Shown piece by piece: positions 1 to 64,000 of a stretch of DNA of 64,000 nucleotides. The position numbers were made by a program, and so were the translations under genes. Location of the stretch: positions 7,008,001-7,072,000 of the forward strand of contig CM119372.1 of assembly GCA_051294905.1 (NCBI GenBank), written 5' to 3'. Source of the stretch: Botryllus schlosseri. Its lineage: Eukaryota. Positions within the stretch are counted from its first letter, which is position 1, and each line of letters begins with the position of its first letter. The notes beneath the pieces are model-generated. The model ran no database searches. It was not told the DNA's origin and was given only the letters and a program-made list of their open reading frames with translations.

Positions 1-3000
1 TGGCTTCATCAAATCTAGACTTCTGCTGCTATCAACGGCACGTGTGTTCAAGGAGAAGGTACGATAAATGATTATTGAATGAGGATACACGATTACGCTC
101 ATAATTTGGATGTGTTTTCTTGATAGGTATTTGAACTACAAATATTGTGCACAACATATCTTAGAGGATGAAAAATCCCCTTTCACATCATGTGAATATT
201 TGTCGAGAACCACAAAACGAAAATGCCCAAATCCTGCTCTTCGTCCAAGAAAGCAAAACAGGTTACTGATGTGGTTACCTTTTAAATCGTAGCACTATTT
301 GAATGTTATCGTTGCTCTATCAGTTTGCCCATTTTTTGCTCTGAGCACCTTCATGAACTCATTGTAAAAGAGAAGCATCAGAAGCAGAAAAGGAAATTGC
401 GAAGAAAACGAAAAATCCAGAAAGCATCTCTCATGTAAGAATTTAGCAATTGTTATACTATTCCAAAGAATTTCCGAAACAATTTTGGTGATGATTTGAT
501 CAACTAGTATCAGCGCAAACCCCCAAAATAACTTTAATTGGGTTTATCCACCTAAATTTACGAGGACCCGGACTGCATCCTTCTGATTTCAATGGGCATT
601 AGGGGTAGGCTAATAATCTCTTAGCTCAGATGACCTGATCTGCCCGTAAAGTAGATAATGCATTAGAAAATCTAGATTTCATGAATCATATTGTAGTGTA
701 GTTGGATCGGTTTCAAGTGATATATAGCCCTCTGTACTGTCCTCAAATTAATAATCTAACAACTTCATGGTACGCAAGACAAATTGAATAATATATGTTA
801 CATGAAGTTGCTCAGTGATCTTATACATGGTATATATATATATCACGGTTATTGATTTCTTGAGTTTTAATGAATTATATATCACAAAACATTGACCTAC
901 TAAGGAAACTTATATAAAATATGTAGCTGATTTACTGAAAAAAGGGATTGGAATCACTCACCAAACTGATTCTAGACTCGACCAACTTGAAAAACTCATT
1001 TCGTGAGATGTGAACTTGTCAACATTTCCATTTCTACTCGGGCGGCACAATTTTTTATTACATACCGCAGGCTGCAAACCCCGCTGACATATTTGATTCA
1101 AGAAGGCATTCAGTCTGATTCAGTTGAGTCAGTTCTTATTCAAAGTTCAAACTTTCAGTAAATCAGAATCCGCAAAAAGACAGAAGCTAGTGAATCAGCT
1201 TTATAAATACTCTGAAGAAACACCGAAGACTACTGATGGACAGATGAATCATGAAGACTCTGGTAGGACTTTGCATAACATCCACGAATAATTTGTTTTG
1301 CTAATTCTGTTTTGTGATGGCGCAGAATCTGATGTCGAAGACATTCAGCGTCCGATAAATGACGACTGGCCGCTTGAAAACCCCGCCTCTATCGGTACCG
1401 ATGCAGATTGGGATGATTTTGATCCTGTCAACAATGAAGTCTACGAACCGCTGAGATATGCAGGTATGCTGCGGCTCGTATCTGCCCATGAGAATTGTCT
1501 ATTAGTCAAACGCTACTTTTTTAAATATCTGCAAAAATGTGTCTCTTCCACTTGTAGGGTTCTGGTACTTGAAAAGTCATCAAAAGTTTTTCTTCTCTAC
1601 ATTCTTAAATCTAATTGCTGTGTCCAGCTGTAGTCAACTACATCAGCAATTGTATCTATTATGATTTTCCCTAATCCTGTCAGCCAGGAGTCTAGATACA
1701 AATTTTGCCTGGTCATTGTCCAACTTACAGCCTATGATGACCTTGAAAAAATAATGGTGTCTGTAATATCATGATTCTTGGAAAATACCTGTCTACTTCC
1801 TTGAATTTTCTGTCCTAAACCGACTCTTTGTGGTGATGCCACTACGATTATGCTTTAATCCCGATGTTCATATATTCATATTCTCCTCTTAACCTCGCGA
1901 TTGTCATATTTACAGACGTCTTAACACCCGAGGAAGTGGTGGCTACTGCGCAGAGTAAACTAATTCGTCTTCAGTCGTTATATATTGAACAGTTCAAGCG
2001 ACTGTTCCATCTGCTGGAGGAAAGGAGACGGCAGTATCTTCAAGATCTCAAAAGTGAGATCAAGGAAGAAAAGGCAAACTCGGGTAATCTACGCAAACTT
2101 TCTCAACATATTTCATCGTCAATTTAATTGCTGGCAGTTGTAACTTTACCAAGTGTAACTGTGGAACAAGTTACGATTTTCATCGTTTGTAAACAGAATT
2201 GGTCGAAGTCATCTCAACATAGCTACCCGTAAACCGGGGTAACTTTGGACACTAAGCAGTAAAAGATTTGAATGGTTATTGATGGAAACGGGTTGCCGCT
2301 GGATGTCCAATTCTTTTTCATGAGGCAACAATACCACAAGTAGTCTCAATAAAAGGTTGATTCATTTCACTACGGTACCTGATAAACTTGACCCAACATT
2401 GATAAATTAATGGCGGGGGTCAATTTCATGAAAATTGATAGCCATTAAACTTCTTACAACCCAACATACATATCATGTGATTCATAGATTCAAAACTTGG
2501 CAGCAGATACCTCTATGTAGTCTTGATCCATGGGAAAAATCTTGGTGGGCTCACCCTTAGATCAATACAAGAAAATGTGATGTCCAAAGTTACCCCGTCA
2601 AATTTTATGAGAACGGGGTAACTTTGGACAGTGAGAAATGTAATATTTAGAACTCTGGAAAGTGGCTGCTTCATCTGTGTCAAAGTGTACCGTCAACTAT
2701 ATTCCTTATGACCGGCCTGATGGCTTCTTGAAATGGAATGAGAAGGTTAATAAATTAAGAGTTTGCCAAAACATGAAAATATGGGTAGGCAATGAGCTGA
2801 GAGATTGTAATCGGGTGTAAGCTATTTCAAAGACTTACACATACTCCTAAAGATGCGCCTGCTGATTATGGGATATCGTAAATTACTACAAATATATCCA
2901 TCAGAGGACATAGGAGAGGGAAAGTGTATCTTTTAAAGAACTGTAATAGATTTGAAATCAGCAATAAATCACGGTAACATGCTTAATGTTCGCTATCGAT

Positions 3001-6000
3001 TGCTGGTACTGCCAGTGGGATACCCCTTATCGCCATACGTTGTTTATAAGTCCCAATTGGTGAAGGCATGAGGGAAAATTGAGATAAGGGATGAATAAGG
3101 GGGCATTAGCCTTCATAACCTACCTATTTTTTTTGGGGGGGGGGGGATTAGGTAAAAATCATACAATCAGACATGGGGTAATCGCGATTAGTAATCGTAA
3201 TCGATTACGACGATTACAGCATTTTGAAGTAATCGTAATCGCAATCGATTACATTCGAAAAAAATCCGAAGTAGTCGTAATCGTAATCGACTACTTCCCA
3301 TATTTAATCGATTTTTTTTTGTGAAAGAACGATTACTTTTTGTTTGTACAAGGACTATGACATAAACTGAATATTCGTGAACAAGAATGAGATAATATAC
3401 CAGGTTAGCGGTAGCACAAACGTCTGTTTTCAAACGCCACTGACTCATTATTACGTCAGAAGTATTAGCTCCGCTCGTCATTGCGTAAGAAGTATCCACA
3501 CATAGTAAACAGACATGCGATGGACATTAGTAGTGTGATTGTAAGAATAACCCCGTGGTGTATATCAGGTTATCAATACACTAGAGAAGCCCCTACCTCG
3601 CAGCAGGATATTGATCACCACTCTGCCTATAGTTTCAAATAGTAACTTATTTATTGATGTTTGGTGGTTGTGCTTAGTTAAACGCAGTTTACCGTTGCTG
3701 CTTGGCGAGCAGGAGGCATACGTACGCACGTGCACCTAACGAAGATTCGGAATTTTGTAGTCGTCGAATAAAACGTTGCAGTTTCCACAACGAAGCATTA
3801 CAAATAAACACCTGCTGATATATATCATAACCGAGCCGTGCTTAGCCGTTTCTCGTAATGGCAGCTCGCTGTATATGTATTAAGTTGAAGGCAGAATTTT
3901 TATGTTCACTATATCTTATTCTCATATAACTACTTGAAACGGGCGTAAATCGTTATTTCACAGTTCATTACTCAGCATTTGGACCTGCCGCCATAATCAT
4001 CCGCTTATATTGCTTGACATGTTAGCGGGGGTTTTAGCTAGAATCAGCAATTCAGCAACAACAGCAATTCGTCCCCCTGTCCATCCGTTGGTCGATTTTC
4101 AAAACAGAATTTCGTCAATAATATTGGTAATTGCATTATATTAATATTCATTTATAACCTTTCTCAGCCCGGAGTGTCAGATTTACCTGTAGAGCTGGGG
4201 CACGTAATTCATAATCATAGCATCTGGTATGTTGTTATAATTACTTTATTGTATGTTGCTAATTCGCGACCTCCAGTCTGTTGTATAATCAAAAGATATT
4301 GTACTCGCCCAAACGTAGCAGACTAAAAGAATATCTCGCGTGAGACGCACACAAAAATTGTCATGACTTTATTCCTTTGTGGGTGCGCCGGGTGGTATTT
4401 GCATTTTGGGCCCAGATTGGAAGGACAAGAGTTATTAGTCACGCCCACCCAGCGCGACTATTGCCAATGGACGAATACCCTAAGTTTCGGCCATGGTATT
4501 TCGTTGGTATCACATCCCGTGGAGTTGCGTGTTGGCCGAAACTGCATATGTCTTTTGGTGTGTTGTGGGATGGTGGCGCGGTAATAACCGGATCCGAAAT
4601 GCCTGTCCCCATAAAATAGCCCATGCATGTTTTTCTTGAGAGAAAGAGGTATGCATTTCAAACCCAGCTATCTACTGGAGCAGGGGTCACCAACCGTTTT
4701 GAAACGAAAAGCTACTTATTGTGTAGTGTGTAGGCCTACTGATTATTGCGACGACCGATGGGTTACCACTTAGTCCCGCCGTTTATCCGGGTTCAGTTGG
4801 ATTTCTTCACTTAGAGTAAGACAATCAGATCACTGGGCCGGGTTTCCGCCCCTTACCAAGAACAAAAAAGCTCACTCGCCGGGACTCACACCAGCTCCTC
4901 CGGGTTCAGTTGCGTTGCTGCAGTGCGCGCCGAAGCGCCAATCTCCGCGTCGACACTCGGGAATATTTTAACTATAGATTCCCGTTGAGCCGCCGCGTGG
5001 GCGAAGACAAGCAATGCCCCGAGTGACTGCGATCGTATGTTCCTTGGGGTCGGCCGACCCATGTTCAACTGCTGGTCATATGAAACCAGCTTCACCTTTC
5101 AAATCTCTTATTTGGATATTTGCTACAGCGACCGCGAGCGACTCATTTGGTCCGCGTTGGTGACCCCTGTACTAGAGACATTTGAATCGCAATGCTCGAA
5201 AAACATTTTCAAAAATTAATTAAATTCTTGAAAATACTCTATAATTTATGTTGGTTTACGAAAAACTTTTCAGTCCCCTTCGAGCACGCTCCACACCCTA
5301 TTAAGGAATTTGGGATGCGGCAGGTAAAGACCTGGCAATAATGCAAATTGTTGGGTGCAATAAATCATCCACTATAAAGTTGGGCAATTGGTATATTATG
5401 ACGTAATAAGCAAATGACGCATGATGTATGAAGAGAGTTGATATCTCATTAGGCCTTTTCATCGCAATCCTTGTATTGTCTACCAATATATCATTTAAGA
5501 AGCAAAACAAATGTAATCGTGAGTAATCGTGATTACTTTTCCAATGTAATCGTTATCGTAATCGACTACTTCCTGATTTTGCTGTAATCGTAATCGTAAT
5601 CGCGTGATTCCGAAGTAATCGTAATCGCAATCGATTACATTCATGAAGTAATCACCCCATGTCTGCATACAATAGGGTAGACACATACTATTTTGTTTCA
5701 GTTTTAGCCACTGCTCTCATCAACTCTTACCAAAGAAGCCTCATTTACGAGGTTTCATAAACAATAGAGGGTAAAGACGTACAAAAAACTACATTGCCCA
5801 AAGCTATCCCACATGCAGGAGTAACTTTGGACACGGATAATTTACAAAAATAAGGTACTTATTTATGACCATGAAGATTTTGGATTAGGTAATTCTAATC
5901 TTTGCTCCATGACCCCTAAAAACACAAAACTTGCGCCCCCTACACCCTAGCATTTCCAAGATACAAAGAGGAATTGAAAATTGTCCAAAGTTACCCCGGT

Positions 6001-9000
6001 TTACTAGTACTCGGGTATAAGTAGCACCGTATACTCCTAACTCAATTACAAGCATGAGTGATTTCTAAACATGTCAAAACAACTTCATGCAGAAGTAGAA
6101 AATCAGAGGGCCTAGGAATGACATGCTTTTAGCGGTTGGCTGCTTTTTGAGCGGCAGATTTACTTGCAAGTGACAGTACAAACAGATGCTTTATGAAACA
6201 GTAAGTAGTTTGCCTTAAAAATCAGTCCAAGTATCGTTATCACTTACGTATGTAGTGTACGTACTACGAAAAGTCCAAGCACTTCGGTAATGACCGTCTC
6301 TTCTGGTAAAACACTCTTAACAGACACAAATGTGAACAGTCGCAGGTTTCGCGAAACACGATGCGGAATTTGAAGAAAAGGACGACGTCCACGCGCTTGC
6401 TATGTGCGGAAAAAGAACCGGCGTCAATGCGTTGTTGAGAAAAAGGCAATTGCAGAAAAGACAGCGATCTGCTCGCTCCACAGTGAGTGTTTGTCGCCGT
6501 TTGACCACGTGCCACGTTTGTTTCATGTATTACTATGTTGCAGCGGGACAGTTTTGCTTCAATGCCGTCGTCGCCGCAACGTTGCGCTCATGCGTCCAAC
6601 CACACTCGGTGTAAAGCGTCTTGTCTGTCGTACACAAAGTATTGTCCGTCGCGTAAGCAGATTTAGCTGTTCCCAGTAGAGCTGGGCAAAATTGAGTTGC
6701 AACCGAATGACTAGATTCTGATTCATTAGGCGTCGAATTGGGAATTCGAGTATAACTCATAACGGTGTCAAAGTTGTAGAAAGTTACAAATTATGTACCA
6801 TTTATGCTACCATGAAGAATATAGGCTATAGTCAGTCCTACATCGGATTCAAGATAATTTGGTATTTTTCCGACCATGCCTATTTCATTGCTGTCTGTGA
6901 CAACGCTGTGGCTTGATGACGACTTCACAGATATGTGATTTCTACTATTTTCCGCAGCTTCGTACAACGGGTTTTGTATGATGCGATACGGCCAATCGAG
7001 GTTTCAAGGCTTCTCCAGTTAATAATACCATCGAAACTCAATTATAGTGGCAAGGAACGCAAAATGTAGAACTCGAAAGAATCTTCTCTCACTAATAGAC
7101 TTGAAACCTTTGAATTAATACTGGATTCAGATTCCAGTACTTGAATCCCAGCGCTAGTCCGTAGCGATGCGAGTTATAACATGCCCTTGATTTACAGTTC
7201 CTTGATTTACAGACATATTGGAAGATCCTCATCAGCTCCTGTATAAGAAATGTCACAACACCCTATGTCCGTTGCCGGTGAACCATCTTCTCGCCAGACC
7301 ATGTCCCAATGACGACGTTGACGGTCTGGAAACTGGCAATGTTTATTATTGTACCCTGCACGCTCCATTGCCGGAAATGACTTTCAATTTCCCGGATATC
7401 GTCACCACAGACGAGAAGGTATTGTAGTTGTGTTTATAGACCCTTTCCGACATGATTTTTGTCATATTATTATCTATCTCAGTTGATAGAAACTCGAATA
7501 TCTCTAGAAGATGATACGGTCGTGGACACTCCAATGTTACCTGAAGATGATCCGATTGAACAGCTGTGTCGCTGTAAGTATATTACCCATTAACGTAACT
7601 TGTACAAACTACGAATATAGTTAGTTGACAGTCAACTTGATAGTGTGTTTTTTAATTACTTTTAGTTCGTTGTCTTACAAGTAGAAAATATGTGTCGCTG
7701 TTCGGCGGGAATCGTGATACTGGTCTTCTGTTGTGTGATGTTATTGCAGCTGCAGCCATTGCCTGCTCAAAGTCGTCACTACTTTATCAGTGACATAACA
7801 AGGGATTGGGTTTTGGCGGACGAAACCCCATTGTTACAAACTCAAAACACCGAATTTAATCTAGTTAGTTGTGTTTTGATTTCACATTGGGAAAATCCAT
7901 TAGTTCCTCCGTGTCTGGTTGACGTACCACGTCTTGCTGATCGGAACCGTTTTTATAGATGCTGTCGAGCGCGAATCAAACACCGCTACCTTGGATAGTG
8001 AAAGTGCTAGCGCCATGGAGTCTGAGCCGTCTAGTGTCTTCAAAAAGTCTGAATCTGGAGTCGAGCAGTCTCAAAACGTTGACGATGCCGTGACGGACAG
8101 TGTTGATGTCGAATCCTTAGCATCGCGTCCTGGTGCTGACAAAATCTCTAATCACGTTTCTAATGCAAAAGATACCGATCCAGTGTCGGTAACAGTTGAA
8201 GACTATCCCGTGGGTGAACAGATGAGCTTACCAGCCAATGTACCTAGCAGGCTTGATGAGCAAAACCCGTCTCCAAAATCGGACGATGAAAATACAAATC
8301 CTAGTATGCAACTGCAAAATTTACCCGATAATGTGTCACCTGCTTCAGCTACACTCCCTAATGTTTTGCCAATGGATATTGGAGACTCTGTAAATTCCTG
8401 TGTTGGTAACGCGGGTGACTTGAATGCCACTGCTGAGAACGGTGACGTCCAGGAAATGGTCCCTCCAGCGAGGCTTCCCGATACCTCTGTCGGTTGTGAG
8501 AATGACAAAGTCTTGTCGAATGACGAGTCGAAGATATCTGTTGATGACGAACATACTGTCGGTGAACAGGAAATGTTACGTCAAAAAAATCTTGCGATCT
8601 CTGCCAACGATGATGCTATCTTACTGCATAAAGAAGACACTGCATCATTTGACGATACTGAACACAGTATGGCTAATGATGTTCCAGGAATGGAAGTAGA
8701 TGAACCGGAAACAATGTCACCTCGTGTACACAGTTTACACACTGATACTGAGTGTCAATCTGTCAAGCAAGATGTGACTAATGTTAAAGAAGAAGAATCG
8801 TGTGACGCTGTACTGGCGATTGGGAATCCCATCGGTGATCTTGGTTCTCAAAAAACACAGTCAAGCATGGTAGATTCTACGGAAGTTGCTGAGGCAGACA
8901 GGACATGTATCGCCTGTGATCAGTCAAAGTCAGCAGATGGAGTTGACTCTGATACAGTCTTCCGAAACCTTCAATCTGTCATGGTCGATAAAAGTGAAGA

Positions 9001-12000
9001 GCCTGTGACTGTTGCTGACGATTCTACGCATCTAACTGACAAATCTAAAACTCTCGAAAGTAGTTCCTCTTCCACATCTACTCGTGTTTTCGACAGAGAC
9101 TATAGTAAACTGAAGTCTCCACTGGCTGCAAGCCCTGATAATGACACAACTCCTGCCAGAGTGGAGGAACTTCCCAGCGATGCAAAGGGAAAGTCTTTAG
9201 CCTGTACGGAGCCTTTCTCAGAGCTTTCGACAGTCGAGTGTCAGGATTCCAAATGTGGTGTGCCGGAAGGTAACGAAGAAGCGCTGTCACTACATAGCGA
9301 CGAAGAGGAAATCTCGAAAGGTTCGGTATTATCTTGTAAAAAGGTGGCGACGTCATGAAATTTTTCTAGGTAGCCTAGCTAACATAGTTTGTGTAACGAG
9401 TACGTACAAAAAACCGTATGCCGATTTTAAGTATTGAGGCATTCGGTGTGTGGCACTGGTTTGCTCATACCTTGTTTGTGTGCCGTGAAGTTATGGCTGT
9501 ATTTTATTGCAATATCGAGTAGATCCTATGATGGCAGCAGAGAGTAATGAAATAATGCTGTGAGTGTGACTTTAGTGTTGCCGGTACCCGGTATGAATGT
9601 TTTTATATAGGTAGTGACGTCACAAAATGTCAATTGTGACGCATGTGAGCCAGGCAAGTTACTACCCCCAAATAGAAAATCTGGAAGGGCATCTGTGGAT
9701 GTCGCCACTGATGGGAAGCGCCGTGGCATGTTTGGTCTACTCTGCTGACTCCTTATGACTAGATGACCTTGCTATAAAGGCAGTATCGCATTTCCGTCGT
9801 CAAAGCATCTCGATGGTGCAGGCGAAAAAAAATACCCCCATTATAGTTTTTGGTTATCACCTGCGGTTTAAATCGACTCGGCTGACCGGTTACTAATATG
9901 GTCTGCGAATCGTTGCGGAGCAGGTATTGATGCAGTTCTGCAGACTAGTAGTAGTTAGTAGCAACGCAATGTGAGTTTGTTTGCGTGTGATCTCTCGAAG
10001 CATTGTGTTTTCTTCCGTCGTCCAAAGAATCACTAACAAAAACTGTCAATATAGCGTAATGGTGGAGCGTCTGGCTTCTTGATCGATACGTCGTTGGTTC
10101 AATCCCCGGCAGGTCCACACCAAAGACCTAATTTGTAACACTGATATCCACGGCATCCTAGTTTGGCGCTCAGCATTGCAGTGTGGTGCAAGACTTAGAA
10201 AGCCTTACAAAGCTATATCTGCACCTTGTCCGGCGGCATATGAACATCATGCACTTAAATCGTGTCGATGTAGGCCTACGTCACGAGTCGGTGTATAATG
10301 TATAAGCTGCGAAAATATCAAGGACAATATTCAACGTCCTATTGGTCTGCGCAAAACGATCAACTCGTCAGTTAGCCGCCGAGAGACTGCCAGATAACGT
10401 CGGCGATTTTCTTCTGTTATGGTTATGGCTAGGGCCATTTAAAGTCATTAAGGCCATATTTTTTTCTATGCATCAGTAAGTCGTGAAATCAATTTTAACG
10501 CAAAAACCGCATCCCTATGAGGTATATTAAGAAAGTTATAAAGTCATATTTCGTCAACCCGCATCAGCGTATGTGGAGCGCTTATTTTCCTTACTCAAGT
10601 CATTTTTACGTCCGAATTGTAACTACAAAGACTATAACATTCCACACGACATGAAACTGTACTACAACAGTGGTTTAAAATAAAAAAAATTGATGTTTAG
10701 TACTTCTATGTTGCGTATGTTTTACTCTTTAGTTCCGTGAGTGACGTTGTTCGCTTGTAAAAATACACCAATTTCATATAAAGTCATATTTTCCAAAAAT
10801 TAAAGTCATATTATTGATTTTTGAAGGTCATATAAAAATGGCCCTAGTTATGGCTCATAATCATTACCGTTGTAATCAGTTTTGGCCTAGCCTGACGATT
10901 AGTGAACTACCAGGAAATTCCCCGCTATTCCAGAGCAGACTAGAATTAAAACTACCAAATTCGCAAAAACCTGGAAATTGAATTGAATTCCTAATTGGCA
11001 ATGCATAAAATGAAGTTCAATGCATACTAAATCAAGCTCTTTCTTATCAGCACGAAAATGGCAAATGTCTCTTCATCAAACTTGGCTCGTTTTGCACTAC
11101 GACTATATACAGTATACACTCTATCTCCTGTATCATTTTCATGAAAGCCAGAAATTATATTAGAATTAAGTTATCGAATAGAAACATTTCTCTATGATTT
11201 GTCATATCAAACAACTAGAATTTTGTGGTTGTCCAAGTGTGTCGGCGAGCCAATACTGTGTTGAAGGTCTTCCTTCGTGCTAACGAGATTTGTTTGCAGA
11301 GCTAGTCGGTCTTATGGCGGTCCGCGTCTGTAGTGTGGAAGCGACGTGACGCAATCGAAATGTCACGACTCGACTGAGCAAATGCAAGCCCATTACCGCT
11401 TCGATACGGTACATGACTGGATTCATGTCAAATGCTGACTGACCGCGCTATTTTAGGCTAACGATTCTAGTTCTGGGACGATTTCCTTCATTCCAATAGA
11501 AATAGTATTTTCGTGTTACTATGGCGGTGCATTGGCTGCCGATGTCAGCTAGCTGTTTCGGCGACTTCGTAATTAATGCTAGCGTCACTGAACTCGCCAA
11601 TGGAATTAAGGCTGGCCCGTGGCGGTTATGGTTAGCTAGCTAGCATATCATTGAAACTATCTGTTGGATCACAGCATCATACTGCTTATCAATCGCCGCC
11701 AAACTGGCCGTTTGTAGTTGTTACTAGGTTACTATCAGAGATGCAACTGGGATACATCGGAAAACTCGTATGTGGACACTAAATAAACTCAGTACTCAGA
11801 TCCTATATTTCCCTCGAATTCCTATGAGGAAGCTGAGAAAATGGAAACTGGCTGTCATTAATTACAGTCATATTGACATAGAACCAAGTTTTAGCCCTTG
11901 ATATTCAAACTATAACAGTTCATACTGTACATTTTGCTCGGTTAACAATGTAAATATAAAAAAGATATGGTGTTTCAATTTTGACTCATTGCTAAGAAAA

Positions 12001-13108
12001 TAATTGGTGCGCGTTACTCCGAAAGCTCGTGGACGGTAAATAAACTGTGAAAGCAACCAAGATCTTATTTCCTTTATTGATACTAGCAGTCGAGTCTTGA
12101 ATCGGCGTAAATTGTAAGAAAACGGTTCCGAATTCTAAATAGTTGCCCTATGAACATGAGTCATGACTTTCTGCGGGCTGGAAGTTGGCATACAATAAAG
12201 CTCCATCACTTCACGGCCTTTCATTTTAGTAGTGAGATCGTTTCTCAAGACTCTGCCGTTACAATAGAACAAAATTCCTTGACAATGTAGCAATCAAGCA
12301 GGCAACTGAAGCTCGTACATTTTTCGACATTATGGTCTTACTAATCTAATATAATTGATTTTCGAACATAAAATTAACCTGACGAACATGTTGAAAAAAC
12401 CCAGATTTCAAGCACAAAACCCAGAAACCCAGGTGATGCTCGAAATACCCACATCTGGTGGAAAAACCCAGCAGTGGCATGCCTGGTTTACTTGGCAATA
12501 TCGAGTGGTAGGCTACAAGCTTTTTTTTAATCATCGGTCATTATGACGTGGTAGTAGTGTTATTCTTTGCGGTATTCATAGTGTTTTTCCACTACTTGTG
12601 CGTATAATGGTCATATACAATGGGCTGGGCCGATATTCCTCATGATTCCGTATCTGCCTACTAGTAGCACGGCCCACTTCCAGGCTTTTCAAGACGCTGC
12701 TTAGGAGTATTAGGACATGGAAAGTCCAAATATGTACCTTTTAAGCGACTAAGGGAAAAATAATGCCAGTTAACCGTTACGTAAAGATAATTTGGTATTT
12801 TCTGACCTGCTAAACGCGTAACCTGGCAAAACCTGCACGTTCTCTCACAAGCTGCGTGAAAATGATAATCTGATCGACAAAACTTGAATTGTATCGTTCA
12901 AATTTCGGCGGTTCCCGTCATTCATGTATTTTATGAAATTGCAGGTAACACTGGCGGCACGCCTGATAATGAGTCTGGTTTCGTGTCGCAAACCGGCGAG
13001 AGGAAGCCTTCGAGCGTCGAGGAGGAAATGGCGGTCGTGTCGCTCTTGCGACTCTGCACGGGACACCACAGCGACGAGGCCACGTCCAGCTCCACTGATC
13101 AGGATTGA
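1..13108 (+). CDS. KANSL2: KAT8 regulatory NSL complex subunit 2 (KANSL2/NSL2)-like, spliced. Exons ~<1-58, 127-261, 324-434, 1159-1262, 1326-1463, 1916-2083, 6346-6482, 6544-6652, 7213-7418, 7483-7573, 7959-9320, 12945-13108
   Basis: Phase-consistent GT-AG exons give [30 protein letters not shown] (C3HC3H zinc finger), [51 protein letters not shown] and a second finger [35 protein letters not shown]. These match the KANSL2 motifs I recall. Last two exons assigned by phase only; start codon probably just before base 1. Confidence 0.88.
3168..5665. mobile_element. Non-autonomous hAT-type element nested in the pogo-like element
   Basis: TIRs CAGACATGGGG / CCCCATGTCTG; perfect 8-bp TSD CATACAAT (3160-3167, 5666-5673); subterminal GTAATC repeats at both ends. 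Confidence 0.88.
4681..5169. mobile_element. hAT-type MITE (third nesting level)
   Basis: TIRs CAGGGGTCACCAAC / GTTGGTGACCCCTG; TSD TACTGGAG / TACTAGAG (7/8). Confidence 0.82.
6677..7156. mobile_element. Diverged copy of the TAGGGCTGGG MITE family
   Basis: Ends TAGAGCTGGG / CCCAGCGCTA; interior similar to 14226-14740 and 25962-26477 (TTTGGTATTTTTCGACCAT, GATTCAGATTC..GTACT). Confidence 0.7.
10050..10195 (+). mobile_element. tRNA-derived SINE fragment
   Basis: A-box-like TAGCGTAATGG and B-box GGTTCAATCCC, followed by a non-tRNA body (CACCAAAGAC..TTGGCGCTCAGCATT); no complete cloverleaf. Confidence 0.6.
10430..10846. mobile_element. hAT-type MITE
   Basis: TIRs TAGGGCCATTT / AAATGGCCCTA; perfect TSD GTTATGGC (10422-10429, 10847-10854); internal TAAAGTCATAT repeats. 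Confidence 0.88.
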
Positions 13109-13924
13109 GAATTCGACTGTTCGAATTTTGTGAGAATTCGACTGTTCGAATTTTGTGAAATAAATATTGTGGTTTATTTCGAAATCCGCTGCATTAATGA
13201 GCGGTGTGGGGCTATAGGTGAATATGTTTTTTTAGAGTCAGTTGGTAAAATTTTGAGCAGAGCAATAGATGTTGCAGTCAGGTCAGCGTTCGCTGCTTGG
13301 GGTTCTCTTCTCTCCCGCTGCTGGATTGAATTTCAGCGACTTGCTCATTGTTATAATCGGTGCAGCGCTGTCGTAGATTTGCGCGTGTTGTTACTGGAGC
13401 TGTTGGTCATCGTAACTTGGCCTTGTCATTGTACGAAGATTGCGAGCTCTGCATGGCTCTCTCGGTTTGTGCCTTTGTATCACAGTCTGAAATGGCAAAA
13501 ATGACTTGAAAATAGGCCTACATTTGAAATACCAAGTTCTTTTTCTCGGACACTAATATTTAGGATTAGCCGTATAGCGCTAAGTTTGGTTTTCGACTCT
13601 TCATTCAAATTGTATATGTAGAGTGCTGTGAACGCACCTAATGTCAGGTTTGAGTTTCATCAAACTGGTCAGAGGTCATCACTAGATTGTACGGAAGGAA
13701 TACATTTCATGACAGCATTGAAGCATCAAGTCTGGTGAAAACGGATATCAGACATTGACAATTGATATATAGGCCTACTATACAGAGCGAAAGTTTCTGT
13801 TCCGAGTTTGGCTGCATCGTGCTGTTAATCGAGCCTTGAAAGAAAGAATGTCTTCCTCTGGTATCGGTCCACAGACATTGAATCATATGCTACGTTGTGC
13901 ATAAAAGTGATGCGTTATACTTAC

Positions 13925-16900
13925 AAGTTTTGTAGACTTCCAGCGTCCTTTGTTTGCTGTGAACACCCAATGCGTTCAATAGGCCGGAAACGAAGAATCT
14001 CCTTCGCAGTTTCACCGATGCTGGTACCGTGGTTTCGGTGCATTCTGGCCATTTGAGGGTCGCGTAAATCGTATATTTAAACGGAAGTGAACAACCTGAA
14101 AAGGACAAGCGTAAGGTAACTATACTTACAATGCATACACTTTTTATACAATTATACAGACACCGATTGGATGTCTCACAATCGCTCTTTCAATTAAGTC
14201 AGGTCAATGGTCAATTGGTCGTCGGTAGGGCTGGGTAAAATGATTCGAGTACTCGAATCTGAATCGAGTAGTAATTTTAATGATTCGAGTCGAGTAGCAA
14301 AAGACGATGTTTTCGAGTACTGAAATTATACGGTCCTCGCAACTGAAAGTTAATTTACTGACAAGAATTATAGTTTTGATACTATTTTCCACCGAGGAAG
14401 CCGTGAAACCTTGATTGGCCGTGTTTGAGCGTACCAGGCACAGTTTAAAGCTACGAACGTTACTGGAAATAACACATTTCCGAAGTCATTATCATCCAAC
14501 AAAATTGTTAAGAAGTGCAATGAAATCGGTATGGTCGAAAAAATACCAAAGTATCTTTAATGTGATGGATAACAGGCATTACGTTCTTTGTGGTGGCATA
14601 AAAGGTTCATATTTGAACTTCGACATAGTACATCCTGTTGTGACGTCATAATGAGTGATACTCGATTACTCGACTCGACTCGAAGCATATTACGTGATTC
14701 AGAATCGAATCACTCAGGTACTCGATTTTGCCCAGCCCTAGTCGTCGGCAAAAGAGTTTTGTAGCCTCGCAATAGCCAAACGCTAAGCCTTGTGGAAATG
14801 CGAATATTGTGGTTTTCGACAGAAGTAGCCACTGAAGATACGATGTTCATAACGCAGCATACCTATTTGTATAGCGGCGGCCAAGCACTGAATTAACATA
14901 GTGAACTCAACAGTACCGCATTGTCATAACGTATATTACAGGCGCAAAGTAGCTATCTCAAGTGGTGTTATTGGGTAGTGAATGACAGAAACATTGATCC
15001 CTGAGAATTTTAGGAAAATTATTGCAAATATGTAATGCAAAATAAAAATCGTCTATCATACTTTCCACCATTATAGGTAGAATCCGCTTCTTCCACCCCA
15101 CAGGATCCATATGATGGGCTAGCAGAGCTTCGTAACTTTGCCAAGATGACACCAAATAGTCTTTACTGAAGCAAAGGATGGTAACGCGGGATTCCTGAAC
15201 AGCAGCTGTAATAAAATAAATCGGGACATTAATATTCGTATCTTATTCAAGTCTCAGTCGGTAATAAAATAACGCCCAAATAACATGTGAAGAAGTGTGA
15301 CTAATGATCTGATGCAGTGCTTTTCAACCTGTGTGACGGTTCGCACTGGTGCGAATGAAAAAAATTGCAGTGCGAATGACGGAGGTGGTGCGAATAGTGC
15401 GAATGAAAAATCCGGATGAGTGCGAATGAAAATCATGAATAATTGTTCATTTATCTGACGTAGAATAATTCAAATAAACCTAATAGGAAATTCGAGGGCA
15501 GTGTAACTGTGGTAGTTGAAATGCAATTGTAAAAAATTGTTAAACTTGACGCACCACTTATTATAGCTCTCACAAGCCGTAGTGAATTAATGTTTTCGCA
15601 TTATAATTATTACGTAATCAAAAGTCTGGTGTGGAAGCTGGTGTGGTTGAAGACACACAGTATATTAGCGTGTCTGAGCCTGCGACATGCTGGAAAAATG
15701 ACGTCAAATTGATTTTCTGCTTTCTTTCGCTAAACAATCATCATATTTTCGTAATAACTGTTCGATTAGCGCGAGGTAGGAGGTAAATACCATGATTACA
15801 GACTCATATTTGCAAATAACTGTAACGCAAATTTTACCCCTATCAATGGTTATTAAGTATGGACCGCATGAGTATAATTTTGGATCGACACGATGCGAGA
15901 GCTATCTGTTAATATGTATGTAATATTTGTTGAATTGCAAAAAATCCTGCGATAGTATTTACATATCCAAGGTCCCTGTATTGGGGACTGTAGTTAATAA
16001 GCGAAACACGCAGAAAATATGGCTTGATCATGAGAATCAGCCGACCTTTGGTTTTGATTCATAAGATTTGTCCGAATGTTTTTTTTTTCTGGGAAACATG
16101 GACGAAGACTGTTGGGATGAAGTAGTGTAGGGGTGTGCAACGAGTGAGTTCAGGCCTATGAGACTCATTCATTTCGAGGCAAACCCCTTCTGCGTTTTGG
16201 CTAACATACTGCTTATAAAATGCGCTGCCGCTGATAAAATACGGCGACAAAAACATCAGCAGCGACAAAACCTTGGCCAAAAATGACCATCGCTGGATGG
16301 CCAACCCTTCCTATATGGATATGCTACGTTGTCGGTACGGAATAGTCTCGTTCTTGCAATCTGAGTGGACAGTAGTACAAATGCGACACGCAGAGGAATT
16401 TTCTTCACCCTAATTTGAAATCAAGTGCGTCAGACATATTTTATAGAGCTGTGTTGGGTAGAGTTGTGGTGTGCACGTTCTGTATGTCATACATGTCCGG
16501 AAAATCGTAGCATACTATTGTAATACTAAAAACGAATTCCTTCTTTTTATGGGTGAGGCTTGCGTCGCGAGATGCCACAAAAATTCAGAATTAAACTGCT
16601 ATGAATTTTCAAGTTAGATTGAGCTAAAGGGCCGAACAAACAGTACCGTGACTTTATTGTCTCTTCTCATATACTCGCGAGACAGAAAATGGGAAATCGA
16701 AACAAAAAACAGAATTCAAGTTGGAGCAACTTATCATAAGGTAGCTAGCTCTCATGTGCGTACTCTGCTTGGTGATATTGGACCTTATTTTCCAAGACAA
16801 CAGGCACAAGCCACAACACAAGCATGTGGATTTTTCACCCTTTCGACAAACTGGATCCTCCGGGACCTTTGTGTCATCTCTCTGCCATAAAGCGTTTTTC

Positions 16901-19900
16901 ACTTGCGGAAAATACGCTGTATTTTGGATATGAGTACAGAATAGAGGTCGACCGATATTGATTTTTACAGGCCGATACCGATACTGATATTTCGACGCTC
17001 ACAAGGCCGATAACCGATATCATAGGCCGATATTAATATGGAAGGAGCAGAGAACTATTTCGCCAAAAATATTATATATTAGGCAAGGTGGCACTTGTTC
17101 ATGCCACAGAAAGGTGAACAACAAACGAGAAAACTGAAATCGAAAAGACTTATTGCTTAATTGTGAACATTCGCTGAAATTTGGGATAACCCGAAAATCA
17201 AAACATGATACAGAATTGCAGATCAGTTCAGAAAAGGTAGATTGTAGTTAGATATAAAATATCGGTCGCGATATCGGCCTATAGATTGGCCGATACCGAT
17301 ATTCGAGAAAGTTTCAAATATCGGCGCCAATAATCGGCCAAGCCGATAATCGGTCGACCTCTAGTACAGAACAGTTCTTGAGACCTGGCCAGCCAAGCAC
17401 TATGGTATGCGTTATTGTACAAAATCCAACAACTTGTTTGGGCGAGAAGCGTTTTAGTGAAATAGTTGAAATCAAAATGAGGGAAAAGAGTTGACTTTTG
17501 ATGAGACACTTCATGGCCTAAAAACTATAATAGCCAATTTGTTGCACATCTGAACAGAATATTCTTATGTATCTTCCTCTTCTTTTTGTATAGCAATTTT
17601 CGGTTGGTTTGTGCGAATGAAAAAGCTCATAAAGGTTGAAAAGCACTGATCTGATGGAAGGCGTTTTTAATGTATTCTTCCGATATATTTCACAGAATCC
17701 CAATTTCCAATGCTCAAACTATATAAAGCAAATAATATAAGCTGTAAAAAAGCCGATGTTTTCATGGTGTAGCCTAATTTTTCTAATGATATCCCTCATT
17801 ATCTGATTAATCGGGACATGTGCATTGTGCAATGTGCATTGATTGCAAATTTCCCCGCATGTTGAGCGTAAATTCCATCAACGGGACGCTCATCTATAAC
17901 AGTGCGGTGAATGAGGTAATATATAGCATAATGAGGGGTGTCCCCAACACAAAATAGGCCTACACGCGTAATATCACCATTGCTACTAAATATAAGCAAT
18001 AGTACTTTGAGGTTCACTTTGGCTATAGAAGGTTAATGTATAAATTTACAACAGCTTACTCTATTCCCTTTCTTACTAATTGCTACACGCGCGCTCATAT
18101 CAATACCTGCGATATTCTTTACAGTTGAAACTCCAGGTAAGCTGTCCCGTTCGTGGATGTAGCATTTTAAATCTAATTCATTTTCTAAGATCGGAATCAG
18201 GAGATTCTCCACCCATTTCGACTGGCTTTTGTGGTAAGAGATGTTGACGTCATAGCGGTAAGGCCCTGTGAAAATTTCCCAGGTTTATTCACTGTTACAC
18301 TCGGATGATGTCAGCATAAGTCGGACACATAAAATCATTCCGAATATCTAGGCGGACTTGAAACGCCCTCGTGAAATTTGTTTATTATCTTAACAACTAT
18401 CTAACTGATCGTCAGAGTTGTTGATTAGGATACAGGGTAGAAAACAGGAAGAGTTAGGCCTACTTACTTCCCTCAGTCACGAGAAAGGATGTTATTGTCA
18501 TATAACGTGTGTGGGTTGCTGATGTCACCAGCTACGTGCATTCGGCACATTCACATCAGTCGCTATTAGGTGATTGCACTAATAACTGAGTAAATAATAT
18601 TTAGTCATGCAATGATAGGTTATAGTCATGCAATCTAACGTGAATTTCTGAAGATGTCCTTATTGAACCTAGGATGGGGGCTTTTGAAAGTTTCAGTCAC
18701 GTCTTATCGATCAACATGTTGTAACGTAAAGATACATGAGTCAACATTGAGAAGACAATTGAAACGTTGCAAGTCAACAGGTGACGTTTGTGACGACCAA
18801 CAACGAGTTATTACATACGAGATTTGCATCAGGTTAGGCCTATCAGCTTATACGGGCTTTATACGTATCGGCTATCACCGGAGTACAAGAATGGTAGGAC
18901 TATATACTTCAGTGCTTCCCAAACTTTTTTAGACAACGCTTCCTAGGGCGCAAATCAGTTATCAACGCCCCCCTAACCCCCTCCTACTCTCGACAAAAAG
19001 TTGACAGGCGAATATACGTTATGTATGCGATGTCAGAGTCACATTTTGTACGAATTCTAGGACAGACACAAACAGTGAAGACAATCGTACACGGCAATTC
19101 ATCGTACTTCGTTGTGGTGCGATATGTGCTTAAAATGTCGTCGTTCTTGTACAATATACATTAGGGCTCTTCAAAAATGACTTTTTTCTCAAGTCGCACT
19201 GGCTACTTGATAGAGTTGTTAGGTTGCCTAATTTAAGCCTACACACCAAATTTGGTTCAATTCCAACCAGTGGAAGCGGAGTTATCGCCATCGAAAAATT
19301 TGGATTTGAATAAAATAGTATTTACGGTTGGTACCACCATAATAAATAATTAAAGAATTGGTCACCGTAAATTAGGCTTACCATATTTTGGAAATGTAAA
19401 AAGAGGACACTTTTTCAGAAATTTCAGACATGCAAAACTGGAGAAGAATTCTCAAAAACCGGTAAATTTTTCCCACTTCGTGATCGGTTGACTAAAAAAA
19501 AAAAGGTGATCACTTTCGCTCACAGCTCAAAATAACGTTTTTCTCTCCACATTGCCAGGTGGATGACTAAAAAAAAAAAGGTCTTCTTTTCGCTCAGAGC
19601 TAAAATCACCGCTTTTCCCTCCGAAATACCCGCCGAAGCGTCACTTCTCGGCTAATTTGCGGCATATCGCTCACAATTTGATCTAAATCTGACCTAAATT
19701 TTCAAAAAAGAGGACAAAATCTCAAAAAAGAGGACAAAAGGGCGTCCTCCGAGGAAACTTTCAAAAAAGTCAAAAAAGAGGACAAATCCTCTTGAAAGAG
19801 GACTTTAAGCCTACCGTAAATACTATTTTATTCATAATCAAAATTTTTCGACGGCGATAACTCCGCTTCCACTCGTTGGAATTGAACCAAATTTGGTGAA

Positions 19901-21983
19901 CATCGTTTCTATAAATAACCTAACACTTTCATGGGGCGAACAGAAAATTTTCAAATTTATTGTTATTTATTTTTATATAATAAATAGAAACTTTCTTCTC
20001 CTGTAGCAATGCGGCTATTGGTTGGAATTGAACCAAATATGGTGTGTAGGCTTAAATTAGGTAACCTAACAATTTCATCAAGTAGCCAGTGCGATTTGAG
20101 AAAAAAAGTCATTTTTGCAGAGCCCTAATGTACATGCGTTTGAATGTGTGCTGATCACTTGCGCTCGATAAGTGTCACTGAAGAATTGGTATATTCGTTG
20201 TTTGATTGATTGTTTGGTTAATTAGAATACTCAATGTTGCATATAACATTGTACATTGAACAACTGCGGAGAGCGTTACTAGCGATTTTCGGTGATCGTG
20301 CCTCATACGACCGCGAACATCGTGACTACGTATTCATTAATCTGACGATGGTGCACGGATACAGCTATCAATTTTCGGATTTTCTCAAACGGTTTCTCGT
20401 AGTCCATAGCGCCAACGTTTACTCTCAGCGCCACCCTTTCCCAATCGCTCAACTTGGACGTAGTGACCCCTTCGAGGTAGAAAACGCTCTCAGGGGGCGC
20501 TGGTGCCCAATTTGGGATCCACTGGTATATTCACACACGACACCTATTCTATGCATGCGTAACCTCGCGATTCCTCGTTCCAAGTCACTTTCGGCGTACT
20601 GTAATACTATAGTGTTCGTGTACGACTGTGTGCCCTACCGTGTGCGCAACAATACGCATGCGGCATTCGCTACCATTTCCATATAGGACCTACAAAGTAT
20701 GCGGTATAGGCTACATATTTCAAACTCCGATGAAGGAATTGATATTACGGCTTAATTTATTCGAATGGTCGTTACAATACTGTTGGCTTTATTTGATGTT
20801 TAGGGGTAGGCTATATAATTCACGTGTTACGACCTATCATGGGGAATTGTAAATTAGAAAATTCACAACACGTGGTGCCTCGAATAAACGTCCGAAATCG
20901 CCCACGCTTTATGTCTGCAAACAGTGCACAGGCGCACCTGCGAGTTCAGTAGCCGGTGCACCTTCACTAGGATATTCCGGAAGAAGGACAGTCTCGTGCA
21001 CTCGAGCGCCCCGGAACGTACTACAAATGCCTTATTTGACACATATGAGACATATCAAGAGCACGTGCAAAAGTCCTTAACCATCTGCGTGCTACAGCAA
21101 TTTTTTGCACTGTTTGAACAGGGATATGTCAATGGAAGTGATACTGTTACCACTTGTCAGCGTGTGGGCCTACGTTTCGAGGACATCAATGCAATTCACG
21201 AGCCTCCGTGAGTTTTTTCCGGGCTATTATCATCACTATTTCACTATTACTGAGCGAGTGTGCAAGTGTGCGTTGATCATCTCCTTCCAATAATGAAGAC
21301 GGTTTAGTTATTTGGGACATCCCTGCTTCATTGCAACACACATTCATCGAACGCCCCATTCTCGATCGCTCTATCACCAGATTTCTTTTTTGAAATGCAA
21401 TTTATAGATATTATAGTTATACAAAGCCATACGCGCTTCATAATTTATGTTGAATGATTTGATAAGGGAAAGGATTTGTATAACAAACACAACCATAACG
21501 ACATTGCTGTGCATTTCTGTAATTTTTAGGCAACCATCACCAGCTGCGAAATCGATAGGTTTACTAACCTTCATCGTCCGCGGTATCATCATCAAAAGCG
21601 CTTTGAAAGAGGGACAATTGCGAACCCATGACTGTACCACACCCACCAACACCACTGCGTTTTGAAGTACTTTCAGGATCAGACATGGACCGTCCCAATA
21701 AAAACCTCTTCAACGCGCTTGCCATTCGGCGAGCTGATGTCTCTTCCACGTCATCGTGCTTCTTGTATCGAAATGTTCTTACGGATTTCTGGTTCTGGGC
21801 TCTTTTTACATTTTGTGAGGCGTCCGAGCTGGAGGATTTCGTGAAGCTGTGGTGAGTTGCCGAAAGGATGCCTTTATCCGCTCCCCTTTTTGTATCTTGA
21901 GCCCAGGGAGCTCGGTGAATTCCTAGCCTATTCTCCATCGATGGCATGGTTATATTGCATTCCACTGTAACCGCGTCGTGCAA
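13925..21983 (-). CDS. TIR-domain protein (adaptor-like), spliced. Exons ~21983(or 21629)-21569, 18265-18107, 15205-15062, 14095-13925; terminal exon unresolved (~13200-13850)
   Basis: Phase-1 GT-AG joins read ..DDE|GPYRYDVNISYHKSQSKWVENLLIPILENELDLKCYIHERDSLPGVSTVKNIA|AAVQESRVTILCFSKDYLVSSWQSYEALLAHHMDPVGWKKRILPIMVE|SCSLPFKYTIYATLKWPE..FFVSGLLNALG. This contains TIR box 1 (YDVxISY), the BB loop (RDxLPG) and a box-3-like end. The 5' exon is assigned by phase only. Confidence 0.85.
14226..14740. mobile_element. hAT-type MITE (TAGGGCTGGG family)
   Basis: TIRs TAGGGCTGGG / CCCAGCCCTA; perfect TSD GTCGTCGG; reverse-complement homologue at 25962-26477. Confidence 0.9.
16942..17363. mobile_element. 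hAT-type MITE
   Basis: TIRs TAGAGGTCGACCGAT / ATCGGTCGACCTCTA; perfect TSD GTACAGAA; CCGATA subterminal repeats. Confidence 0.9.
19162..20127. mobile_element. hAT-type MITE with long TIRs (TAGGGCTCTTCAAAAATGAC family)
   Basis: ~110-bp inverted ends; TSD ATATACAT / ATGTACAT; related fragments at ~34205-34590 and ~59388. Confidence 0.85.
19373..19813. mobile_element. hAT-type MITE (TAGGCTTA family), nested
   Basis: TIRs TAGGCTTA / TAAGCCTA; perfect TSD CCGTAAAT; AAAAGAGGAC repeats; second copy at 34927-35373. Confidence 0.88.
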
Positions 21984-22496
21984 CTAAGCCTGTCGATATT
22001 CACTTTCGCTTATATATGGCTTCCTATCTTAGATTTCCGTCCAGTTGACGTCACTATCGAAAACACATTGTTCTCTAAACTTACACTGATCACGTGTATC
22101 GGTGAGTCAGGCCATGGACTGGCTTGGCGTGTTGTGCTGGGTTAACAATGTAAGATGCATGAGGAATGAGAAGCCTACAGTCTGGGCTTGAATATAATCA
22201 TTAATCAACCTATGTGTGAAAGACTAATTGGCATTCTGCAGATGCTATACATTGCGACATTGCTGTGTATTTCTGTATATATTTAGGCGACCATCACCAG
22301 CTGCGAAATCGATAGGTTTACTAACCTATCATCATCAAAAGCGCTTTGAAAGAGGGATAATTGCGAGCCCATGACTGTACCAGTACCACACCCACCAACA
22401 CCACTGTAGTGGTAGCTCTATGACGCCACTAGGGTGTGACGACATCGCATGTGCTTCGGTGCTTGGTCGTCACTGAATACATGGCTGCTTGCGAAC

Positions 22497-23787
22497 CAGT
22501 GTTGCCAGGTTATTTTACAACAACAAGCAAAAAAAAAAAAAAAAATCTGAAAAACAAGCCCAAAACAAGCGAATTTTTGGCCGAGACAAGCCCAAAAACA
22601 AGCAACAATTTTCATAATGCAAAACATTGTATTTACAATACAATTCACTCAGATACAGGCCTAACATGTGAAACGATGTCATTTTCCTGTCCATCATCCA
22701 CAGTGTCCTGATACATGCTTTCATTAAACCGCCCAGCATGCATTTCGTAGGTTTGAAGTAGGTACAGCAAACATTTTGTCGTCTCATGCCATATCGTACA
22801 TGCAATATTCCAGCAAGTGTTTTGTTGGTCATGCGATTTCGGAGCTTTGATTTCATGAAGTTGACTTGGGAGAAAGCTCGCTCAACATCTGCATTGCTCA
22901 AAGGCAATGATAAGATTGCCAAAGCAAATAATGACAGCTCTTCAAAAGCACGCTCACCACTTGCATCTTTGTACTGATAAGCTTTTTGCCATAGCTGTTC
23001 TGCTGTAGTATCACCATCAATATTCCACTGTATCAAATTCATCATTCTGTATTGGGTGTCTAGCAGCCCTAGATCACCCTTGTACAGCTTAACAAGTGCC
23101 AAGCTAGAAACGGGTTGCTTTACTTGGGACAACACAGCAACAGGGCTGAAAGATGACAGTGATCTCCAAAGTCGTATATTTTCAGGCATCCTGATAAGTA
23201 TTTGTTTCGCACCCTCAACCAAAAATCCCAAGCAACGATTTTTTACCTCCTGAATTACTGTGTCATTCAGCATTAAGTCTTGAATAGAGGAGGTGAACAA
23301 TGCACCAAAATCAACTGCTGCCAATGGTAGGAAAAGTGATGTATCATTTAGATTCAAGGAAACAATGCCCTCATCAGATGGTGGTATGTACGAGGGTATC
23401 ACAAACCTTGACACCAACGAGCGAAAGAATAGTAACAGATCATCCGGTATTTTTAGATGATCTCCAGATTCGGACTGAAAAAGCTTGTTGATTTTGTTGA
23501 ATTGTTGCCAGATTGGTGTCAAAAACTGCAAATACAACTTGTTAACAGGCCATGGCCATGGCTCAAGGGTAGAGCTGTCACACACACACTACGACTGGAA
23601 AGTGGAAAAACATTTAAAAATATCATAATAATTTTAATAATTATTTAAATAAAACAAGCCCAAAACAAGCAAATTAAAAAATCAAACAAGCCCAAAAACA
23701 AGCAACCCGCGACCCCTGAAAATAAACCGCGAATCGCGCAAACGACAAGCCCAAATTCGCGGGAAAACCGCGAGGTTGGCAACACTG
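22497..23787 (-). mobile_element. Internally deleted hAT transposon inserted in the Gypsy 5' LTR; carries the C-terminal part of a transposase (ORF 22515-23585)
   Basis: TIRs CAGTGTTGCCA / TGGCAACACTG; perfect TSD TTGCGAAC; hAT dimerisation motif ALAILSLPLSNADVERAFSQVNFMKSKLRNRM. Confidence 0.93.
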
Positions 23788-25701
23788 TTGCGAACTACAC
23801 GTCTCGTATATTAGACAGACCGTCAGTCACGTGACTACATGGTGGCAGCGTTATAAAAGCAGCTGATAGCAGTTACTTAGCTACTCAGAATTATGGCTAG
23901 TGGATATACTGCTTTGCAAGGACTGCACCCGAAGCCATTATCCCTGGCTGGAAACAACCCGCCTCAAGCGTGGGTTGATTGGAAGGAAGACTTTGAAACG
24001 TATCTCTGTGCCGCAGAATTATCACAAAAGGATGACTGCGTCAAGGTAGGACACCTCCTGAGTCTTATTGGTCCGGAGGGAACGTCAATTTGTAAGAATC
24101 TCACGTGGCTCCCTGCTCGACGAGAAAATGATCAAGACATTCCTGCTGAAGATAAAAATGACTACAAACTAGTCATTGAAAAATTTGATGCGTGCTTTGA
24201 GCTTCGTGATGATCGCTTGAGAATGCGAAGGAAGTTTTGGCTATTCTTGAAACGGGAGGAGGACGAGTCCTTTTTGCAATGGTCACTCCGTGTTCGCGAA
24301 GCTGCAGCCAAGTGCAGCTATCATCCGCAGAGGTGTCTTGAGGAAGTTATTATGGATAAACTCCTTCTGTGTTGTACGGACACCGGTACCTTGTCAGAAC
24401 TCTTTGCCGAGGATCTGAAAACCTTGACACTGAGCAAAGTTGAATCGATCATCGATAAACGTGAATACGTCAAACAGGGTGTCATGTCCTATAAATCTGC
24501 TACGATTGATGCAGTCCCAAAGAAACCTCCACTGAAAACAGGATATCTACTGCTCGACAGAAGGATGGAAAGGATGCTAAGACGTCGCTAATAAAATGCA
24601 AATACTGTGGTAAGAAGCACCAGTTTGGTAGATTTTTCTGTCCTGCTGCCGACTACAATTGCTCGGTGTGCGAGAAAACAGGACATTTCGAAACTGTCTG
24701 CCGTGCTTCTGCTCGGACAAATATACGCTCCGTGGAATCCGATACTGTTGGTGGAGATGATGTGGACGGTCGCTCAAGTCCCTTCGCAACTGTCTTTGTG
24801 GGATCCGTGATTGCTGCTGTAGATTTGGATAGTGCTCCCAATACCGATACAGTTAACATGGAGCCTGTAATCCCACACCAGGGGCTGACCATTAGCACGG
24901 TGGAACCAGCGGAAGATATTGGCTGGTTTGTCAAGCTCAAGGTTGCCCTTGACCTGCTTAGATGGTGCGTTGATACTGGCGCACAAGTATCGGTCATGCC
25001 CTTGCACATATACAAGCGAAGCGTCAATATGGATCCATCAGACCCTCCGACAAACGTTTGATGACTGCAGGGAATAAGGAACTTTCCACCCTTGGCTATG
25101 TCGCTATGACGCTGGGGTTTGGGGATAACTCCGTTGTGGAAAAGGTCTACGTCGTCCGGGATACGCCTAAACTACTCTTGGGTATCCCAGGGGCATTCAA
25201 AATCGGACTCCGGCAAGATGTGCCGGGTACAGTTAGCATCCGTGCAGTAGACTGTGCAGTAACTCCCTCGCTTCGGTCTAAGGAAGAGGTCATGAAAGCT
25301 TACCCTGAACTCTTTCAGGGAGTGGGAAAAATGAAAGGAGAGTACTCTATCAAACTGAAGGCGAATGCTAAACCATTTAGCCTGAAAGTACCTCGCAGAG
25401 TTCCCATTCCTTTGCTTGGTAGTTTGACTGCTGAGCTAAATAAATTGCAAAAGGCGGACATAATTGAGCCTGTCAACGAGCCAACAGACTGGTGCGCACC
25501 GATCGTTGTGGTACCAAAGAAAAACTCGGAAATACGCCTGTGTGTGGATCTAACGAAACTAAATGATTCTGTCGATAGGGAACTCTACCCTATGCCGACA
25601 GTTGAAAGCACCCTGTGGAAGATTGCCGAAGGAACTGTTTACACCAAACTGGATGCCAATAGTGGATTTTATCAAATAGAACTTGAACCTGAGTGTCGTA
25701 A

Positions 25702-27042
25702 TCATCATCATCATCATCATCATTGGTTTATTAGCAATTTTATCAGTACAATACACCACAAAAATGCGATACAATGAAAAGAAAGGAAGATGTCGAAGCG
25801 ACTAGGAGTTGTCTATGGAATCGGACACCCACCTTGGCCTAGGCGATGTAAAGAGGAGGCATGCACACTGAATGAAAGTAAAGATGACAGTATAGAAAAA
25901 GGAAGCGACAAGAAATAGGGCGGCATGTCATGGGAAGCGAGATCGATAGGTCAGTCGTGGTTAGGGCTGGGCAAAATCGAGTACCTGAGTGATTCGATTC
26001 TGAATCACGTAATATGCTTCGAGTCGAGTCGAGTAATCGAGTATCACTCATTATGACGTCATAACAGAATGTAATACGTCAAAGCTCAAATATGTACCGT
26101 TTATGCCACCACAAAGAATATAATGCCTGTTATCCATCTCATAAATGATACTTTGGTATTTTTCGACCATACCGATTTCATTCCACTTGGTGACAATGTT
26201 GTGGGATAATCATGACTTCGGAAATGTGCTACGTCCAGTAACCTTCGTAGCTTTGTACGATATGTTTAGTATGCTACGATACCGCCAATTAAGGTTTCAA
26301 GGCTTCAACAGTGGATGATAGTATCGAAACTATAATTCTAGATGATAAATTAACTTTCAGTGGCGATAAGCGTATAATTTCAGTACTCGAAAAAATCGAC
26401 TTTTGCTACTCGACTCGAATCATTAAAATTACTACTCGATTCAGATTCGAGTACTCGAATCATTGTGCCCAGCCCTAGTCGTGGTCCGGTAATCTTGAGG
26501 ATGGACTGTATCTATTTAGTAGTAATTGCTTGTATTTCGACTTGAATGTGGACATGCTCGTCGACCGCCGGATGGCCGGCTGGATACTGTTCCACACATC
26601 AGGTCCGGCATATTTGATAGAGCGATGATCTTTTCGGTCGATCATATGATATTTGGACGACGTGGACGCGCGTGTGTTGTAGCCTACTTGTGCGCTTTTG
26701 ATTCAGAGGTAAAGAAGTCATTGAAGTATTCGGGGCAACGACCGCAGTGAAACTGATACACAAACTTGGCGATATGATTCGGAGTACTATATGCTGTAGT
26801 TTCTGCAGTGGCTTGACTGCAGTTTTACTGGCAGCCCCCCAACAGAGGATGCCATAATGTAACTTCGATTGGATTAAGGATTTAAAGAGTATCAGCTGGC
26901 ATGAAGCGCCCAAGGCTGTAGAACTGGCCGCACTTCGGTGATAATTTAGTTTCTAGGGACTGAATATGACTCTTCCAGGACATGTTCGAGTCCAGTAAAA
27001 CCCCGAGATATTTGGCATTATCTGTGTTGGAAACGGGCTGAC
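25702..27042 (-). mobile_element. 5'-truncated CR1/L2-like LINE inserted into the Gypsy RT
   Basis: TSD TCGTAA (25696-25701, 27043-27048); removing the insert restores ..ELEPECR|KLTTFITP; (TGA)n tail at 25702-25723; RT C-terminal motifs AKYLGVLLDSNMSWKSHI and FKSLIQSKLHYGILCWG. Confidence 0.9.
25962..26477. mobile_element. TAGGGCTGGG-family MITE nested in the LINE
   Basis: Perfect TSD GTCGTGGT; inverted homologue of 14226-14740. Confidence 0.9.
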
Positions 27043-30000
27043 TCGTAAGTTAACCACATTCATCACCCCTGATGGGAGGTTCAGATTCAAGAGGCTTCCA
27101 TACGGTATCGCCAGCGCACCCGAAGTCTACCAACGGAAAATGAATCGGGTGCTTGCTGGCATCCCCAATGTGATATGTCACATGGATGACATCATAATTG
27201 CTAGCTCACCACAGGATTACAATACCACCCTCGGACTTGTACTGGAGAGACTCCGAGATGAGGGAATTACATTGAATAAACACAAATGTGTCTTTTCACC
27301 GACTAAACTGGAATACCTTGGACATGTTGTTGGTAAGGATGGCATCGGCAAGGATCCTAAAAAGGTTGAGGCAATTGCCATATTCTCCGCTCCCTCAGAT
27401 GTTCCGGAACTGAAAAGGTTTCTGGGAATGACTAATCAGCTCATGAAATTCTCACCCAACCTGGCTGAGCTTACAAAGCCGCTGAGGGATCTACTGAAGA
27501 AAAACACTTCGTGGCTCTGGGGTCCTGTACAACAGCTGGCCTTCGACCAGGTTAAGGCAGAGCTGTCCTCGGATGTGACTCTTGCTATGTATAGCCCGGA
27601 TAAGGAAACTGTTATCTCCGCCGACTCCAGCAGTTATGGACTTGGAGCTGTGCTGATGCAACGCCAGGTAGACAACTCTCTCCGCCCTGTCGCGTATGCT
27701 AGCAGATCGCTGACTGAGACAGAGAGACGATACGCTGAAATCGAGAAGGTGGCCCTTGCTATAACGTGGTCTATGGAGAGATGGAAGGAACTCCTGATCG
27801 GCTTGCGTCAACTTCGCGTGGAGACTGATCACCAACCATTAATTCCACTTTTGTCAACTAAGACTCTTGATGAGCTTCTGCTCAGAGTGCAACGGTTTCG
27901 AATGCGGCTGATGAAGTTCAACTTCACCATATCTCATGTTCCGGAGAAACTGCTATATACTGCGGACGCATTGTCTCGTTGTCCGTTGCCAACTTTCGAG
28001 GACGTTGACGGCCTTCATAACGAGACAGAAGCCTATGTCAATGCCGTCACATCCAGCCTTCCTGCGTCTTGCAAATGGTTGGATGAAATTCGCTCAGAGC
28101 TCCAGAAAGATGACGTATTGCGCACAGTGATGCAATATGTATCCTCAGGGTGGCTGAAATGCAAAGAGACAGTGCATTGCCCACTTAGGCCATACTGGAA
28201 TGATAGAGCCTGTTTATCCACTTATGACGGACTCCTGCTTAAAGGGAATCGCTTGGTGATCCCCTGTACGCTGAGACAAGACGTTTTAAGATACCTTCAT
28301 GATGCTCAGCAAGGGGTGACAAAATCCCGACTCAATGCATCACAGTCATGCTGGTGGCCTGGAATTTCTAAGGACATTGAAGAAACCGTCAGAAATTGCG
28401 AAAAGTGCACGGAGCATCAGCGAGAAAGGGTGGAACCGATGCTGTCAGCATCCTTCCCAGAGAGACCCTGGTCCCGTGTTGGTGCCGACTTCTTTCAATA
28501 CCAGAATTCCATGTACCTGCTAGCCGTTGACTACTACTCCAGGGACATTGAGATTTGCATTGTCTCCAAATCAGTGAACGCAGCAGAGACGATTCTGAAA
28601 TTCAAGAAGATTTTCAGTAGGCACGGCATCTGCGAGACTTTGGACACAGATTGAGCACCTATGTTCTCTTCCCGTGACTTTGCGTCATTTTGCGAAAGCT
28701 GGAAAATTGAACACATCATGTTCTCACCTAGATATCCACAGGGGAACTCGGAGGCTGAGCGTGCCGTTCAGACCATCAAAAACCTTCTGCGAAAATGTGA
28801 CGATGAATATCTGGCGCTACTCACATACCGCAACACGCCATTGGCTATCGGCTACTCGCCGGCAGAATTGAGCATGGGCCGCAAACTAAGAACAAGAGTA
28901 CCGTGTCATCCAGACGATCTTCTGCCCAAGTCTGTCGACTAAACCGCCGTGAAGAAAGCCGAAGCAGATTACCGACGCAGAGTTACTCGTGATTACAACA
29001 AAAGACACAGAGTAGTACCTGGAGATGAGTTCAAGGTGGGAGATCGCGTCTGGATTCCGGACTGCAAATCGCAGGGTGTTGTAGAAAAACTTGACACTGA
29101 CACTCAACCCAGATCCTTGGTTATCAAAACTGGGCGTGGCACCTTCAGAAGAAATCGCCGAATGGTGCGAAGATACCAAACGGAGAATGCCCCGCAAGAA
29201 GGTGTCGACATTACCGCCAGTGAAGCAGCTGAATTCTTCAAATTTCCCAATCAGGGAGGAGATAGCAGTTCGAGCGCTACTAGTGTCGATCGTGATGACC
29301 ATCATGAGGCGGCGATAGTCCGACGGTCGGATCGGAACAGAACCGCACCTCGCAGATACATCGAGGAGTACTGATGTAATTATAGGAGTAGTGTGGGTAA
29401 ATATGTTGTGTTCTTCATTCACCTCTTGCCTGCCAATTGCTTTGTACCGCTAACTGCCTCAATTCGGATTGTTCATTGTCTTCATTCTGTGCTTGCGTTG
29501 TATAGGCTATGTTTGTGCTGCTTATAAGCTTTTGTACTTGTCCCGAGAAGGGAGATGTAGTGGTAGCTCTATGGCGCCACTAGGGTGTGACGACATCGCA
29601 TGTGCTTCGGTGCTTGGTCGTCACTGAATACATGGCTGCTTGAGAACTACACGTCTCGTATATTACACAGACCGTCAGTCACGTTACTACAACCACTGCG
29701 TTTTGAAATACTTTCAGGGTCAGACAAGGACCGTCCTAATAAAAACCTCTTCAACGCGCTGTCGCAATGTAGCTTGTCTTGGAGTGATGTTACGATATGC
29801 CGGCCTGCATCATGCATTGTAACTTCATGAAATCCGACACCCTGATGTTGGCTAATGAAGCTAATAAGTGTGACCCACAGATTAGCGGGTAAAATGGACA
29901 TTTGATCCGATGTCGCAGAATAATTGTAGTAATGTAAAATTACATCCTATACTAATCCAGTGGGTTCCAACCGGTGGGGAATTCCCAACTTGTGGGAAAT

Positions 30001-30869
30001 TTAGGAGTTTCTGGTAGGGAATATAGACTCACTTGTAAAAACCTCGTTTATTAAACATCAGTATGAAATGCTGATCGTAGCTCTAATATTTCTTAGCTCA
30101 TTTGCAGTTCAGCAATTCGTATTATCAGTGCCTCAAATTAACGAGAATCGACTGAACAGCGGTACGCGATCTCCCGCATATAGGTTGTTATTCATTCGTC
30201 TGCGAACTGGTGTGATGGAAATCATCTGAATCGTTAAAATAAGAGTTCATATCAGTGGCGGCTCGTTACAATATCGGGTGGTGGGGCAAGGGATGCGAGC
30301 GACTTTTTTGAACATGACGTCATGATGGCGTTTTCTAACTTGAAAAAGTAACTTTATGATGGTCACATGAATTTCCCGACAACAGTGATTTTAACATAGT
30401 GCCGCGAGAGGTTTGTCGGTGAGCTGTGACTTGAAATGTGGTAACAAATGTTTTATTCATTTTTTTTATTCAGAGGATTATTTCACAAAATGTACGTGAA
30501 CTAAGAATCGTCCCTATGCCACGAATCAATCATCAGGTCATCCTTAGTAGCATGCGTTATGACTTCGTGGTAGAGGTTGCAAATCGATTGGCCCTAGTTT
30601 TTCAAAGCCCGTCCGAAAGCGTTTCGTACACGATCCTGGTGTGTTACGACCAGGTGATAGGCAACCAAAGCGGTGGCACCCGGCATACGATTGGATCAAT
30701 GGACAATTTTTAAGTTTCGCTCCAAAGCAGGGATGGGCAAACTACGGCCCACGCGAAGGCATCGAGAAACGTGATCGAAATATTGATAACAATGTGCCGT
30801 TAAAAATCAAATTACTAGAGCGACTTGATTGAACTTTTTTAAATACATTTTATCGTGAAATTGATTAAG

Positions 30870-32090
30870 TTATAATCTTATTGTTACATTTTCTTATTTT
30901 ATTGTTAGTACAATAGCCGAACCACTGAGCTATATAAACATAAATAAACATAAATATAAATATAAACATATAACATATAAACATAAATAAATATAAACGG
31001 TAGTCCTTGAAATCAGACACCGCCTGGGCCATGTAAAGACTGAAGAGGCATGCGCAGCGCATGCACACTGAATGAAAAGTATAAGAATCTACTCGACTAA
31101 ACCTCAGGTCGAGGGGCTGTTACTATTTTGCAATCTGGTGTGGCAATTGTAATTTTCCATACATACGAGTCATCATACAAGGCGTGACTTCCGGTGCTGA
31201 GCAGGTTATAGCTACATTTAGTTTTCGTTCATTCACGATTTCACTCTCTCACCTAGTTATCAAATCGGCCTTCTTCTTTCCTTTCGTAGAAGCTTTCCGA
31301 AGTTTTAATTCAATTTTAGCGAGCTCAGAGTCCACGTAGAATATGTTGTAGCCATTATTTCTGTGGCATCCCGGGGTCTCTAGAATGTTCTGTATTTGCC
31401 GTTTAGAAATTACGTTGCACGTGATATGGCTGGAGACCGCGTGTTGACTTGGTTGATGGGAGAGTTGGCTGAGAGCGTGGCTGAAGCTGGATGTGAGTGA
31501 GAATGTCTCTGTGTTTGGTAGCGTGAAGTATGAGTAGTCTGGAACAGCAGCATGAAGTAGTTGTAGTATTAGACAGTTAGGGTGTCAAGTAGCAGGTAGT
31601 TGGCATTGTATTTGTAGGCTTGAGGTGGATGTATATCCTGTCGGAATCTCTGTTCAGATAGATTGACTGGGGCATGGAAAGATCACGGACGATGCTGTGC
31701 TAGCATCTGGGGAGTGATATTGTCCCGTAGTTAGTCCCTCGCCTGTAGATTGAAACGCCGCTGCTGGTGTAGGTTCAGGGTTAGCTGTCGGAATACGGTT
31801 TGTGTGAACTTGTGTGCTGTGTAGGCCTGTATGCTGTATCTGGTATTGTTAGGTCGTCTGTGTACGTTATCAGTTTGTATGTATCGCTGTGTATATTGTG
31901 TAATATGAGTCTAGTGTGAAACGCTGTTTTGAGTACTGTGTCGTGGAATATACTCTTATTATAACCGTATGGACTGGTGTACTGTGTTAGGCGTTTCGTG
32001 TAGCGAGCGCGCAGCAGGCGGCGATCGCAGAGAGACGAGGTCCGGAGCCCAGGAACACACCGGCTTCCCTGTTAGGTACGTGACGCCGTA
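30870..32090 (-). mobile_element. Probable non-LTR retroelement remnant (3' UTR plus low-complexity ORF1-like decay)
   Basis: 31005-31080 resembles the LINE 3' UTR at 25812-25879 (..ATGTAAAGA..GAGGCATG..CACACTGAATGAAA); AT-rich tail with AATAAA on the minus strand; no RT sequence seen. Confidence 0.35.
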
Positions 32091-34926
32091 TCAGGGTCGC
32101 TACATTTCCATAAAAATAACATTACGCAGTCGATGAAGTACCCCACAGGTTTATGTGGTAACGGCGGTTTACAACCAAAAGTCTGGCGACACCTAGTGAT
32201 TTGAAGGACCCTGGAAGATAACTTTTGGATTTCCACTAATCGTACAGTCGCTTTATAGCTAACTAACCTACGGAGGTTAGTTATCTATAGTCGCTTACGC
32301 AAAACATTTCCGACCACAGCCTCAGCGAAGCGGAACGAAGCTGCAAATCGGTCGTTGCCATTCCATGTTTGTTTAGTAAACATTGATTCCATTCGATACT
32401 GTTACTGTTAATTAATAGCGCCGTAAACTATTGCCGCACCAACTTGTTTTTGGTCTTTTCGGACCAAATGGCAGCCGCTGTGCAACATGGGTGTGACGAA
32501 ACAATTCCCCACACTTCTTGTCCTACATTCTTTGGCGGAGTTCATTACATCCTACAATCTCTATACTGCCATGACCTAAGTGAGTTTTGGAGGCTGTGTT
32601 CCCGTTCGATTCTGATGAAGAGGGTAGAAAAAAAAATGAATTTCCAATATAGATGCCAGATTACTCGACATTTGTAGACGTCGGTGATTCAACCAAAGGA
32701 GAGCAGCCTCGGAAATCCAGCCTCGGAAAATAATAAAGCATTGCACGCGCGCACACTCACGCGCTTCAATACCGTGTGGTAGATGCCAGATCAGCGCGCG
32801 TCTGTACTAATCATACTCATCTTCGCTAAATGAATTTCTAGCTTAATCATCGAGTGCCCACCTTGAAACTTGGCACAGTGTTTGATGATATCATTAAGGT
32901 GTACCATACAAAATTTCGTCACCCATCTCCTGATGGAACACCTTTAAAATTAACCCGGTACAATACCGACTTTTGCGTATAATCTGTTTTGCGGTAACCT
33001 AAGCACGCAACTAGACAATATACATACTCAACTTAAATGACCGAATTACCATGCCAATCATTGAGTGCCCACCTTGATACTTGTTACAGTATTAGCTGTA
33101 CAGTATTAGCTGACATCATTAAGGTGTACCACACGAAATTTTGTCACCTATTTTGTGATGGAATACCTTCAAAACCAACCCCACTCAAAATTGAATTTTG
33201 CGTGAAATATGTTTGCGCTAGCCTAGCACGCAACGATATGGGCTCAACTTAATGACGGATTTAACATGCCAATCATTTAGTGCCCACCTTGAAACTTGTT
33301 ACAGTGTTAGTTGATATTATTAAAGTGTACCATACCAAATGTTGTCACCTATTTCGTGATGGAACACCTTAAACATTGAAGCAGTCCAATACCAACTTTT
33401 GCGTAAAATCTATTTGTAGGCAGATTTCAGTTTCGTTGCAAGTGGTCGTTTTCAGATGACCGATAGTGACCTCTCTATCAAATGCTGCCGGTGCTCATCT
33501 CATTTTAGTTATAAAGTATTTATGTTGAGGAGAGAACGCAAGGTATTACACAATCTCAAATCCGCCATTCAAGTTTCAGGTTGGCAGCAACTGCTAGGTG
33601 ACTGCAAAATACCACCCGTCACATACCTACCATATACAACTAAACCCGTCACACACCAACCATATATCACCCGTCACAAAGCTCCCGTTGGCCTCCTGTA
33701 ACAATGCTACTGAACTCCTTTATTATGGTGTAACAGAAATGATCACCCAATGGAGGTGTTAATCAATGATCGGGCATTAACCAACATCTGAGGAGTCGAC
33801 CCCATATTGTGTAAAGGAAAAATGCTGTCCGGGGGCAGATTTGGCAGTGCCGTGCCAATTGATCGAAATAAATTTAAACTCGCTGTTGAAGATTTTTTCA
33901 AATCAAGGGAAATCAACTTCTCAATAGATCCCCCGAAGGAAATATGGATCTTTCTTGTAAGTAAGCTTTTCGCGTCGATTATTTCCAAATCGAAAGAGAA
34001 AATAAGAAATACCACGAGAAAATGTAGACACTTTTGGAATTCTACATACGGACTCATGGATTCCGAGAATAATACTACCCTAGACGCTTGCCAGGAATTT
34101 GAGAATCTCGCGACTCACGTCATCGATTCCAATATTGGAAAGAAAAACTCAGATAGTCAACAAGTAGATGCTTGTGAAACAAGCCTGGAAGAGGGAATGC
34201 GCAATAGGGCTCTTCAAAAATGACTTTTTTTCTCAAATCGTACTGGCTACTTGATAAAATTGTTAGGTTACCTAATTGAAGCCTACACACAAGATTTGAT
34301 TCAATTCCAGCCAGTAACCGCTTTGCTACAGGAGAAGAAAGTTTCTATTTATGATATAAAAATAAATAATGAAAAATTTGAAAATTTTCTATTTACCCCA
34401 TGAAAGTGTTACGGTGTCTATAGAAACGATGCTCACCAAATTTGGTTCAATTCCAACCAATGGAAGCAGAGTTATTGCCGTCGAAAAATTTGGATTTGAA
34501 TAAAATAGTATTTACGGTGACCGATTCTTTGTTTATTTATTATAGTTCTTCTCACCGTAAATACTATTTTATTCAAATCCAAATTTTTAATTTAAAGGTG
34601 TTCCATCATGAAATGGGTGACAAACTTTGGTATGGTACACCTTAATAATATCATCAAAGACTGTGCCAAGTTTCAAGTTGGGCATTCGATCATTAGTTTA
34701 GAAATTTGGTTAGCGAAGTTGATTATGATTAGCACAGACGCGCGCTGATCTGGCATCTAGCATACGGTATTGAAGCGCGAAACCGATTTTGCGCAAAAGT
34801 TGGTATTGCACTGCGTTAATTTTAAAGGTGTTCATCAGGAGATGGGTGACGAAATTTTGTATGGTACACCTTAATGATATCATCAAAGACTGTCCAAGTT
34901 TCAAAGTGGACACTCGATGATTAAGC

Positions 34927-35373
34927 TAGGCTTACCATACGTCCTCTTTTAAGAGGATTTGTCCTCTTTTTTGACTTTTTTGAAAGTGTCCTCGGAGGAC
35001 GCCCTTTTGTCCTCTTTTTTGAGATTTTGTCCTCTTTTTTGAGATTTAGAGCAGATTTTGAGCAAATTGCGAGTGATATGCCGCATATCAGCACAGAAGT
35101 GAAACTCCGACGGGTATTTCGGAGTGAAAAACGGTGTTTTTAGCTCTGGGCGAAAAGATGACCTTTTTTTTGTTTTAGTCATCCACCTGGCAATGTGGAG
35201 TAAAAAACGTTATTTTGAGCTCTGAGCGGAAAAGATGACCTTTTTTTTTTTTAGTCAACCGATCACAAAGTGGGGAAAGTTAACCAGTTTTTGAGAATTT
35301 CACTCCGGTTTTGCAAGTTGCAAATTTCTCAAAAAGTGTCCTCTTTTTTGATTTCCAAAATATGGTAAGCCTA
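34927..35373. mobile_element. TAGGCTTA-family MITE nested in the foldback arm
   Basis: TIRs TAGGCTTACCATA / TATGGTAAGCCTA; perfect TSD GATTAAGC. Confidence 0.9.
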
Positions 35374-36150
35374 GATTAAGCCAGAAATTCGTTTAGCGAA
35401 AATGAGTATGATTAGCACAGACGCGCGCTGATCTGGCATCTAGCATACGGTATTGAAGCGCGAAACCGATTTTGCGCAAAAGTTGGTATTGCACTGCGTT
35501 AATTTTAAAGGTGTTCCATCAGGAGATGGGTGACGAAATTTTGTATGGTACACTCTAATGGTATCATCAAACACTGTGCCAAGTTTCAAGGTGGGCACTT
35601 GATGATTAAGCCAGAAATTCGTTTTGCGAAGATGAGTATGATTAGCACATACGCGCGCTGATCTGGCATCTAGCATACGGTATTGAAGCGCGAAACCGAT
35701 TTTGCGCAAAAGTTGGTATTGCACTGCGTTAATTTTAAAGGTGTTCCATCAGGAGATGGGTGACGAAATTTTGTATGGTACACCTTAATGATATCATCAA
35801 ACACTGTGCCAAGTTTCAAGGTGGGCACTCGATGATTAAGCCAGAAATTCGTTTAGCGAAAATGAGTATGATTAGCACAGACGCGCGCTGATCTGGCATC
35901 TACCACACGGTATTGAAGCGCGAAATCGATTTTGCGCAAAAGTTGGTATTGCACTGCGTTAATTTTAAAGGTGTTCCATCAGGAGATGGGTGACGAAATT
36001 TCGTATGGTACACCTTAATGATATCATCAAACACTGTGCCAAGTTTCAAGGTGGGCACTCGATGATTAAGCCAGAAATTCGTTTTGCGAAGATGAGTATG
36101 ATTAGCACAGACGCGCGCTGATCTGGCATCTACCACACGGTATTGAAGCG
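35374..36150. repeat. Tandem array of near-identical 230-bp units (right arm of the foldback element)
   Basis: GATTAAGCCAGAAATTCG recurs at 35374, 35604, 35834 and 36064. Confidence 0.92.
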
Positions 36151-36985
36151 CGTGAGTGTGCGCGCGTGCAATACTTTATTATTTTCCGAGGCTGGATTTC
36201 CGAGGCTGCGATCCCCTTTAGTGGTGATTCAGGTTCGTGAAGAACAGAGATGTACCGGTATACGGTACCGTAGACCTGCCTATTAGACATGGGCTTAAGC
36301 GATATTTTGCAGTAGCAGTTACGAACTGCTACTTTCGGAATTTTTACTTTGATTTCAAACTGTTACTTTTTAGTAGTTATACTGGATGTATATATAGCCT
36401 GCGTAACAATTGACCGCTAATTTATTCGAAAAAACCCAAATGTTTTCTAAAGTTTAAAATTGATTACTTCTAAACTCGCCGATATCAAACCACAGCTTTA
36501 AACTAAATAACAATTAATTATGATTGAAGTTATGATCATACAGGCAGAGCCTTAAAACTTTTCCGTTCATCTTACTATAAGCCTGAAAAAAATCCTTTCA
36601 CGGAGTATAGTTACAGAAGTGCCCTCTGCCCCCAATGCCCTTCATGACAAATGTAGATCTAATTTTGCATCCGAATATGTCATTCACTCAAATCGGGTCG
36701 GGGTTGAGGATAAGTTAAACCGCTATTGTCACGAATGTGATGTGGTCTAGTTGAGACTGCACTGTAGTCTGTAGTGGCTCTGGTTTCTCGAATAATGAAA
36801 CACACTAGAGATAAATGTACTGAATGTCAAGGCTGTATGCGTAAGTGCTATTCTGTTAACTGTGATTTGGATTAGCCGGTAACTGCTACTGCTACTACAA
36901 AAGCTTGACTGTTACTTTTTAACGGTATGTTTTTTTTCACCTCTCTAGTACTTATGTATGTAGCGCATGCTCAAACTAAAAGGCT

Positions 36986-39900
36986 ATGACGAAAACTGCG
37001 AACAAGCACTCAACTCGTGCAACGTTGAAAAACAAACATGGTCATCTGCCGGCGATTCTGAGCACGAATGCGAAGATTTTAGTTGTAAGCATATTGCTAT
37101 GCGGCAGTGCTGCTGCGATCGCCATCTTTTCGACGTCCAACTCGGCAAGAACTGTAAGCATCGATACAGATTCCGATTTTAGATGTGACATACCATCCCC
37201 TTCAGTCCAAGATGTATATATGTGCGCTTTGTCTCGGTGTAGTTTTGATGTTACTCTCTGTTCGGAACAATGTCCATTTGGATTCGCCGCCGACGAAACA
37301 GGCTGTCCGGCAGGATGTGCTTGTGCCGGGGAGGGCATTTTCCAAGGCGACATTCAGTTTAAAGAGTTTGAAGTACCAAACATGATGGAGGAGTATGGTT
37401 ACATATCTACAGATGAAGACTTTGCTACGTATGTAGGATCCACTGTCAACGCATACGAAGTCTATGACCAGCAAATCGTTGGAGGGAAATATGTTGTTAA
37501 ATTTGATTTGGCAAGTAATATCGTGGAAGATGAGGACATGGAGTACTTGATTATGCATTAGCCTCTATTGAAGCTTTTAGTTGCATAAAATTCGAAAAGA
37601 TCACGAGCGGACATATAGGTACGCATTTGAAATTTCAAAAGGAATCTCTGTGTGCATCCCCCGTAGGCCGACAATGGGTCGAAAACGGAATGGCGGTTAT
37701 CAAACTGCATCCATTATGCAGTCTACCTACGATAGGGCACGAAATTCTGCACGCACTTGGATTCTACCATGAACATTCGCGCCCAGACGGAGATGCCTAC
37801 GTAGAAATTTATAGGGCAAAGATTAGGAAGAATGAACAACACAATTTTAGAAAGAAATTAAGGTATGAGGTTCAAGATTTCAACTCGAAGTATGATGTCG
37901 GTTCACGTATGCATTACGACGGGTCTAGTTTTTCAATAAACCGCTATGAAGATGTTATAAAGTCTTTCACTGGCGAAGTGCTAGGGGGTAGCGATTTCTC
38001 TACTGAAGATATTTATGAATTGAACGCTTTATATAAGTGTCCTAAAGTCACTTCTGGTGCAGCATTACAATGGAGCGCGTGGTAGCGTTGGGACCCGGGA
38101 AATCCCGATCCCGGGATTTGAAGCAATCCCGATCCCCGGATTGGTCCCGATGAAATCCCGGGATTTGTGAACAGCATCTACCAAGGCTTATGTAGCGCCA
38201 TATCTCTTCTTTTGGTAATAAAGCAGTGTCACAAACTCGACTGATTGTCTAGAACAGTGGCCTCAAACACGCGGCCCGCCAGAACTGTTTTTGCGGCCCA
38301 CGTCGGCGTTTTGATTTTTCAAGCATTCGACAATATTAAACTCGAAAATTTCAGATTTCGGATTTGAGAACTTGAAATTTCATCCTGAAACCACTCCAAA
38401 AACCTGAATCGCTATCACACATCAAACGTCCACTAGCTGCTAAATTATAATTCGACAGCTTTTACGATGACACGATGCACTTGTCGTCTCGCATGGTTTC
38501 TAACTGTCTATATAACTCCCTATGTCGCCAAATTATGCCAAGCACAACAATATTTTTAAAAAATATTGAAAAATATGACTTTTTCGTGCCAACCGTGAAT
38601 ATTACATTAGTGCAGCGGTTCTCAACCGGGGGTCCGCGGACCCCTGGGGGTCCGTGAAGCATTCTCAGGGGGTCCGCGAAGCCTCAAAATATTTGATAAC
38701 CTAATTTGTATTTTTTTAATTCGGAAAATCACGAGGCAGTTTCGCTTCATTACTAGTAAAACTCCAAAGCTCACATCAACAGAATAACCATCTGAGATGA
38801 AGTATTCTACTATGCAGACTCATATAAATTACTAAATTGCCTATACTGATACAAACATTTTGCTGTTTAGACATGTTTGTGGGCGATTGTGGAAAAAACG
38901 TTGGATGAGTAAAGTCAATCACGATGACTTAATAATGTTTACAAAAATCCATTTTTCCATAATAACTTCAAGATGAGCTGCTATATGGAAATGACCAGGC
39001 TTGACGTTATACGTTCAATAAATAAATTTGTTTGTCAATTTTGGTGCCACATTTGTAGCGATCATACCCAACTGTGTTGTCGGAAGCGTTACGCGTTAAT
39101 TTTACATTCACCACCACCTATATTTGTGGAAATGTATTTTCGGCACCAGTTCATATCAAATCGAAGGAGCGGATTTTCAAGAAACGACCACGTAGTTCCA
39201 AGAAACGCAGATGCAGAATTCGCTTTGAAATAATAGAAGACAACAAATTTTTTACATGATTAAAGGGATGGTGCTAACCCTGAAAGGTTTAGGTTCGTGT
39301 AAACGCGAACCTTTTTGAAAGATTCTATGTGAACGTGAACTTGAATCTAAGACGCCCCCCGAGAGTACGGTTTATCACCCTATGGGGGCCCAAGACCAAC
39401 GTTTGGGGGGGGGGGGCGAAGTGCTGTTACGTGCCTGCTTATGCCTTAACGGTTTAGGCCAGACCGGACAATGTATTCAGCGTCAGACTATTGCTACATT
39501 GATATTGAGCAGAGTGTAAACATGTTTCTATACTTGCTACCGATATCACTATACAATCATCAAGTTATACAGTAGCCAACACCCCAATCGCACAGATTTG
39601 GTTTTTATGATACAATAAACATATCAAATCAAGAGGGATCCGATACTCCTGGTAGATTGTTTACGTTAGACGACGATGTATCAATTTCATTGATTGGTGT
39701 AATGACTAATGAGCATCATTCGCTGACTACCTACATGTGGTGTATTTCGTTCTTGATGTTGTGTGATTGCGGGTAAAGCTCACAGTCGGAGTCTGAGTCA
39801 CTAAATATCCACTAACGATAAACTGAGCGAACGTTTGTAACAAAGCAAGTAAAGTTTTTGAGATTGGCAAGGTGCATGCTTGTTCAGCGTTGAATTTTTT

Positions 39901-41740
39901 TATGCCGCCAGCGCCATGCATAGAGTGGTCCGAAGCTGAAATGCGGGGAATTTTAACCAAAGATGTTATGAAGATGTGAAAACATGTAATATATGAAAAA
40001 GGTTCAAAGTGCAGAACCCACCAAGGTTCGTTTGCGAACGTGAACCTATAAATTTTAGAGATCCACACACAGAACAAGAACGTGAACCTCACGATCACAC
40101 CATCCCTAATGAAATGTATGATCTTATTTTCAAGAAAAGTCATTTTGTTGCTGTTTATCACTAAGCCTACAGTTATCATTTGCACGAGACAGATGACAAT
40201 TGCACGATATTTGGGGTAAATTTGAACTAAAGTTTATTGGGGGTCCGCGAGGTCCGTGACAGTCCGAAAGGGGTCCGCGAAGACAAAAAGGTTGAGAACC
40301 ACTGCAATAGTGTATTACATTTTCACAATGTGTATGGAATGCCAATGTGCAAGGTCCGACAAAAAAAGGCGTACTGGGAAATACATATTACACTCCTATT
40401 TGATGCTGCTGCCCGCCGCGTCATCAAAAACTACGAAATTGGCCCGCGAGCAAATTGGAGTTTGGGACCCCTGATCTGAACGATTATACTCTTGATGCTC
40501 TTATGTTTTGCGTCGAATCAATATCACAAGGACTAAATGTTATTTGTGTAACTTGTATGTGTATTGTACAACTTTTCTAATCCCGGGGAATCCCGGGATT
40601 GAGGAGCGATAATCCCGGGAAATCACGATCCCGGGATTTCAAATTTGATCCCGAAGTCCCAACCCTAGTGCGTGGTCGAGTTGGAGCAGATGTGACGAAA
40701 CGTGCGGAATAGGTAAGAAGACTCGATATCGATACTGCGTATCCAAAGAAAACAAATATTCACAATATTGCAAAGGAGAGTCATTCGAAATATCGGACTG
40801 TGAAATTTCACGTTGTCCGGGAGGTGAGTGGAGTCAGTGGGGTCCAGTTGGTCCTTGTATAAAGATATGTACGAGCACTGGTTATAGTGCAGCAATGCAG
40901 TATAGATATTGTCTGAACGGATCAAACGCTTGCCCCGGATGGGAGACAGGCAAGGCAAAGCAATGTACCGTGCCGATTTGCAAGAAGAACGGACTGTGGG
41001 ATGATTGGAGCAACTGGTCTGCGTGTCAAGAGACTTGCGGGACCGGGGTGCAGTCTCGAGCGCAATTATGTAAAAATGAATTGAATTATGCAGTCGCTGC
41101 ATGCGGCACGTCGTCGCAGAAAGAAGTTGAAATGCGAAAATGCGATTTAGACACTTGTTTCGCTGACCAGAAAACGTTCGGGCCGTGGTCTCAATGTTCT
41201 GCTACTTGTGAAGGGTACAGAAAAAGGACGTGTACGGGCGGTAAATGTTATTCGTCTGTCGAGACCGAACCTTGCGGCCCGAGAAAATGCAACGAAGGTG
41301 CCATTTTCGCTACATCGAGAACGAACTTAGCCATAGACGACGTATGTAACGTCGCTTTTACAACGGAAAATTGGGTATTCGGAGACTTTAGTGGCGATGG
41401 CCGTCTGGATATTGTTTGCTTAAACGCTTACGGAGTGTACCAATTATCGTATGGTAGCAATTCCGGATTTAAAAAAGTGTGGTCCGGATCCTTCGATCGG
41501 TGCGGCGGCGGTGTTTTACTTCAGGGAGATTTTAACTTTGACGGGAAGAGCAATCTGGTTTGTAAGTCCAAGAAGGAGCGTCAACTCATAGTCCGATACG
41601 CAGGTGACAAACGCTTTCACGAGCCGCTGGTCGAAGGGTGGGAGTTCTGCGCCATATATTCTTCGCAGCTTACGACCGTGACGCGCAGTGGCAGAACCGC
41701 TCTTTTGTGTCAGGATAACAAACAATTTCTGGAGTTATGA
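36986..41740 (+). pseudogene. Intronless astacin (M12A) metalloprotease gene: hydrophobic N-terminus, antistasin-like module, astacin, 4 TSP1, 2 FG-GAP/VCBS-like repeats; disrupted
   Basis: CSEQCPFGFAADETGCPAGCAC; FQGDI; HEILHALGFYHEHSRPD and SRMHY Met-turn; WSAW|SSWSRCDETCG rejoins in frame across the 38083-40667 insertion; GDFSGDGRLD and GDFNFDGKSN; one frameshift at ~37535-37545. Confidence 0.9.
38083..40667. mobile_element. hAT-type MITE containing three further nested elements (~38255-40473, 38613-40304, ~39263-40108)
   Basis: Outer TIR TAGCGTTGGGAC / GTCCCAACCCTA with TSD GCGCGTGG / GTGCGTGG; 38613-40304 has CAGCGGTTCTCAACC / GGTTGAGAACCACTG with TSD CATTAGTG / CAATAGTG; the other two have matching TIRs but weak TSDs. 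Confidence 0.85.
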
Positions 41741-42899
41741 ATTTTGAAACGCTGACAACAGTTTCTATGGCCGTGACGGAGAGTGAATTGGTGCATGAGC
41801 ACCGGGCAGTATAGTCTCGCTGTTGAAACCAGTCACGAACCACGGGAACTATTTTTTCTCGATTTGGAGATGGTGTTTCATGAAAATTTATTCCAAGACG
41901 CTGCCTGACTAAAACTCTTTTACTTGTTAGTTGTTAATGTTAGTATTGAAGTTGCTTGCCTAAATTCAAGTTTATAGACGTATACATGACACGACCGCGT
42001 CTGTTTTTGTTTGGCTAGAATTACATCGTTTACGCGTGTGGTGAGGCGGCGATAACGATCCGCCGATCCGCAGCTGCAACACCAAGGTTGCTGGTTCGAG
42101 TCCGCTCTGCGTTCTTCTAATACTCTTTAAATCCTTATTCCAATCGAAGTTACTACTTGGCATCTTCTGCTGGGGAATTTGTATGATGACATTCGATCTG
42201 CATCAAAATTACCGGCTATGACAATGCTGTCTGTGGATCGAACCCAGCCTTATTCCCCGATGTTTGTACACACCGACACATTTCATGTAATGTCATACAC
42301 CTCATTTACGCGAATACTTGGTATGGGTATTTAATGTGTGGCTGGAATACGCATTGTTATTTTTCATGGAGACAAAACACGGGTTGTAACATGTTTACTT
42401 GAATATTGGTCGTTGGTTCATACGAAGATATGCACGTCGGAACATAAGAGCCTACAACTTGCAGGCCAGATAATGTTGAAATTATGGGGCTACAGACACG
42501 TCACATTTATGCTGCCTAGTTTTATAGTTCCCGACTTCTTTTGGTCTTGAAATCGAGCCAATATTGCCGCTTTTGGGTTGCCAAATCATCTATTATATTA
42601 ATGTGCAGTGTAAAATCACTTACTCTGCACGATAGTCTTCACTCACAGCACATGAATTTTATACAGCGTCAGCATAGATAATCCAGTCGTGTAGGTACAT
42701 AGAGAGAGAGAAAGAGAGAGAGAGTCTTTTTATTTTCATCAAACCAAAATACATAACACACGGCAGTGGTGGTGGTGGTACAGAAAATATGCATGCACAT
42801 TGCACAGTATTCGGCATTGGATAGGAATGATCGATAAGACCGTGAGGGTCATCTAGTCTGATCACACAAGCATCAAACAGGTACGCTTGACTCTAAACA

Positions 42900-43718
42900 G
42901 TCTGGCTGTAAAAAATGTTACAGTAGTTAAAAAATAAAATAGAAGAAAAATTAATCGATGGTAGCAAATGATCAATGAAGCAATGTCTGGGCGAGGTAGG
43001 GCAACAGTGTTAGTGTAACGATAAGAGGTGATCAATTAGTGCTTTTTTGAATCTATTATAGGGCAATTCACGGATATGTGGTGGTAATGCATTCCAGATG
43101 ATAGGTCCCGAGTAGTCGATGGACCTCTTAGTTAAGTTGCTATTGGGTGGGGGTAAGTAGATATATCCTTTAGACGAGGATCTCGTGTAATGGACTAATG
43201 GGAGTGGACATTTTTAGCAGGTATGAAAAAGTCATCAAACACAGGAGGCAAACTATTGGAAAAATATTTGTGAATGACTTTTGATACTTCGAAGCGATAT
43301 AGGTCGTCAACTTGCAAAATTCGGTGCTTACGGTAGTAAGGCGATAGTTTGGTACGTAAAGGTACAGATGAGATCAGCCGTATCGCACGGTTTTGCAGGG
43401 TTCGAATTCTGCACAGAAATGTTTTGCATGCACTTCCCCATACTACGATTCCATATTGCAGGTGAGAGTGGAAAAGATAAAAATATATGGTTCGTAGTAT
43501 TGATCTGGAAACCAAAGGTTGCAGACGGGTCATTATTCCCACACACCGAGCTAGTTTTGATATTGTGCATTCAATATGCTGCTTCCAAGACATTTTAGCA
43601 TCAATAGTGACACCGAGATATTTTGCTGAGTCACATATGGAGATTTGTTTATGATTGATGTTCACAGTGAAACTATGATTGGCATTATTTAAAAGGAGCA
43701 TCTCGGTCTTATCTGCGG
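42900..43718 (-). mobile_element. 5'-truncated CR1/L2-like LINE (RT C-terminus and 3' UTR)
   Basis: ORF 43195-43746: DKTEMLL..AKYLGVTIDAKMSWKQHI..HLQYGIVVWG..LQNRAIRLI. Confidence 0.88.
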
Positions 43719-43724
43719 TTGCCC

Positions 43725-44095
43725 GACATATGAGCATGCGACACAATGAAAAACGACAGTTGAGCGTGCGACGCTACAGCATGAGGACACATTAGCATGG
43801 TAACACATGAGCATAGGGACACATGAGCATAGGGCCACATAAGCATGGGGACACATGCGCATGGGGACATATGAGCATGTTGAAATATGAGCAAGGGGAC
43901 ACATGGACATGGGGACAGTTTAGCGTGCGACACTTGAGCATGGTTACACATTAGCATGGGGACTAATGAACATGGTTACATATGGGCATGGTAACACGTG
44001 AGCACGGGGGCACATAACGATTGGGACACTTCAGCATATTAACACTTGTGCATGGTGACATATTAGCATGGTGACAAATGAGCACGCGGACACTA
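43725..44095. repeat. Degenerate 15-16-bp minisatellite (GACACATGAGCATGG-like)
   Basis: More than 20 visible imperfect units. Confidence 0.85.
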
Positions 44096-44648
44096 AATTG
44101 CAGTCTACCATAAAATAAGATAACTTGGTATTTTACAGATGATTTGAAGTTGAGAAAAGTAATACTGACATTATATACCTTTGAATAATACCTTATGGCT
44201 GGAAACTAGCTGGGAATATCAGTATTTGTTCACGAATTGCAACCCAACGGCGCTTCTTCAATGTACGATTCAAAACAAGCCGATGTCAATGGTGCAACCA
44301 ATACATGATTCCCATGAGCATGATAGACAGGTTGTGCGGGGTGAAATCGTTATGCATGTGGCCTTTATGGGACTGCATTCAAGTACGATTTTATTGCAAT
44401 ATATCATCTCTACACGGCCGTTTTCAACTGATAACGTCACAAAAGCTATAAACCGGTGACGTGGTCAACATTATATATCCAGTAGTAAGGAGAATTGCCC
44501 CGTGGATCTTTGGGGGGGTTCGAGGATGGAAGATCACGACGAAGATGACCAAAACTGTTCATAAAAGTGTTTTTATGTACTAAACCATCATTTGGGTCAC
44601 AAGCATCGAAGTTTCCTGACAATTTTTCAAATCTGAACAACCCTAGCG

Positions 44649-44842
44649 GACACTTGCGCATGCGACACTTGAGCATGTCACAATGGAGCATGCCACACTT
44701 GAGCATGCCACATTTGAGCATGTCACAATTGAGCATGTCACAATTGAGCATGTCACAATTGAGCATGCGACACTTGAGCGTGCCACATTTTAGCATGTGC
44801 CACATTTTAGCATGCGTCTCTTGAGCATGTGACACTTGAGCA
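44649..44842. repeat. 15-bp minisatellite (CACACTTGAGCATGC-like), same orientation as 43725-44095
   Basis: About 12 tandem units; explains the repetitive ORFs 44446-44835 and 44567-44824. Confidence 0.85.
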
Positions 44843-45244
44843 AGTTAGCTCGTGTTATTGATGGAATTTGTTGTCACGTGGTGGAAAAAACCACGCTGTT
44901 ATAAGCACCACGCTCGATTTCACGGCTAGCTTCGACTGCGGTTAGTGAAACATGACATCAGTGAAAATTGCAGTCTGTATATTTCAATCCTGCACATCAC
45001 AAGACTGTGCAGAGTGCATGAGCATACCCTATGCAGAATGAAGCTTGTTGTCGATGCGGGGACGCCACGATGCCGGATACAACGTTTGTTCTGAAAGTAG
45101 ATTCTAAATAAGTGATTTCTAACCCGGCTAACCTTCTTGCGGCTCTGATAGACCCCTGAATATGCCACTAAAATATTATAAACAGTTGCCGTTGTTTGCC
45201 AAAGGTCTCTTCTAATAAGTAGTATAGTAGATCGGTCGTGAGGT

Positions 45245-46080
45245 GGCTGGGGTTCTTATGGGCGGGGTGGCATGGTGCCGAGAAACCGGGGGTGGCATGG
45301 TGACCCTTATGTCTTATGGCGGGGGTGGCATGGTGCCATTGTGTCTTATGGCTGCGGTGGCATGGTTACCTTTTCGGGTATAGGCTGCGGCGGCATGGTG
45401 CCGTGAAACTCGTGGTGGCATGGTGACCCTTATAACTATAGGCTGCGGTCGCATGGTGCCACTGTGTCTTATGGGTGCGGTGACATGGTTACCTTTTTCG
45501 GGTATAGACGGCGGCGGCATGCTAACGTGAAACTCGTGGTGGCATGCCTATGTTTTTTGGTATACGTGCGGCGACATGCTAACGACGATAAATGTGTCTG
45601 TCATGTATTCTTACGCGATATGTGGTGACTCGCCATGTGTTCTTATGGGTGCGGTCGTGATGCGCACTTTCAGCCATCTCTCGCGTGGTGTTGAATAGTC
45701 ACCAACAATAACCGCACAGACGGAAACGTGGCTTGTTGTGAGGATTAAGCAGTGCGACCTATATTTCGAATGACCTGCGCGCTGAATTGTTTCACAGCCA
45801 ACCGCGGTGGTCGTGACTCGCCTTTTTTACTATAGGTGGTGACGGTGATTCGCCTGTCGTGTATTCTTACGGGATCTGTGGTGACTCGCCATGTGTTCTT
45901 ATGGGCGCGGTCGCATGCGGCTATTGCGTCTTATGGCGGGGGTGGTGAGCGGCTATTGATGCTAACACGAAACCCGGGGTGGCGAGCGGCACTTATTTCT
46001 TATGGCGGCGGGTCTTATTTCTTATGGGTGCGGTCGTGATTCGTACTTTCGGTATAGACTGCGGGCGGTATGTCGTACTT
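45245..46080. repeat. GC-rich subterminal repeats (CTTATGGx(G/T)GCGG..GCATGGT) of the palindromic element; mirror at ~58470-59305
   Basis: Imperfect ~27-30-bp units with higher-order repetition immediately inside both ends. Confidence 0.8.
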
Positions 46081-49000
46081 TCAGCAAAAAAGGTGTGAAA
46101 TAGTTTACCAAGTCTAGGAATCACTTGCAAGGTAATATTTTGGTATTTAGTTTACCACAGAGCCGGCGTAGACGGCGATTCGAATATCAACAATAACAAC
46201 GCTCACGAATTAACACTTCAAATAGCTGTGAAATAGTTTGCAAAACCCCGCGATCGCTGACAAGATAATGTCTCGGTCATAACCATCTTTCACGACTTGG
46301 TGTCATAACCATACCGATCGCTCACGCGGTGAAATTTTAGTAATCAGTTTGTCACAGAACTTGATATCGCTGGTAAGATTTAACAAGTAACGAATAACAG
46401 ACCGCGGTAACTTGAATAGCGACAAATTGTCACTTATTTCCGCTCTAACCCTAATCCTTTGTGAAGTGAACGCTTATTCAAAAGGGTGTGATATAATTTT
46501 AAAATCCAACGACCACTCACCGGATAATACTTCAGACATGGCAATTCCTCATACCCGCCCACAAGGTAATATTTCGGTAATTAGTTTGTCACAGAACCGT
46601 CGCAGGTGGTGATTGGAAAACCGACAATTTGTCACTCGCCCGCGATCGCTATATGTTTCACGCCTCCAGAATAGGGGCTGACTTTAGTTGCGTGATAAGA
46701 TCCATGAAAATATTCAATCAATGTGTTAGTTTATCAACTTGAAATGAAACTCACTACACAAATCAAGTCGATTCGTATCTGAATGTTCTAAATCGGTACA
46801 ACTCTAATCCTTTGACAAATCCCTTAACGCGTTTTTGTTGAATCGAACGTAACCCGAATATTACTGACGCCGACTTTCAGCCGCATCGAATTATTCGCAC
46901 ATTCCGCGCCACTGTTTTCACACTTATAGAATCAATACCAACTATAACTCTACAAGAATCAGGAATCACAAGTATGTGCATTACACAGTTATTGTCTTTA
47001 TTAACTTGAAATCAAACACTTAACAAAAACACGCAACTAATCATTTGGCAACTCTAGCATTACCAAAAAATTCCAGTATTGTTGATTGAAAATCCTTGAG
47101 TCATTATTATCAAAAATGTTATAGTACCGCATCGGAATCCATTCGCGGGATGTACTAAAGTTAAATCCAGATAATCCAAAATGAAATATTTTGACTTTGA
47201 CAAACATTACTACCAACTTTGATCCAGTCACATTTCAAGATCATACTTTGAAACAACCCTTGAAACTTACAACTCTATTCACGACTGAGTTTTCCGTTTA
47301 TCAAATAGAGTTTCAGTAAATACTATCGCGATATTTTAATGTGTTACTACACACAATAGAATCAATCAATGAAATAGCACCTGTTGTAAATATTTCTAAC
47401 TTGACAACCACTTGTGCATACCGCGATCGACTTGCGACGCGATGAGTTAAATCGGAATATTTCAATCTATTTGTCGAAACCTTGAACAAACTATCAGGTT
47501 ATTTTTTGTTGTAATCGAGTGAACGGAAATAGTATTACGTCTCAACATTTTAACATCTTCCCATAAACAAAAGAGTAAAATACAAAAAACCTTGTCAAGT
47601 CAATCCGTTTGTAACTCACCCAACCAAAGCAAAAAGTATCCTTATGAAAAGTAGACAAGACTACGCCAGTAATCACTGCAATCCAAAATCCATAACAAGC
47701 TCGGTTGTATTCATATCCCTACGACGCGTCTTTTGTTTTTCAACTGTAAAAGTCGTTACTATTTTGTAAGACAAAGTAATTACTGCTTGATATATTTTAT
47801 AAACCAAAGTAAATACTACTCGGTGTGTGGTTTGAGATTAACATATTACATTTGAGGATACCGGATTTGAATGCCTGACCAACGTAGTTGAGAATTCATT
47901 TCTTACAATCAAACGCCGGTTTTACATTGAAAGGTATCATACTGTAAACATAAGGATTGACACATTGATTTGATATATGAGATTTTGTAATGCTCGACCA
48001 CGACTTGATTATTAAATTATTCACGATAATTAGACCCGATGTTGTGGTAAAGGTTATTAGAAAATATCACTTTTGGCATCGAGTACCAGTCGAAGTGGGT
48101 GAACAATAACACCGAAAATGATAAATGCGTTTCGTGCTACTATTGACACAAGTTCATTTCTATCAGGTGAAATAAACGCCATCACAAAACTCAGAGCATG
48201 CAAAGGTCTTTATTGATATGAATTTCGATTTGTGTCTTATGATACCAGCAAACATTTTAGAAATATTATGATTCGTTAAACCAAAGTCGTAAGTCCGATT
48301 ATTAATTGATTGGAAACTTGATCACGTACCTCGATCATTACAGAAGATTATAACGCCATTGTCCGACAATCTTTTACAAAAGGATCGAAACCAAGTAACC
48401 CAAAGTCGTTGCCGTCGCATAAACAATTTGTACGACGTTTGATAATTGTACCCTATACGTTGGTGTACCAGAGATATTTGTAAAACACACTCTGGTAAAG
48501 AAATCGAAAGGATATCCTACACCTAAATCTGATAAAACCATTTTGCACTTTTTGTTCGTCAGTAGTATCCATTTGAATTTTCCCATTTCCTCTCGTCAAA
48601 GTAGATGTAATCATAGTCGCTAAAGAACTTACTTGGATGTGTTTGAATTCTAGACATAGTTCTGATTTACTCGACTCAAGACCCAAGAACAACCGTAGTT
48701 AACAACCGTGCACACATATCCAAAATATCGCACGCTCCGCTATTCCTAAAGTACAAACACCCGATACAAAATATCACTTGTTGCGGCATCATCTTCACAA
48801 TATCACCATTTTGTTTGTGTCAATTAGTTACTTTGTATGTTATCCCACAACTCTTACAAAAGTACGAAGGATATTAACATCGCACTAAGTAATTAACTTT
48901 ACTCGATATTCTCGCATTACGAAACTAAAGAATGGTTGGTTAGACTCTACAAACTGTTTCGATATCACAAGAACTTTATTGTCTGAATGGGTGTTCATGT

Positions 49001-49831
49001 ATCTTAATAATCAAATAGTTCAACACAGAACTAGTACGAACAGAAACATCAGAGTTGTTTACACAAAAGTTTGTATGTGTACAGTATGCGAATACCATGT
49101 GTAAGTCCAGCACAATTGCAGTATCCATTCGAGTTTAGTCAACACAAATTTATTACAACGGAGCCACGTAAACTTTCGTGAAAGAAAAGCATACTCACTT
49201 CCAGAGGGTTATGTCAACATCATAGCAGTTCCCCAACAACAAAGTACATATGTTTCTAGCCACGGTCCTTACATCTTTCACATAGATCAATCTACTTTGC
49301 TAACGAAAAGCGCTGAGTCATCACATGATCGCTCTCACAACAAAACAGCTAGTAGATATTATCATTCAAAATATTCCTAACCCTTTACACACCAGTGACA
49401 AATCATACAACGAATATGCTTTGCGGGTCGAATTGTTGTTCAGTGTCAAGTCTACCTGTTGAAACGTACATTAAACAGCACAATCCAATTAAAACCACGA
49501 ATCTATTTTCATTTCGTCACATACAGAAAAACAAATTTTCTTTCTCCAACACATACTTGTAACCAATCGCTTTCATTAAACACACAACACCATAAAAGTA
49601 TTTACTTTCTACAACATAGACATTCCGATGTAGTCAAGAAATATTTTTATTAATCAAAATCATCGATTTCTGTTCACGGCGTTAGTGTGTGCATGTCATA
49701 CCTGTGGGCCCCGTATTAAAATGGACACGACACGACTGACTGTAAGGAGATAGAAGTCTATCACATCGATTTACATGTGGCCTTCGCTACGGTTTCAAAA
49801 AACGAATCATGTCTTTTGCATTGATCTAGAC

Positions 49832-50285
49832 CAGTGGTTCCCAACGTGGGCGATATCGCCCCCCAGGGGGCGATTTGGCGAACTAGGGGGGGCGAAAATG
49901 ACGAAGGGGGCGACAGGGGGGCGAAAATGGACAAAGGGGGCGACGGGGGGCGAAAATAGCGAAGGGGGCGATAGGGGGGCGATGACGCGTAAAAACGGCT
50001 GACCTTTTTTTTTTTTTTTTTTTTTTAGTCATCCACCTAGCAATGCGGAGCGAAAAAACGTTATTTTCAGCTCCGAGCGGAGAAAGATGACCTTTTTTAT
50101 CCACCTAGCAATGCGGAGCGAAAAAACCAGCTCTGAGCGGAGAAAGATGACCTTTTTTTTTTTCAGTCAACCCGCCGGTGATTACAGTCTGTATGCCCAA
50201 TTATCGGTGCACAAAATTTGGGGGGCGATGATCGGTGTTGACCTTGAAAAGGGGGCGATGGGTCGAAAAAGGTTGGGAACCACTG
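49832..50285. mobile_element. hAT-type MITE present in the left palindrome arm only
   Basis: TIRs CAGTGGTTCCCAAC / GTTGGGAACCACTG; perfect TSD ATCTAGAC; empty site GTCTAGAT at 54726-54733 in the right arm. Confidence 0.93.
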
Positions 50286-50619
50286 ATCTAGACCGAGCAA
50301 GTTAGTTAATGGCCATGATTGTGTTTGTCATATGCGAATGATAGGGTTACTGTCAAATCTACATACAACAATCTTCTGACGATCATAATAGCAATTTCAT
50401 TTTCCGCCCCTTCATAATTGTACAACTCGGTAACTACGTTTAACAAGACCAATCACACTACCGGCGTTGAACACAAGATACCTACCCAAGTAAAAATATC
50501 ATTCTGGTTTGGACAACTGACGTTTACCTGTGTAAAATTATCATTTTAACTTAGAGGTCCACCGTTACCTAACTAAAATACCATTGTCCTTTGGAGATTT
50601 ATCGTTTACCCAGTGTAAC

Positions 50620-51270
50620 AATCCCCTTTTCGCTTGGAAATACATTTTTGGCCTGACTAACAAACCCCTTTTCACTTGGAAATATATTTTTTCTCTGGGT
50701 AACAAACCTTTTTCACTTGGAAATATATTTTTTCTCTTGGTAATAAACCTTTTTCACTCGGAAATATATTTTTTCTCTTGGTAATAAACCTTTTTCACTC
50801 AGAAATATATTTTTTCTCTGAGTAACAAACCTTTTTCACTTGGAAATATATTTTTTCTCTTGGTAATAAACCTTTTTCACTCGGAAATATATTTTTTCTC
50901 TTGGTAATAAACCTTTTTCACTCGGAAATATATGTTTTCTCTGAGTAACAAACCTTTTTCACTTGGAAATATATTTTTTCTCTGAGTAACAAACCTTTTT
51001 TACTTGGGAATATATTTTTTCTCTGGTTAACAAACCTTTTTCGCTTGGAAATATATTTTTTCTCTGGGTAACAAACCTTTTTCACTTGGAAATATATTTT
51101 TTCCCCGGGTAACAAACCTTTTTCCCTGAGCAACAAACCTTTTTCACTTGCAAATATATTTTTTCCTGGGTAACAAACCTTTTTCACTTTGAAATATATT
51201 TTTTTTCCTGGGTAACAAACCTTTTCGCTTGGAAATATATTTTTCCCTGGGTTACAAACCTTTTTCACTT
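50620..51270. repeat. ~40-41-bp AT-rich minisatellite (left arm)
   Basis: Unit AACAAACCTTTTTCACTTGGAAATATATTTTTTCTCTGGGT; 82 bp longer than its mirror. Confidence 0.92.
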
Positions 51271-53837
51271 GGTGATCCGTCGTTTACCTGAGTAAAAATA
51301 TCATTTTCCTTTGGGGATCTGGCGTTTACCCAGTGTAACAATACATTTTCTCTTGGTCATCTAGCTTTTCCTAGAGTAACAAAACCATTTTCATTTTGAA
51401 ATCTGACAAACACACCTGACAATTTGATATTTTTGTATATTGTTACAACGGATAGCGACAAAATATACACAAAAACAACTCCAATACATTTGTGTAATCG
51501 CATATTCACTTGTGCTGATGCAACCCATCAAAATCATCGGTTAACCACATACAATATCCTCTTGTACACAGAAATGCATGTTTCGGAAAATTGGACAATA
51601 GACTTCGATAGTTCTGTGATGTCCAGGTTCACGCTTTGGATTTTCCAGAGTCAAAATGTCTGAATAAAACACCTCCTCCACGATGGTTGGTATGTGGATA
51701 ACGGTATTCGGAAAACGGTTGGATTTATGTCACCCATCGCGATAACAACTCCAGGTCGAGTTTTCCTCCGCATGTTTACTATATTGTGTCTTTAATGGTC
51801 ATGTATGTCTCGACATTCAGTTTGAAATCGGAAACCCTGATAAAGTATGTAACCGGATCCGGATATCAATTCTGAATCGATAAACCAATGAACAATATTC
51901 AAAGTAAACATGTTACACCCTGTGTTTCCACGAAAAAATACCATCCATACATACGTCGCGCTTGTTTGCCCACACCAGTATACGCGTAAATGGAGGTGTG
52001 TGACATTGCATGCAATGTGTTGGTATACAAACATCGATCCACAGACATTATCATAGCCGGTAGTTTTGATGTAGATCGAATGTCATCACACCCGATAACA
52101 ATGTCATACCAATAAGCCACATTGCAACGACTCTGAGTCAATCTGAAGCAGGACATACAGACACACAAACATGGAACCGTAACATGGGTTATTCGCACGA
52201 CAGTGAAAGTGAACTGTACAGTACATACCAATATTGTGATCACAGTCAAATATGTGAACCGTGCACAATCATATACCCAGGTTTTTGTTGGATCTGTACT
52301 AAACCGATAAATCGATACATTTCTTTTCCTTTGACGTCAACAATACAATCATCATTCTAATGTATCGCTCGAATGTGAGGTTCATCTGGTGTAAAATCCA
52401 TGTCAAATAACACCAAAGTGTGCTTTCCGTGTTTTATTATTTCCACCGTCGCTTCTTGTCTGTGTCGTAACACTATGGTGCGGGGAGTTGAAAAACGGTG
52501 GATTGTGAAACGGATTGACATGACCAACAGAATCGACGTCAATAGACTTGTGACGATGCCGTTTCAAAATGTTACCGATCTCTTGTGGTGATGACCGTTT
52601 CGAAATGTTACCAGACGAACTGGACCCTTACGATGATGTGTTTTATGATTGCGTGTGAAATCGCGAGGTAGTGTTCTATTGTGGTGTACGATTGCAGTCT
52701 TCATTCCACAGAAACATACCTTATTGGATCACAGTATCAGTCCGAGATTTGCACGATATTTATCTGGAGTCGTTATGTGGGAGTAGCGACATCGATGCAT
52801 CGTGACTGAAAGACTGATCGCAATCATTTCGAGCACCCATACTTCGATAGTTCACATTGGTCAAACGCTGCAGCAGAAAACTTCGGTGTCGACAACGCGA
52901 CGGATATTGACCGATGTCTCCAATTGATCTGGGACGTCTGTCCGGAGATAGGGTCATGACTAATACCGCGGACTCAGAGTCGTTGCAATGTGGCTTATTG
53001 GTATGACATTGTTATCGGGTGTGATGACATTCGATCTACATCAAAACTACCGGCTATGATAATGTCTGTGGATCGATGTTTGTATACCAACACATTGCAT
53101 GCAATGTCACACACCTCCATTTACGCGTATACTGATGTGGGCAAACAAGCGCGACGTATGTATGGATGGTATTTTTTCGTGGAAACACAGGGTGTAACAT
53201 GTTTACTTTGAATATTGTTCATTGGTTTATCGATTCAGAATTGATATCCGGATCCGGTTACATACTTTATCATTTCCGATTTCAAACTGAATGTCGAGAC
53301 ATACATGACCAATAAAGACACAATATAGTAAACATGCGGAGGAAAACTCGACCTGGAGTTGTTATCGCGATGGGTGACATAAATCCAACCGTTTTCCGAA
53401 TACCGTTATCCACATACCAACCATCGTGGAGGAGGTGTTTTATTCAGACATTTTGACTCTGGAAAATCCAAAGCGTGAACCAGGACATCACAGAACTATC
53501 GAAGTCCATTGTCCAATTTTCCGAAACATGCATTTCTGTGTACAAGAGGATATTGTATGTGGTTAACCGATGATTTTGATGGGTTGCATCAGCACAAGTG
53601 AATATGCGATTACACAAATGTATTGGAGTTGTTTTTTGTGTATATTTTGTCGCTATCCGTTGTAACAATATACAAAAATATCAAATTGTCAGGTGTGTTT
53701 GTCAGATTTCAAAATGAAAATGGTTTTGTTACTCTAGGAAAAGCTAGATGACCAAGAGAAAATGTATTGTTACACTGGGTAAACGCCAGATCCCCAAAGG
53801 AAAATGATATTTTTACTCAGGTAAACGACGGATCACC

Positions 53838-54405
53838 AAGTGAAAAAGGTTTGTAACCCAGGGAAAAATATATTTCCAAGCGAAAAGGTTTGTTACCCAG
53901 GAAAAAAAATATATTTCAAAGTGAAAAAGGTTTGTTACCCAGGAAAAAATATATTTGCAAGTGAAAAAGGTTTGTTGCTCAGGGAAAAAGGTTTGTTACC
54001 CGGGGAAAAAATATATTTCCAAGTGAAAAAGGTTTGTTACCCAGAGAAAAAATATATTTCCAAGCGAAAAAGGTTTGTTAACCAGAGAAAAAATATATTC
54101 CCAAGTAAAAAAGGTTTGTTACTCAGAGAAAAAATATATTTCCAAGTGAAAAAGGTTTGTTACTCAGAGAAAAAATATATTTCCGAGTGAAAAAGGTTTA
54201 TTACCAAGAGAAAAAATATATTTCCAAGTGAAAAAGGTTTGTTACTCAGAGAAAAAATATATTTCTGAGTGAAAAAGGTTTATTACCAAGAGAAAAAATA
54301 TATTTCCAAGTGAAAAAGGTTTGTTACCCAGAGAAAAAATATATTTCCAAGTGAAAAGGGGTTTGTTAGTCAGGCCAAAAATGTATTTCCAAGCGAAAAG
54401 GGGAT
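53838..54405. repeat. ~40-41-bp minisatellite (right arm, reverse complement of 50620-51270)
   Basis: Unit CCAAGTGAAAAAGGTTTGTTACCCAGAGAAAAAATATATTT. Confidence 0.92.
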
Positions 54406-57400
54406 TGTTACACTGGGTAAACGATAAATCTCCAAAGGACAATGGTATTTTAGTTAGGTAACGGTGGACCTCTAAGTTAAAATGATAATTTTACACAGGT
54501 AAACGTCAGTTGTCCAAACCAGAATGATATTTTTACTTGGGTAGGTATCTTGTGTTCAACGCCGGTAGTGTGATTGGTCTTGTTAAACGTAGTTACCGAG
54601 TTGTACAATTATGAAGGGGCGGAAAATGAAATTGCTATTATGATCGTCAGAAGATTGTTGTATGTAGATTTGACAGTAACCCTATATATGACAAACACAA
54701 TCATGGCCATTAACTAACTTGCTCGGTCTAGATCAATGCAAAAGACATGATTCGTTTTTTGAAACCGTAGCGAAGGCCACATGTAAATCGATGTGATAGA
54801 CTTCTATCTCCTTACAGTCAGTCGTGTCGTGTCCATTTTAATACGGGGCCCACAGGTATGACATGCACACACTAACGCCGTGAACAGAAATCGATGATTT
54901 TGATTAATAAAAATATTTCTTGACTACATCGGAATGTCTATGTTGTAGAAAGTAAATACTTTTATGGTGTTGTGTGTTTAATGAAAGCGATTGGTTACAA
55001 GTATGTGTTGGAGAAAGAAAATTTATTTTTCTGTATGTGACGAAATGAAAATAGATTCGTGGTTTTAATTGGATTGTGCTGTTTAATGTACGTTTCAACA
55101 GGTAGACTTGACACTGAACAACAATTCGACCCGCAAAGCATATTCGTTGTATGATTTGTCACTGGTGTGTAAAGGGTTAGGAATATTTTGAATGATAATA
55201 TCTACTAGCTGTTTTGTTGTGAGAGCGATCATGTGATGACTCAGCGCTTTTCGTTAGCAAAGTAGATTGATCTATGTGAAAGATGTAAGGACCGTGGCTA
55301 GAAACATATGTACTTTGTTGTTGGGGAACTGCTATGATGTTGACATAACCCTCTGGAAGTGAGTATGCTTTTCTTTCACGAAAGTTTACGTGGCTCCGTT
55401 GTAATAAATTTGTGTTGACTAAACTCGAATGGATACTGCAATTGTGCTGGACTTACACATGGTATTCGCATACTGTACACATACAAACTTTTGTGTAAAC
55501 AACTCTGGTGTTTCTGTTCGTACTAGTTCTGTGTTGAACTATTTGATTATTAAGATACATGAACACCCATTCAGACAATAAAGTTCTTGTGATATCGAAA
55601 CAGTTTGTAGAGTCTAACCAACCATTCTTTAGTTTCGTAATGCGAGAATATCGAGTAAAGTTAATTACTTAGTGCGATGTTAATATCCTTCGTACTTTTG
55701 TAAGAGTTGTGGGATAACATACAAAGTAACTAATTGACACAAACAAAATGGTGATATTGTGAAGATGATGCCGCAACAAGTGATATTTTGTATCGGGTGT
55801 TTGTACTTTAGGAATAGCGGAGTGTGCGATATTTTGGATATGTGTGCACGGTTGTTAACTACGGTTGTTCTTGGGTCTTGAGTCGAGTAAATCAGAACTA
55901 TGTCTAGAATTCAAACACATCCAAGTAAGTTCTTTAGCGACTATGATTACATCTACTTTGACGAGAGGAAATGGGAAAATTCAAATGGATACTACTGACG
56001 AACAAAAAGTGCAAAATGGTTTTATCAGATTTAGGTGTAGGATATCCTTTCGATTTCTTTACCAGAGTGTGTTTTACAAATATCTCTAGTACACCAACGT
56101 ATAGGGTACAATTATCAAACGTCGTACAAATTGTTTATGCGACGGCAACGACTTTGGGTTACTTGGTTTCGATCCTTTTGTAAAAGATTGTCGGACAATG
56201 GCGTTATAATCTTCTGTAATGATCGAGGTACGTGATCAAGTTTCCAATCAATTAATAATCGGACATACGACTTTGGTTTAACGAATCATAATATTTCTAA
56301 AATGTTTGCTGGTATCATAAGACACAAATCGAAATTCATATCAATAAAGACCTTTGCATGCTCTGAGTTTTGTGATGGCGTTTATTTCACCTGATAGAAA
56401 TGAACTTGTGTCAATAGTAGCACGAAACGCATTTATCATTTTCGGTGTTATTGTTCACCCACTTCGACTGGTACTCGATGCCAAAAGTGATATTTTCTAA
56501 TAACCTTTACCACAACATCGGGTCTAATTATCGTGAATAATTTAATAATCAAGTCGTGGTCGAGCATTACAAAATCTCATATATCAAATCAATGTGTCAA
56601 TCCTTATGTTTACAGTATGATACCTTTCAATGTAAAACCGGCGTTTGATTGTAAGAAATGAATTCTCAACTACGTTGGTCAGGCATTCAAATCCGGTATC
56701 CTCAAATGTAATATGTTAATCTCAAACCACACACCGAGTAGTATTTACTTTGGTTTATAAAATATATCAAGCAGTAATTACTTTGTCTTACAAAATAGTA
56801 ACGACTTTTACAGTTGAAAAACAAAAGACGCGTCGTAGGGATATGAATACAACCGAGCTTGTTATGGATTTTGGGTTGCAGTGATTACTGGCGTAGTCTT
56901 GTCTACTTTTCATAAGGATACTTTTTGCTTTGGTTGGGTAAGTTACAAACGGATTGACTTGACAAGGTTTTTTGTATTTTACTCTTTTGTTTATGGGAAG
57001 ATGTTAAAATGTTGAGACGTAATACTATTTCCGTTCACTCGATTACAACAAAAAATAACCTGATAGTTTGTTCAAGGTTTCGACAAATAGATTGAAATAT
57101 TCCGATTTAACTCATCGCGTCGCAAGTCGATCGCGGTATGCACAAGTGGTTGTCAAGTTAGAAATATTTACAACAGGTGCTATTTCATTGATTGATTCTA
57201 TTGTGTGTAGTAACACATTAAAATATCGCGATAGTATTTACTGAAACTCTATTTGATAAACGGAAAACTCAGTCGTGAATAGAGTTGTAAGTTTCAAGGG
57301 TTGTTTCAAAGTATGATCTTGAAATGTGACTGGATCAAAGTTGGTAGTCATGTTTGTCAAAGTCAAAATATTTCATTTTGGATTATCTGGATTTAACTTT

Positions 57401-60101
57401 AGTACATCCCGCGAATGGATTCCGATGCGGTACTATAACATTTTTGATAATAATGACTCAAGGATTTTCAATCAACAATACTGGAATTTTTTGGTAATGC
57501 TAGAGTTGCCAAATGATTAGTTGCGTGTTTTTGTTAAGTGTTTGATTTCAAGTTAATAAAGACAATAACTGTGTAATGCACATACTTGTGATTCCTGATT
57601 CTTGTAGAGTTATTTGATTCTATAAGTGTGAAAACAGTGGCGCGGAATGTGCGAATAATTCGATGCGGCTGAAAGTCGGCGTCAGTAATATTCGGGTTAC
57701 GTTCGATTCAACAAAAACGCGTTAAGGGATTTGTCAAAGGATTAGAGTTGTACCGATTTAGAACATTCAGATACGAATCGACTTGATTTGTGTAGTGAGT
57801 TTCATTTCAAGTTGATAAACTAACACATTGATTGAATATTTTCATGGATCTTATCACGCAACTAAAGTCAGCCCCTATTCTGGAGGCGTGAAACATATAG
57901 CGATCGCGGGCGAGTGACAAATTGTCGGTTTTCCAATCACCACCTGCGACGGTTCTGTGACAAACTAATTACCGAAATATTACCTTGTGGGCGGGTATGA
58001 GGAATTGCCATGTCTGAAGTATTATCCGGTGAGTGGTCGTTGGATTTTAAAATTATATCACACCCTTTTGAATAAGCGTTCACTTCACAAAGGATTAGGG
58101 TTAGAGCGGAAATAAGTGACAATTTGTCGCTATTCAAGTTACCGCGGTCTGTTATTCGTTACTTGTTAAATCTTACCAGCGATATCAAGTTCTGTGACAA
58201 ACTGATTACTAAAATTTCACCGCGTGAGCGATCGGTATGGTTATGACACCAAGTCGTGAAAGATGGTTATGACCGAGACATTATCTTGTCAGCGATCGCG
58301 GGGTTTTGCAAACTATTTCACAGCTATTTGAAGTGTTAATTCGTGAGCGTTGTTATTGTTGATATTCGAATCGCCGTCTACGCCGGCTCTGTGGTAAACT
58401 AAATACCAAAATATTACCTTGCAAGTGATTCCTAGACTTGGTAAACTATTTCACACCTTTTTTGCTGAAAGTACGACATACCGCCCGCAGTCTATACCGA
58501 AAGTACGAATCACGACCGCACCCATAAGAAATAAGACCCGCCGCCATAAGAAATAAGTGCCGCTCGCCACCCCGGGTTTCGTGTTAGCATCAATAGCCGC
58601 TCACCACCCCCGCCATAAGACGCAATAGCCGCATGCGACCGCGCCCATAAGAACACATGGCGAGTCACCACAGATCCCGTAAGAATACACGACAGGCGAA
58701 TCACCGTCACCACCTATAGTAAAAAAGGCGAGTCACGACCACCGCGGTTGGCTGTGAAACAATTCAGCGCGCAGGTCATTCGAAATATAGGTCGCACTGC
58801 TTAATCCTCACAACAAGCCACGTTTCCGTCTGTGCGGTTATTGTTGGTGACTATTCAACACCACGCGAGAGATGGCTGAAAGTGCGCATCACGACCGCAC
58901 CCATAAGAACACATGGCGAGTCACCACATATCGCGTAAGAATACATGACAGACACATTTATCGTCGTTAGCATGTCGCCGCACGTATACCAAAAAACATA
59001 GGCATGCCACCACGAGTTTCACGTTAGCATGCCGCCGCCGTCTATACCCGAAAAAGGTAACCATGTCACCGCACCCATAAGACACAGTGGCACCATGCGA
59101 CCGCAGCCTATAGTTATAAGGGTCACCATGCCACCACGAGTTTCACGGCACCATGCCGCCGCAGCCTATACCCGAAAAGGTAACCATGCCACCGTAGCCA
59201 TAAGACACAATGGCACCATGCCACCCCCGCCATAAGACATAAGGGTCACCATGCCACCCCCGGTTTCTCGGCACCATGCCACCCCGCCCATAAGAACCCC
59301 AGCCACCTCACGACCGATCTACTATACTACTCTAATAGCGGAGAAAGAGAATTTTTGCAGAATAGCGTCGAAACCATGGATATATACTAGGGCTGTTCAA
59401 AAATAACTTTTTTTTCCCGATTCAAGCCGGTCACCTCATAAATCGTTTGGTTGCAGTAGAAAACCTTGCTCACCAAATTTCACTCGATTCCAACCAGTGA
59501 AGGCCTCCGCAGATCCAATTAAAATTTTTAATTTATTATGGAAAATTGAAAAAAAAATTTCCAAATATTCTGCCAACCCCATGAAATTGTGGAGCTGTCG
59601 TCAAAGACGTTGCAAAACAAATTTGAGTCAATTCCGACCAGTAGGACCGGAGTTACGTGAGTTTTTCGATGATAATCCGCGGATTATCCTTGATCGGTGG
59701 ATAATCCTCGATTTATCAACGAAAAACTCACATGCTTCGCATTGTTTTGAATAATGACATTGAATGAATAAATAGTATTTTTTGGTAAATTAACCCTCAC
59801 CCTCTCCTGGCCGAATTCTAACACATCCAATTCGTAGCGTTTGTCAACAATGTAATTCACTGTTGTCTATTTAGAAATAGGCTTATAATTCAAACTCTTG
59901 GCTCGATCCGCCAAGTTTTTTTGCTTTTTATTTGACCCACTTGGGAAAATAATTGTCCACCCCCGATATGTAGTATCGAGTTTCAATTCCCGAGTCATAT
60001 GGGCGTCCGATTGCAAATACTATTTTGAGTAGTCTCGACACCAATCTTGGATAGAATCTAACTATAAACTCAAATCTCTGCCAGTTTCTCTTCATATACA
60101 C

Positions 60102-60421
60102 CAGTGGTTCTCAACCTCTTTTTCAGTCACGCCCCCCTTTATGATAGTGAAAAATTTCGCGCCCCCCTTATCGTAATATCACAAAATCCAACGGGGATGC
60201 TAGCAACCCCAACAGATTGTTAGATGGCATGGAAGGTTATGACTGTTGACGAGAGAATTCAAAAATATGAAAATCGGTCTATATATAGAGAAACACGCGT
60301 GAATTGGAGGTAAATCGCGCACAGCGCGAAAAATGTTTGTAGTTGACCGCTTCTTCGCGCCCCCCTTCAGAAGCTTTCACGCCCCCTAAGGGGGGTGCGC
60401 CCCCCAGGTTGAGAACCACTG
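60102..60421. mobile_element. hAT-type MITE
   Basis: TIRs CAGTGGTTCTCAACC / GGTTGAGAACCACTG; perfect TSD ATATACAC; second copy at 63348-63607. Confidence 0.9.
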
Positions 60422-61609
60422 ATATACACATTTAGTAGTTGGTATCTGGATTATGCTACACACACTCGTTTAAATCTAATATCTAAATCTGTGATAATTA
60501 GAAGCACGCACTGAAATGACTGTTGTATATCTTTAACGAGTCAATCCGTTATATTAAAAGTATAGAACACAAATAATGGACACAAGTAAACCATGAAACG
60601 AAAACAAAGTCATTTAAACACATTGAAACAACGTCGTGAATGAGATGGGCAGCCGGTTAGCGAGGTAGCGACGATTACCACGACAAATATGAAGATTATG
60701 AAGATGGAGGTTGTAAGCCGTCTGGAATCTTTTAAAAAGGAAGAATTCATTGCAAACATCTTGCCAGCATGATAGGAAATCTGACACTTATAACCAGCTT
60801 CAGCAGCAGCATATGGGCCTGGACAACTAGAAGATTTTACACTTTTTTGAATTATTGATTAGAATTTATGTATACATTTATTTCCAAGTAACAATAGAAT
60901 TAGAATTATATCTCCAGTTTTTCTTTCAAATTAGATTATAACTATATCTATGCAGGTTTATTCCAAATCAGATTAGGATTAGAATTATTGAATTCGGGTA
61001 AAACTTGAAAATTGAATTAGGTTCATATCAAATCATTCAGTTCGTTATTATAAGCTCGTGGAAAGCGAAGGTCCGTACAGCCAAGCTTGGCTCTTTTTGC
61101 ACTATACAGTTCTGTAGCATTTCCTAAATGAATTACTTTCACTTGGGAAAATCACTACTACAGCTTCTGCTTTACGCTAAAATTTTGAGGTACTCCTAGA
61201 TTTTGCCTACTTGCACTACTTTTACAAGGAGCTATGATTTTAGATTGCTACTTCTAGATAATGATTTCCAGTTTTTTAGGGCAAAATTGATTCAAAATTC
61301 TATTTTTACTGCAAAATCGCTACTAATACTTGCACTAGGGTAGAAATGTACGTTGCTTCTACACCATTTCTATGCAACACAGTCGCTACTTTGACTAACC
61401 CTGTTGGCGACACTGGGTCTTGCATTTATTCATACAGACCTTGTAGCACGGGAGAATCCACCAGTTCTGAGGTTTCATCTTCATCAGAATATGATATATT
61501 TTTTAGAACCCCATCTCTAACATTCAGGACATATATGGGGCCGAACATGTGGCCGGAAACGGCTACGCTTCTTTCTTGCCCCGCAACGACGGTACGGGTT
61601 ATCGCAGTT

Positions 61610-62060
61610 CTGAAAACCGAGGTTTCTTATCAGATTGGAAGATGCGAAATACATGCATGAGGTGGTTTGCCGAGCTTGTACATCGAAGATTTATGGAATA
61701 TCAAACCAATAGTTTCAGATCTCAAAAAACCGCAGACTTACGGAATATCAAGCCAAGCCCAGATTGTCAGATTTCAGTTTTCGTAATTTTGCAGATACAG
61801 AACAGATTTACAGAACATCAAAAGATTGTGGAGTTTTCAGATTTAGAGTGTTCAGATTTCTAAAACCGCAGAGTCACGGAATATAGTTTTAACATTTGCG
61901 AGTTCAGTTTCATATGTCAAAAAATCGGAGATTTACGGAATATCAAGCTAGCTCAGAGTTTCAAGATTTAGGATTCGATATTTCAGTTTCCAGATTACGA
62001 AAAACGGCAATTTATGGAATAACAAGTAAAGAGTTCAAGTTTTCAAATTTAAGATCACCG
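61610..62060. repeat. Degenerate intronic tandem repeats (AAAACCGCAGATTTACGGAATATCAA..TTCAGATT)
   Basis: Motif recurs about six times at ~60-80-bp spacing. Confidence 0.55.
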
Positions 62061-63347
62061 AACACCTCCGCTGTACCAACATTTATCAAGAGCTTTCAGG
62101 TGGAATTGAAGAGTTCAAGAAGTCATCATAGGCCTATCTGTCGTTGTATTGGTTGTTTCCATATTGTCTAGTCGGGATTCAGAGAACAAGTTTTCCACAA
62201 TTTAGCCATCCCATTTAGCGTAAAACGACTCGAAGCGGTTCGGTTCAGAAGAGAGTTCTTACTAGAGAGCAGTCTCCGAGCGTGGCGTGGATGTAGAATT
62301 TATCGCACGCTGTCAAATGTGGGACTCTGAACGACAGGCAAACCCCGCCCTCGGAGCTGGCGGCCGTCGTGGACAGGTATCGACTGGAATCCTTTATGTA
62401 GCAGCCGTTGGAGATCAGATCCAGCGCCGAAGGCAGGGTTGAGTCAGCTGAGCAAGATAGAAAGAGTCGGAGGGGGCGAATAGCTGATAACTGAATAGGA
62501 ATTGTCGTTACGTTTCCAATATATCAAGCATAGTTTCAGTTCTTTTTTTCATCGTACTATATATATTAGACCAGGGGTGGCCAACCTTCTCGACCAAAGG
62601 GAAAGTTTGGGAATTTGTTCGTATTGCTTCTGCGATTGTAATTATCACATCAGCCGGCGAAAATGATGTTTGTATCATGGCAGCAGAATCTTTCGAAAAT
62701 TGCTCAATTAGTGGAGTAGACGGCCATTTTCTGTTTGTCACAAAGCATATATCTTGCAGTTTTTACAAAGTTAGACTAGAATTAAGACTAACAGTTTTTT
62801 TTCACAAATAGATTAGAAGTAAGAATTACTGAATTTGCGAAAACTTTGACATCGAATCAAATTCAGTTCATATCAAATTATAGTTCATTCTCATTAGCAA
62901 GATTTGACAATATTTGACAAATCAATCAAAATTAGATTGCTAGCAATCCGCTCTGAATAACTAGAACGAGAATAATGTAGTTCCGTCATAACTTGCCTCA
63001 AGTGCATCTTTTCGTTGACCGTATACAATGCCCCGTCGTTGAAAGAGAACTGGTCAGGACAGGCGTCAGGGCAGTAAGAGCCAGACTTACAGGCGTCTAA
63101 TAAACCGAACCCTCTCCTCACTCCACGCCCTGTCACTGTGGGCGCTGTATCGGTCCTGACAATGTGGAACGGGTGTACCATCAGATAATACAACGTATTT
63201 GGATTCGATAAAAAAGGGAGTTTGCGATTCGCTCCGGATTTGGATCGAATATGGATTCATGATTATTGTAAGGCAGATTTCTACTTGGACTTGAAATTCT
63301 ATTCATTTCCAATAATCCTGCGACTTTCCAAATTTCATCCATTACAG

Positions 63348-63607
63348 CAGTGGTTCTCAAACTCATTTTAGACACGCCCCCCTCATGATAGTAAAAAATT
63401 TCGCGCCCCCTTATCGACATATCATGAAATGCTACCAGATTGCTAGCAACCACAGCGGATAGTTTGATGGCATGGAAGGTTATGACTGTTGAGAATTCTC
63501 AAATATGAAATTCGGACTATACACAGAGCAATAACTATGAATTGGAGGTAAAGCGCGATTATTTTTAGTTGACCGCAGTTCGCACCCCTTCAGTTTGAGA
63601 ACCACTG
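63348..63607. mobile_element. hAT-type MITE, same family as 60102-60421
   Basis: TIRs CAGTGGTTCTCAAAC / GTTTGAGAACCACTG; TSD CATTACAG / CGTTACAG; shared interior. Confidence 0.85.
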
Positions 63608-64000
63608 CGTTACAGGAGTTTGATTAGTATATTGATGTTGAAATGAGCGCTAGTATTTTCGGCCGACAATCGTCAGGGTTTATCCAGTATAGACTCACGC
63701 TGGCAAGAGGGAAGTCACAAGTCACTATCCTGTACTGCCTCTGATACTCGCATACCGGAATCGCTATTTGCGCGGATCCAACCATCTTGTTCAACCATAT
63801 TCGTCCAGACACCAGCGTGCTGCCAGCGCTTTGACTCACAACTACGCCACATTTCGTGAAAGGCAAGGGAACCAGAAATTTATGATGGGTGCCGTTGTCT
63901 AAAGCAAGGGTATATAAATTTCCAGCTTTTCCAATTAGAATAGAATTAGAGCTGAGAACTACTAAGTTTTTTCCTTCTAAATTACACAGTAGAATTAGAG

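What the first reader, a model, noticed from the sequence alone, without database searches (positions are those of the whole stretch)
45218..59331. 14-kb palindromic, gene-less Polinton/Maverick-like element: candidate copy-back defective genome
Seen: AGTAGT..ACTACT termini, perfect 6-bp TSD CTAATA, inverted arms of 6922 and 6361 bp covering 94% of the element, an 831-bp spacer, and no ORF over ~120 aa. Established: Polintons have AGT-repeat termini, 6-bp TSDs from a retroviral-like integrase, TIRs usually of hundreds of bp to ~1.5 kb, lengths around 15-20 kb, and encode pPolB, integrase, ATPase, protease and capsid proteins; they are thought to replicate by protein-primed strand displacement through a panhandle. 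Inference: one end was copied back to replace the whole coding core, like copy-back defective-interfering viral genomes. The clean TSD implies integration in trans as a unit, and the near-normal length may reflect packaging constraints. This would be a satellite/parasite of an endogenous virus-like element and a potential source of long dsRNA or cruciforms. I cannot confirm it is undescribed.
Basis: partly seen in the sequence, partly recalled or inferred. Interest (0 to 1): 0.92.

Follow-up and report, generated by a model that had tools for sequence, protein, structure and literature searches.

The report
Gene-less palindromic Polinton derivative, abundant family
This 14-kb hairpin-shaped insertion is one copy of a very abundant, gene-less offshoot of the virus-like Polinton/Maverick transposons in an animal genome, apparently moved by the enzymes of intact Polintons nearby, rather than a one-off replication accident.

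Summary
Window 45218-59331 is a 14,114-bp element with AGTAGT...ACTACT ends, a perfect CTAATA duplication, inverted arms of 6,922 and 6,361 bp, and an 831-bp loop. The arms differ by 13 substitutions and 7 indels.

It has no recognisable gene. It is not an assembly artefact: one arm alone carries a 454-bp MITE, and 3 of 3 paralogous uninterrupted sites show a single hexamer.

It is not a unique copy-back event.
- Its end motif occurs 1085 times forward and 1076 times reverse in the genome, against 1 and 3 for the control.
- A 26-mer from the loop occurs 423 times, against 0 for the control.
- 7 of 10 other copies fetched have the same gene-less palindrome, each with its own 6-bp duplication.

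A coding Polinton in the same genome (rve+chromo integrase, polymerase B, capsid-like gene) has the same first 21 bases and ends 92% identical over 300 bp. At least 73 stop-free integrase copies exist.

The two arms of each copy evolve in lock-step, including mirrored 214-709-bp indels.

Best reading: a non-autonomous, snap-back-shaped Polinton derivative moved in trans. Origin by copy-back is plausible but unproven.

This scan had already met the family on other DNA of this genome (e1-7786796, e1-7786340).

The parts
45212..45217 (.). Left copy of the 6-bp target-site duplication CTAATA
   Evidence: Three of 3 paralogues of the host repeat have a single hexamer (CTGAAA) at this point.
45218..52139 (+). 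Left inverted arm, 6,922 bp
   Evidence: It differs from the right arm by 13 substitutions and 7 indels.
45218..45238 (+). Terminal 21 bases beginning AGTAGT. They are identical to the terminus of the coding Polinton at G000:C5:16599612.
   Evidence: The degenerate form of this motif has 1085 forward and 1076 reverse genomic matches, against control 1 and 3.
45260..45546 (+). Subterminal repeat array (123-bp period, 32-bp sub-period) carrying 5 exact GGCATGGTG motifs. It is mirrored at 59003-59289. This is a candidate cis-acting binding array.
   Evidence: 10 matches in the window, all in the two ends; 0.26 expected. All 11 elements examined, the coding ones included, have 4-6 motifs per end.
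49832..50285 (.). 454-bp hAT-like MITE (ends CAGTGGTTCCCAAC / GTTGGGAACCACTG) with an 8-bp duplication ATCTAGAC (49824-49831 and 50286-50293). It is present in the left arm only and is not part of the family.
   Evidence: It is absent at this point from all other copies. RNA reads pile up here with varied flanks.
50615..51393 (+). 41/42-bp tandem arrays of the inner left arm. They are mirrored at 53712-54411. Two of the arm differences are 41-bp unit gains or losses.
52140..52970 (.). Unpaired 831-bp loop (spacer), shared by the family
   Evidence: It is 82-92% identical in 4 of the 10 other copies fetched, in either orientation, and partly matched in 2 more. All 40 scored genomic hits are at 90-100% identity. 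A loop 26-mer gives 198+225 hits against control 0.
52971..59331 (-). Right inverted arm, 6,361 bp, ending ...ACTACT
59332..59337 (.). Right copy of the target-site duplication CTAATA
44868..45217 (.). Left flank. It is part of another interspersed repeat into which the element inserted. The repeat continues for about 56 bp to the right of the element (59338-59387).
   Evidence: 23 further loci match 1-346, 46-346 or 1-344 of 350 at 83-95% identity; right-flank homology follows directly in 3 of 3 paralogues.

Best explanation
The element is one copy of a high-copy family of non-autonomous Polinton/Maverick derivatives.

What it keeps from a Polinton is only the cis-acting ends: the AGTAGT terminus and a subterminal array of GGCATGGTG motifs of about 300 bp. 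Some relatives also keep up to 2 kb of one end of the parent. The rest is a non-coding body built as a near-perfect snap-back palindrome, two arms of about 6.5 kb around a loop of about 0.83 kb.

Shown here:
- It sits in the chromosome as a precise insertion with a 6-bp duplication.
- Coding Polintons with near-identical ends and many stop-free integrase genes coexist in the same genome.
- The palindrome, its loop and its arm/loop junctions are shared by many copies, so the architecture was inherited from one ancestral palindrome.

Inferred:
- The retroviral-type integrase of the coding elements recognises the shared ends and inserts the palindrome in trans. Their protein-primed polymerase replicates it.
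- During strand-displacement replication, or in a single-stranded 'racket' intermediate as Kapitonov and Jurka proposed (recalled), the single strand folds into a 6.5-kb hairpin. Each cycle then pairs one arm with the other. Repair or re-synthesis in that stem keeps the arms identical, large indels included.
- The founding event was a fold-back (snap-back or copy-back) duplication of one end of a defective element.
- A length close to that of the helper may be kept because the DNA travels in helper capsids.
For: (1) Precise insertion. The CTAATA duplication is perfect. Three of 3 paralogous host-repeat copies have one hexamer and no element.

(2) Family.
- The end pattern has 1085 forward and 1076 reverse matches, against control 1 and 3.
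- Of the first 100 places listed (contig C1 up to 25.7 Mb), 68 form 34 +/- pairs with identical 20-mers.
- 22 of those 34 pairs span 12.8-15.5 kb. The outer two members of one triple nest come to about 14.0 and 13.1 kb once the inner copies are subtracted (my count).
- Ten of the 11 elements examined have perfect 6-bp duplications, all different.

(3) Inherited palindrome.
- 7 of 10 fetched copies are gene-less palindromes, with arm identity of 98.1-99.9% over 4.8-6.4 kb.
- The loop is shared. Alignments break at exactly the same arm/loop junctions in 3 copies whose loop is inverted, and run through the loop in a fourth (C10_082).
- Inner arm plus loop plus inverted arm recurs at all 39 other scored loci.
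- The loop 26-mer has 423 matches against control 0. Of the 11 matches lying in the listed part of C1, 8 fall inside an end pair, and 5 of those 8 fall within 100 bp of its midpoint.

(4) Link to coding Polintons.
- G000:C5:16599612-16615097 is 15,486 bp with a 916-bp TIR and the duplication CTCGTT. It encodes rve+chromo integrase (Pfam E 1e-15 and 5e-9).
- It also has polymerase B ORFs that are 70-80% identical in protein to those of a second copy. That copy's ORF has homologues down to E 2e-150, 36 of the 120 listed carrying PF03175.
- A 432-aa ORF has nearest Atlas clusters carrying PF21738, the double-jelly-roll domain (a lead only).
- The ends of this coding element match the window element at 92% over 300 bp, with the first 21 bases identical.
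- In copy C2_220 both arms match the coding element at 90.7% over 1.4 kb. That match reaches beyond the coding element's TIR into a subterminal OB-fold-like gene.
- 73 of 113 scored integrase hits are full-length, stop-free and 94-100% identical.

(5) Lock-step arms.
- Left and right arms are sisters in 8 of 8 copies with a matching duplication. Different copies are 82-99% alike in the same 1-kb block.
- Indels of 214, 381 and 709 bp are mirrored in both arms.
- The same premature stop sits in both arm copies of the OB-fold pseudogene.
- The one element without a matching duplication (C6_047) has arms from two subfamilies, 93.6% alike.
Against: - No trans-mobilisation, replication intermediate or virion was observed. 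All of that is inference from anatomy.
- The inner 4.7 kb or so of the arms and the loop have no detectable counterpart in the two coding elements examined. The body may not be Polinton-derived at all.
- Only 2 coding copies were read in full. In the full-gene-set copy the polymerase is spread over three frames, and the other copy lacks integrase and capsid genes.
- Of 5 integrase hits on the listed part of C1, only 1 lies inside an end pair that fits my pattern. Many coding elements therefore have somewhat different ends.
- Arm identity could be kept by ordinary chromosomal gene conversion between close inverted repeats.
- Counts rest on short patterns and on capped scoring (40 to 113 candidates scored per search). 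They are rough lower bounds.
Confidence: 0.85

Rival explanations
1. The arms stay identical through ordinary intrachromosomal gene conversion after insertion, as in other close inverted repeats. No hairpin replication stage is involved. The family identity is as in the best explanation and only the homogenising mechanism differs.
For: - Arm identity of 98.1-99.9% in 8 of 8 intact copies fits either mechanism.
- The window copy has accumulated private changes in both arms: about 8 derived states on the left, 4 on the right and 1 unclear.
- A one-arm MITE is also present. Identity therefore decays in place and is not being restored quickly here.
Against: - Indels of 214-709 bp are mirrored exactly in both arms. 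That needs long conversion tracts across heterology.
- The chimeric copy C6_047 shows no long identical tracts between its 93.6%-alike arms.
- Lineages 17-18% apart in the aligned block still have arms 98% or more alike.
Confidence: 0.35
2. One reading: this copy is a de novo copy-back (defective-interfering) product of one replication accident, integrated once.
For: The architecture fits a snap-back genome (definition in PMC13506859). The duplication is clean.
Against: - The same arms, loop and junctions occur in many other copies at other loci.
- The nearest relatives found are only 96.7% identical (L010, 1.8 kb) and 98.9% identical (C5_269, 1 kb). The palindrome is older than this insertion.
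Confidence: 0.03
3. A foldback transposon of another superfamily (FB/TU-like, or a MITE-like derivative of a cut-and-paste element) that merely resembles Polinton ends.
For: Long inverted arms with tandem arrays recall foldback elements.
Against: - The ends are 92% identical over 300 bp to a coding Polinton, with the first 21 bases identical.
- One copy shares 1.4 kb beyond the TIR.
- The duplication is 6 bp in 10 of 11 elements. FB and TU elements have 9 and 8 bp (recalled).
- No transposase remnant is present in the element.
Confidence: 0.04
4. A fold-back assembly artefact or a local chromosomal inverted duplication.
For: Palindromes of this size can arise from chimeric long reads. No single read or contig spanning the whole element was seen.
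Against: - The arms differ by 13 substitutions, 7 indels and a one-arm MITE.
- The ends are precise and carry a duplication.
- The paralogous sites are empty.
- Hundreds of copies share the architecture.
- Short-read contigs from 2 other samples cover all 30 depth bins.
Confidence: 0.01

Closest known systems
Autonomous Polinton/Maverick elements (Kapitonov and Jurka 2006, recalled, paper not held; Barreat and Katzourakis 2021, PMC8097293, passages read)
   Same: The (AGT)2...(ACT)2 end motif, a perfect 6-bp target-site duplication and terminal inverted repeats. The length of 14.1 kb falls inside the reported 12.7-24.6 kb range. The ends are 92% identical to a coding Polinton of the same genome.
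   Different: It has no polymerase, integrase, ATPase, protease or capsid gene. Its inverted repeats are 6.4-6.9 kb, against a reported 46-1,447 bp (mean 402 bp), and they fill 94% of the element.
Snap-back / copy-back defective viral genomes (review PMC13506859, passages). Defective or undersized adenovirus genomes that rearrange towards wild-type length (PMC4189039, passage). Adenovirus incomplete-particle genomes with inverted duplications (Daniell 1976, recalled, not held).
   Same: A near-full-length palindrome built from one end of a linear genome, with coding capacity lost and presumed dependence on a helper. The length is close to that of the helper.
   Different: Those are transient products seen in infected cells. 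This one is a germline-integrated, heritable lineage with hundreds of copies and subfamilies. Its inner arms have no match in the helper examined.
Foldback transposons
   Same: Very long inverted arms with internal tandem arrays, a short loop, no coding capacity in most copies, and high copy number.
   Different: The duplication is 6 bp and the ends are Polinton ends. Most of each arm is unique sequence rather than tandem repeats. The element is 13-15 kb long.
Tlr1 elements of Tetrahymena, 'sometimes [viewed] as non-autonomous polintons' (PMC5499653, passage)
   Same: Polinton-related elements with long inverted ends that lack part of the Polinton gene set.
   Different: Tlr1 elements still encode many proteins. 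This family encodes none.

Membership tests
Polinton/Maverick (as a non-autonomous derivative) | 6-bp target-site duplication | tested here: met
   CTAATA flanks the element on both sides, and there is a single hexamer in 3 of 3 paralogous sites. Ten of the 11 family elements have perfect, different hexamers.
Polinton/Maverick (as a non-autonomous derivative) | Conserved end motif 5'-(AGT)2 ... (ACT)2-3' (PMC8097293) | tested here: met
Polinton/Maverick (as a non-autonomous derivative) | Terminal inverted repeats | tested here: met
   Present, but 6.4-6.9 kb long. That is more than 4 times the largest vertebrate value of 1,447 bp quoted in PMC8097293.
Polinton/Maverick (autonomous member) | Encodes protein-primed polymerase B and a retroviral-type integrase ('by definition', abstract of PMC5499653, search listing) | tested here: not met
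   tblastn with the proteins of two coding copies finds only the translated terminal repeats in the window element. None of its 18 ORFs reaches a Pfam cut-off. The feature is met in sister elements that share the ends.
Polinton/Maverick (as a non-autonomous derivative) | Ends homologous to those of a coding element in the same genome | tested here: met
   92% over 300 bp, with the first 21 bases identical to G000:C5:16599612. The GGCATGGTG array is found in all 11 elements.
Snap-back defective viral genome | Reverse-complementary duplication over almost the whole length | tested here: met
   The arms make up 94% of the element.
Snap-back defective viral genome | Sequence derived from one end of the parental genome | tested here: inconclusive
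   The outer 0.6-2.1 kb matches the coding element, asymmetrically in copy C2_220. The inner arms and loop have no counterpart in the 2 coding copies read.
Snap-back defective viral genome | Replicates only with a helper, and interferes with it | not testable with these tools
Foldback (FB/TU-type) transposons | Target-site duplication of 9 bp (FB) or 8 bp (TU); values recalled | tested here: not met
   The duplication is 6 bp.
Foldback (FB/TU-type) transposons | Arms composed largely of short tandem repeats | tested here: not met
   Tandem arrays cover only about 0.3 kb at the tip and about 0.8 kb near the loop of each arm of roughly 6.5 kb.

The most novel reading that the evidence does not exclude
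This family may be a germline-fixed 'snap-back defective-interfering' lineage of an endogenous polintovirus. On this reading it is replicated by the helper's protein-primed polymerase through a full-length hairpin intermediate that re-copies one arm from the other each cycle. It would be kept near 13-15 kb because it is packaged in helper capsids. It now outnumbers its helpers several-fold. That would be the first natural satellite-like parasite of a Polinton, and a natural reporter of how Polintons replicate and whether they form virions.
Probability: 0.3. Interest if true: 0.85.

Novelty: new variant of a known kind. Interest (0 to 1): 0.68.

Why it matters
How Polintons/Mavericks replicate, and whether they travel as virions, has not been shown experimentally. 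Non-autonomous derivatives are hardly described.
- The phrases 'non-autonomous/nonautonomous Polinton/Maverick' occur in 1 paper of the library searched, and there they refer to Tlr1.
- In the one search that combined 'foldback', three ascidian genus names, 'Polinton' and 'Maverick', only 1 of the 25 papers listed holds Polinton or Maverick, and it is not a genome paper. No listed ascidian genome paper does.

This is a family of hundreds of 13-15-kb gene-less palindromes sharing ends with many apparently intact helpers. It offers a natural experiment on four points:
- which cis sequences suffice for mobilisation;
- whether length is constrained as in packaged genomes;
- whether arms are re-synchronised at each cycle, which would be a signature of a hairpin or panhandle stage;
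- what such long palindromes do to genome stability and small-RNA production.

At roughly a thousand end pairs of about 14 kb each, the family may make up a few percent of a 495-Mb genome.

Tried and rejected
The closest end relatives, the 24.6-kb C13 element and further coding copies were therefore not read in full.
- Reads:
  - No RNA holder was listed.
  - One single-cell RNA run, about 3% of it read, gave a depth of 0-5 on the arms. Depth was high only on the MITE, whose reads run into many different flanks.
  - No joint at the exact empty site appeared in the 3 contig runs. The single 14.7-kb skip (44644 to 59380, side 26) does not sit at the element's ends.
  - None of this bears on expression or polymorphism.
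- Search for a non-palindromic parent: the loop and inner arm have no match in the two coding copies. C11_032 carries one arm-like region next to a polymerase module. Whether it is a parent or a recombinant cannot be told.
- The mirrored indels show no transposon ends or duplications. They cannot be called mirrored TE insertions.
- Internal copies of the end motif, which would be expected if the palindrome arose from nested elements using alternative ends, were not found. GGCATGGTG occurs only at the outer ends.
- Rfam and Pfam gave nothing in the element.
- Papers not held: Kapitonov and Jurka 2006, Daniell 1976, Daniell and Mullenbach 1978.
- The host clade was not tested. I saw only animal-type genes nearby (astacin, TSP1).
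Full report
**Observation**

The sequence reads ctctt-CTAATA-AGTAGTATAGTAG at 45212-45230, and CTACTATACTACT-CTAATA-gcgg at 59319-59337. The repeat finder reports collinear inverted blocks from 45218 to 52139 against 52971 to 59331.

A global alignment of the two arms (6,922 and 6,361 bp) gives 13 substitutions and 7 indels of 8, 462, 7, 41, 41, 1 and 3 bp. The loop is 831 bp.

The longest stop-to-stop frame inside the element is 145 aa and the next is 121 aa. None of the 18 internal frames of 80 aa or more reaches a Pfam cut-off, and Rfam finds nothing.

**Real DNA and a precise insertion**

The 462-bp arm difference is a 454-bp MITE at 49832-50285. It has inverted ends (CAGTGGTTCCCAAC / GTTGGGAACCACTG) and an 8-bp duplication, ATCTAGAC. 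The right arm keeps the unoccupied site.

When the 13 substitutions are compared with other copies, about 8 are derived in the left arm and 4 in the right, with 1 unclear. Both arms have therefore drifted independently. A fold-back read artefact would not produce that.

The left flank is itself part of an interspersed repeat. Twenty-three other loci match 1-346, 46-346 or 1-344 of the 350 flank bases at 83-95% identity. In all 3 paralogues I looked at, left-flank homology is followed directly by right-flank homology, with a single hexamer (CTGAAA) where the window has CTAATA, the element, then CTAATA again.

**A family, not an accident**

The first 300 bp match many places in the genome. One search returned 62 matches, with 40 of 2,023 candidates scored.

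A degenerate 20-base end pattern has 1085 forward and 1076 reverse matches, against 1 and 3 for the reversed control. I tallied the first 100 places listed (contig C1 up to 25.7 Mb) by hand:
- 34 adjacent +/- pairs have identical 20-mers.
- 3 pairs have unlike 20-mers.
- 26 ends are single.
- 22 of the 34 pairs span 12.8-15.5 kb.
- One locus (C1:16768420-16810257) is a triple nest. The two outer members come to about 14.0 and 13.1 kb once the inner copies are subtracted.
- Only 2 of the 34 pairs span less than 10 kb.

I fetched ten other end pairs in full.
- Seven are gene-less palindromes. Their arm identity is 98.1-99.9% over 4.8-6.4 kb.
- One (C6_047) has unlike flanks.
- Two carry long ORFs.
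- Ten of the 11 elements, the window copy included, have perfect 6-bp duplications, all different: CTAATA, GTAACT, AACAAC, GGTGTG, TTTGTG, CTCGTT, CACCTG, CCCGGC, CATGAA and AACGTC.

**The palindrome is inherited**

- The window's loop is found at 82-92% identity in 4 of the 10 other copies, and in part in 2 more, in either orientation.
- In three copies whose loop lies inverted relative to the window, plus-strand alignments stop and restart at exactly the window's arm/loop junctions. In a fourth (C10_082) the alignment runs through the loop.
- A query of 600 bp of inner arm plus 600 bp of loop matched 40 scored loci over their full length. For 39 of them, the window's own among them, the arm part was found again inverted about 300 bp beyond the end of the match; at the fortieth (C13:21686113) no inverted arm was listed (40 of 1,445 candidates scored).
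- A loop 26-mer, allowing up to 2 mismatches, occurs 198+225 times against a control of 0.
- Of its 11 occurrences in the listed part of C1, 8 lie inside an end pair. Five of those 8 lie within 100 bp of the pair's midpoint.

At least about 420 elements therefore carry this loop. Subfamilies with diverged centres, such as C8_257, C2_233 and C1_403, add to that number.

**Link to coding Polintons**

G000:C5:16599612-16615097 is 15,486 bp long, with a 916-bp TIR at 96.6% identity and the duplication CTCGTT. It has a row of long ORFs.
- One ORF is an rve integrase with a chromodomain.
- The polymerase region is 70-80% identical in protein to that of a second coding copy, C11_032.
- That copy's 668-aa ORF scores 25.6 bits on PF03175, just under the 25.8 cut-off. 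It has 283 homologues at E of 1e-5 or better, the best at 2e-150. Thirty-six of the 120 listed carry PF03175, and several are named DNA-directed DNA polymerase.
- A 432-aa ORF has nearest Atlas clusters with PF21738, the double-jelly-roll domain, in 14-30% of members (score 0.98; a lead only).

The ends of this coding element match the window element at 92% over 300 bp, and the first 21 bases are identical. All 11 elements carry 4-6 exact GGCATGGTG motifs in each terminal 450 bp. In the window the motif occurs 10 times, all in the two ends, against 0.26 expected.

In copy C2_220 both arms match the coding element at 90.7% over 1.4 kb. That match runs beyond the coding element's TIR through a subterminal 217-aa ORF. 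The ORF has OB-fold/RPA-like Atlas neighbours (a lead only). Both arm copies carry the same premature stop.

The genome holds many apparently intact helpers. Of 113 scored integrase hits (1,021 candidates), 73 are full-length, stop-free and 94-100% identical. Twelve further hits are at 65-66% and eight at 53%.

The end motif and the 6-bp duplication are those reported for vertebrate Mavericks. That study gives TIRs of 46-1,447 bp and element sizes of 12.7-24.6 kb (PMC8097293, passages).

**Limits of the link**

- Beyond the outer 0.6-2.1 kb, the arms and the loop have no counterpart in the full-gene-set coding copy. tblastn finds no decayed genes there.
- C11_032 is collinear with the polymerase side of that copy. 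In place of the ATPase-integrase-capsid side it carries the 41-bp arrays and one arm-like region, in single copy. It may be a relative of the progenitor or a recombinant. I cannot tell which.
- Of the 5 integrase hits in the listed part of C1, only 1 lies inside a pattern-matching end pair. Many coding elements therefore have somewhat different ends.

**Lock-step arms**

In a 1-kb block present in most copies, the left and right arms are sisters in 8 of 8 copies that have a matching duplication. Different copies are 82-99% alike in that block.

The one element without a matching duplication, C6_047 (CACGTA against CCCGTG), has a left arm 99.7% like C8_257 and a right arm nearest C10_082 at about 97%. 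Its two arms are 93.6% alike. It is a chimera that did not travel as a unit.

Lineage-specific indels of 214 bp (C2_220) and 381 bp (C10_082) are identical in both arms at mirrored positions. One of 709 bp (C9_001) is also mirrored. Differences confined to one arm are the window's MITE and a 2.3-kb duplication in C9_001.

Along the arm the copies are mosaics. Blocks at 1-600, 800-2000 and 3600-4600 are widely shared, and other segments are private to one or two copies.

**How it most likely works**

Shown: the insertion is precise and has a 6-bp duplication. The ends are shared with coding elements. The palindrome is inherited. The arms evolve in concert.

Inferred:
- The helpers' integrase and protein-primed polymerase act in trans on the shared ends.
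- A single strand displaced during replication, or excised as in the 'racket' model of Kapitonov and Jurka (recalled), folds into a 6.5-kb hairpin. Each cycle then pairs one arm with the other, and repair or re-synthesis copies changes across, large indels included.

Ordinary gene conversion in the chromosome is the rival for this last step (0.35).

The founding event was probably a fold-back duplication of a defective element. By the usage of PMC13506859 the shape is 'snap-back'. Undersized helper-dependent adenovirus genomes rearrange towards wild-type length (PMC4189039, passage). That is a precedent for length-driven duplication in a protein-primed virus. The clustering at 12.8-15.5 kb, beside coding copies of 15.5 and 17.3 kb, fits this but does not prove it.

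**Reads**

Twenty runs held part of the 3-kb probe, and none is on record as RNA.

I laid four runs on the element.
- Contigs from two other samples of the same organism label cover all 30 depth bins.
- Depth on the element is far above that of the one depth bin made up mostly of the left flank (44756-45293).
- No record spans the whole element.
- The raw RNA run gave a depth of 0-5 on the arms.
- No joint lies at the exact empty site.

These results decide nothing about expression or polymorphism.

**Literature**

- The phrases for non-autonomous Polintons or Mavericks occur in 1 paper of the library, and there they refer to Tlr1.
- Searches combining Polinton/Maverick with palindromic, foldback and tunicate terms found no description of such a family.
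- A 2019 review of giant transposons does not mention one in the passages I read.
- Repbase entries for non-autonomous Polintons may exist (recalled). I could not check them.
- This scan had already noted the family elsewhere in this genome (e1-7786796, e1-7786340).

**Verdict**

This is a real, precisely inserted copy of an abundant, non-autonomous, snap-back-shaped Polinton derivative: a new variant of a known kind. It is interesting mainly at the family level.

Noticed in passing
window 49832-50285: A 454-bp hAT-like MITE with an 8-bp duplication ATCTAGAC sits in the left arm only. In the raw RNA run, reads pile up on it (depth up to about 100) and run on into many different flanks. Copies elsewhere are therefore transcribed within other RNAs.
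   Followed up: partly
window 44868-45217 and 59338-59387: The palindrome inserted into another interspersed repeat. At least 23 other copies of that repeat exist at 83-95% identity. I did not classify the repeat.
   Followed up: partly
L042:4106-4756 (G000:C5, next to the right TIR of the coding Polinton): A 217-aa ORF reads outward next to the TIR. Its Atlas neighbours are OB-fold/RPA-like single-strand-binding families (score 0.94-0.95, a lead only; no Pfam hit). A single-strand-binding protein would suit strand-displacement replication. Pseudogene copies with the same stop sit in both arms of the palindromic copy at G000:C2:22035310-22048761.
   Followed up: partly
L042:3024-3734 versus the polymerase ORFs (G000:C5 and L049): A 237-aa ORF between the OB-fold gene and the polymerase resembles the N-terminal part of the polymerase ORF (47-50% over 50-77 aa).
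   Followed up: partly
G000:C6:4775491-4787713 (L037+L038): A chimeric element. Its two arms come from different subfamilies (93.6% alike) and its flanking hexamers differ (CACGTA / CCCGTG). It is probably a recombination or deletion between two insertions.
   Followed up: partly
G000:C1:16768420-16810257: Three elements nested one inside another, judged from three concentric pairs of identical end 20-mers.
   Followed up: no
L031:7402-8196 (centre of the copy at G000:C8:25725015): A 265-aa ORF without a Pfam hit lies in the 3.6-kb centre of another palindromic copy. It is probably a foreign insertion.
   Followed up: no
window 22515-29449: A hAT transposase remnant (dimerisation domain, 22515-23588) lies next to a Ty3/gypsy-type pol frame (RT, RNase H, integrase zinc finger, 26999-28654).
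   Followed up: no
window 36980-41740: Host gene exons on the plus strand carry astacin protease, antistasin, TSP1 and FG-GAP domains. They lie 3.5 kb upstream of the element.
   Followed up: no
runs X7, X8, X12, X13, X16: Runs labelled as four other organisms hold about a third of the sampled words of the flank-plus-end probe. The family, or the flank repeat, may occur nearly unchanged in other species.
   Followed up: no
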